NCBI GenBank assembly: GCA_032718475.1
Contig: JAUCBJ010008077.1
Span: forward strand, 62,001-126,000
Origin: Nemertoderma westbladi
Lineage: Eukaryota > Animalia > Xenacoelomorpha
Direction of reading: 5' to 3'
Length of the DNA stretch: 64,000 nt
The notes under the pieces: generated by a model
What the model was told of the DNA's origin: nothing
Seen by the model: only the letters and a program-made list of their open reading frames with translations
The model's database searches: none
Shown here: positions 1 through 64,000 of the stretch, piece by piece
Position numbering within the stretch: position 1 is the stretch's first letter
Layout: each line of letters opens with the position of its first letter
Program-made: the position numbers and the translations under genes

Positions 1-659
1 TGGGATGTTATATATATGCCAAGGAATTTGACTAGGACGTGATTGATGGCTGTACTAGGGGGGGGGGGGGGGGGGGGGGGGGGGGGGCGACTTACACGGG
101 GATGGACGAAGCACTGTACCAATGGGACTCATATATATCTCGGGACAAGGGTAACAAAAATACCAACAAGGACTACTCACTGCCACTTATACACCCAAAT
201 GACAGGCACGGTTGTGAACCATTTTATACCAATGTATCAGTTGATGACTGCCCACTGACACTAGAATTATTACGAATTCTATGCAACTCATCTCCAACTC
301 ACAGAATAATACAAAATTTAATAGATAACAATCCACTTTCAGCATTACTTCTAGACAACGTACATTCTGCATTACATCAAAATTGTTACAAATTAGATTC
401 AAATAAAGAAGAAATATTACAGCGGCGTGTATCTACATTACAATCTTCTGTTACAAACAGCATCACAGAAGGTGGCCATAATTCTTCCAGATTTCGATGG
501 AATTTTAACAAGACAAGAAATTGGGGTATCACGTGTGAGGTATGTAGAAATATACTGTAGGGACGGCAGCAGACGATTTACAGGGGATATATATTGGAAT
601 TGGGGAGTCACAAAATGACGTACAGTCCAGCTCACCAACAGAGTGCCATCGGATCCGAT

Positions 660-930
660 CGGATCCAACACACTCCGACAGCTTCAAACAAGCACAATGC
701 TAACCTACGGAGAATTAGTACTGTTTGATTCTGTTGGAGAAAATATTTCCAACAAGTTTTGTCTGTTGGAGCCCATCTGAATCTGTCTGAAATCCGTCTG
801 AAAGTGTTTGAAATTTCTGTTGGATGTTGTTGGAAGCTATCTGAAGCTGTCTGAAGCTGTTTGAAATTGTCTGAAACTGTTGGAAGTTGTCTGAAGATGT
901 TTGACGCCATCGGAATTTGTTGGAATTTGC
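660..930. repeat. Subterminal 10-bp repeat array (left end)
   Basis: Units such as CTGAAGCTGT/TTGGAAGTTG/CTGAAACTGT; same family at 4585-4716. Confidence 0.8.
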
Positions 931-2690
931 CAATGCCTTACAAAAGCATAGTAGGCATACAAAATGTCAATCACTTTAACTCTCAATTTGAAGAGATTGT
1001 GCGAGGGTGTACCATTGTAAATTATAAACGGAAGATAAGATTTGTTTTACTTAATTTAATCATAACAATTTTTATTTACATAATTATATCGTTAACTATA
1101 TCAATTATTAATTAACTAGCAACCATAAAGGAATATTAAATTCCTATCATATAAATTCCGATAAATTAATATAATACCACCAACAAGTTTTTAATTACAT
1201 AAAGCATGCCGATCCTAGTAGTAGTAGTAGTAATTACATAATGTGAAATGTAAATAATGCTATATAACTATATTGATTTCTTTCACGTAGGGCACTAAAT
1301 GTATACTGTAAATAAACAGATATAAACACAAACAGATTAAGCAAACAGTATAGTAATTACAGGGAGTGAAATAAAATATTTTTGGTAAATTTTATTACTT
1401 GTGTTATTAAAAAAGCATCGAAGTAGAAAAGATTTGCATGTAATACTTCTAGCCCAACTACATATTTTCTCACGCACCTACTCCATTTGATAAAAATCTA
1501 TTCACACAATCAAAAGTTATTGTAACTTTAATGTCTACAAAGGCGTATACTCCAAAACGGAATTAATATCCAATGTTGGTTTATGTTGTTAAGCGGCTCT
1601 CTAGTTACGTAATAAATATTCAAGTACATTAAAACTATTCAACATTCTGACTCTGAGTAAGGCAGTTGAGTAAGGGAGTTCATAATTTGATTCGCAGTAA
1701 CTATGGAAGCAATATAGATATCGCTTTTATATATTATTATATAATTACGCAACTAAAAAGTACTAAAGTTAAGAATAAATTTCGTATTACATGGGAAAAA
1801 AATTGTTCAGTATTATCTCTACCCTTTATTAACCTCTAGCGCCGGGTTTCAAATCGAGAAGAATGAATTTTGATTGCTTCGAAAGTCTCCTTATCTTCAC
1901 AAGGGAGGGAGGACGCAGGGACGGGGTCCATCCAACATGGTGATATTGTGCCACATAAGAGGGGGGAGGGACAAAACGCGGCATGTTACACCTGAATGTT
2001 ATAATAATTCACACATGTACGTACACTATATTACCTGTAGAGTAGAACAGGATACTGTCTCTCCTGCGAAAAGCGAAATATATTTATCAGTATTTTGCTG
2101 TAACTTAAATAAATTGGGCCTTTTTCGAAGAAATCCTACATCCGATCATTTTGGAGCTATCCCGCCACTGCTGCTGCCATTGTGAAGTAAAAACGGAAGC
2201 TAAGATTTGTTTCATTTAATTTAATCATAACAATTTTTATTTACATAATTATATATTTTATTATATGAATTAACTTGCATGCATAAACGAATAACCTATA
2301 ATATAAATTCCTATAAATGGATATAATAACACTAACCGGAACACGATTTTAATTACGTATAGAGTTGGATCATCCTTAGTCCTGTTTAATTACTTATAAT
2401 TTATTTAATGCTATATAAATATATTAATTACTTTGACGTAGGGGTGTAGGGCACTAAATGTACTGTACATAAACAAATATAAATACCACCAGATATAGGC
2501 CTACTACAGTACAAATGTAAATATGTAAATAGAGCCAATAAACTAAACAAGTACCATATACTAAGTTGAGCCTAATTTAAGTCTAATTTATTTACTTATT
2601 TATGACGAGTGTAGGGCCTATAATGCTTGCTTATTTCTTACGCGATTCGAATGGCATAGTTCCATCACATTAACTCGCTTGTTATTATTA

Positions 2691-3638
2691 TTATTTTGTA
2701 GCTTTACGGCTTAACAGAGTGTTGGCATTATTTTGTATGCTACTCCAATTTATTTTTATGTCTTCCCCCGATTTTGGCTTACGTAACTCAAAAGTTACTT
2801 TCTTAGCCCACTTCACTCGGTTGCCATCTAATTTTGATTTATTAGAAGATTTGCCAAGGGTAACATTACCGCTTAGTTCCTCAGCGCTAAAAACTAATTG
2901 GAGCAGTTTAAAAAATAATTTGCTCCTAGTGTCTACTTCTGGTTGCATATTTACGGACTTTAGATCGTTCAATGTAATATTATACGACTCCATGGGGATG
3001 TCTGAGAGCTCGGGAAATACTTCAGGTGTCATTTCATTAATAACTACTGGACCTGGACTTACGGCACTCTCACAATTATTGTGCTCATTAGCAATCGAAG
3101 GGCTATTACGAGTAGTGCTGCTACCTGTAACTTGTTTTTCAATCCTACTACTTTGTACAAGTTCTAATAATAAAGTATGCTGTAACTGAATGTTGCTGTT
3201 TAGAGTATTAATGGCATTTGTCATGTTCATCATAATGTCATAAAGTTGGCTGGGTCCACCAAAACCGATTGTTGGTATAAGGTTGTTTGGGTTCGCAGTT
3301 GAATTAGCAGCCTGGTAAAGAAATGGATTGCCTCGCATTTGGTTTGGTGAAACAACATCTGGTGTAGCTGGGGGGCCGGCTACTCTCGGTTGTGTAGCAA
3401 CGTAGTTGGACGCTGGAGGGTCGGCTTGACTTGGTTGCGTAGCAACGTAGTTTGGCACTGGGGAGCCGGCTAGACTCGGTTGCGTAGCAACGTAGTTGGG
3501 CACTGAGGTGCCGGCTACACTCGGTTGCCTAGCAACGTAGTTTGAAGCTGGGGGGACGGCTACACTTGGTTGCGGAGCAACGTAGTTGGACGCTGGAGGG
3601 TCGGCTTGACTTGGTTGCGTAGCAACGTAGTTGGGCAC
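2691..3638 (-). CDS. BEN-domain protein with N-terminal 15-aa repeats (possibly a terminal exon)
   Basis: C-terminal KLLQLVFSAEELSGNVTLGK...KLDGNRVKWAK resembles the BEN consensus (LFSxEEL..S..G...LD..V); N-terminal NYVATQPSxAxPPAS repeats. Confidence 0.65.
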   Translation of the reverse strand: MPNYVATQPSQADPPASNYVAPQPSVAVPPASNYVARQPSVAGTSVPNYVATQPSLAGSPVPNYVATQPSQADPPASNYVATQPRVAGPPATPDVVSPNQMRGNPFLYQAANSTANPNNLIPTIGFGGPSQLYDIMMNMTNAINTLNSNIQLQHTLLLELVQSSRIEKQVTGSSTTRNSPSIANEHNNCESAVSPGPVVINEMTPEVFPELSDIPMESYNITLNDLKSVNMQPEVDTRSKLFFKLLQLVFSAEELSGNVTLGKSSNKSKLDGNRVKWAKKVTFELRKPKSGEDIKINWSSIQNNANTLLSRKATK

Positions 3639-3660
3639 TGGGGTGTCGGATACACTCGGT
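3385..3660. repeat. 45-bp coding tandem repeat, ~6 copies
   Basis: AACGTAGTT recurs at 3399, 3444, 3489, 3534, 3579 and 3624. Confidence 0.9.
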
Positions 3661-4584
3661 TAAACTGGACGCTAGTGTCCTTGCATGATTTCACGTGACA
3701 ACCATAATTTAATGTAATCAATGTATATCCGCCATTGGCATTGCCCTACTGTTGTGATGAAAAAGGTAGACCTAATCACGCCAAATACTAATTAAAATAA
3801 TGTCTTAAAAACTAAATTGTATTCATTCATACATAGGCTATGTAGCCAAATAAAGCAGAGCGCACAATTACATAGTAATTGACGAAACAAAAACAAAACT
3901 AGAACAGAGCAACTTGTAGATACATAATAAACCACATAGATTTAGAAATAAGCACAAAGCTAATAAGTGTACACGATATTAACTGTAGAGGAGGGTACTG
4001 TCTCCTCTCCTGCGCAACTCAAAATCTAATCATGAGTATTTTTTTACTGTAACTCGTAACTCAAACAAAATGGGCCTTTTTCGAAGAAATCCTACATGGG
4101 CACATTTTGGTCTTTGGAGTTAACCGGGCTAGATAGAAGGCTTGGCTCATTGGAAGTGTATTTCGGTAAAGCTCTATAGTATGGCTCTGTTTAAAGCATA
4201 CCCCGGAGAAGATGACAGACATTAGCATGGGAACACGAACACACCATATTATCCATCCCCTATTCATATCAATGGTAGCCAGCTTGTCTTTCCCCCACTG
4301 GGGGTAGACCATTGGCTAGCTTTATGCTATTGTGTTATACAGAGACAGCGGCAGGATAAAGAGAAATACCGACCTCGCTAATAATGGGCTGGTCCCACAG
4401 GTCAGTTAAAGGTAGGTGGTACAGTAGGTACTACAGTTTGCATGTTCAAGGGCGCCAGTCCCTATTCGCTAGCCCAGTCTGCCATGGAATTCATGTAATA
4501 CATTCAGACGCTTTGACTCTTATAGTATCCTAGCGTACAGGAAGTTGTGAGTTCAGTGTGGTTAGGGTGGGTGGAGTGATTGAC

Positions 4585-4716
4585 AGGTTGTTGGAAGTTG
4601 TCTGATTCTGTTTGAATCTATCTGAAATTGTTTGAAGCTGTCTGAATCTGTTGGAAGTTGTCGGACTGTTGGAGTTTGTTGGAAAGTGTTTGAAGCTGTT
4701 GGATCCGATCGGTTCA
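4585..4716. repeat. Subterminal 10-bp repeat array (right end)
   Basis: TTGGAAGTTG/TTGAAGCTGT-type units adjoining the right TIR. Confidence 0.8.
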
Positions 4717-4756
4717 GATCGGATCCGATGGCACTCTGTTGGTGAGCTGGACTGTA

Positions 4757-5580
4757 GTTGTTCAAAATGAAACTTATTACCTTCAGTGTATCAGTAACTT
4801 GCAAGGTCTCATATTTAAATGGGGCGAAACATTTTCATTCCAGGACACAGTGGGAACAAAATATTTAAACAATAATATACAGCGATCCAATATCTTTACT
4901 CACTTTTCATTTCTCATTTTATCGAAAAAAACACAACATCAAAACTTAATAACAAAGCATAAACAAATGTCACAATATGCCGGACAAAATATTCTAAAAT
5001 GTTGTTTCCACCCTCAGTTTCACCTCATCCATCAGCACTTAGTGAGTCATTCAATGTGCTGGAAAATAGACTGCACCTCCTGTACCACAAGATAGAGATG
5101 TCTGTGGGGTCTACCGTACGAACATTGTGATGTCGGACTCTGCTACCAGCACGGATCTGCCACCATAAATAACGGAACGGAAACCTTTGTTGGAAATCCT
5201 CCAACATATTCCCCTCCTGACTCGAATCCCAAAATGGAAGTTGATGAGATCAACGATGAGGAAATTGTAGTGGACCCACTGGATCAATTCGGGGATCCTG
5301 AGGAAGACCTCGAAGTGGATTTGGAGTATGTGGCGCAACACCTCAGAGTTGTTGGTACCCACGCACTGCATGATGACATATCCATGTTGTATTCCAGTCA
5401 GAATGTCCTTGTGTATGATGTAGCCATAACCACCCGGGTGCACATCCTACTCAATGAATATCAGGGTATTTTACGTAGGAAATACGCCACACACAAACAC
5501 GCCAATTTCAACCGCCTACTGAGTCAGTCACATTACTTCACTAAGTGCTGATGTAAGTGTCCCATTGCTATTTCCCGAGG
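4757..5580 (+). pseudogene. Degraded ORF upstream of Helitron-like Rep (continues from 100-622 and resumes at 10527)
   Basis: ORF fragments 4739-5095 and 5234-5551. Reading ...VPLLFPE|A.. continues across the Gypsy insertion. Confidence 0.4.
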
Positions 5581-5771
5581 TGTAGTGATATATATTTAGA
5601 TAAATATAGCCCAATCTAGGTCGTGAAGAAAGGAAGTACTGTAGCAAGTATGTAGGAAGTAGCAGTGTAGTAAGAATTTATTGGTATTACAGTATTATAT
5701 AAAGAACTATTGATTATAAGATCTCATTATATTCTTATTAACTACCAACAACGGGATTGGGGAAGATTACA
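5581..5771 (+). repeat. Gypsy 5' LTR
   Basis: TGTAGTGATA...GATTACA; matches 10361-10526. Confidence 0.95.
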
Positions 5772-5773
5772 AA

Positions 5774-5791
5774 TGGTGACCCAGACGAGAT
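5774..5791 (+). promoter_or_regulatory. Primer-binding site, tRNA-Trp type
   Basis: TGGTGACCCAGACGAGAT versus the tRNA-Trp 3'-end complement TGGTGACCCCGACGTGAT (recalled; 2 mismatches). Confidence 0.8.
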
Positions 5792-5961
5792 CGTAAATGC
5801 AGAATCGTGAATGTCAGACTTACATTAACATCATTACAGAATTCAAGCTATCTACGTTTAGGATACCCGGTACAGAGAGTACCGGTACTGTAATCCAGGT
5901 ACACTTCATGAAGTAGTAGGACTACCTGACTACCATTCAGCCACGCGTAAATTCAATCACG

Positions 5962-7135
5962 ATGCCGGTAGATATTCATAGTTTAAATAAGAAAACTCTT
6001 GAACTCATTTTAGAAGTTCTCTACCAAAATGACCCCAATTTCACTATGCCAGCAACAAAGGCAGAAATCGAGACACAGTTGAGGGGCGAAAATCAAAACG
6101 CCGTACAGTTGGCCTATAACCACCTTCAACATACGCAACTAGCGGGTGCTGTTATGGGAAACTTTCCTTTGACTACAAACGAAACGCGAGTTCCACAAAC
6201 AATTAAACTCCCGGTGTTTTACGAGAAGGATATGCTAGTTTGGTTCGAACAAATAGAACAAATCTTAGAAGGTTCTCTGGAGACCGTTATGAAGAACAGT
6301 TTACTTCGCGTTCTCCCGACAAACGTGATATTCGACAGTGGAGCAAATGTGACTGATACATCCCACATCATAAAAAATTTGGTAATTAATTACGCGGATG
6401 ACAGCGGATAATAGACGATTAAAGAAACTATTAAAGGATCAACAGTTGGGCGATAGAAAGCCGTCTGTTGCTCTTAGACAACTAGAGCGGTTGGCGCCTA
6501 ATAACGAAAACTTAGTACGTCTACGATTTCTGTTTCGGTTGTCGGGCCAAAACGGAGATTTCCCACTTCTACTGCGATTCCGATCTCGTCCTTCGCGTGA
6601 AAACGAACGTGAACGATTGTATTGAGGCTTGATACTTGCTTGTAAAGCATTAACAGACACAGTTAATTATAATATTTGGTCTGCGATCGCTCTTTCCCAG
6701 TCGTGTTTTACTGGACTTTCCGGCATTTTATCAACACTACCGGAAGTGGAGACTTGGTTAACCGAATTCCATGGTGTAGATCCACTCATTTGTTCCATCG
6801 ATCCGCAATTTCCGCGATTTTGTCATTGGGTATACCATCGACAGAAACCAAGGCTAAACGTACCGGCTCCAGAAGTATTTCCAGAAATCGTAGACGTTCT
6901 AAGTTTTCGTTATTAGGTGCCAACCGCTCTAGTTGCCTAAGAGCAACGGACGGCTTTCTATTGCCCAAGTGTTGATCCTTTAATAGTTTGTAATCTAGAT
7001 ATGGATCGTTTGACCCCGAGGGACGATTCTGTTGGTTCCATTGGCGATTTGGAAGAGTCTAGGAAGTGCGGTGATCCCTCTAAGTGTTCTTGGGATAAAC
7101 CGGATAATTCAAACAACCAGCAGTCGGGAAACTAA
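5962..7135 (+). pseudogene. gag: Gypsy gag, disrupted by a stop and an internal inversion
   Basis: KLPVFYEKDMLVWFEQIE; LGDRKPSVALRQL; CWFHWRFG knuckle near 7040; ends SGN* at 7133-7135. Segment ~6533-6989 is inverted. Confidence 0.85.
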
Positions 7136-7170
7136 AAAACTCCAACGGCAAGGCGGTTGACGGTGGAGTA
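7126..7170 (+). promoter_or_regulatory. -1 ribosomal frameshift signal (gag-pol)
   Basis: Slippery heptamer GGGAAAC (7126-7132) just before the gag TAA, followed by stem ACTCCA...TGGAGT. Confidence 0.65.
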
Positions 7171-10100
7171 AACTCGTTATATATAACCGTCGTACCAGTA
7201 GGAGAATGTTTAGCTGATAGTGGTAGCGAGGCAAGTTGTTTACCTCTAAGTTATGCTTCCACAAATATGAAAAAAATTCCCCCATATTTAAATTTAAAAG
7301 CGGCTAACAAAACTGAAATTAATAGTTTGGGAATTAGAAAAATTTATTTTAAAATTCCAGAATTAAATAATAGTGAATATTCCTGGGAATTTTATGTGTG
7401 CGATGTATCACAGCCAATTTTAGGAGCTGATCTTTTAAAACACAATCAACTTTTGGTGGATTGTGTAAATGATAGAATATTTCCATTATCCTGAGTTAAA
7501 GCACCGCCTGGAAAATGTAATGCAAACCACAATAAGAAAACAAACAAACATACTAATCCTGAACCATCTGTACAGAGGATTACTGTAGAAAATCCTGTGT
7601 ACTACAATAAAGTTTTGGACATATTAAATAATTACCCCGAATTATTTACCCCAATTGACGTGAAAGAACCTGTAAAACATAATATTGAGCATAATATTTT
7701 GACCAAAGGACCCCCAGCTTATTCTAAACCTCGTCGTTTATTTGGTTCACGTTTAGATATAGCCAAAGAAACTTTTAAAAAATGTGAAGAACAAGGTGTG
7801 TGTTACCATGGAGAGTCTGAATATGCAACTCCCCTTCATATGGCTCCCCAACCAAATTCGACGAGTACACCATGGAGAGCCTGTGGTGATTTTCTTTGTT
7901 TAAATGCACAAACTATTCCTGACCAATATCCGATGCCCAATTTAAATGATTTGACAAGTAATTTACATGGATGTACAATATTTTCAAAATTAGATTTGAC
8001 AGCTGCCTATACGCAAATTCCAATTGCAAAGGTTGACCAACCAAAAGCAGCAGTTGTAACTCCTTTTGGCTTATTTATTTTCAAAAGAATGCCTTATGGT
8101 TTACGGAATGCTTCAAAAACTTTTCAAAGACTGATGGATTCTGTGTTACAGGATACACCATATACATGGGTTTACCTTGATGATGTCCTAGTTTCAAGTA
8201 AATCGTGTGAAGAACATCTAAAACATTTAAAGAGCGTTCTCAGTAAATTAGCTGAATTCGGCCTGAAATTAAAGCCTGAAAAGTGCAAATTTTTCTGTAC
8301 AGGTATAAAATTTGTTGGTGTCTGGATTTCGGCTGATGGAATAAAACCACTTCCAGAACAAATAGACGCAATTTCTAAATTTGAAAGACCAGTTACCACA
8401 AAGTCATTGAAAAGGTTCCTCGGAATGTGTGGATTTTACCACAAATTTGTTCCACATTTTTCAGGCACTGCTACTCCATTAACTGATATGACTAGAGTAA
8501 AAGGTAAAAATAACACAAAACTGGAATGGACAGAAAAATCTATAGACGCATTCAATAAATTGAAAGACGTATTACGAAATTCTGTTACTTTAGCTTTTCC
8601 ACGATCAAACACTAAGTTGGAGTTGGCAACTGATGCATCCGATGCAGCAGCAGGTGCTGTGTTGCATCAGGTTGCGGTTAATAATGTCAAGGAACCAGTA
8701 GCATTCTTTTCAGCTAAATTTACGGCTACTGAATCTCGAAAATCGACTTTCGATCGCGAGTTATTATCTGTCTATATGGCTTTGAAACATTTTAAATGGT
8801 TAATGGGAACAGATTTTGAAATTAAAACCGATCATAAATCATTGGTATATGCATTAAATATGAAAAATCCTACACCTCAGCAGGCGAGATGGTTATCATA
8901 CATTTCGGAATTCGATTGTAATATTTCTCATGTATCTGGTAGTTTAAACTTTGTGGCCGATGCATTATCCAAAAGTACAGCTGCTGTAACTGTAGAGTTT
9001 GATAAAACACTGGCTGAAAGTCAGGCAAGAGATACGGATCTAATAAAGTATTTACAAAAAACTTCTTTACCAACGATGGAATTTCGAATTGGAGATTTCA
9101 GTATATGGTGTGATGCCAGAAATAAATACTTACGGCCATATGTTCCAACTACAATGAGATATCAAATCTTTAAACAACTCCATGAATTGGCTCATACTGG
9201 TAATAACGCTACTCTTAAATTGATATCGGATAAATATATTTGGCCTGGAATCAGGAAGGATGTGCAAAAATGTGTAAAGAATGCCTACGTTGCCAGCAGT
9301 GCAAAGTAATAAGACATACAAAAGCTCGAGTGGGAACAATTCCGACGACTGGACGTTTTCAAACAATACATATCGACATTGTTGGCCCTCTACCACCTTC
9401 CAAAGGAAATCAATATCTAGTAACAATGATAGATAGATTCACCAGATGGCCAGAAGCTGTCCCTACAAGTCGAATAGACGCAGAAATTGTAGCAAAAGTG
9501 CTAATAAATACATGGATTACTAGATTTGGAGTTCCAAGAGAATTGATCTCGGACAGGGGTACTCAGTTTGAATCTCAAGTATGGTCTGAGGTAATGAAAT
9601 TATTAGGAATACAACGTTCTAGAACAACCAGCTATCACCCACAGTGTAATGGGGCTATAGAAAGATGGCATCAAACTCTAAAGAATGCATTACGAACTCA
9701 CACGGAGAAAACTCAAAGCTGGTCGGATTCACTACCATTAATAATGTTGGGACTGAGATCTAGTTTAGCAAATGATGAGGGATACAGCCCAACACAATTA
9801 GTTTATGGTGGAACAGTAGACTTACCTCAACAATATGTCATACCAACGAACTCTGAAAGAGATATAGATAACTTTCCGAAATTCATGGAGGACCTGATGA
9901 AATCAGTGAACTCGTTTGCAATTCCAGAAAGAAAACACAATAAACCATCATATATTCCTGCTTATATGGACTCGGTGAAACAGGTGTGGCTAAGAAAGGA
10001 ACGCCGCAAGTCATCCTTAAGTGATCGTTATACCGGGCCATACAAAATACAAGAAAGAGATAATAAAACTGTGACCATTGAAATAAATGGAAAACTCCAG

Positions 10101-10304
10101 AAAGTATCCATAGATCATACAAAACCAGCATTTATTGCTAATCAAGACACCGAAATAAATGATTTCACAGCCAAATTACTTCCATCCAAAACTAAAAGTA
10201 ATATATTGACCAATGATAGTAATAAATTCTTGGGAAATTCATCCCAAAATATTCCTTCACAAACGAGATCTGGTCGAGTGTACAATAAAGTTAATTTTAA
10301 TTAA
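7136..10304 (+). pseudogene. pol: Gypsy pol (protease, RT, RNase H, integrase) with one stop and one frameshift
   Basis: CLADSGSEAS protease ~7210; TGA 7492; RT YLDD and RNase H TDASD in ORF 7597-9309; frameshift ~9270; integrase HIDIVGP/SDRGTQF/GAIERWH plus GPY in ORF 9240-10304. Confidence 0.95.
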
Positions 10305-10360
10305 ATAAAAATGAAATATTTTCAATATAAATGACGCTCCGCGTTTGATCAGAGGGGTAT

Positions 10361-10526
10361 TGTAGTGATATATATTTAGATAAAGAAAGGAAGTACTGTA
10401 GTACGGGTAGGAAGTAGCAGTGTAGTAATAATTTATTAGTATTACAGTATTATATAAAGAACTATTGATTATAAGATCTCATTATATTCTTATTAACTAC
10501 CAACAATGGGATTGGGGAAGATTACA
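10361..10526 (+). repeat. Gypsy 3' LTR
   Basis: Copy of the 5' LTR, 25 bp shorter, with several substitutions. Confidence 0.95.
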
Positions 10527-11606
10527 CGAGGCCTTTTAATTTCCCCTTATTTATTATTTTGCCAGGGAGGATATTTCTATATTAGGTGCACTCCCTTCAG
10601 TTCTATATTCTAATAGAAATCAAAACAAGCGTGGTCCCGCTTCTCTCTCCGACCACCTGGAGATACAATTACGGGGTGGGAGTGTAACATCAAAAGTACT
10701 TGCTTATTTAGATTTTACATTCGATATTTTCCTCAACATGCAACTCAATAACAACTCTGCATCCTTAGTACTAAACCACAGTCTATAATTTTTAAACTTA
10801 AATAAAGTAAGTATTTGGATGAGGGAAAATAAATTAAACTTCAGCGAGATCAATTCTCGAAAAAAGTTCAACGAACTGGCCACTCTGACTAAGGACGGAC
10901 CCTGGACCTACTTTATTACATTGACTTGTAATGGCAGTGAGACACCCGGTGTGGCGCCCTTTACCAACTCCATCAAATGTAAATACGGCCATACAGAGGA
11001 CTACAAGTTTCAACTTGTTCGATGGGGTGTTGTATTGCTCAGGTGTGGGTGCGCACCGTACATTACATACTGCATTGGCTGCGGTTCAGCAAAGAGCAAC
11101 TTGCGGATATGTAAAAAACTTGTGGTCCAGGTTCGAGTTCCAAGACCACAAGGTCATAGGGAACAAGCCAAATGTACATATGGTTATAACATTATTTCCA
11201 GAGCACGTCAATGTGTCACTATCTAGAATCTGCCGCCAATCTAAAAGTTTATTTCATGGGAGTTTCAGAACTGATTTAGATGATCTTATTGGGGAAGGAC
11301 TAGGACGAGACTTGCGGGACAAAAACAATTTTCTAAATCAGTTACAATTTTTACAAACGCACAGCTGTAACAGTAAATTTGGAAAACCCATTTGCATATA
11401 TGCCAAATATCCGGAATCAGGGGTTTCCAAATTTATTCCAAAGGAAAATCTGTATTGCTGGGTCGTATCAGTACGCTGCTATGGCTAACGAATTCTTCAT
11501 CCCAACAATACCTCGGCTCTTTGTGTTAATTCACGCCTGTACAAACGTCCTTACTAAGCTTACCGAACGTTGGTTGTTACACCTGCAACAATGGCCTCAA
11601 AAATAA
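10527..11606 (+). pseudogene. Helitron-like HUH Rep domain remnant
   Basis: TYFITLTCN (motif 1), RFEFQ...GNKPNVHMVI (degenerate HUH motif 2) and LQTHSCNSK, spread over frameshifted ORFs. Confidence 0.65.
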
Positions 11607-12384
11607 ATGTAGGACGCGTAACGTGGTATACCAGATCGCCTGCAACCTGACCAATCACCCCTTTCAATTGATGGAAAGGAGCAGGTATATTTTTACTACC
11701 AAAATGTACCCTTTGCCTTATATTGAGGTACATTTTTGGCTGGGTAAGTATTAACCAGGGTACATTTTCACTTGTTCCCTTCAATTTTGGACATATTATA
11801 TTTATATTTATTAATATTATATTGTTTCATATATTGGCATAGTCCATGAATTTAGACCCTACTCATACTCAGGTATGGATTATTCCATGATTACCCTCAT
11901 TGATTGTTCATCCTCATGATTACCATTAGCAAAATTATATAATTTTAGGCCTATATACTGATTTCTTAATTAATATATATTAAACCTCTCTATACCTCTC
12001 AACTGCATTAATTTCATTAAATATATCTTCAATAAAATCTTCAATAAATATTAATTTCTTTAATATTGTCAATATCTATTTAATACAACCTTAACTGATT
12101 ATTTTCTTTGATCTACGAATGTTATCCACTCAACTGCAATAATTTCATTCACTCAATTTCTATATCAATCTCTATTTACTTTGATCTACGAATTGTTCTA
12201 CGAATTTTATCAACTCAACTGCAATATTTGCATTCTTCTATAAATATTATTTCTTCGATATACTCAATTTCTACATCAATCTGTATTATCTTTGATCTAT
12301 GAATTGTTCTATTATTGTTCTATCACCTCAACTGCAATTTGATTTATTATTTCTTTTTTCACTCTCCACTCTTTCTTATCTAAT

Positions 12385-13620
12385 ATGTCTTATTCTGATT
12401 CCAATGATTCTACCCCAACTGGCACTGGACCCTCCAAAGTTATTCCTTTGAAACCAATCCGCTATATGTATTGTGATACCCCTATGCCACAGAAGTACCT
12501 CTCTACACATCTTCAGAAATTTCATAATTTAAGTAAGGAAGAATCCAAACTACGAATGCAGGAATTTAAAGAAGCACAGTTCCAATCTAAATCTACAAAG
12601 GTCATCAATAATCTAGAAGATTCTATTTATACAGTAGTTAGGCAAATTATGGGAGCAAACAATGTTGGGGAGGGGGCTGAAGTATTGTCTGATTGGGTTA
12701 TTTCACGGCTAGGTAAAAAAGTTGATAAGGGTGTCCTAAACAAAGTTATATCATTAAGAGGCAATGACTTTGTAAAATATAGAAACGTAGGAAGTCAGGC
12801 AGGTAATGGTATCAGAGGCTCCATTGCTTGTGCTGGGGTTTTGGAAGCTGATATTAGTGGTACTTCTAGAGCTCTGTCTAGTGTGCCAATCAGTACCACT
12901 GTGAGTGCCACTAGCTTGGGTACTCTACTAGTACCACTAATAGCAGTTATGCTGCAAGTTGTAGGCCTAGTCAGCTTATTACCAGTACTGCAACTGCAAC
13001 CAGTCCCACTGGTATTGGCAACGGGAGACCTTAATGAGGGGCATATTGCTGTAGATCTTTCTTCACTTTCAGTATCACCTCCAATGATAAACTTGCCTTC
13101 CCCTACCACCCCTTGTTCAGTCATCCTTGAAAGGTGCGACTCTGTCCTAACGATAAAGGTTGTAGGAAGAACATGAGTTTTTGGTTTTCCTCAGATGATG
13201 CTGATAGTGAAGAAGAGATCATACGACCTCCTAAACGCCCCAGAGTGATGATGATAGTGATTGCGAAGAGGTGGTAGGGAAGTGTGTCACAACTGGCTAT
13301 GACTGGGGTACGCAATTGGTTAAGGGAAAGCTTGCTATACATGATTTTGACCTAAGGTTTGATCCGACCCATGTACAGGTTCTCCAGAAATGGAAGGACT
13401 CCATGGAGGCAGATCAACGTAACAGTCAAAAATATTTCAAGCAAAACCTTAACATGGTTGCTACTATTGCATTCCAGTTTCAGAGGCGGTTGGGCACTAC
13501 TGATCAGGGTTTTGTAGAACTGTGTAACTAAGTGTGTAGCTAAGTGGCAATCAGCATGTCGAATCCTGTCTAAATTCGAAACTAGAAATTATGCATGGCT
13601 TCATTCTACCTTTGTAGCTG
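12385..13620 (+). pseudogene. Degraded ORF with N-terminal C2H2-like finger; unknown, probably TE-derived
   Basis: YCDTPMPQKYLSTHLQKFHNL, then low-complexity sequence; downstream fragment 13271-13531. Confidence 0.35.
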
Positions 13621-13729
13621 AAGGTGATTGTTTACCATCACCAGTTACACCTTAGCAACAACAACATCAGCAAGATCATATAAGTGTTGAGGCGGGAGAA
13701 AATAATTGTTTTTCTCGCAAAAATAACTC

Positions 13730-14070
13730 AGGTAGAAGAACAATAGACTTTGGGGAAGCTTCACATCGTACGAAACACAGACGAGTACAGGAAATAACAT
13801 CGGAAATTAAAACTCCTGCTCTTGTCGCAGCAACTGCAGCTTCCTTGAAAGCTGAAGGTAGAAAACGTACATCTGAAATGTTACTAGCATGTTACTACCG
13901 AGCCCGAATCATCTGTAGTATATTCTGATGATGAAGCTCTTGCACTAATGCTCGATGGAAAATTAAGTTAATCAATGTACCAGATAATCAGAAACAAAGC
14001 ATGTTCTCAGGGTGTCAAAATCTATCCAGCATACAATCACGTCCGGGAAGCCAAAAATAGGTGTTACCCA
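13730..14070 (+). pseudogene. Transib (RAG1-related) transposase N-terminal fragment
   Basis: Manual translation: GRRTIDFGEASHRTKHRRV...; YSDDEALALMLDGKLS*SMYQIIRNKA...IYPAYNHVREAKNRCYP, which matches the recalled Transib YPxYxxVxEAKxxCYP pattern. Confidence 0.75.
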
Positions 14071-14416
14071 TTAGGAATAAATTCCCAGGATTATCAGGCA
14101 TCTGAAGGGTTTATGTTTACGGTTGGGAGGTAGCAGGACAATGCCTGAACATAGTGACGCTGCCCATGTCAGGCATATGACTGATTGCCTTAAGGAATGG
14201 CGCACGGTTGTTGCATCATCTCCTCCCTGCATGCCCGAACTGACAATGAACGTACCGAGAGGGATAGGGGGTTGTGAATTGTCTTCGCAATTTACCAACA
14301 TTGGGGAAATTGGCAGGCAGCGCCTTAAGGAAACTATAAAAACGTTTCTAACTAAAGGAGAATGTTATGCCCGTGTTCCAAAATTAAACTCTGTCCCTAT
14401 TACCTGCGATGAACAA

Positions 14417-14829
14417 TTTATACAATCCCGGCTTATAAACTGGACTAATTCGGACATACGTACGAAAATTGAAGAACTAATTGAGGAATTATTTGATATG
14501 GATGATAGTTCTAAAGAACAATAAACTCTTCAATTAAAGCAAGCTAAAACGAAAGACAAATTAATATTATTGTGCAAGAAACTACTGGCATTATAATTCA
14601 ATTGATAAACAATATTAAAGTACTTATTATATAATAACTATGGCTTATTTTATAATTTGGTTATCTACGTACTGCTACCGGTAACACGAATTTTAATGGA
14701 TTATGCAATAAGTGCAAATAAATCGATTACAAAAAATAATCGATTAAAATAAAAAAAAATAGAACTTTTTCCCCAGGCAACAAAAAAAAGTACCAATTTA
14801 AAAATAAGATTACGTATTACAATATGGGT
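14417..14829 (+). repeat. ~413-bp dispersed direct repeat, copy 1
   Basis: Near-identical to 21054-21466; ends ...TTACAATATGGGT. Confidence 0.9.
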
Positions 14830-16125
14830 GGGTATACGTATCATCTGGCGTCTCGGTTCGAGACAATTGTGGACTCTTCTCACACAATTTTTTATATCTC
14901 CACTCTACTCTAGACTGACTCTAACTTCTCTAGCTCCACTCTAACTCCATCTTACTTCCAGACCTCTTTGTCCCTCACTCTGCCTCTTACTCCTCACTCC
15001 CCACTTTTTGAATTGCACCTGTATTCTTTCCACACGCGTCAACACCACCTCTCACTATCTCCCCTGCGCTCTTGTACTCAACCCTTACTTATTTTTGCTC
15101 CATTCACTCGTGACGAGCCTCACCCTCCCCTTCCGTGCCATCGCACTTAAGAAGTGTGAAGTGTGTAGTGCCACAGAAGTGTGTAGTGCCACGTCTAGTC
15201 TCCCGTCCTCCTGTCATAGTCGATTGGTCCCCAGTCCCACTAGCTATTTGGAAAAGGTTACATGACTATAGTACTTACTTTGATTATATTGATTTGAATT
15301 ATACTCTATTGATTATTACATACGTACATACTAATTGCACTTTTATTAAATTTGCACTTAGTAGTTCGTATTACTTCACATGTGGTGCCTTCCAGGCATC
15401 CCGAGATCTCCCCCTCCAAGTCCTAGTTCGCTCCTCCCGTCTTTGGGAATCATCTCAGTTCCTTCCCTCTGTTGTCGTCCTGTCTCGGTCGCTTCCTCGT
15501 TGTCGCCGCTTCCTTGTTCTTGTCCTCCTTAAGGCTCCTCATCCTTTCCGTCACCTCCTTACTGATTGCCGTGGTCGATTCCCTGGGCTCTGGTGTTATT
15601 AGCTCCCGGTATCGTTTCGCAGGTGGCCCTTCCGAATGCCCCTCCTGCTTTCCCCTAGTAGCGTCCCACAAGATCACCTTCATGGCCTGCGGCACATGCT
15701 CCGCCAGGAAATCTCTGAACTCTCCCCTGTTCTCTGGCGCCCATCTATCTAAATACCTCTGCGTATTGATCACTCCACCATACGATACCACCGTCGCTAC
15801 TTCTTGATAATCTCATCTCAGAGATTCTCATCTCCGGCATGGCTACCTGTGATAATTGAAACCATAATTTCTAACTTTATTTTACTGCACAGCACATGTA
15901 TATTAATAATATCGTATAACATCTTGGATATTATTAATAATAGAACGGACAACCCGGGGGGGGGGGGGGTGGGGGGTAATATAGACATTGCATTATTGAT
16001 ACCATACCATACTGATTCTAGAATTTTGAATAAGAGGGTGCGACTAAATTTTCAGAGTAATTTTTCATGTTTAATTTTTGTTTTAATTTCTAGCTATTTC
16101 TGTAGCTGCCAAAATATACAATAAA

Positions 16126-17353
16126 ATGATTCTATATAGGATTAGGCCTCACATAGAGAAACTACTGCGTAAGAGCCAAAACGGATTTCGACCAAATAGA
16201 TCAACAATAGCTCAGATACTTGCACTACGGAGACTGAAGGAATTAAGTCTAAGAATCTGCCCGCAGTCATGACTTTCGTGGACTTCAAGAAGGCATTCGA
16301 CTCCATCCTATGAGGTAAAATGCTTGAAATCCTAAGAGCTTATGGAATACCAGAAGTAATTGTTGCTGGCATTGGATTGTTATATTGTGACACAGAAGCG
16401 CAGGTACTCTCACCAGATGGTAAACTGAGTTTTTCTCAATCCTGGCTGGTGTACTACAAGGTGACACATTAGCACCATTACTATTTGAATTGTGCTGGAT
16501 TATGCAATGAGGACGGCCACAAAGGGTGAAGATCTGGGATTCACACTTCAAGAACGCAGAAGTAGTAGATATCCGGCAACTACAGTCACAGACACCGACT
16601 TTGCGGAAGACATCGCCCTGCTCTCTAATACGCTAGCAGATGCACAGCTACTACTAAATAAATTGGAGAGGGCTGCTAAGGAGGTTGGATTGCATATAAA
16701 TGCTACCAAGACCAAATTCATGACCTTTAATATTGATGAAAACTTGACAACCATTGATAATAATCAACTAAGGAAGGTCGATGACTTCCAGTACCTTGGA
16801 TCATGGATACAGAGTAGCAAAAAGGACATTGAAGTTAGGAAAGCAAAGGCTTGAGTAGCTCTATCAAAAACGGATACCATCTGGAAATCAGATCTCTCCA
16901 GGCACCTGAAGACTAAGTTCTTTTGAGCCACAGTGGAAAGTGTATTTTTTTTACGGGGGTGAGACCTGGACACGTACTAAATCACTTGAACAACGAATTG
17001 ATGGTTGCTACACAAGACTACTAAGGGCAGCCCTAAACATCAGCTGGAGACAACACATGACAAATGCCGAGCTTTATGGTACAATACCACCTGTATCAAC
17101 CACCCTCCGTGAACGCAGATTAAGATTCAGTGGGCACTGCTGGCGAAGTAAAGACGAGGTCATACCAGATCTACTTCTCTGGCAACCAACTCATGGAAAG
17201 CGTAGTCGTGGACGGCTGGCCATAACATATAGATCAACTTGAAAGGGATACTGAACTTGGGAGAAACGAAATTGCGACAACTATGGAGAATCGGGAAGCC
17301 TGGAAGGATCTCATTTCCACTGTCCGAGCGCGCTTGACAGTAGTAGTAGTAGT
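16126..17353 (+). mobile_element. 5'-truncated RTE-clade LINE
   Basis: QNGFRPNRST, QGDTLAP, DFAEDIALL (degenerate YADD), RLRFSGHCWR; 3' (GTA)n tail at 17340-17353. Confidence 0.9.
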
Positions 17354-17649
17354 AATTTTTGTTTTAATTACTAACTATTTCGTAATTGTTGCCACAAAAA
17401 TATGATTTATAATATATTGTTAAATTTTGTTTATTAATTATTTTGAAAAAATAGCTAACTTGAGGAATCCAAATTTATTTATCTATTTATTATTATTATT
17501 ATTATTGCTGAACTGTTGTAATTAATTCCTATGAATTTACTATGTTAGCTTTAAAGTGGGCAAGAGCAATACTGTCCCCCCTAGCAGTGATCCTAATTGC
17601 CGCTTTCCATCTGGCAATGGCAACATCCGTGAACAGCGTCGACCGATGG

Positions 17650-18302
17650 AGCGCTTAAACTGCACATATCAGAACGTACAATCTCTAACTGATAAAGTGG
17701 TAATTTCAATTAAAATTGTAACTCGTCTAATCAATATTGTCTTCCGGAAATATTCGATAACCTACAAAACCTCGAACTAGTAACACCGGAAGGATACAAA
17801 AATGACTATATTATTCGAGAAGTATGAACTGGTGGTGGAATAGCTTACATTACAAGAGAAACAATAGAACTTCGAAGGATCGAAGTGAACCATAGCGACG
17901 AGTTTGAGGCAATGTTTCTTGTCTGGAACAAGAATCTATTCATTGTTCTCTATCGTCCACCATCCACCAAAATCTGTATGGTGTCAGACCGATCTTTTAA
18001 ATTCCTCCTTGAATCACAGGGATTTTATGTACCGACGATTGGACCCCACACACAGAGACGGACACTCATTAGATGCAATTGCTTCACTGTCATCTGAGAT
18101 AAGAAATATCGATGTGTCACCAGTTAATAATGTTATTAGCGATCACGGACGTATAACTTGGACCCAAGAACAGTTTACGGAAACTCCCCTTGAAAGATGT
18201 GAAAATCCGCAGTTTAGATCTTGGAAAAGATTTAATCAAGAAGCCTTTGTTGCTGATATTACCACAAAACAATTACATCGCGAAATGCCGCCGAATCAGT
18301 GA
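17650..18302 (+). pseudogene. LINE apurinic-like endonuclease fragment (CR1/L2 group)
   Basis: YQNVQSL, GGGIAYI, VLYRPP, PTHRDGHSLD, SDH and FRSWKRFN motifs with frameshifts. Confidence 0.75.
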
Positions 18303-21053
18303 CATTAATCAAATGCCCCGTAAGTTGTAGATTTGCCATGTGGAGGCAAAAGACTTGCCAATCTGGGGCCTGGAATGTGATCATATGCTGCCGGGAGGCA
18401 GCTGGCCGTGGTCGATGAACGGGGGGGGGGGGGGGGGGGGGGGTCTTGAGCTAATAACGGGGAGACGGGTCGACCCCCCCCCCCCCCCCCCCCACGGAAT
18501 CCCGGCTCAAGAATAGCAAGGAATGACCCCACGCCGATGCCATTTACATAAAATTGGGCGGCTTCGGCGGGGGCAAGAGGCATAATTACGAAGTTCATTC
18601 CAGATGAAAGGTCCCTAAAATTTATTATTTTATTTATTTATTTTAATTTTATTCCACGCCTAACGGCACATAGACAAATAATTTAAAAACAAAAAATAAA
18701 TTGCACTTTATTTAACATCTCCTTCCCATACGGTATTTGGACAACTGTACGATTTTGTCAATCCCAGTTGACTATAATGTACCTGAGAAGCTATTCTACT
18801 TGACTGATCAGAAAAATTTTATTTTTCGTTATTTAAAATTAGTTTATACTAGTTAACAATGATAAAAACTTGGTTGCATTTGAAACCCTAAGGCTTTTAC
18901 AATTTTGTATCTAATCACATGAAAGATTTTTTTATAACATAGAGCAAGGCTGGGGCAACATATCTATCAGACGGAATCTTGTGAAAATAAATATCATCCG
19001 CTGGGTGGTGCTGCAAATTTATTATTTGTTATAAATATGTATATGTTATAAATATGTTATAAATAAAACTATTAAATATAACTAATAAATAATAATAATA
19101 ATATAACTAACCATATATAACCCACATTCCTGGTGTAGGTACCTAGGGAGTGTCTATGGTTCAGTGGACTGCGACTGGGAATTTTAGTCCCTTTGTGAAT
19201 CTGGTTGCGGGAGTGTTTGTTTTTATTGTGGTGGATGGAGAGGAGCCTATCGTTAAATCGTGCTTTATGTGTTCTTTACACGTTCGTGGGGCCTTCGCGC
19301 AGCACGAGGCCCAGTTATGAGATACAAATTAAAATTGAGCGACTGTATCACAAAATCAGGTTTTGAGAAATTTACCCACACCACCAATCAATCAAAGAAA
19401 GGGGGACAGTACGTGTTCACCCATTTTAATCCCCCCCCCCACCCTTCTCAACCACCAATACATAACCGCGACATCTACCACCCACGGAAGGGTAGAACGA
19501 ACTTATTTCCAATCGCACGTTCAATATGCAAAGCCAGGTGGTTTATAGGAATATAATCAACGCAGTACTCGTCTTAAATATTATAAGCGTCGTTCAGTCG
19601 TTGCGCTCGTCCAGAGTAAGGATGCAGTATTACAGCGCCAAGTAGATTTAATCTGTTCAGAATATTCCGGACGCTAAGTTCATGTCATTCCCGATAAGTC
19701 GGGACTTTACAAAACTCGTGGATAAATCCGCGTGTAGCAGAGAGCAGATAAATTGGGTTGAATAGTAAAACAAAATAAAATGGAACTGTAAGTGGAACTG
19801 CGGCGATTTGGGGTTTTTTTATGCTGAATAGTCAGCCTGTCCGCGATAAGTTCAGCTGCCCTTTTTAATGGGTTGCCGGTACAAATGAAATACACATTGC
19901 AGTTACTAAAATAAAAGTGGCGCATATTATTGTACATTTACAACAACAATTATATAAATGCAATATGCCTGATCCCTATTAATGTACTTTGTACCGCCAA
20001 TTCTGTAATTCAATAACGCAAAGCCGCCTTTACCCACACCCACCCACTAATTAGCATGGTAGCGTAAGCAGTATGAATTGGAATGAAATTGTGAAATAAT
20101 TTATTTAAACTATTATGTACATTTAGATGAAATAATAATACATTAAGTTGGCCTACAGAAATAAACATTGATATTCGGAACAGTAAAACAATAATTTATT
20201 TCATTCATTCAACTAACCAGAGAGACTCGTAGCTGCAGTGAATATTAACATCCCACCATTACTTTAGTAATAATATTAATGTCATTGAACCCGATACACA
20301 TACACCTCCAATCAGCCAGTTCAATGGAGAGTGAGTGAATGGATGGGGAATTAATGCTATCCTACCAGCAGAGTAGGAGGTAGGGAATGCAGGTTGCAAT
20401 CTCGTTAGGTCTAGCTCGCCAATCTCTCTACCAGCCGTGTGGCTAGTTACATACACCCCCCCTCCACTGGCATTCCCAGCAACTGGCTGCCTTACGCAGA
20501 CATCCTTCCCATCTATGTACCAGCCAACTTGATGCATGTTGGCCAATAAATGAGCAGTATTTAATGAGAATCAATTTTTTAGGCCGTTTTAATTACTTTA
20601 GATCAATTAAAGACACAATTATTAAAGCAAATCACTTGAACTAATTAAAAACTATAATAGAATGGCGTATGTGGATTACATCTGTATAATTTTTAAGTAT
20701 AATTATTTAAATCTTATACTGTAAAACAATTAATTTCCTTTAAAAGGCAGGTTGAAAATGGTGTTTTACCGTGATCAACTTAATTAACTAATTAACTGCT
20801 ATTATCTTAGCTTCTCGAAGGCCACACGGAAATTCTACTTGGAAAATTTCTAAACTTTTGCCAAACAACATGTGTACCAAGTTTGGATAGATTTCATCAA
20901 AGATTGCCTGAGTTATTAACGTTTAAAATTGAACAAGACAGAACGACAGGTTGATTAATGGTACCACTACGCTAAGGCTCACTCACTTCGTGGCTCGCCC
21001 CACATTTATCATATGTTAATAATATAAAATAATAAATCGGCTAAAAAAAAAAA

Positions 21054-21466
21054 TTTATACAATCCCGGATTATAAACTGGAGTAATTCGGACATACTTAC
21101 GAAAATTGAAGAACTAATTGAGGAATTATTTGATATGGATGATAGTTCTAAAGAACAATATACTCTTCAATTAAAGCAAGCTAAAACGAAAGACAAATTA
21201 ATATTATTGTGCAAGAAACTACTGGCATTATAATTCAATTGATAAACAATATTAAAGTACTTATTATATAATAACTATGGCTTATTTTATAATTAGGTTA
21301 TCTACGTACTGCTACCGGTAACACGAACTTTAATGGATTATGCAATAAGTGCAAATAAATCGATTACAAAAAATAATCGATTAAATATAAAAAAAATAGA
21401 ACTTTTTCCCCAGGCAACAAAAAAAACTACCAATTTAAAAATAAGATTACGTATTACAATATGGGT
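21054..21466 (+). repeat. ~413-bp dispersed direct repeat, copy 2
   Basis: Near-identical to 14417-14829. Confidence 0.9.
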
Positions 21467-22551
21467 ATACATATAAGGTTTAACGTCGAGATTCTTTCTC
21501 GACGTTGTCTTTCTTGGTCCTTGCCCCGGCAGCCAGGATGTTTGATGCAATCCAATGCGCCATGTGGTAGGGAAGATGGGCGTTTGGTCGTATTGTAAAA
21601 CTGACGCTGCTAGATTAGCTGAAAACTGAAAACCTTGAAAACAGTTGTGTAATTATATCCCATATTATACATTTCTTGGGCCTTATCCAAGATGACTAGA
21701 TATTCTTCCTCTTCCAGAAATACATGAGTTAAAACTCTACAGATTACAGATACATTTCTCCCCTTCATATGTGACAACATATTCACCGCCATTAATCTTC
21801 GGTTCACTCTCATCATAATCATCGACCTCATTAAGCAGTGAGGCTGAAATTAAATAAAAAAATTAAATGAAAAAATTCTGAAAAAAAATGCTGAAAAAAT
21901 TAAATATATATATAATTAATTAATTTACTATTAATTATTTATTAATTCTATTAATTAATTAACTATAATTAATTACACAACATTGAAACATAGAAAACAT
22001 GTTGCCCATTATATGTACTTGGATAGCAGATGCATACTGTCCAATCTCCTATCACTAAATTAGAGAATTCCTTTCCTATTTTGAAAAAACCTTCACCATA
22101 ACCACTGATAGGACATGGAAATGGCAACTGGAACAAATGACTCACAAAATCAAGTATATGTCCATGTAATTTTAGACGTAATTTTAAACCATCAGGAATA
22201 ATTGAAAACGATCCCACTAATAAAAAACGGTTCGTAGTAAATATACAAGAACCTCTTTTTAGATGTTGAATGTCAGTATTCGATTTAACAACTGTCAGTA
22301 TGCTATTTGTGTTAGGTGTGCTATAAAAGTGTTTGCCATTTGCAGATTAAATCTTGAGAGAACAATTTACAGCAGAGTTGATGTTGAGTACAGTGGGTTG
22401 AGAAGAATTTAGATGGAAAGATGAGGCAATATTCTACTGAATTAACTGATGACAATAATTCAATTGCAAGTGGGTGCAGTAATACAAATAGAACAGGTGT
22501 CATGGATTCAGTCGACTGTGGGCTTATTTTATTAGCCCATGCTCGATAGTC

Positions 22552-25486
22552 ATGGAAGATCGATGTGATTCTACTGCTTCTCTAAATTCAGCAAAAAGGA
22601 CTCTTTTTGCAAATTCTCCGAATCCAAATTGGCTACGAAATTGTGCCATATTGGAATCGGACAGTGAGCCTAAAGAAGATGCAATAATTGTGGATAATAT
22701 TGTAGAACCATCTTATTGCTTTAAAGAAGGTACAACAAGGGGGAATCTACAGAGGGAGAGGTACTATCAAAGGTTCAGTGTGGATAGTTCCACTGAACTC
22801 TTACGATGGAAATCATCTTTAGAGCAGCAGCAGAAGACATCAAAAAAATGTATAGTAGATCAGTTGTATAAGGTCTCAAGAATGGCCTATTAAATACAAA
22901 AAGGCCCAAAACAACGTTGAAATGGGTTTTCAGTGATTCCATTCAAATTCTACAAATTTTGCTGGCATTAATTTCATACTTCGAGTTTCGGCTTATGGGA
23001 CAGAATCCAATCGGACATCTTTACTGCAGTCTGATAGTTTTAATCACACCCTGAAGGCCATCAGGAGATACCGCTCCAAGGTAGTCCGTGTATGGGAAGC
23101 TATAGAATCCCAAGCGAGGGAGATAGACTCCCTTCAGAAATTTCATGATATAAAACCTGCGGATGCCTTATTTATTTAATTTATGCCAGGCAAAGAACAC
23201 CCATATCACATTGATTTAAACAATAGACATAATGATTAACAAATTATAATAATATAGCTAGGTATGGTGGGGTGGGGCCCCGAGCAGGGAAGCACAAACT
23301 GCAATGAATAAAGAAAATCAATACAAAACAAAATAAACAAAATAACAAAACAAAACAAAATAAACGATTTGGACCTCCTAATGGCTGTCCAAGGAACACC
23401 GACCAATCAGACGGCTCGTCTGGAACGTCACCATGGCCAAACTCTGCACAATACTATTCTGAGACGAGTTCACGCGATGCAACAGTGATACCCGCGCATT
23501 GTGAAGGACATGAATGAGTTTCGGCAGATTTAATGCACCACACATGTATGATACACTAGAGTCATACCGAAATCCAAACAATTTTCTAATTATATTGTTG
23601 TAGGCCACCCTAAACTTGTTGTACGTTGCAATGGAGTAGTTACTTCGAGCCCACAACGAGCTGCAATAAACTTGCGTACAAAATGAGCGAAAAAGTTTCA
23701 CTTTAACGTCCCGAGAACTGTAGCTGAATTTACGAATGAGGAAATTACCCCTACGATATAAACTCGATAGCTGATTTAGAATGTCATAATTGTCATCGGT
23801 GGTAGAGTGAAATATATGACCTAAGTACTTAAATTTTGTAACTGTCTCAATAGCCTTACCATTTATCGATATATATTTAACTAAATCGTTGTTACTAGAT
23901 TTCGGTATGTATCGCATAAACTTAGATTTCTTCATATTAATCACAATAGAGTGCCTGTCGGCATAACTGGTGAAAGTGTCAATCAACTTATTTAAACCAG
24001 CTATCGAGTTTGATGCTAAAGATAAGTCATCAGCATACAAAAGATGATTTGATCTCTTATTATTTAATTTACAACCTACGTTTGTATTAGTTAACTCTAC
24101 ACTTAAGTCGTCCATATATATAGCATAGAAGTAGGCCGATAAAATACCCCCTTGTTTCGTGCCGTTAGTGACTGCAAACGAGTTAGATATACAACCCCCC
24201 CATCGTATACTAAGAACTTGAAACCGGTACCAATATCGAACTATCCTAATGTAAAACAGAGGAATGTTACGTTTAATTAATTTATCAAATAACTTGTAAT
24301 GGTTAACCAGATTGAAAGCCTTTGAGGAATCTATGAAACATATGTACACCGCACTGTCATTTTCTAAATAGTATTGTATGGTTTCTTTTAAAGCGAAAAC
24401 GCATAATTCAGTACCTAAATTACTTTTAAATCCAAACTGAGAGTCTGTAGTATTCAGTTTAGAACTGAAACGTTCAAGCATAACTAGCTCCAAAACTTTG
24501 CTACTTATAGTTGCAAGGGCTATGCCTCTATAATTATCAAAATGTGTGATATCATCATTTTTGTCCTTCACGATGGGCAAAATATTGCATAGCATGAACT
24601 CGTCATTCATATGACCATGAACATTGAAAGTACTGTACAGAGCCGCCAGGTGGCGGAACAGACGCGCGGTGCCATGGATATAGTGTTCGCTGGACAGACC
24701 ATCAGGTCCAATTTTTCCGGGAGACAACCTACCTACAGCAACAGCTACCTCAACATCAGAAACCAACATATCATTGCTAAACTCAATATTACTGAAAATA
24801 GATTCAATGTCGTGCTTGCCAGAGTCATCATTTACTTTATTGTATAAGTTTTTGAATCTTTCCTTAAAGGCGTCACATCACTTAGAAGTGATAAATAACA
24901 AAGACATTCGAGATGCAGTACTTAAGGCACATAAGCATTGCTTGAGTGCCGGTTATATGCAGGAATGTAAGAATTTCCTCGTTGTAAGATACATGATGTG
25001 TCTTATATGTATTGGTGAGCAGCAGAGGCCAAGTGTGGCTGGCTGCATGAAACTCTGAGTTTCAACGATCAACACATAAATAAAGCCTTTGATTCGCCAT
25101 CAAACCAGCATCTATTACTTGTGGCAAATCACAAAACAAAGACATCATCGCATGCAGGTGTTGTAATTGATGCAGATACGTTTAGTATGATTGAATCATA
25201 TATTAAAACTGTCAAGCAACTGCCGGGGTCACCAAATTGTGAATATGTATTCGTGAATTCCTGTGGCAATATATATGGGTCTTCAGTAACACAGGAAATA
25301 GCAAGGCTCCATAATCATTTTCAATTATCATATTGTCCATCGGTAACCAATGTGAGAAAGGTAATGGAAACGGCAGCCTCAGTAATTCCTTGTGATTCCA
25401 CAACGAATAGTCTAGCGAGTTATCTCTGCCATAGTACAATAACCCGCGATAGGAACTACATATTTTCCACTGTGAAAAAAATTTAA
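22552..25486 (+). pseudogene. Tyrosine recombinase (phage-integrase fold) pseudogene split by a LINE insertion
   Basis: Catalytic-like residues in order: GEQQRPSV (R), ANHKT (K), YVFVN, TNVRK (R), LASYLCHS (H), RDRNY (Y). The N-terminal part at 22552-23167 lies on the other side of the LINE. Confidence 0.7.
23168..24769 (-). mobile_element. 5'-truncated non-LTR retrotransposon with open RT ORF 23378-24769 (RTE-X/L2-like; clade uncertain)
   Basis: NYRGIAL, QFGFK, KQGGILS, NHLLYADD, KYLG; A-rich tail seen as TTATTTATT at ~23168. Confidence 0.9.
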
Positions 25487-25939
25487 TGCCCATGGACTTA
25501 CTTAAGTCAATGGCCAAGACAGGGGAGCAACAAATGCAGGATGCTCAGGATATGTTCGAGGGCCACTCTGCCCTTCACAAGGTCCTTAATCATAATAGCA
25601 GAGCTGGGCTGGGGAGTGCTACATCCCTTGCTAACACTACAGCTGCATCTACCTCTGCTGCCGTATCCGATAGTGCCACATCTAGTATGATTTCCAACGA
25701 AGGAATGGATTCTGTATCAATCCAGAAATCACCACGTTCCCCACTTAAATCGCCATCACTGACAAAAAGCAACGAAGTTATATGTCATGGAAGCATATAG
25801 ACCCCTCCCCAACCCAACTCTTCCAATCTATTACACGTGTTTTTCTATGTAAAGTGAATACCCCCCCCCCCCCCCCCCATGCGACCCTGTTACCACTGTC
25901 GAACAATGCCCACTGTGTATTGTACACCCCTTTACAGGT

Positions 25940-26430
25940 CCACATTGTTTGGTACGTAAGAACAGGCTACGTCACCTATTCAGGGATGCCCTACATGCCA
26001 CCAACCTACGTATTATTTTTAGATCTGTGAATAGGTTGTCTTCATTTTTCAGAACTAAAGATCTAGTTACCAAGCATATTGTTTATCTTTTTTCCTGTAG
26101 TAGCTGTAATGCTACGTATATTGGTAAATCTATCCATCATATTGGCGTATGTGTAGGAGAGCATAGTGGAAAATGACTTTCCACTCTGTTCTCCTACACG
26201 TACGCCAAGATGACCTTACAAACTACTTTTCTGTCCCCAGAAATTCAGCGGTTTTCGACCACTGGATTGGTACGGACCACTCATTCTCCCTACAGAACTT
26301 TGAAGTACTTTGTACAGTGCGTGATTCTTTTAGTTTATCCAATTTTATTAGAATTTTATTTAATTTATTTGAGAGACAGACACCCGACGTTGAATACACT
26401 TAATAGCTCCATTCCTCTTCAATTATACAT
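25940..26430 (+). pseudogene. Penelope-like element 3' fragment (GIY-YIG endonuclease)
   Basis: IVYLFSCSSCNATYIGKS...EH, SAVFDH, PTLN. Confidence 0.85.
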
Positions 26431-27097
26431 GATGCAGTATAATACCACATATCTTTTAGCCATAGTTTTTCTGCAGATTGGGATACGTCACTGCTATGGA
26501 CATCTTTCACTCTCAACATTTTTCTATATTTATTATCGGTACTAATAACTAATCTACTGTAATAACTAAATAAACAGGTGTTTTGTTTCATCACTAGCTT
26601 AATAACCCCTAATCATCACTCACTGCTCCTGTAGCGCTGTAGTTGTGTTTGCATGATCGATTATAACAGTAAGCTATAGATAGATTATAGACCCTAGACA
26701 TATAAACAAATCAACTATATATTATTATTACGGTATCACAATCACCATGGCATATTGTGTGATTATATTCACAACTGATCCGGATCATCATATTAATGTC
26801 GAATATACTGGGGTTGTTTGCACTACGTGGCTGCAGCCAGGTCATATAACTGTGGCTTACCCAGATTCAACCAGTGAAGTAATAGGAGTCCCCATTATTT
26901 TAAAATCTACTCTAGATGCATTAAAATACAAATTTCTTAAATTTTTAGCGAGGGGGGTTATCCCCTCCCACCACCCCCCCCCCCCCTTAATATACAACAA
27001 ATAAGAGAATTCATTTTTTAAACAAAAAATATGATCACTTCAATCAGTCATATGTACTATACATTAGGGTAGATCGAAAAAAATGTAACTGTGAATG

Positions 27098-27420
27098 TAA
27101 CTTTTCCCTATGTTAGAAATGTGTGAAATTGCCTAAAACCACATAAAAACATCACTTTCCAAGTTTTTGACAATGCATGACCCCCGCACAATTAGTTCAA
27201 ACAAACAACATTTTTTACCAAACTATGTAATATTAATTCAATTAGAAAGAAATTTTTTTTTTAATATGACTTTTCCCAGTGCTAGAAGTGTCTGAAATGG
27301 CCTAAAACCATAAAAAACACAACTTTTCCTTCAAATTTTTGACAATGCAAGACCCCCACACAAATAGTGTAAACAAACATCATTTTGCTAACCTACAAAA
27401 CTATGTAATAATTATTAACT
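27098..27420. repeat. ~170-bp tandem duplication
   Basis: ACTTTTCCC...GCCTAAAACCA...TTTTTGACAATGCA.GACCCC...ACTATGTAAT occurs twice. Confidence 0.75.
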
Positions 27421-27906
27421 GTTAGACTGTGGGTAGCAGTTTTTTATTTACCAACCCAAATCCACCATGGCGGGAAATATGTACCTTTATACAGTAAATT
27501 ACAACTTTTTAACCTCCAGAGACTAGGCCAACCAGAATGTTGACGGACACTGCAAACGGAGCTGTACCTGCTAACACTTGAGAGCCGGCAACAGTACACA
27601 TTACATACTATATATATACTTATCCATATCCACTCTGCGTCCACTTAATTTCTGTCTTAATTATAATTACACGTTATTCGAACTAAAGACAAGATGCTTC
27701 TTACAGTCTAATAAAAGCCTAACCCACCTACTAGACTACCACTACTAAATCACCTACTAGACTGAACTGCTAGATATACTTTCTAATCATATTTAGACCT
27801 ACTTCCATCCCCTGCATCACTGCATACTGTCCTATAGATATATAATGTCCTATATTGAATTAAATATATTTTGTAGTGTTTTGGTTATTAATACTCATGA
27901 CACTAT

Positions 27907-29148
27907 TGTTCGCGCTTTTGAAGACCTTTAGCAGTTTAACCTGCCAAAATTTATATGTCTTTTATGTTAATTAAAACCACTTTAGCATACGACAATATTT
28001 TATGCTAATACGCAAAACATTAGCCGAAGACAGCCCATGCGCGATCATTCACCCGATGGATCTACACCCGGGAGGCTGAATTCGGATGCTTAAATTTTAT
28101 TATTGCAGTGTAAGGTTGCAGTGTATACCTACTGTATTATTCGATAGATCGTTAATAATTAATCTCTGACAGATATTATTGGCTTTCGGGAAATATTAAC
28201 AGTTCCTTTAGGACGTGGCGCTTTATCTATTTAAACAGAACTAAGACTTATACTAAAACGCAACGATACTGCTTATGATTGAAGTATAAAGCGTATTCTT
28301 TAGGAAATACTTTGTTACCAATCACAATCATACACACTATTCTGCCGACAGTCAGTATATTTGATCACACATAAAGAGAGCAACAATTGACTCACGTAGG
28401 GTCTGCTAAATAACATTGGATTCAATACACCACATTAATATAAATCGCAATTGTTATGTATAGCCGGTCTCTCTAACCTGTAGTGTATCAAGAAAATTGG
28501 GAATTTGGGTGATTTATCCGTATTATCCAAAGAGCAATATTTCCATCAACAAATAGGTACAATTAATAACTGACGGTAAAATAACAGTACAAACAATATG
28601 ATTAATGCAATTAAATTAAGTGAGCTAGTGAGTTCGTTCGATTGATTAATTAGGTAACAGTTTATACTTTCGATAATTTAAGCAGTTTTACTAGAGTTCT
28701 TCCCAAAAAGCCGGTGTTTCTGGCTTAGACAGCAATAACAACAAAGTATCAAGTAAAAACAGTAAGACTGAACACTCTCCTTATGATCGGCTGAAAAGCT
28801 ACACGTCGACAGGAAAAATCGCTCTGATTGGCTCAAGCCAAACAAAGAACCATGCGTCCAATGGCTGTTTCCATGTCAGCAACCAGCTGTTAGATGTCGT
28901 AATATGAATCATCACGGCTAAGCTGTGAAAGGTAGTTGGTGCATTACAGGTTTTTTGCCTTACCATGTCCGCCAAAACACGTATATAGCAGAATGACTTT
29001 TATGTCCGTTAAAACACCTGTAACGGTACCTTGCGGGCGAGGGGAATATATATACAGTTAGAGAACCTTTTTAGAGTATTCCAGCGCCTGGGGGGAAACT
29101 GGATTGCGAAGCAAAAGGGGCCAGTTATATCCCACAGAAGCTTTTACA
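27907..29148 (-). repeat. Putative 3' LTR of BEL/Pao element B
   Basis: On minus: purine-rich GGGAGCGG then TGTAAAAG (29148), ending ...GAACA (27907). The end is patchily similar to the U5 end of the element A LTR (48235 onward). Boundaries inferred. Confidence 0.5.
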
Positions 29149-29226
29149 CCGCTCCCAGAAAATGGGATTTGAGTCTATAAATATACAAAAATCACAGTTT
29201 CTAATATACGTAAATACTCTAAACAG

Positions 29227-30676
29227 TTAGTCTTTCTTGCGCGGACGGCGTTTACGCAGTTTTTTAAAGCTAGCAAGAGTCCTTTTCTCTTTGGGGCGAG
29301 CCACTTTACGAGGAGGGCTATAACTCCTGGGTGAAGGGTGCAATATGATTGCATCAGAAGGTATGGGATTGCGATCGGTATATCCGCCGGTCGAAGTACC
29401 GGATTGATTGACATCCACGTCCGGGGAGAGGGGTCTAACGGCTTTGAGAGCTCGTTTCAAGACAGCCGCTCTTACGGGTCCTTTACGAGTGGTCTGAACG
29501 AGGGCCGTGGGTGGACCATAGGCAGTTAGAAACTTCCTTGGTTTAATGGTTCTTTCCAACTCGCGTTCGCGGGCTCTGTACTCGTAAGGCCGTCGATATA
29601 CTTCCTGTAACTCAGGGTGTGAGTTGACAAATAAGTCTCCATAGGCCGGATCTTGACGGATAAAGTTTATTAAGTTATACGAATTGATGTCACTCGGATT
29701 AATGCTCCTGAGGAATTTGCGTACATATTTGGTTGAAATACATTCTCCAATGCGCTTCAATAGTTCATAACTTGATAGGCGCGATTTCTGCTCGACGGAG
29801 GCAAACAAATATGGATGGAACGCATAAACTCCTTCGTAAGCGCGTCCAGGATAATAGCGATGGCGTGAATCACAATGTAAATCAGCGTTCGCTTCCCAAG
29901 CTCTGATATAACGTAGTACAATCATTTCATCTACGCTCTCTAAATCATGATTAAAGGGACAATCAAAGCTGGCGTGTCCATTTAATTGACAATGATGGCA
30001 TTGAGTCATAAATTGGGGGCAGACAGCAAAAATGTGCAAATTATTAAGCCGACAATATGCACAATAGATTTCCATCGACGGTTGTTCATGGAAATAGGAA
30101 CAAAGATCGTTGGTGTCCATAGACGTAATATGGTCTCTCGATGCGCATAGCCGACAACGTTGTCTAGAAACATAATTGGCATGGCGATAATCATACGCCG
30201 TAAGACACTGGGAACCTTGATACCATTCCAATATGTAGTCGCTATCGCTACTCCGAGACGTGGGGGGCTGAATCTCTTCAGATTCTAAACATATTGGTTC
30301 GTCTTCCCAGTCTGTTACGAATATAATTTTCGTGATCTATTCTCGGTTTATCGTTACGACTCCGCTGGGTATGATATTTAAATAGAACCATTTCCCTTTC
30401 GGTGTATACATCGTCCGTATCATGTAAATAGATAGGATGGCCGGTAGTTAGGAAGTCCATATACGTACCATTACGATGCGTATAGCGAGCGGTTAATTTT
30501 CGATAGTCCAATTCATGCGTAAGTTGCTCTTGGGACATCGGCGGTTCGATATAACGACCATCGTCCTCCGTAATAGTCGGATCGGCTTCACTGCGTATCA
30601 AGCTATCCACAAACGCTTGTAAAGGTAGAGTATATCGCTCCCTGATACCAAGGTCATCTTCTATCAATTCCGTCAT
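29227..30676 (-). CDS. Accessory ORF of element B: triple CCHC zinc-knuckle protein with basic C-terminus (frameshift near 30250)
   Basis: CRLCASRDH, CAYCRLNNLHIFAVCP, CHHCQLNGHASFDC; ends KKLRKRRPRKKD. Same knuckle arrangement as element C 61630-61810. Confidence 0.75.
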
Positions 30677-31489
30677 ATCTGCTATCTGAGTTTATTAATA
30701 TCAATATGAGTTAATATTTTAGGCAAGCGGGCGTCGCTGCCTACTAGGCTTTTGCCCCGGACAGTGGGTTTCTCAGCGCCGATGTACCGTTGTCACGGTG
30801 TTTACGCCAACATGTAGCAACAGCACGACAACGATAACCGGCACAAGTCCCACCACTGTCCGTCCCAAAGGCTTGAATCCACTTGAGGTTATCTCGGTAG
30901 AGTTAGGGCTATTTTACAATTGCGATTAGCTACTGTAAACACACTTTAGTAGTAACATTCACCTATAAATGCACAAATTCCATACAATCATTACTTATTG
31001 CACACATGCATGCCATTTGTCCGTTAGTCAGTGTCTTCCAGAATGTCACGTTATTACTATGTATCCTTGGATACTAATAGTGCGTTATGTATACTCTTAT
31101 GCTACGCAATGGGGTAAGCTTTTTATTGTTCCTCTAACTTGCTTCTAATTCTAGCGTGGGTGTTGCCATGGTGACATTATGGAAAACTAGCGGTAGAATT
31201 AGGGCAATCCTCATGCATACAGATCTGGGATGTTATTTAATAGTAATTCTTTAATTGTCAATATCCCCTTTATGCATGATTTTATAAATTTTATCGGCTA
31301 TTGACTATATGTTGGAGATTCTCGCACTCTAGTACACTCAATATGAATCTCCGCTCCCATGATCTATTAATTACTGGAATTTTGGGAATGTTATAAATTG
31401 CACAAAATGACAATTTATGAAATTCATTTGAATATGAATTTAAATTTATTCCCGTGAATTTTATTATTTGATGTTAAATTGATACAAAT

Positions 31490-31780
31490 TTTATTCCAGA
31501 GCATATCTGGGGACTTAGGATCCTTAATTCTATAAAATAGTCCTTCTAAGAGTATCGGTAAATACTGCGATATCTTAATTGACTAGAAATTTTAAAGGAT
31601 CGGGATTTTACAGATTTTAATAAATATTAAATTAAGATTTAGGATGGGCACCGATTTATTCCAGAACTTGTCTGGGGACGTTAACCACTGATTCTAGAAT
31701 TTGTCTTTCAAGTATATCGGTGGGTGCCACGATATCTTAATCGACTAGAATTACAGATGGTCAAAAATTTAACAGATTTA
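31490..31780. repeat. ~165-bp tandem duplication in element B non-coding region
   Basis: TTTATTCCAGA...TCTGGGGAC...CGATATCTTAAT.GACTAGAA...ACAGATTT occurs twice. Confidence 0.75.
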
Positions 31781-32295
31781 TTTGCGATTTACGCTACTGT
31801 TGGAGGGACATCACGCTACTATATGTATTATTTGTTATAAGGTAGAAGAGCAATATCGCACGAAGCAATGTCAGTGTGAAGAGGCAAGTCGTTTCCAAGG
31901 TCTACCCAGAGCTTGGTTTAGCCGAGACACGAGGATCTGAACTTTGCATTCCTAATACTCTGCCTACCAATAATACTTAAATATAGTAGTGGCTTTATTG
32001 TACTTTAAGAAGTACGGACATTTCATCTTACTGTAGTCACGTATTTATAATATGATACGGACAGTAAGGGAAGAGAAAAATAATTACTTCTTGCCGTCGC
32101 ACTAAATATATATTATAAGTAATTATGTACGTAATAAACACTAATATATTGCACTAATCTACTAAACATTCTAAAATAGCATTTTACTAAATAAAATTAA
32201 ATAAAAACGATTATAATAAAGTACATAATAAAGTTCGCATATAAAATGTAATAAAATAGATAAAATAATATAGTCATACACCCACTCCAGACGTA

Positions 32296-34449
32296 TCACG
32301 TTATGGAGTCCCTAGATATTTGTCGGATTAGGGAAGTGGTCGTAGGAAGAGTATCTTGCCTTCCATAGTTTCCGGACAGTTTTCGGTCTCTTTCCAGTAA
32401 ACATAAACGACTAGCTGGGCGATTGAGTTGTTGTGTTACTTTCTCCGCTCCCTTGGCCTGTCTAATCTCCGTCATGGTAAGATGAGGAGGCCATTCTTCT
32501 TCTTCTTTACTTAAGGAGTCGGATCCACCTAACCAGCCTGGAGTATCTATCAGTTCTTGAGGAGTTGCTCCTCTGGAAGCGATGTCGGCTGGATTAATCG
32601 TCCCAAGGCAATGTCTCCATTGATCTACATTGGAGTTAATATCGTCATTATCTGAGGAGTATGGTGTTCCCTCAGTTGGATCGTCCACATCACTGCTCTC
32701 CACTTCCCATTCCTTTACTTGGTATACCTGTTGTTGAGGTAATCTCTCTTTGAGAGTTCTACGGGAAGGGCCAGTGAAGTACCAACCTACTCTAGTTCTT
32801 ACCGCATAGGTTTGCAGTGGCTGCGGTTGAGCAGGCCGTTTCTCCAATGTCTCGAGCGCCTCATGCGCGTTTTGGCCGATGAGGATTTGCACTCCAGGAT
32901 AATCGGTTTGGAATCGAGGTATCTCAAGATGTTGGATGCACTCGTCCTCGTCCCAATTATAAGGTTCTGCTTGAGTAGTAGCAAAGTTCTTTATAGCCAC
33001 CATTTTTACTGACCTTATACCTTGTGTTCCTAACTTATCCTGGGGGGTGGACAACACACCTACATAGTAATCTGCCGTTAGGTTAGATTTCCAAACCTGC
33101 ATAATTCCTGACATATTCAATTTAGTCCGGAACTTGGGTTGTCCAGCAAAGATATCTTCGGCTAGTTCTTGATCGATGAATGTTCCTGTGCTGCCGGAGT
33201 CAAGTAGGGCGTTCACTATGTAACTCTTGTTGGGACCATGAACTCGAACTTGCACTACAGGAAATTCTCTTATTCCTATGTTGGAAGTTGGAACTTTCCA
33301 AGATGGTTGTTTGTCAAAAGGAGTTGGAGTAAACTCGTCAGTGTCCTTTTCATCCGTAAGTGCTCGATACACTGTGGTATTTATTAGATAACAGGATTCG
33401 TTGGCATCGGAGAATTCGTCTGTATAGAATCCTTCCCACTCAGAACCTTGGTCAGTGTCGTTCACATCACTGAATTGGACATGTAGTTCGGGCTCACTTA
33501 CCTGACTCGGGTTGTCTCGTTCGAACTCACTGTGTAACAAGATGTGATGTTTCGCGCCACACTTTGCACACTTTACGTCGGAGTAACAGGTTCGCCGTTG
33601 GTGTCCTGATCTGAGGCAATTATAGCATAACCGCTTATTCCACAGGACTGTACGTCTGTCTACAGGGGATTTCTTTAGAAATTCAGCACACGCACTCAAA
33701 CGGTGGGGCCCGTCGCACAGCGCACATTTTGGTTTGATGTTACTCACCTTAACTTGGTTAACGTTCTGCACTCTCGTTCTTTCTTCGGGCTTTCTTCCGT
33801 GAATTATCTTAGGAGACGTAGGAGGAGTTGTTGTTACCTGTTCTCTCCTGTCACTGGTTCGAGACTTGTATTTACTTACGTCTTTATAGGTCTTGTTGTC
33901 ATAGTAAGATTTTGCTGTGTCTTTCCCGCTGTCCTCTTCTTGAGAAGCTTGGCTTTCGCCGTCGTCAGTATAACACACTGGTATTATCCTTCTCCTAGAA
34001 ACGGGTTTCTCACTTACCTTATTTTCCGATGTTTTCTCTCTGGACTGCCTTATGAGTTGTAATTTTACTTCACTATCTAAGAAAGACATGAGATCAGCCA
34101 TGGTAGGACTTCGTCGTTGTTGTTCATTCATGTACAACACTTTCTTGTCCCAGCGTGTACATACTCCACCCTTTGGTAAAGTAGAGACTACGGCTCCAAT
34201 AACCATGGAACTCTGATATTCATGCGACTTACCTAACCAGTCCAGTTGTCTACAGATCTCTTGAATTTCATCGGAAAACTCTATAATCTCGCTACTAAGG
34301 AAGTGTCGGGGGGCTACTAATTTTGCATACAAATACTTAGCTATGTTATCCTTGTTACCATACCTGATGTTTAGTGTATCCCAAACTTGTCTTAATCCAT
34401 CTGGATGTCCAATAAACTTTAACGCCATTAACTTGGGAGGTCCTTCCAA
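32296..34449 (-). CDS. gag: BEL/Pao Gag-protease fused in frame to an RNase H C-terminal remnant
   Basis: Three knuckles CALCDGPH / CYNCLRSGH / CAKCGAKHHILLH; ALLDSGSTGTF; then WRHCLGTINPADIASRG with no RT in between. Confidence 0.85.
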   Translation of the reverse strand: MEGPPKLMALKFIGHPDGLRQVWDTLNIRYGNKDNIAKYLYAKLVAPRHFLSSEIIEFSDEIQEICRQLDWLGKSHEYQSSMVIGAVVSTLPKGGVCTRWDKKVLYMNEQQRRSPTMADLMSFLDSEVKLQLIRQSREKTSENKVSEKPVSRRRIIPVCYTDDGESQASQEEDSGKDTAKSYYDNKTYKDVSKYKSRTSDRREQVTTTPPTSPKIIHGRKPEERTRVQNVNQVKVSNIKPKCALCDGPHRLSACAEFLKKSPVDRRTVLWNKRLCYNCLRSGHQRRTCYSDVKCAKCGAKHHILLHSEFERDNPSQVSEPELHVQFSDVNDTDQGSEWEGFYTDEFSDANESCYLINTTVYRALTDEKDTDEFTPTPFDKQPSWKVPTSNIGIREFPVVQVRVHGPNKSYIVNALLDSGSTGTFIDQELAEDIFAGQPKFRTKLNMSGIMQVWKSNLTADYYVGVLSTPQDKLGTQGIRSVKMVAIKNFATTQAEPYNWDEDECIQHLEIPRFQTDYPGVQILIGQNAHEALETLEKRPAQPQPLQTYAVRTRVGWYFTGPSRRTLKERLPQQQVYQVKEWEVESSDVDDPTEGTPYSSDNDDINSNVDQWRHCLGTINPADIASRGATPQELIDTPGWLGGSDSLSKEEEEWPPHLTMTEIRQAKGAEKVTQQLNRPASRLCLLERDRKLSGNYGRQDTLPTTTSLIRQISRDSIT

Positions 34450-34499
34450 ACATTTGAAACACCATGAATTTAACTATCCGTTTTATCATCGCGTGTCTT

Positions 34500-36052
34500 T
34501 GCGTCGTTCCTTCCGGCATAGGCATCTTCCTATCACTCCTCTGTCGGCTGAAGACATGTAACACGCCATCTGGTGCTCTAATCTGTATAGTCTTTTAAGT
34601 GAGGCTTTGCTGATGGCTTCCTCCTTCATTATCGAAAAACATATAACCATTCTCTTTTAGAGATCGGCTAGTCACGTCCCAATCGTCGAGTAAATCGTCG
34701 GTAGGGTTCCAAATTCTCCCGATCGACTTTTCATCATCGAAACTAATAGGTTTACCGGTCCAATTGGTCGCGATATCGGTGTCGGTCTCAAACGTCCCAA
34801 CTCCGATCCATAATCGAATCGTTTTCGTCAGATATCCTCGCAAGATACAAGGTGCGATATCCGTCCCTGCGCGATCCACTTCCTTAAAGTCCGTGATATG
34901 TGGAGGCACGTTGCGTACGATTTTTTGAACTATTACTTTACGCAACTCGGTTGATTCTAACACATCACCGAAGGTGACCGATGGGAGGAAATCCAGGTTC
35001 GAGATGATCTCCGGGTGTTCAACTATAGGGATCTCGTAAGTTGTCTCCTTCCGGGTCGGTATACTAATAGGAAAACTAGTTGGTCTCGCAACCGGTACTA
35101 TCGCTCCAGTAGAATGGGGCTGAGGTTCTCGCGTCATCTCGACATGAGGTATCTGTAGTCTCTGCGACAAACGCTGAGCAAAGGTGATACTATCGAAGAG
35201 CTCGGGTGTCATCTCCTTGGGTTCGGTTTGATCGTGGGATATCCAATAGAATGGTAGGCTCGCGAGCCTTCCGCCGAACTCCTCGATCTCGCCTTTCTCG
35301 TACGCCTTGTACGCCCTGTAGAGGCTCAAAGCTTCCCGTTTCTCTTGTGTCGACTTATTAGACTCGTCCACTACCATGCTGTAGACGTCTGGTTCGACTA
35401 ATTTAGGTTCGTAAATAACGATCTCACCCGCGTTCGGTCCACTCATTTTAAATGAATGATACGGATTTGTCAAAGGGTATCCGCCTTCTTGGTAACGTAG
35501 ACTTTGGTTGTGTGAACATCGCGCTAATATCGGCTCGGGGTTCTCCGAGTTCAACCGCATAGGAATCGCGTTGTTTGCTTGCTCTTGCTCGCGCATACAC
35601 GCTCCACATTTATAAAACAGTTTGTATACGGAAAACGCGTCCTTGGTCTCTGGATCCGCTCCTCGAGCGCGTCTATAAAGATGCATTCCTTAAAATTCGT
35701 CTCTAGCTGCAGGTAAGGGTTCGTTTACCGTCAAATATTGCAGCGTATGATACAATCGGCGTATTTCGGTGTCTGGATCCTCGCAAATGTCGCTAGCGTC
35801 GCATAACGCATCGTAGGGATATAACGCATTGTATTCCGCGCGTAATTCCTCCGTTCTTTTATTGTATGCGTCCAACCGCTGTCGCGTAACATTCGGGTCC
35901 GCCTTGGATTTTGCGAGCTTGGCTGTACTCCTAGCCATACTCTCCACTCCAAACACACTAAAGTTTTTAGCTCCATAACGATTGAATGGCGCCTGGTGCT
36001 CTTGTTCTTGCGTAAACCCTTGACGTAACTCTTTATACATCTTCTCCGCCAT
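34500..36052 (-). pseudogene. Accessory ORF of element A ending in the start of a DEDDy-like exonuclease domain
   Basis: ORFs 35690-36052 and 34595-35686 share a frame (TAA between). Continues GYMFFDNEGG...*KTIQIRAPDGVLHVF, homologous to element C GYMILDDEGT...LLHLAAPNGDIFLF. Confidence 0.7.
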
Positions 36053-36786
36053 CGTATACGAATATATGCGGTTACATATCGTTACGTTTCTACTAGATGA
36101 AGCACAAAATAGAGGTTAGATGTGAGGTGACTTAGAGTTTGTCGGCCTTTGGCTCAACTCTGCTCTAAACCCCAACCCATTTTGCCTAATGATTTCGGGT
36201 TCGCGTGATTTCGCACTGGCTCCTAATCCAAAAAATGTGCCGATAAAAAACGAATTCCGGGTAAACTAGCCGCGAGTCTAAAATACTCACCTTTTAATTT
36301 CCCAAACTACGTTTCCCAAGAAAATAGTGCAGTCGAGAATTAATTGGTCTAAATAATAGTAGACACGACTACGTAGAACAAGGCCGATTTTCTTTTCCAA
36401 AAAAAAAATTTATCGGTAGGCTCGCAAGCCTTCCATCTGCTCTTGTCCTCCCCAATTTTAATTTTTATCTAGTTGTATTCTAGAATTTGCTTTCACTGGA
36501 GAATCGTTTTTCTTAAATTTAAATCCAAATAAATGGATTTGTCTAATAATTTTTGAAAAATGTCTCACTTGTGGGTTCCAAGTGGAATTCCATTCCTACT
36601 GTACACACAATCCCGCTCCTATGTGATACATAAGGGTACTACCAACCATGTTCACGTATAAAGACAATGGAATTCCACCGCTGTCTCTATCTACAGTGAA
36701 GAGGATTACAAATGCACGTACAGTAATACAAATACAAATAACTAAAATACAGTAGGTCTATGTGGCGGCCAACAAAGGTCCCACAT

Positions 36787-38217
36787 CTATTTACTAATAT
36801 TGGGTGGAGATTTGTAGTCTCCCGTCTCGTTTCTAGTCTCCTCAAGGAGCACGAGACGTTGTACAGGCCTATCTACGGTACGTCCGTCGATAGTCCTTAC
36901 AGTAACTGTCCTCACTACACCAGATGTAGGGTGTGTGGTCAAAATGACTCCAGTCAGCCAAAACCGTCTTTTCAGATTAGCTTCAGCCAATAAAACATGG
37001 TCACCACGTCTTAAACATCGGGTATTTAGATACCAAGAGGTTCTGGTCGAAATAGAGGGCAAATAATATTTCTGCCATATTTCCCAGAATTTATTTGCAA
37101 GTAATTGAGTGATTTTCCAAGCCTTGTTGCCGTATCCGTCACTATCAACGGGTACCGAAATGGGCAACAGTGTCGTCGGCGCCTGCATAAGCAGGTGCGC
37201 TGGTGTCAAGGCAAACTGTACGTCGTTATTGTCTGGGATCAAAGTGATCGGTCTGGTATTTAAGAGTGCTTCGATTTCTATTAGTAACGTCGTCAGTTGG
37301 TCGTCTGTCAAGATGTGTTGCGTCGGTACGACTTTAGCCATAGCTGTCTTTATTGAGCCAATCAGCCTTTCCCAAACGCCGCCTCTCCACGGACTGTCTG
37401 GAGTATTGAAATACCAAACAATACGGTGAGCACGTAGTTCCTCGGAAATCTGGTTTTGGTCCAATTTTCTCAAAGCTCTGGTTATTTCGTTCCGTGCACC
37501 CACAAAGTATGTCCCTTGGTCGCAGTATATGGATTTGACCAATCCACGTCTAGCGATAAATCGCCGTAAGGCTAGGATAAAGGCATTGGTGGTCAAGTCT
37601 GTCACTCGCTCTATATGGACAGCTCTGCCGGCCATGCAAGTGAAGATCAATCCCCAACGTTTTACCTGTACCCTTCCGCGTTTCGCGATTATGGGTCCAA
37701 AACAGTCTATCCCTGTCTCAGTGAAAGGGGGTCTAAACGCCTGTAATCTAGCTAGTGGTAGTTCATTCATTTCTTGGTGTCCTATCCTCGCGTGCACCTT
37801 CTTACAAATAATACAGTTCCGTGTTACCGAACTCAGTGCCTTACTAGGTCTAATCAGTACAAACCTCGAGCGTAAGTGTGATAGACAGTGGTGTCTACCT
37901 ACGTGTTTGAGTTGTACATGTGCGTCCAGTATCATAGCGCGCTGTAACTCATGGTGTTGCGGTATGATGATAGGATACCTAAAGTCAAGTGCAAAGTCGA
38001 TGTTTTGGAGTCTGGACTTGTGACAAAGTAAGCCCCGGTAAATAATCGGACTCCAACTCAAAATCGGTGAAGACTTAATCTGTTTACCTTGTTTGATTGC
38101 TGTGAACTCTCGTGCGAAATATCGCAATTGATAATGTCTAATGATATCAACTTCACAGTGGTCAATTTCCTTTAAGGTAAGTCTTCTAGGAAAGTCGCGT
38201 TTGCCTCTGGCATATTG
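36787..38217 (-). CDS. pol: BEL/Pao integrase, in frame with gag-pol after a single TGA
   Basis: H-H-C-C zinc domain, GIDCFGP, YCDQGTYFVGA, GGVWERLI, VDRPVQRLVLLE. Confidence 0.93.
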   Translation of the reverse strand, partial: QYARGKRDFPRRLTLKEIDHCEVDIIRHYQLRYFAREFTAIKQGKQIKSSPILSWSPIIYRGLLCHKSRLQNIDFALDFRYPIIIPQHHELQRAMILDAHVQLKHVGRHHCLSHLRSRFVLIRPSKALSSVTRNCIICKKVHARIGHQEMNELPLARLQAFRPPFTETGIDCFGPIIAKRGRVQVKRWGLIFTCMAGRAVHIERVTDLTTNAFILALRRFIARRGLVKSIYCDQGTYFVGARNEITRALRKLDQNQISEELRAHRIVWYFNTPDSPWRGGVWERLIGSIKTAMAKVVPTQHILTDDQLTTLLIEIEALLNTRPITLIPDNNDVQFALTPAHLLMQAPTTLLPISVPVDSDGYGNKAWKITQLLANKFWEIWQKYYLPSISTRTSWYLNTRCLRRGDHVLLAEANLKRRFWLTGVILTTHPTSGVVRTVTVRTIDGRTVDRPVQRLVLLEETRNETGDYKSPPNISK

Positions 38218-41200
38218 TCACAATCGTTTGAGCCATGCTAACTTGCGGCACGCGTCAGTCCATGATCTAGTTAGGTTCACTATCCTGTCAACGTAAGTGT
38301 TGGTGACGTCATCGGGTAAGGTGTAGTCGTAGTGTGGATACTTGTCTGGACTTGGTAGGCCCACGGGCCTTCCGGTAGGTTTGTCTGAGTCCCCAAGTAC
38401 GTCAATCTCTACGGTCTTACCTTTGCCGTCCGCACCTAATGTGTCGACTGGCAGTAATGGTTTCAACTCTACAGTGTCAGTGTGTTCCTGTGAGCCTGTA
38501 AGCTTCCTAACCTTAGTCACACGTTTACCTGTAGGTAAGTCAAGTACCTTCTTCGAGCGGAGTGTAATCCCTGTGGCCACACCTCTGTCGTCCAAAGAAG
38601 TCAAATTCGGTGAGTCTCTAAAGGTCCGCTCCAATGGGTCTTCTAATGGAGTGTTTAGTAGACAGTCTGGTGAAGCGTCTGGTGAACAGTCTGGTGAGAC
38701 GTCTGGTGAGACATAGCGCGGAACATCCAGCGAAATGTCCTGTCGTCGGTCCCAAAGTCTGTCTAGCGTAACTTCTGTCAGAAAGTCTGGTTCAAAGTCT
38801 GGTCTAAAGTCTGGTGGACAGTCTGTCGAGATGTCTGGCGGAAAGTCTGGTGAGACATCCGGTAGACATTCTGTCGAGAGTTCCATCAAACAACCTGGCG
38901 AACAATCCGGAGAACAATCTGGTGTCTCTTCTGGTGAATAGTCTGGCGAGTAATCTGGTGAACAATCCGGCGAAACGTCTGGTGAAATCTCCCGCGGAAC
39001 ATCCGGCGAAGGATTCGTACAAGCGTCTGGTCGAATGTCTGGTGAGACGTCTGGCGTAATGTCAGGTCTAGCATCCAGGTCATCAGATTTCGTCCGTCCT
39101 TTTTTCCTCTTGACCTTGGCGTTGGCTTTCGCTTTAGACTTGACAACCTTGTCGAGTTTTATCTCGGCACCCTCTGGTATGGTGTTGGTTGTCGCGTCGA
39201 ATAACGGTGGCCATTCGTCTGATGGTTGCTGTAGGAAATCGGGTCCTCTAAACCAAAAGGATTTATTGTCCAGTTTACAAAAGTCAAGTGGTTGCATCCC
39301 CCGTGACGCGATGTCAGCTGGGTTCAGCTTCCCTGGACAGTGACGCCAATCTTGTTTGAGCGACCGGTCTAATATTTCAGCCCGTCTGTTGGATACGAAA
39401 GTCTTGAACTCAAATGTTTCGTTGTTTATGTACCAAAGTACCAACGTCGCATCCGTCCAATATGTGACCTTCAAGTTAGCCTCCAGCTCGCGTTGAACTA
39501 GACTGACAATATCGGTGGATATCGTCCCGGCTTGCAGCTCCCCACGAGGTACAGTCATATACTTCAATGGCATCGTTCTAGCCCTTGAAGTAACGAGAGA
39601 TACATCGTAGCTGTCCGATGTCACTTGTCGTCTAAGGTATAAAGTAACCCCCAATCCATCCTTGCTAGCGTCACTAAAGCTGTGAAGCTCTAAATCGGCA
39701 GGAAAGGTGGTTTGCAAAGGAAAGTATACCCTTGGTATGGTATAGTCTCGTAGGAACATCAGTTGGGCTTCCCAGTCCCTCCATCGCTCAGCTAACTTTT
39801 CTGGGATGGGATCGTCCCATTCCAGTCCGGCTTGCCAAATGCTGCGGAGTATGATCCTAGCATGTAGGATCACTGGACTAATGAAACACAATGGGTCATA
39901 CAATCGACTCATGGTCGATAAGCAAGTCCTCTTAGTGAGAGGTCTAGTCTGGTCGTTGGACCTTACACATACCCTAAAAATGTCGGTGTTGGGGTCCCAA
40001 CTAAGTCCTAATACTTTGGTCGTCGGCAGAGGTTCTAAGTCTAAGTCCAAGTCACCTCCGCTGCGATCCATTGGGTCAAATGAGTTCACCAGCTCGGGTT
40101 CGTTGGAAGCGAACTTCGTCAGGTGAAATCCGCCCTCAGCGAGACAATCCTGGAGTTGGTGTGCTACGGTTGTAGCGCGCTCGAAGGTGTCACAACTCTT
40201 GAGGCCGTCATCCACGTAGAAGTCTCGTTCCACGGTCCGAACTACTTCTGGGTCAAATTGGTCTCGTCTGTCCAATGCTGTCTGCTTTAAGGCGTACATG
40301 GTGCAGTTGGGGCTGTCCCTGGCTCCGAAAACTCTTACCTGCATTTGGTAAGTTTCTGGCAGAAGTTGTAAGTTTCCGTCCGGATACCAAAGAAACCTCA
40401 AACTGTCCCTGTCCCGCTCCAAAGCCTTAACCTGGTGAAACATGGCCTCTACGTCACAGGTGAAAGCCACTTTGCGTTGTCTAAAACGCATTAGGACTCC
40501 CATGAGGTAATTATTCATATTCGGCCCATCCATCAGTTCGCTGTTCATAGACATCCCTTGGTAAAGCGCAGCGCAGTCGTTGACTACACGCACCTTGCCA
40601 GGTTTGTCCGGGTGTCGAACAAAATGATGTGGCAGGTAATATGTCTGGTCTGTGGTTACCTCGGGATTTAACATCCTAATGGCGTATCCCTTTTGGAGAT
40701 ACGTCTGAAGTTGTGCATTGTATTGCATATGGGCCGTCTCGTCTCGCAACAATCGCTGCCTGATTGATCTGAGTCGCCTCAAAGCAAGCGGGTAATTGTT
40801 AACGAGCTTTGGTTGTCCATTGCGCCACAACATACCAACCTCATAGTGGCCATTCGCGGTCTGGCGAATGGTATCTCTCATAATATTTTTTGACCGTTTT
40901 TCCTGTTCTGACATAGCAGTCTCGTAACTACCGGGTTCTGCTGAGTCCTGTTCCAACCATTGTATGGTCCGTTCAGTCAGCAGTCGTTCAAGCGCTGCTT
41001 GCACTGCGCCATGGTCCTCGTCCACGTCTTCGTCCGCTGCGGTGGCTAGTGTCAAGGTGTCTGGTAGGCTCGCAAGCCTTCCGGTGTCACTAGTCGGCGT
41101 CGAATCGTCGTGCGGCGGTTTGACAACTTCTTGATCTGTCGGTAGGCTCGCAAGCCTTCCAAGATCAACGACCGGTGTCGAAGCCTGGTGGGTGGGGTCA

Positions 41201-44200
41201 ATGACCTTCGGATTTTTCGGTAGGCTCGCAAGCCTTCCAAAATCCTCGTTCATCGAGTCATCCACGGCAACAAACCTTTGGTCTTCAGTAGTCAATACAA
41301 CCTGGTCTACTGCAAGTAGTTGTAAGTCAGAGGTCCGTATGGTCGTGTCCAGATCGGTTACGTCAGTATCGGTGGCGTCTGCGTTAGCGACGCAAGTCTG
41401 TCGTAGTGCCGTCCGTACAATTGGACCACGGGAGTGTGAAGGAGAATTATCTATCGTGTTAGTCAATAAAGTACACGTACTCAAAACGTCGTCCTCCTGG
41501 TCACTTACCTCTAGTGAACGTATTGGTGCTCTAGTATACCAACCTATGGGAGTTCTACATGCGTAGGGGTTGCCCGCTGTAATAACAGATGGGCGTGTCT
41601 CCCATACCTGATGTAAGTTAAACTGGTCTGTCCCAATTAACATCGCAATGGAACGATAATTAACAGAACATTCCGGTATTCCAAGGTGTCGGAAATACTT
41701 ACGATCTTCCGGTGATTGCTCTGGCACAGGGCCGAGCAAGTTACTAAAGTCCTTCGTAGCTGCAAAGGTCAAATTTCTTACCGGAAGTAATGAGCGCTCC
41801 TCCTTGCTGTGTTCCTCTTTGGAAAGAAGAGTGTCTAAGGTTAATTTTACTCTTGTCATAGGGATCGCTCTCTTACCATGCATGCTGCTTACAGTATACT
41901 GAGCAGTCTTACCTTGACTCATGTCCGTAACTACGTCGGCTACTTGTTCGTCGACATAACTATGCGATGACGCAGAGTCTAAGATGGCGTATATACGCTT
42001 GCTCCCTCGGGTTCCGGTAATCTTTATAGGAATCACGCTAAACCCTTTCAATTGGTTCTGTGTGAGGAGCGTTATCGATGGCTGTTCCTCACCTGCATGC
42101 ACGTAGAAAGTGTCGTCTTCCTCCTCGTCCTCGTCCGATGATCCTGACTGATCCATACAGTCGGTATAAAAGGTACGGATCTCGCGCGGCGCACGCTCCT
42201 TATAAAGCGCGTCGCATCTAGCCGCTTTATCTGGATGCTCTCGTCGAAAGCGTCTGGTCGGAGTATGACTGGTTGTGTGAAGCAACGCGTCATGGTTACG
42301 TCCACACAGAGAACATGTATCGTCGCTCGGGCAATCCTTCCGGACGTGTCCTGGCTTCATACATCTCCAACAGGAATCTAGAGATCGGATTTGGAGTCTC
42401 CTCTCCTCGATCCCTAACTCTTTAAAAGCGCGACATCCACATAGTTTATGTTCGCTATGGTTTCTGCCGTTCCGCTCGCAGTATGAGCATCCCACAAAGT
42501 CCGCCGGCAACTGTTGTCGTGGCTGCGTGGTGCCGATAGGCGTCAGAACTTTAGAAGTCTCAGTAGGGGTGGCGTAAGTAACGGCTTTCGCGTTCGTCGG
42601 AAATGGTTTAGTCCGATTCGGCGCAGAAACAGCTATCCCTTCCGCCGCGATATGGTGATCGGTATAGTTCGATCGAGTCTCGATCACGGCCTCCCGTGAA
42701 ATAAGTTGATAGACATCGGTGAGTTTTAATAACCCTCCGGCCTCTTCGCGCTGGTACTCGATGCGTCGCCATTCTCGTCGTAGTCGATGGTGAAGTCGAC
42801 CGATTATTCGAATGAGAACCGTCGGTGCGTTAGCGTACTCGAGTTGTCCAATGGACCGTAAAGTCCCTATAGCGTTCTTTATTTCGTCCGCGAGTCGTAA
42901 AAGGTCGATCGGTCTCGAAATGTTGCCTCCTCTGCAGAGGTCTTCATTGATGGATTTAGCCATGGCGACATTACCGCCGTAAATCGAATACAAACGGTCG
43001 TACGCCAATTCAAAGGCATCGGGAACTCCAATAAAGGTTTCCACTAATCGTTTCGGCTCACCAGACAGGACTTGGAGCAAGTAATTAAACTTCTCCGTCG
43101 AGGTGAAAGCACACTTAGCGATCTGGGACTCTACGTAGTCTACCAGTGTGCGCCAGTGTTTCGCGTTGCCAGAGAACTTCGGCGGTTGCTGTGCCGGTAA
43201 TCCGTGTCTAGCCGCGAATTTCGCAATCTCGCTAACCAAATCCAACTGTCCGCGTCCCTGTTCGGTGGCGTCGTCCAGTCGCTCCCTTCCGCGCGTTGTT
43301 CGTCGGTAGGAATTATTAACGGGATCTTCTTCTCGATGTGTCGGAGTCCATCTAGTCTCCTGTTCTCTCCTCGGTGGTCGATGTTGTCTAGGTTGTTCCA
43401 ACTCCACGCTGGTTCGTGATCGATCCGACGGTTGCGCTTCGAGTCGCTCTTCTATCTGAGCTAGTCGGTCCGCTACAGGTTGCATTATTTCGGCGAGTCT
43501 GTTGGTGCTGATCGCTTCCGCTGGTTGCAACGTGGGTTTCTGTTGGGGTGTTTCTCGAGGTGGATTGTCGATGTAGGGATTCGTCGACCTCTCCTCTCGT
43601 TTGTAATCTTCCGCCGCTCCAGTACGGAATATTTCCCGTTCCGTCGACTCCGAGTCGCTAGATGAGTCGCTGTCGTCCGGATAAGGTGGCTGGCGGGTTC
43701 GTGTCCGGCGTATTATTCTCGGTTTCGTCCGTTGTGGTCTGGAATCTACGGCTCTCCGTTGTTCGGTAGGCTCGCAAGCCTTCCACGAAGTCGTAGGTCT
43801 CGCTATACGTTGTCCGATCCCGTGGGTACTACCCACATCCATCCTCCTCCGTAGTTCGGTAGGCTCGCAAGCCTTCCACGAAGTCGTAGGTTGCGTCGAA
43901 CATTGTGTCAACGGTCGAGTGAAATAGTCGGGTTTCGTAGTCGGTCTGTAAATAACTGGATTTGCACAGCACGTCACAGGTTTAACTTGTAATGGTTTAC
44001 TCACCTGTTTAATGGTCATAAACGCAGGTTCCTCTCTTCCTACAAGTAGACTACGACTTACTGTAGGTGGACTAGTTATGTTACCTGCTAAAATTGGCGA
44101 TGAAGTCGCCCTAGGTTGCGGTATTTCCGTCACAACAAACCTGTTGCCTTGCGTCGAACGCATAGGCGTTATTTCCTTAGGTTTCGTAACGAAGACCGGT

Positions 44201-45684
44201 TTTATCGGAGTCGTGGGTTTGAGCACAGGAATAACTTGGGGAAAACGTTTACAGTAATCCTCGACGAACTCCTCTCCTCGATCTATCGCTCCCACACTTC
44301 CTTCCTCGATCCGCTTCTGTATTCCGCGATATCGAGCTTCCATACGATCCAGGGCAGACAAGTCGTGTCCAGTTCGCGATCTTATAGATCTATCTCTCGC
44401 GTCGAGTTCGAGGTCCGCTTGCGCGTTCGCTGTCTCGCGCGATCTACGATTCAATTCGAACTGTAGTTGCATCTCCCTTTCGCGTCGATCCGCTACTTGT
44501 TGTTGTGCCGCTAACTCCGCTTCCTGTATAGCTAATCGTGCGTTTATTTGTCGTGCCTCCAACTTAGCACGAGCGTCGGACGCTGCCTTCTTCCGTGCTA
44601 ACTCAGCTGCGTTTACCGCCGCAACTCGTACTAGCTCGTCGGCTGCCGCCGCCGCGGCTGCTTCTTGCGCCAAGTTTTCCTCCAATCTGCGCATTTCCGA
44701 AGCTTCGAATTCGGCTTGCGCCTTGAGTTGCGCAATTCTTGCCTCGTCCTCTCTATGTTGTTTCTCTCCTTCGATGGCGATCTGTGCCATCTGGTGTTGC
44801 GCTTCTTCCTCGGTGACTTGTTGTCGGCGTGCAACCTCCTGTTGTTGTCGAGTAATTCCAGACGCTGTTCTACTAACGTCGCCAACGTTGCCAACGTCGC
44901 TCCGTACGCTAACGAACGATCTATCCAGTGGTGGATGTTGGTAGGCTCGCGAGCCTTCCGTAGTGAGAATTTCCGTCGTCCCTCGCGGTTCGACTTCCGG
45001 TTCGTCGATCGGTACGCCGCATCTACGAAGAAAATTGGTCAGCGTTTCCAACCTTCCGTCCAGGCAGTAGAGTTCTTCTTCCTCTTCGGGTTGTAACAAC
45101 GCGTCCGAAACTGACTCACCTAACAGTTGGTCAAACTGCTCCTGTTGAGCCAATCTTATTACTGACTTAAACTGGATAATGCTTTCTTTCGCACTTACTA
45201 ATTTATCTACTATCTTTACCTGAGTAAAGTTGTCGCCACGCAACTCTGCAAGTTCGTGTAAACCTTTAAGTTTATCTACGGAGGCATGTACCCTACTTTC
45301 TATCCTTACCTGTAAGGTGTAGAACTCGTATCTCGACATCGGGGCGGTTAACTCGCGTAAAACGCGAAAACCTTCTCCGAGGTTCCGAGTAATCTGGGCC
45401 ATGTGTCCTCCTATACTCCTAATAACGTTCTCCTGGCTTCCAGTCGAACTTACCATGTCCGGTTCCCGCGATCTAGTCTGCGGGACGGTAAGGAAATCTT
45501 CGATTCTGCCGTCGCCACGCGTTGCGGCTTCCGGTATTTCCGTTCGGGGTACCGGCGACGCAAGCGGTGTGACATCGGTGGAATCTCGGGTTCTCCTTCT
45601 CGGTTCGTCTACTGTCGATCTGTCCGGGTCGCACGAGTCATAGTCGGTAGGTGGGTATCTCGTCGAATGGGGTGTGTCACTCAT
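38218..45684 (-). CDS. pol: BEL/Pao Gag-Pro-RT-RNase H polyprotein, 2488 aa
   Basis: PPKFSG gag; CSYC/CWRC/CSLC knuckles; AILDSAS protease; YYLPHH and DFYVDD RT; HSFSDAS, YWTD, NPADIASRG RNase H. Confidence 0.96.
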   Translation of the reverse strand: MSDTPHSTRYPPTDYDSCDPDRSTVDEPRRRTRDSTDVTPLASPVPRTEIPEAATRGDGRIEDFLTVPQTRSREPDMVSSTGSQENVIRSIGGHMAQITRNLGEGFRVLRELTAPMSRYEFYTLQVRIESRVHASVDKLKGLHELAELRGDNFTQVKIVDKLVSAKESIIQFKSVIRLAQQEQFDQLLGESVSDALLQPEEEEELYCLDGRLETLTNFLRRCGVPIDEPEVEPRGTTEILTTEGSRAYQHPPLDRSFVSVRSDVGNVGDVSRTASGITRQQQEVARRQQVTEEEAQHQMAQIAIEGEKQHREDEARIAQLKAQAEFEASEMRRLEENLAQEAAAAAAADELVRVAAVNAAELARKKAASDARAKLEARQINARLAIQEAELAAQQQVADRREREMQLQFELNRRSRETANAQADLELDARDRSIRSRTGHDLSALDRMEARYRGIQKRIEEGSVGAIDRGEEFVEDYCKRFPQVIPVLKPTTPIKPVFVTKPKEITPMRSTQGNRFVVTEIPQPRATSSPILAGNITSPPTVSRSLLVGREEPAFMTIKQVSKPLQVKPVTCCANPVIYRPTTKPDYFTRPLTQCSTQPTTSWKACEPTELRRRMDVGSTHGIGQRIARPTTSWKACEPTEQRRAVDSRPQRTKPRIIRRTRTRQPPYPDDSDSSSDSESTEREIFRTGAAEDYKREERSTNPYIDNPPRETPQQKPTLQPAEAISTNRLAEIMQPVADRLAQIEERLEAQPSDRSRTSVELEQPRQHRPPRREQETRWTPTHREEDPVNNSYRRTTRGRERLDDATEQGRGQLDLVSEIAKFAARHGLPAQQPPKFSGNAKHWRTLVDYVESQIAKCAFTSTEKFNYLLQVLSGEPKRLVETFIGVPDAFELAYDRLYSIYGGNVAMAKSINEDLCRGGNISRPIDLLRLADEIKNAIGTLRSIGQLEYANAPTVLIRIIGRLHHRLRREWRRIEYQREEAGGLLKLTDVYQLISREAVIETRSNYTDHHIAAEGIAVSAPNRTKPFPTNAKAVTYATPTETSKVLTPIGTTQPRQQLPADFVGCSYCERNGRNHSEHKLCGCRAFKELGIEERRLQIRSLDSCWRCMKPGHVRKDCPSDDTCSLCGRNHDALLHTTSHTPTRRFRREHPDKAARCDALYKERAPREIRTFYTDCMDQSGSSDEDEEEDDTFYVHAGEEQPSITLLTQNQLKGFSVIPIKITGTRGSKRIYAILDSASSHSYVDEQVADVVTDMSQGKTAQYTVSSMHGKRAIPMTRVKLTLDTLLSKEEHSKEERSLLPVRNLTFAATKDFSNLLGPVPEQSPEDRKYFRHLGIPECSVNYRSIAMLIGTDQFNLHQVWETRPSVITAGNPYACRTPIGWYTRAPIRSLEVSDQEDDVLSTCTLLTNTIDNSPSHSRGPIVRTALRQTCVANADATDTDVTDLDTTIRTSDLQLLAVDQVVLTTEDQRFVAVDDSMNEDFGRLASLPKNPKVIDPTHQASTPVVDLGRLASLPTDQEVVKPPHDDSTPTSDTGRLASLPDTLTLATAADEDVDEDHGAVQAALERLLTERTIQWLEQDSAEPGSYETAMSEQEKRSKNIMRDTIRQTANGHYEVGMLWRNGQPKLVNNYPLALRRLRSIRQRLLRDETAHMQYNAQLQTYLQKGYAIRMLNPEVTTDQTYYLPHHFVRHPDKPGKVRVVNDCAALYQGMSMNSELMDGPNMNNYLMGVLMRFRQRKVAFTCDVEAMFHQVKALERDRDSLRFLWYPDGNLQLLPETYQMQVRVFGARDSPNCTMYALKQTALDRRDQFDPEVVRTVERDFYVDDGLKSCDTFERATTVAHQLQDCLAEGGFHLTKFASNEPELVNSFDPMDRSGGDLDLDLEPLPTTKVLGLSWDPNTDIFRVCVRSNDQTRPLTKRTCLSTMSRLYDPLCFISPVILHARIILRSIWQAGLEWDDPIPEKLAERWRDWEAQLMFLRDYTIPRVYFPLQTTFPADLELHSFSDASKDGLGVTLYLRRQVTSDSYDVSLVTSRARTMPLKYMTVPRGELQAGTISTDIVSLVQRELEANLKVTYWTDATLVLWYINNETFEFKTFVSNRRAEILDRSLKQDWRHCPGKLNPADIASRGMQPLDFCKLDNKSFWFRGPDFLQQPSDEWPPLFDATTNTIPEGAEIKLDKVVKSKAKANAKVKRKKGRTKSDDLDARPDITPDVSPDIRPDACTNPSPDVPREISPDVSPDCSPDYSPDYSPEETPDCSPDCSPGCLMELSTECLPDVSPDFPPDISTDCPPDFRPDFEPDFLTEVTLDRLWDRRQDISLDVPRYVSPDVSPDCSPDASPDCLLNTPLEDPLERTFRDSPNLTSLDDRGVATGITLRSKKVLDLPTGKRVTKVRKLTGSQEHTDTVELKPLLPVDTLGADGKGKTVEIDVLGDSDKPTGRPVGLPSPDKYPHYDYTLPDDVTNTYVDRIVNLTRSWTDACRKLAWLKRL
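38660..39070 (-). repeat. 12-bp coding minisatellite (PDxS tetrapeptides) in the RNase H-integrase linker
   Basis: PDVSPDCSPDYSPDYSPEETPDCSPDCS... Confidence 0.85.
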
Positions 45685-48215
45685 GTCTTATTATATACGT
45701 CAAGTACGGGTAATAAAATGTCAAAGTGTCTGAATGTTGAAGTGTCAAACTTACCTTGGTATATATAGTATCTATATACCCTAACCGGTACAAATAAATC
45801 AACAAGTCAGAATGTCGAAATGTCAAAATGTCGAAATGTACAAATGTCAAACTTACCTTGATATATATATATATCATATATATACCCTAACCGGTACAAA
45901 TAAAACTAACAAGGTATATAATAAAATAAGTAGTAATCTAGCCTACCGGCTAAATTTGTACGAATAAGTGAGATAACGATATACGTTAACAAAATATAGA
46001 TCAACAAGTACAAACAATAGGCTAAACAGCAACGTCTAACGGGAAAATAAGTACCAACAACACTACTAATAGACAGTGAAACCCACAAATTTTGAGTACT
46101 ACTGTGCTTTCTTAAGTTTGAATGACGCGAGTCGTAAAACTTACGTTCCTTTGATCTTCCAGTCGTACAAATTCCCAAATACAAACCGGACGTGGGTCTT
46201 TCCGTTTTTCGGCGGCGCGGATGAATTTATTGTCTCCCAAACTTTGCGAAAAGCGGTCTAATCCTCGAAGCGGTCCAGAAATGAGTCCTTGAGTCCTGAA
46301 AAGGTCGAAGGTGAGAGTTTTACTTCTACGCTTACGAAAAATCTTCCTAGGTACCGATACAAATTGGTCTTTAAACCTTATGTACCTTTTCAAGTACCGA
46401 AAAGTAACACCGCACACACACGGCATAAAACAAAGTGCTACAAACTAACTGTTAGCTAGTCAAATATTAAATACGAAAGTACTAGCTACCCTAAAAGCCT
46501 ACTGAAGCAGGGGACGTTCTAAATTACTAAATTTACTAACCTTAAATTTTAAATATCTCCTACTTACAATAGCTAACAGATCTAAACTATACTATACACT
46601 AATTTATATAGTACTTCCTACTGTAAGGGTCCAGTAGTATACCGCTTACCAGATCCTAGTAACGATGTATCTTACTATGAGACTCTAGTAATGTATACGG
46701 GCTCGTACAGTATCTGACAACAAATCCCAGTCCAGGATATCTAAACAAACAGATACAATACACAAACGACTACTGGCGAGGAACAGAGCCTAGTATCTAT
46801 TCTATGTACGTGAGCGGGTCTAATGCCTACGTACTAGACAAAAGGATACCTGTCCTCTAACCGGTGAGGCAGATGTACAGTTACAGTAACAGACCAAACT
46901 CACGGGAAAACAATCCCCGCGCAGCGAATCCTAACTATCACTGACAGTCCTAAATACAGTAACTTGCCGCGGTGTGATTTATATGGTTTATATACGAACT
47001 AGGTGGTTAACAGACCTAGTGTAACAATGCTGATTACCCCTGTCTAAATCAGCCTAAAAGTCGTGCCTAAATGTAACGATAACTGATCCCCCTGTACGAA
47101 ATCAGTCTAAAGGGTCAAGCCTAAATGTAACAATACTGCTGGACAGAAAACAACAGTTTAATAATGAAGGTGAAATACTCCTTATTGCCGCAACTAAATC
47201 AGATCCTAATTTTACAAATACAGATAATTTCTGCCTAAAATAATGTATAGTGCGCTATAGCTAGTAGAACTCTAAGGGCAATATATTTTAGGGCGTGTGT
47301 GTGTGGGTGTGTTACAAATAAAACAATTTCGTGTATTTCTTTTTACTAGGTTTTAGTGATTTTCTGACCGAAATAATACCGTGCGCTAGCTACTAAAATA
47401 AACTAGTCGCGTTTTGTAGAACTTTATACTCACAAGTGACGTCAAAGCTCTCTCCTTCCTATCCACAACCCAATGGGCAACCACAGTGTTAGTAACTACA
47501 CCCGTGATCGGCACTAATACCAGATTCTGGTTGTAAGATAAGGAATAGGGGTTAATTGCTACCGTACGTTAGCTGATCTGGTATACTAATTTAATTCTAG
47601 AACTTTGTTGCTGCGGTAGTTAGCAGCAATACCTATCAGTACGTGGCAAGGCGCGGTAGGATATTAATAAACCTCCCTAGGCCAAGCAGTGTGCCGGTAG
47701 CAGAAATGCTCCTTTCCTGATCAAATAGCTAACTCCAGACAGGGGGGGGGGGGGGTACTAATGTACGTTCTACAAAGCGAACCGGTACCAAACAGTCAGT
47801 GCTACGAATCACTAAATTATGGAACATATGCTGTCCGTACCTAATATGTACTCGCGTACTGACGAATGGCAATAGTTCGCACCTGTAGGAAGTACAGGTT
47901 AACCCAGGGGTTCGTAGGACTGACAAAGGGGGGGGTGTTTCTGTCTGAATATAATTATTTGATCCTAAATTTGCGGCGTCCAGTACGGCATCACGCTTAC
48001 CCTGATCTATAGGTCTTACGGCGGGCAAGGGCGTCGAACAAAGTCTTACCTTCTCACAAAGCGGGCGCTGCATGGCAAGTGGAGCATTTCGAAGGGCAAA
48101 GGGGGTGCGCGGTCGATCCAATGTGGGCGCTAGCGTGTTGTGGACATCTTTTCCCTGCGTTGCTTACGGCCTAACGGTCTAGGCTGCCTTCTCCCTGATG
48201 TTTGGCTGTCCCAAA

Positions 48216-48224
48216 GTTGGACCA
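48216..48224 (-). promoter_or_regulatory. PBS of element A
   Basis: On minus: LTR end GAACA, T-rich spacer, then TGGTCCAAC. tRNA not identified. Confidence 0.6.
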
Positions 48225-48234
48225 AAAGAAAACA

Positions 48235-49015
48235 TGTTCAGGAATTTGCAGTATATTTACAGTTTTACAAAGGATTTATCAAATAAAGTTTCAACAAGAA
48301 ACCGAAATAAACTAATAACAATTTAGAATAACGTTATAAGGAGAATTTACAAGCGAGATAACCGAAGGCAAACCGGCCTTTTTATACTAAATATCGCACA
48401 TGGAAACTAAACAGAATTTTCCACAGCTTCACATTTGAGCAATAAAGTGCTTCGTGCCCTATGATTGGCCCAGCTCATCGTTCAACGCAGTCCGGCCCTT
48501 ACACTAATCTGGGACATGGAATCCTAACAGAATTTTCCACTGCCTCACATTTGAGCAATAAGATAATTTATGCCCTATGATTGGCCTGGCTCATCATTCG
48601 CTACGTTGTACGCTTCTCATTGGCCTACCAATTAGCACCAAACGAAAATAAATGGCCCCAAAATACAAATTTCCCGACTGGGATTCGAACTCGTAACCTA
48701 TGTAATGTAACCAACGCCTTAACCATCTGACCACTACGCCACGAGAGTACCTAAGGGTTTTATGTGTACAAATATGAATAGGCATATTACATTACTAGCT
48801 AGGGAAGTACCGGGACTTTAATCACCATCTTCGATACCCGCCTTCCGCTTACCATCAATATTCTGTTGTCAATTCCGTGTATCATTTATTCATTTATACT
48901 ATTATACCCGAAGGACTATATACAACGATCAACAAACTCTTTCACCTTTCACACACGGCGGGGACGCGTAGATTAAAAACCGGATAAACCGGGATCCTCC
49001 CTGGATCCCGTGACA
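48235..49015 (-). repeat. 5' LTR of element A
   Basis: Minus strand TGTCACGGGA...CCTGAACA; TATAAAA at ~48380; CCAAT boxes within an 85-bp segment duplicated at 48399-48483 and 48515-48599. Confidence 0.7.
48672..48740 (-). other. tRNA-derived sequence (Pol III A and B boxes) inside LTR A
   Basis: TGGTCAGATGGTTAAGGCG A box and GAGTTCGAATCCC B box; the acceptor stem does not pair, so not a functional tRNA. Confidence 0.65.
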
Positions 49016-49120
49016 GTGATTAAATCGGAGCTGCTACCCTAGTTAACTACCAGAGTGATTAAAACCAACTGCTGCCCTAAGCTAGATACCAACAACACAA
49101 ACTGACTGCCAGATATAAAG

Positions 49121-52100
49121 ATGAGTCGAACAGGAGAGACGACACCGCCGCGGACCCCGGACGGCGATCTAACGATCCGCGAGGCCGCGACTAGACGGTA
49201 TAGACCCGCGACGCCGGACCCATCAGTAACGGGCGATCCGGCAATTCAGGATGAGGGGGGCCGTCTACAACCGGAGAGCGAGTTGGGAGAAAGGAGAGAC
49301 AAGTCGGGAGAAGATAAAGACGAGTCGACGCGGAGCGGGGGTCGACGCACCGATGTCGCCGGCCAGCCACAGGCCGAGGGCGACGGACGGTCCACCGGAA
49401 CGGCGACGGTGGAGCCGACGGTACGACGCCGGACCCGGAGAGACGGAGGAGATGTCGGCGAGGAGAACGTCGGGGTCAGCGATCGACTTTGACGGGCCTA
49501 CAACGCGGCCCGGAAGATACTTAAAGAGGTCAAAGGAGGGGCGAAGATAGATGAGGTAAAGCTAAGAAAGAGAGTAGGTGAGTCGAACGAACATTTCAAC
49601 TATTTAATGCGCTTTGGGCAGAAAGAACTAGCCGAGGACAGAGCGAGGGGGGTTGCCAGCCAACTGTCTGATCTATGGAAGTGTATGGGTATGTGGGCTA
49701 GTGTAGTGTACATAGGGCCATACTCAGTCAATGCCCGGGGAGTAAAATTAGTGGGTTGGAGGAGACCGCAGGAGGGCGAATCCGAGGTTAACCCCGAGGA
49801 TTTGGTCTCGTTGGTCGGAGAAAGTTCAGGGAAAAGGGGGAAGGTCAGTAGGATGGGAAGGCGGAGGGAATCCGTCGTAACCGAAAAGTCTGCTACATCC
49901 TCCGCAAAAGGAAGACGTGTGGCGGAAATAAATCTGGCGTGCGAACTCTATCTAGCAGCACAAAGTCAGAGGGAATACGAGAGACGGTTAGAGGAAGAGA
50001 GCGCGCTGTTAGAAAAGGAGAAAGAACTAATTATAGAAAATAGAGAGAAAGCTGAGAAGGTCGCGAGAAGCTTTAGGGAGCGCGAGGCGAGAGAGCAAAG
50101 TGAGCGTAAGGAGTGTGAAGCGAGAGAGACAGAGTTAATGAAACAGAATTTGCAAGAGGATACAGAGAGAGAGAGAACGGGAAAGCGTGTGCGGGATGGT
50201 ATACAGGCCCAGATAAGCGGACTTATTGAGTATCAAACCAGAAAGAAGCGCATATTGGAACTGGCGCAGATGGGGTTGTCAGAGAGTGACGCTGGCTCGA
50301 GTGCTCTTGAGGGGCCAAGGGTCGTGGAAACATTTATTAGTAACCCACTTACAAGGACCGCACGACAGACCCGAGGACGAGTCGGGAGTCAAGATGGAAA
50401 GATACGAGTTGGGAGGAGAGAGAGACGAGTCGACATACAGCGGCGGTCGATGTGCCGATGTCGCCGGCCAGCCACAGGCTGAGGGCGACGAGCGGCCCAC
50501 CGGAACGGCGACGGTGGGGCCGCCGGTACAGCGCCGGACCTGGAGAGATAGAGGAGATGTGGGCGATGAGGACATCGGGGTAAGCGATCGACTTCGACGG
50601 GCCTACAACGCGACCTGGAAACAACTGAAGGAGGCCAAAGGAGGGGCAAAGATAGATGAGGTAAAGTTGAAGAAACGACTAAGTCGACTAAGTGAGTCGA
50701 ACAGACATTTTGATTACCTAATGCATTTTGGACAGGGAGAACTAGCCAGCGAGAGAGCGAGAGAGGTTGGCAGAGAACTGTTTGAACTATGGGAATCTAG
50801 GGGTATGCAGCCTAGTGTAGTGTACATAGGGCCATACTTAGTCGATGCCCGGGGAATAAAATTAGTGGGTTGGAGGAAACCGGAGGAGGGCGAATCCGAG
50901 GTTAACCCCGAGGATTCGGTCTCGTCGGTTGGAGGAAGCTCTAGGAGGCAGGGGAAAGTTAGTAGGACGGGAGGGCGAAGGGAGTCCGTCGTAACCGATA
51001 ACTCTGCTACATCCTCCGCAAAAGGAAGAAGGGTGCAAAATATAGATCTGGCGTGCCAACTTGATCTGGCGGCGCAAGACCAGAGAGAATTAGAGAGACA
51101 GTTGGAGGAAGAGAGTGCGTTAATAGTGAGGGAGAAAGAACTGGTAAGAGAGAACAAAGAGAGGGCCGAGAAGGCCGCGAGAAGCTTTAGGGAGTGCGAG
51201 GAAATAGGAAGGATGGAAAGGAAGGAGCAAGAAGTGCACGAGGCAGAGCGTGAGGCGGAACGTAAAGAGCGTGAAGTGAGGGCGGAGAGTGAACGTAAAG
51301 AGCATGAGGCGGAACGTAAAGAGCGTGAAGTGAAGGCGGAGAATGAACGTAAGGAGCGTGAGGCGGAACGTAAAGAGTGTGAGGTAAGGGCGGATAATGA
51401 GCGGAGAGAACGTGAGGAGAGGCGACTTAAGAGAATCGAGAGAGAGACAGAGTTGGCCGATCAAAGTTCACGGGAGGGTACAGAGAGAGAGAATGAGAGA
51501 AAGCGTGTGCATACCAAAGATGGTATGCACACGCGGATAAGGGAGCTTATACAATATCAGACGAAACAGAAGCGCCGACTGGCACTAGCACAGATGGGGC
51601 TATCAGGGAGCGAGAGTGGCTTGAGTGTTTGCGAGGGGCCAGGAATTGGGGAAACATTTATTAATACTCCACTTACAGGGACCACACGACAGACCCAAGA
51701 CTGGTGTGACCGTGCGGGCGGGGGGGGGGGGTAATAATAATATAATAATAATACAGTAGATAGCGTTAATATTAATAGTACCGTATTAGATAATCCTAAC
51801 CAAACCTTTATTCCAAGAAATATTTTACCTAGTAGTAGTAATTTAAACTTAAATGCAATTAACCCAAATAATTTAAATAATAATCCGAATTCGAATTTAC
51901 AAATTAATCCAAATAATTTAAATAATGATCCAAGCCCGAATTTGCAAAATAATTAAAATAATCCTATCTCGAACGAACAAAATAATTATGTTTCTAATTT
52001 TGGTGCACAAAATAATTCAGGTGAACTAGAGGGCCAAATTGGCGACAAATACAGTGGTCTATTAACGTGAATGTGTCGGACATACACAACCCAGCAAACG

Positions 52101-55100
52101 GGGGCCTGGTAGGCAGGAAGTGGCGGGGTTAAGCCAACCCGTCGGGGGCCTGGTAGGCCACGTAGTTGGTAGGCAGGAGGTAGCGGGGTTGAACCAACCC
52201 GAGGTGGGCCTGGTAGGCCACGCAATAGTAGAGAGAGAGGCGGGGGTGAACGGACCCAGCCGTAGTAGAGACAGTGCGTCGACTAGAGAGGGGTGTAGAG
52301 GTGAAGTGAGAGATAGTGAAGTGAAATGTGGCGAGTGGGGGGGGTGGGCTAGGGGCGCCCCACCACGACAAATTAGTGGCGAGAGAGGGGGGGGCAGAGA
52401 GTGTCCCACAGGCGTCGGCAGATAATGCGCGGGCCGAGACAGGTAAACCGCAACACCCGGCGACGGAGAGTAATAGGGGGATTGCGAGTATCCCCAGCGG
52501 CGTGCGATCGGGCAGAGAGAGGCAGGTTGACGTCGCGAGAGGGCGGACGAAGCGTCGAGCCCAGTCAGAAGAGGGAAGAAGAACAGTGGAGTTTAACCGG
52601 GAGATGGAGGAGAGATCTCACGAGCGGGAATACTGCACTGGAGAGAGAAGAAGAGAAGAAAGTAGAAGAAGTATCGCTGCGGGCGATAGGAGAGCGAGGA
52701 CGGATACCGAGCCGTCGATAGTCGAGATGAGAACGGAAAGTCGGTGGGGTCGAACTTCGGGAGATTGCCGTCGCCCCGGAGAGGCGCGACCTGACGAGGC
52801 GCACTACGCGCCGATAGAGGGGTACGCGATGTACCGACACGAGAACGAGAATAGTGGAGGGGGTCGAAGAGAAACTTTCCGGCGGGATATAACTACCGAT
52901 CGAGAATACGGTAGCCGCAGGGAGGATTACTCGAGAAGATTAAACTTCGATCCCGAGCGACACATACAGACTGTAGGACATACTGTAGGCCTTACTGCAC
53001 ATACCATAGGCCATGCTGACAGGAATAATGTAGGTGATAGGATAGCGCGGACGACGGAATTAAACCCGGAAGTCGCGGAGTACATACCGGCGGGTAGGCC
53101 AGGAGCTGGTAGGCCTATACCGGTACCAGCACAGCAATATGACTACAGCATGCAGGGACATAACATATACCCAGGGGAGGGGGGGAATTATTGCGGATAG
53201 GTGCATGGGCCCCAATATATTAACATCAACCCCAGTACCAAGCATACCGGTGGGGGGGGGGGGGACAGGGTGACATTCCCCCATCACAATATCAACAATA
53301 TACCCCGATAGGAGTAAGAACAACGAGACCCTTGGATGAAAACAGATCATGCGACACAGAAATATGGAGGGGGCCGCTACCCCCAATGATATACCCTAGC
53401 CAAAGGAAGGTAGGAAATAGGACGGACGGACCACACCCAACAGGAGAAACTATACAACATCCATCGAACCCATTGGAAGCGCAGGCGATGGGGATGGCCA
53501 CGTTGATCGATGCGTTAAAAACTAGGATCGAGTTACCACCCATGGAACCGTTTAAATTCGATGGGAGTAGGCCGGAAGAATACCTACAGTTTCGGCGCAT
53601 GTATAGTAATGAAATACTGACAAAGAACTTGACGCAGGCGGAGTGCCTAAAATATCTGCAAGTATATACAGGAGGCCCAGCATACGACATCGTGAGGCAA
53701 TACCAGGGCATAGAGGGTGGCTTCACGACGGCATGGCGGGCACTGGACAGGGAATACGGGCACCCGGCCAAGATCATCTGGCAAACCCTGAGGGGCATAA
53801 CATAGGGTGGCCTACAGGATAATCCCGTTAGCATAAAGATAATCGCTAACAAAGTCGAGAAGGCGCTAATCGTGCTAAAGACGCTAGACGCGCCATACGA
53901 ACTCAACGCGTCCAACAACATCACCACGATAGCGCAGGCGCTACCGATGTGGCTGCGCAACAAGTGGAGGAAGATCGCTTTCTCCACTCGAGATAGGAAG
54001 GGTGCAGAACCAGGTTTAGAAGAAATGTCGAGCTTCTTGAACTACGAAGCCGAATTAATAACCGACCCAGTCTATAGCGAGGGAATTCCCTGGGAAAGGG
54101 ACCAAGAACCGACTACCATAGACCGAAACCAGAACACAACACGTCAAACGCATTACCAAAGCTCAGGCAATCATTGCCATACGCAGCGACACAGGGGACT
54201 GCGAGTCCACAGGTAGCCGGGGGTAAGACCACATCATGGAGCGGACAGGGGAGGGATAACAACACAAATAAATATAACCCCAGTACGCCCAATAGGCCGA
54301 ACCCAAACAATAAGAATAGTAGGGACTTGGTACAAATGCAGCTGCGATACGCGATGCACTGTACAAGGATGGCTACGACCCAAAGAGCAAATGCCAACTA
54401 CATACAAATGCGCATCATCGAACCATGAACTGTAGCTACTGGCAAGCACTACCCAGGGAAGATCAGATAGAGTACGCGGCTAAAAACGAGATCTGCTCGC
54501 GATGTGTCATGAGTGGACATAGAGCTAGGCAATGCAAGGAGACTCCAATTAAGTTCGGTGAAGGGAAAGGCCAAACGATGGCAACGAGCACAGTAGGGGC
54601 GAAGAAGAGAGGAATGGTGCTGCTTGGGGTGGTACCAGTGCGAGTGATTGGAGAAGGCAATCGATCAGTGACCACGCTGATGCTGGTCGATAGTGGAGCT
54701 GCCTTCACATTAGTTGAAAATTAGGTGGCCGAAGAGCTAGGATTGAGAACGAGGCCAAGTAGAATGGTGGTGACAACGATATCTAGCAAAGATGAGGTCC
54801 TGGAGATGAGGACCGGACGGTGCGCAATTGCAGCAGTGGCAACGGGATGCTGTGATGCAACGGGATGCTGTGATAGAGTCAATAAATATCAATGCCAGGC
54901 GACCAACCAACATCGAGGTCGAGCAATATAAATTCCTGGACGATATCGACTTCTCAATCCCAGAGGTGGACGTCAGGAAGGTATCCATCATAGTAGGAAT
55001 GGACTGCCCGACGGCCCATGAAAGAATGCAAACGGTCTTCGGTGAAGACAAGCAGTGTGATCCGGTGGCGATATTGACGCCGTTCGGGTGGACACTGAGT

Positions 55101-56044
55101 GGCCCAATTAAGAGTAAGATACCATTTAGGATGTCGGAGACATCGGGATGCATGTTCGCGGGAACTATGCAAGAAATAGGGGATGAGAGAGCGGAGGAAC
55201 AGCTCAAAAGACTGCTCAGGCAAGATTTTGAGGGACTAAAGGAAACCGGGGTCGGAACCTCGGTAGAAGACAAACAGGCTCAGCAGAGCGTAGAGGAATC
55301 TATGAGATGCGATGAGGGGCGGTATACCATAGGAATGGTATGGAAGCTACCAAAGCTACCACTGCCCGATAATAAAGCGGTGGTACTCACGAGGCTTCGT
55401 AAGTTGAAACAGACATTAAAACGGAGCCCCGAAAAGAATGAGTACATTCATAAAACAATCAGAAAGTACGTCGAGAAGGGATCGGCCGTGGAGTTACCGG
55501 TCGACGAACCAAACACGGACAGGACATATTACCTACCACTCCACGTGGCTTTAGATCCGAAGAAAGGTAAATTGCGGATGGTAGTGGACGCATCGGCAAA
55601 GACCGCCGGGAAATGCCTAAACGACTATCTGCTAGAAGGTCCCAACATATACAACTCAGGGATAGAGGCCCTACTCAGGTTTAGGAATGGAAAACACGCC
55701 TTCACCTGTGACATATAGGCATGTTCAACCAAGTCCATGTGACGGAAGAAGATAGCGACAGTCAATGCTTCCTATGGTACGACGGCGACGTGGAACCGTC
55801 GACAATACCGATGTACAAGATGATAGTACAGAATATGGGAGCCAAGTCGTCTTCTTTCACGACGACTATGGCCGTAAGAGACACAGTAAAGGGAAAGGAA
55901 GATAAGTACAGCACTAGAGCCGTCGATGTGATTCGACGCGGCTTCTACGTAGACGACGGGATGGAGTCTGGAAATACGGTTAAGGAGCTACTGGACACGG
56001 GCGCGAGGTTCGCGACATCCAAAAGGGATCCGGCTTCAACCTAA
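49121..56044 (+). pseudogene. gag: Element C gag-protease-RT with multiple stops and frameshifts
   Basis: Coiled-coil N-terminus duplicated; PFKFDGS gag core; CSRCVMSGH knuckle; LVDSGAAF; YYLPLH; GFYVDD at ~55945. Confidence 0.9.
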
Positions 56045-56109
56045 CCAAATTCCAATCCAGTTCGAAGGAATTTATCGAGGCGATAAAAGATGAGAGACCA
56101 GGATCGACC

Positions 56110-58590
56110 ATGGATAATCCCACAACAGCCAAGGGGCAGGACATGGCGAACAAGAGAATAGAGTCTCAACAGAAGGCACTGGGAATTGTGTGGGACAGAG
56201 AGACGGACGAACTGAAGTACCAGTTGAGTCAGGAGGGCGCAGATATCCATACAAAGAGGGGCTATGTGTCGTACATATCAAGGATATATGATCCCCTAGG
56301 CCTAGCATCCCTACTACTAGTCACGGGGAAACAGATACTCAAGAAAGTGTACAAGCTAAAGGACGAGTGGGACGCAGAGGTCCCGGAAGAGATTAGAAAG
56401 CAGTGGTATAAGTGGACAGAGAGCCTGGAGCAGATGGGAACATACAGCATGTCACGAGTGTATTTCCCGGATGGGGACATGACGAATCTGGACCTACACA
56501 TGTTCTCCGATGCGTCGTTAGAGGCATACGGAGCGGCACTCTATTTAGTACAACGAGAGGGGGCTCGCAAACCCAGACTCGCCTTCAGCAAAGCGAAGTC
56601 AACGCCACCAGATTCAGCATCAGTTCCCAAACTAGAAATGACAGCTGCGAGACTAGGAGTTAGGGCTACAGCCTACCTAATGGATGCTATTCCCAACATA
56701 GTGGAGACGCACTACTGGACGGATTCCATGGTAGTGCTTGGTTGGCTACATAACGAAAGGACAAGATACCCTATATTCGTCGCGAATAGGGTGGATGAAA
56801 TAAGGGCGATCACAGAACTGGGAAGGTGGCACTATTGCCCAACGGACGAGAACCCTGCGGACTTGTTATCAAGGGGCATGGTACGCCACACTTTCTTGAA
56901 GAAGGAAGTATTGTGGCAACACGGGCCACAGTTTCTGATCGATAGGGAGGCCTGGCCACCGATGAGAAAGGTGGACCCGGGCTCAGGAGAAGTTGTGTTA
57001 GAAGGAGAAGAGGGAGATTCAGAGGGAGAAGAGATATACTCCCAGATGGTGAGGGAGATTAGGGACGTGCAACCAAAACCAGGAGAACTGTGCGATAACC
57101 CGATGGATAAACTCCTTAGCTACAGTTCTAGTTGGTACAAGACCAAGAAATTAGTGGCGTACTGGAGAGCCTTCGGTAATTTCCTCAGGGGAGTTGGCAA
57201 AGACGTGAAGGTTAGAATGGCAATAGATCCGGAAGGAGCGGCTAAAGCAGTCATCCGCTACGAGCAAAAGAAGAACTACGGCGACGAGGTGGAGCGCGTC
57301 GATAAACAACAGCATCTCCGACGGGACAGCGAGCTGATCACGCTGTCGCCACAACTTAATGATGACGGGATCCTAGTAATGAATTCTAGGGTGGGATACA
57401 ACAACAGTATCGTTGTTCCACCGAAGCCCATCATCATCCCCACAGGATCGCCGATAGTCCACCAGATTATTTGGGACTCCCACAAGTCGATATTGCACGA
57501 GGGCACCAACCGAACCCTCACGGAGAAAAGGAGGACCTTTTGGGTCAAACAGTTGAGGAAGAAGGTAAAGGCGGTAGTGGGGCAGTGCCAGACCTGCCGA
57601 CGAGCGAAGAAGGAGCGAGCCATACAGGAGATGGCACCACTACCAGCGAGTAGGGTAAGACAGCACGACCCGCCATTTACACATTGCGGTGTGGACATAT
57701 TCGGGCCGATAAAGATCAAAGTGATGCGGCACACGGAGAAACGCTACGGTATTATCTTCGTATGTAATAACACGCGGGCGGTAGGGATAGAACTCGCCCA
57801 GGACGCAACCGCATCGGCATTCATTAATGCCTTAGAGAGGTTTAGAGACCGCAAAGGTGGGACAATCGCAGTAATATACTCCGACAACGGGACCAACTTT
57901 GTGGGGGCGGAGAACGAAATGGCAGAGGCCTTGGATATCTTGGAAGGAGAGGAAGTCAGGGCAGCCATGAGGCGACGACAAATAAAATGGGAGAGGAGGA
58001 CGCCGTATGCACCGCATACCCTAGGATGCGTCGAGAGACTCGTGGGTAGTTCAAAGCGTCTGATGACGAAGTTGATGAACACCCATATGGTTACGGAGGA
58101 CGTGCTAAGGACAGTACTTGCGAAGTGTGAGGGTATCATTAATAGCAGACCGCTATATCCAGAGAATGATGACCCTGAATCACTAGACGTGCTGACGCCA
58201 AGCCATTTCCTAATGGAAAGGCCAGTGACCATCGACATGCGGGGTGTAGACCCAGATGACATACACTCACGCCAGAGTTGGAAAGTCGCTAAGACGATAA
58301 GCGCAGAATATTGGAGAAGATGGGTTGAGGAATACCTACCCATGCTTCACAGAAGAAGTAAGTGGAGGAAGACGAACAGAGAGCTGAAAGTGGGTGATCT
58401 CGTGATCGTCACGGATGATACCATCATCAACAACCAGTGGCGGTTGGCGAGAGTTGTAGGCACTTACTCCGACGAGGACGGAAGAGTCCGATCGGTAGAA
58501 GTGCGGATAGGTGGCAAGATAGGTGCAAAAGACAGGAAAACCTACAGAAGGGCTGTAGGGAAGTGTTGTCTTCTAGAGGGAGCACCTTAG
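56110..58590 (+). CDS. pol: Element C RT thumb, RNase H and integrase (open 826 aa)
   Basis: IYDPLG, HMFSDAS, YWTDS, NPADLLSRG, GVDIFGP, SDNGTNFVGA, ERLVG. Confidence 0.93.
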   Translation: MDNPTTAKGQDMANKRIESQQKALGIVWDRETDELKYQLSQEGADIHTKRGYVSYISRIYDPLGLASLLLVTGKQILKKVYKLKDEWDAEVPEEIRKQWYKWTESLEQMGTYSMSRVYFPDGDMTNLDLHMFSDASLEAYGAALYLVQREGARKPRLAFSKAKSTPPDSASVPKLEMTAARLGVRATAYLMDAIPNIVETHYWTDSMVVLGWLHNERTRYPIFVANRVDEIRAITELGRWHYCPTDENPADLLSRGMVRHTFLKKEVLWQHGPQFLIDREAWPPMRKVDPGSGEVVLEGEEGDSEGEEIYSQMVREIRDVQPKPGELCDNPMDKLLSYSSSWYKTKKLVAYWRAFGNFLRGVGKDVKVRMAIDPEGAAKAVIRYEQKKNYGDEVERVDKQQHLRRDSELITLSPQLNDDGILVMNSRVGYNNSIVVPPKPIIIPTGSPIVHQIIWDSHKSILHEGTNRTLTEKRRTFWVKQLRKKVKAVVGQCQTCRRAKKERAIQEMAPLPASRVRQHDPPFTHCGVDIFGPIKIKVMRHTEKRYGIIFVCNNTRAVGIELAQDATASAFINALERFRDRKGGTIAVIYSDNGTNFVGAENEMAEALDILEGEEVRAAMRRRQIKWERRTPYAPHTLGCVERLVGSSKRLMTKLMNTHMVTEDVLRTVLAKCEGIINSRPLYPENDDPESLDVLTPSHFLMERPVTIDMRGVDPDDIHSRQSWKVAKTISAEYWRRWVEEYLPMLHRRSKWRKTNRELKVGDLVIVTDDTIINNQWRLARVVGTYSDEDGRVRSVEVRIGGKIGAKDRKTYRRAVGKCCLLEGAP

Positions 58591-58759
58591 TGTAGAGTAT
58601 GAGAGGAGTTTAGTCGCCCAAATTTTGGACTGAGGGGGGTGGGATTGAGGGCGAGACGCCCTTCCCACACAAAATAAAATAAAAAAAAAAAATAATAACA
58701 AATATAAATAATAGGTACGCAGTAAGTAGGCAGATAGAAGTTAGTTAGTTGAGTTAGAT

Positions 58760-59300
58760 AGAGGTTAGTAAGAGGGTACGTAGTATCGTCAGTTAGTTAA
58801 GTGGAGTTAGAGGTTAGTAAGAGGGTACGTAGTACCATTAGTTAGAGAGTTAGTAAGAGTTAGAGGGTACGTAGTACCGTTAGTTAGAGAGTTAGTAAGA
58901 GTTAGAGGGTACGTAGTACCATTAGTTAGAGAGTTAGAGGGTACGTAGTACCGTTAGTTAGAGAGTTAGTAAGAGTTAGAGGGTACGTAGTACCGTTAGT
59001 TAGAGAGTTAGTAAGAGTTAGAGGGTACGTAGTACCGTTAGTTAGAGAGTTAGTAAGAGTTAGAGGGTACGTAGTACCGTTAGTTAGAGAGAGTAAGAGT
59101 TAGAGGGTACGTAGTACCGTTAGTTAGAGAGTTAGTACGAGTTAGAGGGTACGTAGTACCGTTAGTTAGAGAGTTAGTAAGAGTTAGAGGGTACGTAGTA
59201 CCGTTAGTTAGAGAGAGTAAGAGTTAGAGGGTATGTAGTACCGTTAGTTAGTTAGAGAGAGTTAGAAGTTAGTAAGAAAGTACGTAGTACTAGTTAGTAA
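58760..59300 (+). repeat. ~42-bp tandem array, ~13 units
   Basis: Unit GAGGGTACGTAGTACCGTTAGTTAGAGAGTTAGTAAGAGTTA. Confidence 0.95.
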
Positions 59301-59760
59301 GAGATAGAGGTAGAAGGGTATATATAGTATAGATATTAGTCAGTAGTTAGTAGCGAGAGGGGGGCATATGAGTACAGCTGGATAAATCGTGTAGGCCGCG
59401 CGACATATACTGTTGAACTGCACAAGCCCACAGAGTAGGCCAGAATGTGGATTAGGAAATAGAACAATCCATAGGCAATAGTAAGTAGTAGGACAGTAGA
59501 ATTAAAAATTAAGTTAAAATAAAATAAGAATAGGGCTGAAAATTAGCAAATGATGGTAACAGTAGGAAAGAAATTCTGGAACATAATAAAAGTAACTGAC
59601 AAAATTCGCAATTTAGGTACAATTTGGTAGCTACAGAAATAAAGCAGTGTAAAATAGGCAATAACTCAGAAATTCAGAGAGAGATAGGCCATCAAACTGA
59701 AATAAACCATCTAAACCTGTCACTCATCCTATAGCGCCTTGGTAAGGCACCACCCAAAGG

Positions 59761-61959
59761 GTGAGCGATCGGGCAGAGTTCGAGATGGCAAGCAAACTTG
59801 TGCGAAAGAGAAAGGCGGAGCAAGGAGGAAAGGAGATACTGGTGGATTTCACCAAGAGGCATCCGGAAGAGAGGACGAGGGGATACTATGACCAGTTAGA
59901 AAAGGGTCACGCAGCACGAGCGCTACAGGACCACTTCAGGGAGATGCATGAACAGCGACTGGTAGGGACCTACGGGACGCCGTCGCTGGACAACGTGATC
60001 TTCGAGCATTTCCACTACGTGGTGAAAGGAGACGAGGCGAAGTTCGGGATTCCGAAGTACACGAGAGAGTCACCGAGGAAAGATTGGAAGAGGTTCATAG
60101 AGTCCGTCAACAGGGGAGGATACATGATCCTAGACGACGAAGGGACTGTGGAAGATGAGGAGGGTTCAAGGAGAGGATCGGTGGGATCGGCTAGAACCAT
60201 ACTCCTACATTTGGCCGCGCCAAATGGGGACATTTTCCTGTTTGACCTGGGAACGTATGGGAAGAAGGATGGGCCGAAGTTGGACCGGCTGCCGAGGGCG
60301 GTGCAGGTCCTAATGAGGGAGAAGTCGACGACGAAAGTGGGATCGGCCATTCGCAACGACGCGGAGAGAATCATCGGTCCGGACGCCACCAACCTCCTGG
60401 ATATGCAGAAGGTCTTCATGGCTATGACAGCACCAGACGGGTTGGGACTAGTCGAGAACACAGGCCAATGCGGAGTGGTGGCAATGGGTCAGCTATTGGG
60501 GCTTGTATGTCACAAACCGATGGACTGGGGGAAGTTCAGGGAAGAATACGGAGCAGAACTAGCGAACTCGCTGAAGTGGGGAGCGAGACCGGGAAAGTAA
60601 GAGGTGTATCAATTCCGAAGAGGAGCAATAAAGGTATATCAGAAGCGATATATCCTGCAGGAAGATTGGATAATGATAAGTTTGCTTAATTTATTCATAA
60701 CCGTGGTTATCGAGAGGGAACCAGCGGCATTTCTGTTATCGGGATCACCCCTAAGCTACAGAAGAGCCTTTAAGACGGCTTTCGATGGTCTGGTAGACCA
60801 CCCGTAGCTGAAGGGCGAGTCGGTGTACTACAACAGCCGACATCTGATAGACGGGGGGATAGATACGCCGTATCAGAGATGGGAGGAGCTAGAGACGGAT
60901 AGACGAGAGGCGAAGCGACTGGAAGAAGTTGCTAGACGGGAGAGGAGAGAAGCAGAGGAAAGGGAAGAGGAAGCTAGGACGCAGAGCTACTGCTTCGAGG
61001 AACAGGCGGGCCTAGACGAACTTCGTTGGACTTCGTCAGAGAGTTCGGGGGAGTCTCTAGGGCGAGAACTGGGATGGACGGTGGGATCACCGAGACAGTC
61101 GACGTTGGGGTTGCAAGCGATGCCCATACCAGCGGGCGCCGAGGGCGACCAACCGCTGAGGAAGTTAGGGGAGCTAGAGGGATGGAGAGCTACGGGCGAG
61201 AGCCAAGGCGGGAAGGCACATAGTGGATCCACCGGGATACCGGGGTTGGAGCCGCTGCCAGAGGAGGACGAAGACGACGACGAGTTCGGAGAGATGCCAC
61301 CCATCGGGAGGATCGGCCACTCGGACACGGGCTGGGTTGGCGGGAGGGTGGTGACGGCCAGTGGGGCGAGGGCCTTCTGGGATAGACCCAGCAAGCGGGC
61401 CTGGGTGCACGAGGAGCCGGCGATGGATTTCGCGGGGAGCACTATCAGGTTGGGCAAGCAACCGGGGACGGCACCACGAGTAGTATTCGGGGAGACGATG
61501 CCCGAGAGGGGCGAGGAAATCGACGTAGACAGGGACACTAACGTCCGGAAGTTCGCTTACCAGCGACTCCACAGACCGCGGAGATCGCTTGGGACGAGGG
61601 ACGAGGTGGGGCGGGAGACATTGGTACTCGGTTGTGATTACTGTGGGAGACAGACCCACCAGGAAAGGAGCTGTTTGTACCGGTTCCAGAAAGGGACCTT
61701 TTGTCTCTATTGCCGCGAGTCGAGCCACAGGATGGGGGCGTGTCCAAGGTTGCATAACTGATGTTCGAAATGTAACTTTCGGGGACATTACGGACGCCAG
61801 TGCGACTGGATGGACGACGAAGAGAAGTTTAGGGTCTTCGAGGAATGGGCCGATGTCGGGGCGATGACTCGGCAACGTATGAAGGCCCAGGAGTTCCGGT
61901 GGGGCTTTTTTAACATCAATCAGGAGGCTCACATGGAGATTATCAAACGGAGGCTTCCG
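59761..61959 (+). pseudogene. Accessory ORF of element C: DEDDy/WRN-like 3'-5' exonuclease plus triple CCHC knuckles
   Basis: ORFs starting at 59761, 60604, 60823 and 61810 are all one frame with three stops. ILDDEG (ExoI), LLHLA..IFLFDL, KVGSAIRND (ExoII), LLDMQ, GVVAMGQLLG..K; CDYCGRQTH, CLYCRESSHRMGACP, CSKCNFRGHYGRQC. Confidence 0.8.
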
Positions 61960-64000
61960 TTTTTTTTTTTTTTTTTTTTTTTTTACATTAATATTTCTTT
62001 AATTACGGGCAAACAGGGCAAAGCCCTATATCCTGCCCTCACGGGTTTGTTACATGATACACCACCAACAAATTCATGATAAACATACTATTATTAAATA
62101 TAGATATATTATTTCTGTACAGACAGATATTTGCAGCGCATACCCAACACGAGCGCCGGTGAAAACCTCACAGTTACAATCCTAGTCATAGCTATGGCTA
62201 GTCTAGGCTATTGTATATTCCACAATTACCCTACATACATAGTTAACAAGAAGTGTAGAAGAGCAAAGTTAAATTAGATATATTACATACAACAAATAAT
62301 TGTGCGTTGTTATACTGTACGTACATATAAATAGTTCCAACACGAAAGTGAATGCTCTCAATTTATTCACAGTATATTTAGGTCCAAAAATACATTTGAT
62401 TAGAAGTGCTAATTTATTTATTAATTTGGAATTTTTTGTAGTTCTCTACACACTAGAGCCTTTATAGTTTATATTTCAACTGAGCTAAATCGTTTAGAGT
62501 CCAATATATATTTTGATACCGCATTAATAAGTTTGTTCAGATCCTTACATTTCTGGCCGTATAGGATTGATTTTAATGTGATTGGTAAGTTTAGTGAGTT
62601 TAATTTGTCAACTAGGTTATGGCGGTGACTGGTGAATTCGGTGCATGAAAAGAAAAAGTGGTCTGGTGTTTCTCTGGTATCTAATCGGCAGAACGCACAC
62701 GTAGGGTTATCACTCAGGTGTCTATTAACCATATGGTCTGCAAGACAACTACGTTCCAGGCGTAGCTGGGCCAGAATAATCTGCACCGTTCGCGTGCCGG
62801 CATTAAAATAAGGATTGTCCTTTATAGTATTGGACAAACTGGATTTAAGTAAATGTGGCAACTTTGCCTGCATAGTAGATGAAAGTGAGTTCCAGGCACT
62901 GGTTGTTGAAGGGAAAAACGAGTTAAGATACAGTGATTTATGTGCCGAGAATGAGGTAAAATTTGTTTCGTTTCGAAGTTGGTATCTGTGTCCGTCACCT
63001 ACCTGGGGTGGCAGGAGGTCAGTCAGGTATGCTGGGGCATGGCCGTGCACTATTTTACTCAGTGTTACCAAACAGTTGTTATTCCGGCGAGTAGATAAAG
63101 GTTGTATATTACACTCGTCGTACAACTTGACGTGTGATGTTCCCCGTGGTGCCCCAGTTGCCACACGTAAAACTTGCAACTCGAAGTCATCGAGTGCATC
63201 TGACTGTTCTTTTGTAATGTTACACCAGACAACATTACTATATTCTATGACCGGTCTAATATATGTTTTGTATATGGTCAGTATGGTCTGCCGTGGTAGC
63301 TTGTACTTAAGGCATTTTAAGGTTGCTAACTGTGGTGCTACCTTATCTAAGATATGTGAAACATGATCGGCCCAGGTAAGTGTAGAATTAAGTACTTCCC
63401 CTAGATGCTTGTGTGTATCTACATTATCGAGCTGTTCGCCCATGAGATATAGGCTATGCTGTAGATGTGATTTGTTGGCTGGGATGGTCATAGTATGAGT
63501 TTTATCTGGATTAAATTTAACAAACCAATTGCAGGCCCACCTGTGGAGACTATTAAGTTCTGAATTCATAAAATGAGCAGAAACTGCAGGATGGGCAATT
63601 ATACTGTAGATAGTAGTGTCATCTGCAAAAAGTGATACATTAGCTAACAGGACAGAGACTAGATCGTTGATATAAACTAGAAACAGCAAAGGTCCGAGGA
63701 TACTTCCTTGGGGGACCCCCGCTTCGATCAGCCTTAGCACTGATTCTTTTCCATCAAGTACAACCCTAAGAAATCTATTGTTCAAATAATCATAAAACCA
63801 GTTAAGGAGGTTCCCACGAATCCCCGCTCGATGTAGTTTGTATACCAGACCCCGGTGCCAGACTCGGTCGAAGGCTTTCGAAATATCACAGAAAATTATA
63901 CGAACGCCATCGCCCTCGTCCCAGGTCTGGCACCAGGAATGGTATAAATGGAGCAACTGAAAGACACAGCTGTCGCCCCTATTTCGATAAGCAACATAAA
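61960..64000 (-). mobile_element. CR1-type LINE (RT ORF 62469-63956), runs off the window
   Basis: DISKAFDRVWH, GVPQGSILGP, LFADDT, C-terminal CAFC...ETPDHFFFSC; poly(A) tail seen as a T-run at 61960-61984. Confidence 0.95.

Follow-up and report, generated by a model that had tools for sequence, protein, structure and literature searches.

ORF3, the third gene of a BEL/Pao retrotransposon in Nemertoderma westbladi that we term element C, is a broken version of a gene that is conserved in BEL/Pao and combines a DEDDy 3'-5' exonuclease fold with three zinc knuckles. The usual description of BEL/Pao elements comprises gag and pol, and sometimes env. The window, that is the whole stretch of 64,000 nt analysed here, is repeat-rich eukaryotic DNA, in which element C is encoded on the plus strand, in the order broken gag, pol, spacer and ORF3. 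The gag region (49106-54724) is internally duplicated and carries DUF1759 at 53224-53805 (E 7e-8), and the frameshifted pol (54810-58590) contains reverse transcriptase (RT), RNase H, which is matched by Peptidase_A17 (E 1e-38), integrase (Integrase_H2C2, E 1e-10, and rve) and DUF5641 (E 3e-24), which is the Pfam set and the domain order of BEL/Pao. A tandem duplication of the N-terminal gag region, with copies that are 76-83% identical, occupies 49295-51699. Between pol and ORF3 lies a non-coding spacer of about 1.2 kb (58591-59784) with a 42-bp tandem array at 58762-59251. At its other end, the ORF3 frame runs into a poly-T tract (61960-61984), which is the tail of a LINE (RVT_1) on the minus strand (61960-63998), and because this LINE has inserted there, the 3' LTR and the true end of ORF3 are missing. 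No LTR pair for element C was found within the window, and no 5' LTR or primer binding site (PBS) could be fixed there for element C or for a second BEL/Pao element, A. Near element C there were no tRNA or Rfam matches; a highly repeated stretch on the minus strand (48670-48740) looks tRNA-like by eye and gave nothing with ARAGORN or Rfam. Elsewhere, the window contains a Gypsy-type element flanked by 98% identical repeats (5652-10526) and a proline-rich repeat frame with a C-terminal domain that could not be assigned (2691-3659), the latter within an inverted repeat pair (621-4756).

The ORF3 frame extends over 59746-61959 on the plus strand and comprises 725 codons, including three stops, when counted from the first ATG (59785-61959). 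An earlier note on this DNA had described a frame of about 730 codons with three stops that starts at 59761; the frame and the stops stand, but 59761 is an upstream GTG and the first ATG lies at 59785. The first stop (60598-60600) falls within the exonuclease domain and is absent from most other copies in four sequencing runs of the same organism, the second is located at 60805-60807, and the third (61759-61761) separates knuckles 2 and 3. In these four runs, which represent at most three samples, dozens of distinct contigs span pol and ORF3. A subset of contigs from the same organism (three runs, two samples) skips the exonuclease and keeps the knuckles, with 1137 bases lost and a joint at 59802-60940. 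The ORF3 family is therefore multi-copy in the organism of the window, and the window copy is a decayed one.

The exonuclease domain (60004-60714, plus strand) was delimited by profile matches, a predicted model and fold searches. All of the DnaQ-family motifs that had been pointed out before are present in the ORF3 translation, namely D-x-E (DDE, 60133-60141), LLHLA..LFDL, KVGSAIRND, LLDM and YILQED. With the ExoI D-x-E and the ExoII aspartate (60358-60360, within KVGSAIRND), the window copy has the acids expected of a DEDDy enzyme, whereas its ExoIII motif (60649-60663) reads Y-x3-E and not the Y-x3-D of DEDDy proteins. Among 70 relatives, ExoI has its D in 43 and its E in 48, the ExoII position is D in 40 and E in seven, and ExoIII has Y in 44, with D in 40 and E in 14 at its last acid. 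Four loci (L010, L044, L077 and L079) have His in place of the ExoIII Tyr and keep all four acids.

The domain is hard to see with standard tools. Pfam alone missed it in the window protein, as did single-sequence PDB searches, and across the family Pfam detected it in only one of 49 domains and one of 43 proteins. Word-seeded protein searches with the window protein or its alignment gave no match, and with one intact domain only five close relatives, none of them named. A full HMMER search of 1.84 billion representative proteins with the window protein returned 65 matches, many of 500-800 residues. After fragments and unrelated repeats had been set aside, 31 of them were aligned together with the window protein. 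Every one of these relatives has the knuckle block and a tail that ends in WGF, and most have the N-terminal domain as well. Exonuclease profiles built without the window sequence matched the window copy at 60085-60699 (E 2e-28) and 60076-60720 (E 3.5e-30), and by this leave-one-out scoring the match exceeds chance. The family profile in turn matches EXD2 (2.1e-14; 1.7e-12 with a second profile), the Trypanosoma brucei RNase D TbRND, Egalitarian and WRN. A model predicted from 49 sequences (pLDDT 84.9, pTM 0.85) superimposes on the exonuclease domain of Nibbler with a Z of 13.8 and an rmsd of 3.3-3.4 over 198-200 residues, followed by WRN (Z 13.1), RNase D (12.7) and TbRND (12.2), and has Exd1 and Egalitarian among its listed structural matches. 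The predicted model thus has the DnaQ-like fold that the earlier note had anticipated. Foldseek agrees on the exonuclease fold, and the viral matches are 3'-5' exonucleases of giant viruses and phages.

Downstream of the exonuclease, a charged helix leads into a low-complexity linker (60868-61630) that is unconserved among relatives, is predicted to be disordered (pLDDT below 50 for most of residues 419-610) and measures 100-400 residues in the family. The three CCHC knuckles that had been noted after the exonuclease (61633-61803) are exact CX2CX4HX4C motifs at 61633-61674, 61702-61743 and 61762-61803, and ten Cys/His columns of this block are invariant in 32 sequences. They are followed by a conserved helical tail (61804-61914; pLDDT 82-93) with WGF at its end, in which G706 is invariant and G691 and T694 are conserved in at least 90% of sequences. 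The nearest ESM Atlas cluster has the same plan of an exonuclease and a CCHC array (score 0.86), which we treat as a lead only, and a search of viral contigs with the knuckle pattern gave no matches. One protein, P0002, carries the module of knuckles and tail in two copies.

A scan with a degenerate pattern of the knuckle core yielded at least 120 metagenome loci, 80 of which were taken with their flanks; most derive from eight similarly named assemblies, perhaps from one campaign, and they overlap in part with the protein matches (P0044 is L046). The counts that follow are among the matches listed. The knuckle profile matches 78 of the 80 flanked loci, and in 40 of these 78 a BEL/Pao pol lies upstream on the same strand. 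The exonuclease sits between pol and knuckles in 38 of the 40 pol-linked loci, the two in which none is detectable being L047 and L059; protein P0050 likewise has knuckles only. In 43 of the 78 loci, exonuclease and knuckles share one open frame. Since the scan relied on the knuckle motif, versions with the exonuclease only could not surface. Among the 38 loci without a pol match, the first domain is preceded by less than 1.6 kb of DNA in 32. More is available in six, namely L012, L052, the solo pair L008/L032, L022, in which Pfam finds a BEL integrase tail, and L005, the frame of which begins near the end of the contig. The Gypsy and LINE pol sequences of the window had no upstream match at any of the 78 loci. 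In L023, ORF3 lies inside two LTRs of 797 bp that are 95% identical, have TG..CA ends and are accompanied by a PBS-like site, and the assemblies of L060, L062 and L065 are circular, with 10.0-10.3 kb. The proposal of a lineage-wide accessory gene in the env position of BEL/Pao, located between the LTRs, is borne out by these loci.

Several loci have features of their own. L022 (5187-10931) is a non-autonomous derivative in which LTR-like repeats surround a gag-like piece, the DUF5641 tail of pol and ORF3, the same plan as in element B of the window. A near-identical, pol-less frame of 507 codons with a dead exonuclease and knuckles recurs in three assemblies (L032, 1908-3428; L008; L072), within AT-rich DNA that contains CCGTT repeats; it may have been captured by another element or the host. 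ORF3 reaches 1328-1592 codons in L005, L015, L043 and L051, with long N-terminal extensions that have no Pfam match, and in L051 a second open frame, of 1589 codons, follows downstream. L046, L057, L062, L065 and L069 share a PBS-like start, TGGCGCCC, near the contig start, which we take to resemble a tRNA-Lys primer site.

Two further BEL/Pao elements on the minus strand of the window had been proposed to carry homologous parts of this gene. In element B, which consists of a gag-protease remnant (32296-34473) with pol mostly deleted and a third gene in two frames (29227-30676), the homology of the knuckle block (30162-29935) holds with a BLASTP E of 5e-7 and a knuckle profile iE of 5.6e-10; the homologous tail after the knuckles is also shared, and no exonuclease match was found in this gene. 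Inspection of the window showed a candidate polypurine tract and the TG start of a 3' LTR of element B at 29147-29156, with no second copy in the window. Element A has a gag-pol, assigned by Pfam, at 36787-45687, in which 12-bp tandem repeats (38640-39082) enlarge pol between RNase H and integrase and leave the frame intact. Its third frame (34490-36052) begins with a long N-terminal part and enters the middle of the element B gag at 34473-34490, where a deletion joins the two elements. The exonuclease start that had been described in element A (34735-34550), with DNE at 34633-34625 about 480 codons into the frame, comprises an ExoI-like motif and two strands. It gives a pairwise E of 0.004 and an hhalign E of 0.0016 (probability 16%), but family profiles built without window sequence score it at -0.5 and -2.8 bits, while the best shuffles reach 3.5 bits, so that homology is suggestive only for element A.

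The pol domains of the window are 23-38% identical to those of the loci, and the window exonuclease is 10-25% identical to theirs. As these identities are so low, the association of pol and exonuclease is old. For 32 elements in which integrase, exonuclease and knuckles each reach at least 70% profile cover, tree distances correlate between integrase and exonuclease (Mantel rho 0.91) and between integrase and knuckles (0.91). Eight of the nine exonuclease splits with a support of at least 95 are common to the integrase tree and none is in conflict. The comparison of exonuclease and RT trees that the earlier note had suggested, made here with integrase, thus gives agreement, which shows linkage and no supported gene swap; co-adaptation is not implied by the agreement itself.

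The exonuclease is under purifying selection. In 11 pairs with an integrase identity above 72%, its dN/dS is 0.04-0.24 in nine and 0.53 in one, and it is saturated in one. The pN/pS of the exonuclease ranges from 0.06 to 0.67, with a bootstrap interval below 1 in all of ten pairs, which were chosen and are not all independent, and the knuckle interval is below 1 in the same ten. A ratio near 1, named beforehand as evidence against a functional gene, was thus not found. Five of these ten pairs belong to a clade without the catalytic acids. In 66 non-redundant domains, all four acids are present in 35, three in three and two or fewer in 26, and two domains are truncated. Half of the tree set (16 of 32 elements) is without two to four of the four acids, and these 16 form one clade by integrase (support 99); in the exonuclease tree 15 of them cluster (support 88) and L015 falls apart. 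The dead pairs are constrained like live ones (pN/pS 0.06 for L021-L033 and 0.15 for L028-L046). One sub-branch has kept the exonuclease domain under purifying selection after losing its catalytic acids. Readings that rest on catalysis alone are weakened, since half of the tree-set elements have lost the acids and yet keep the domain. In all nine elements compared (L021, L026, L028, L033, L037, L039, L046, L065 and L066), third-position GC is 0.80-0.90 in the exonuclease and 0.63-0.73 in integrase. ORF3 also has a lower dS than pol; codon selection might differ between the two genes, or ORF3 might be subject to an additional constraint.

We tentatively propose, with a confidence that stays somewhat below even, that the ORF3 protein is an RNA-binding accessory factor that serves the RNA of the element itself, and that 3'-end trimming is a predicted ancestral activity that was lost in one sub-branch. 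Since this sub-branch keeps the gene selected without catalytic residues, ORF3 is likely to act mainly by gripping RNA. RNA is the presumed ligand because in TbRND the knuckles confer RNA binding on the same kind of exonuclease; according to the accessible text of PMC7797062, they are required for RNA binding and increase cleavage. By analogy with TbRND, the ORF3 knuckles would grip single-stranded RNA and offer its 3' end to the exonuclease pocket. Where catalysis is lost, the fold could still serve as an RNA-binding surface, as in Egalitarian, in which mutants of the catalytic residues retain RNA binding and function, and in Exd1, which acts via an inactive domain (10.1101/2025.08.03.668247, as far as its available text goes). 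RNA binding would then be the constant function and trimming the optional one. The partner would be the element's own RNA or particle, with a role in protection, 3'-end handling or localisation, and not a general host target; we infer this because the exonuclease and pol trees agree. The same available text lists I-factor RNA among the cargoes of Egalitarian (10.1101/2025.08.03.668247).

Several observations weigh against an own-RNA factor. A shared fold, here that of a predicted model, shows no function, and the top fold matches include DNA exonucleases (WRN and the apicoplast polymerase). Simple linkage would equally produce congruent trees, and labels are shared among related elements. Knuckles occur without the exonuclease in L047, L059, P0050 and element B, and the exonuclease is deleted in some copies of the same organism. 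In addition, the linker of 100-400 residues is unlike the short linker of TbRND. Finally, Nibbler, the closest structure, trims small RNAs, and a role in counter-silencing would fit this as well.

In such a role, the protein would trim or sequester the 3' ends of piRNAs or siRNAs, or slicer products, like a captured Nibbler, Mut-7 or EXD protein, and in the dead clade it would be a decoy. We consider this rather unlikely, though it draws on several parallels: the exonuclease domain of Nibbler is the best structural match and Exd1 and Egalitarian are listed too, Nibbler trims the 3' ends of miRNAs and affects piRNA length (PMC4406673, accessible text), and TbRND, likewise built of these two parts, trims small guide RNAs (PMC7797062, in the portion available). 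The arenavirus ExoN provides a precedent for a viral exonuclease directed against host defence (PMC7968707, likewise from its accessible part). Because Z values within 1 are ties, however, Nibbler is not singled out and cannot be set above WRN or diDNases, and the strong purifying selection and the absence of a supported gene swap are unlike the pattern expected of an arms race, which is an expectation and not a test. The more specific idea that an ancient BEL/Pao lineage encodes a Nibbler-like, knuckle-armed small-RNA trimmer that blunts piRNA/siRNA silencing, with one sub-lineage as a dead decoy, is in our view unlikely, at about one chance in four.

Processing of cDNA ends, or proofreading during reverse transcription of a long genome, as the earlier note had also suggested, appears improbable. 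The fold matches include WRN and polymerase proofreading domains, all four acids are present in 35 of the 66 non-redundant relatives, and elements A and C each measure at least 13 kb. On the other side, ORF3 is a separate frame without fusion to RT, and the complete dead-clade units L060, L062 and L065 (10.0-10.3 kb) are not shorter than L013, which has all four acids (about 9.8 kb). As catalytically dead elements match the length of the live type, proofreading for unusually long genomes is unlikely, and the nidoviruses that carry ExoN have genomes of at least 20 kb according to the available text of PMC7968707, about twice the size of the dead-clade elements. For an env-like entry or fusion protein, position is the one point in favour; the fold is that of a nuclease and not of a fusogen, no transmembrane stretch is seen (the top 19-residue hydropathy is 1.57 in the window protein, and it exceeds 1.8 in four of 43 intact ORF3s and 1.9 in one only), so that fold and hydropathy exclude such a protein and this very improbable reading is largely refuted. 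A scan for branch point, pyrimidine tract and AG upstream of the exonuclease, as for env-like splicing, found them in four of 32 spacers, compared with seven in antisense and 6.1 expected from shuffles, a result that lends such splicing no support. Just as improbable is a frame that arose by chance or stems from captured host DNA and evolves neutrally, which the broken window copy and the recurring solo copy of L008/L032/L072 might suggest and which is refuted by the selection data, unless the compared pairs are assembly chimeras, as well as opposed by the common open frame of 43 of the 78 loci (among the matches listed) and by the congruent trees.

The closest precedent is found in bdelloid rotifers, in which Rodriguez, Kenefick and Arkhipova described a DEDDy ORF3 in the LTR retrotransposons Juno and Vesta and in Athena/Terminons (PMC5408684), a finding repeated in the accessible text of three reviews (PMC6431247, PMC6338049 and PMC5718144). 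The rotifer precedent that the earlier note had named for Gypsy-type and Penelope-like elements is thereby confirmed, as far as the available text of the primary paper goes. Similar to ORF3, the exonuclease in Juno, Vesta and Athena is RNase D-like, of the DEDDy type, and encoded by a separate third ORF after pol that replaces env. Compared by their description in PMC5408684, in the part accessible, the rotifer ORFs belong to Gypsy-type and Penelope-like elements and not to BEL/Pao, and are recent gains common to element classes, in contrast to the long co-inheritance with pol seen here. They have a DEED motif, whereas the ExoII position is D in the window copy and is more often D than E among its relatives, and the available text reports no knuckle array for them, in contrast to the three knuckles, the WGF tail and the catalytically dead clade of the BEL/Pao family.

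In accordance with its profile matches, both parts of ORF3 resemble TbRND (PDB 7c42/7c45), in which a DEDDy exonuclease precedes a C-terminal CCHC array, a combination termed very unusual in the accessible text of the TbRND paper (PMC7797062). TbRND differs in being a cellular, mitochondrial protein with four knuckles, a short linker and no WGF tail seen, while ORF3 has three knuckles and a long linker predicted to be disordered, and is borne by a retrotransposon. Nibbler/Mut-7, EXD2, which is the best sequence-profile match, the WRN exonuclease, Exd1 and Egalitarian have the same fold, but are host genes with other partner domains and an identity of 10-19%. Other BEL/Pao elements with an additional gene after pol are roo and the mosquito elements with a chuvirus-like glycoprotein; their products are membrane fusogens, unlike the soluble nuclease-fold protein described here (PMC13524379, accessible text). 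In the literature searched, no exonuclease third gene was found for BEL/Pao, and the available texts of PMC8195603, PMC6681497, PMC8220671 and PMC13524379 do not mention such a gene; subscription journals, supplements or Repbase may hold an annotation.

Taken together, a whole deep branch of BEL/Pao has a third gene with a soluble product, which Pfam almost always misses. What was described in rotifers is thereby seen in a second LTR superfamily, and is complemented by long co-inheritance, purifying selection and the natural occurrence of an active and a dead type; with this pair, purified proteins offer a direct test of the role of retrotransposon exonucleases. Should the protein target small RNA, it would amount to an antagonist of piRNA defence that is encoded by a transposon, and if the protein indeed counters silencing, it would represent a transposon enzyme directed at the 3' ends of host silencing RNAs.
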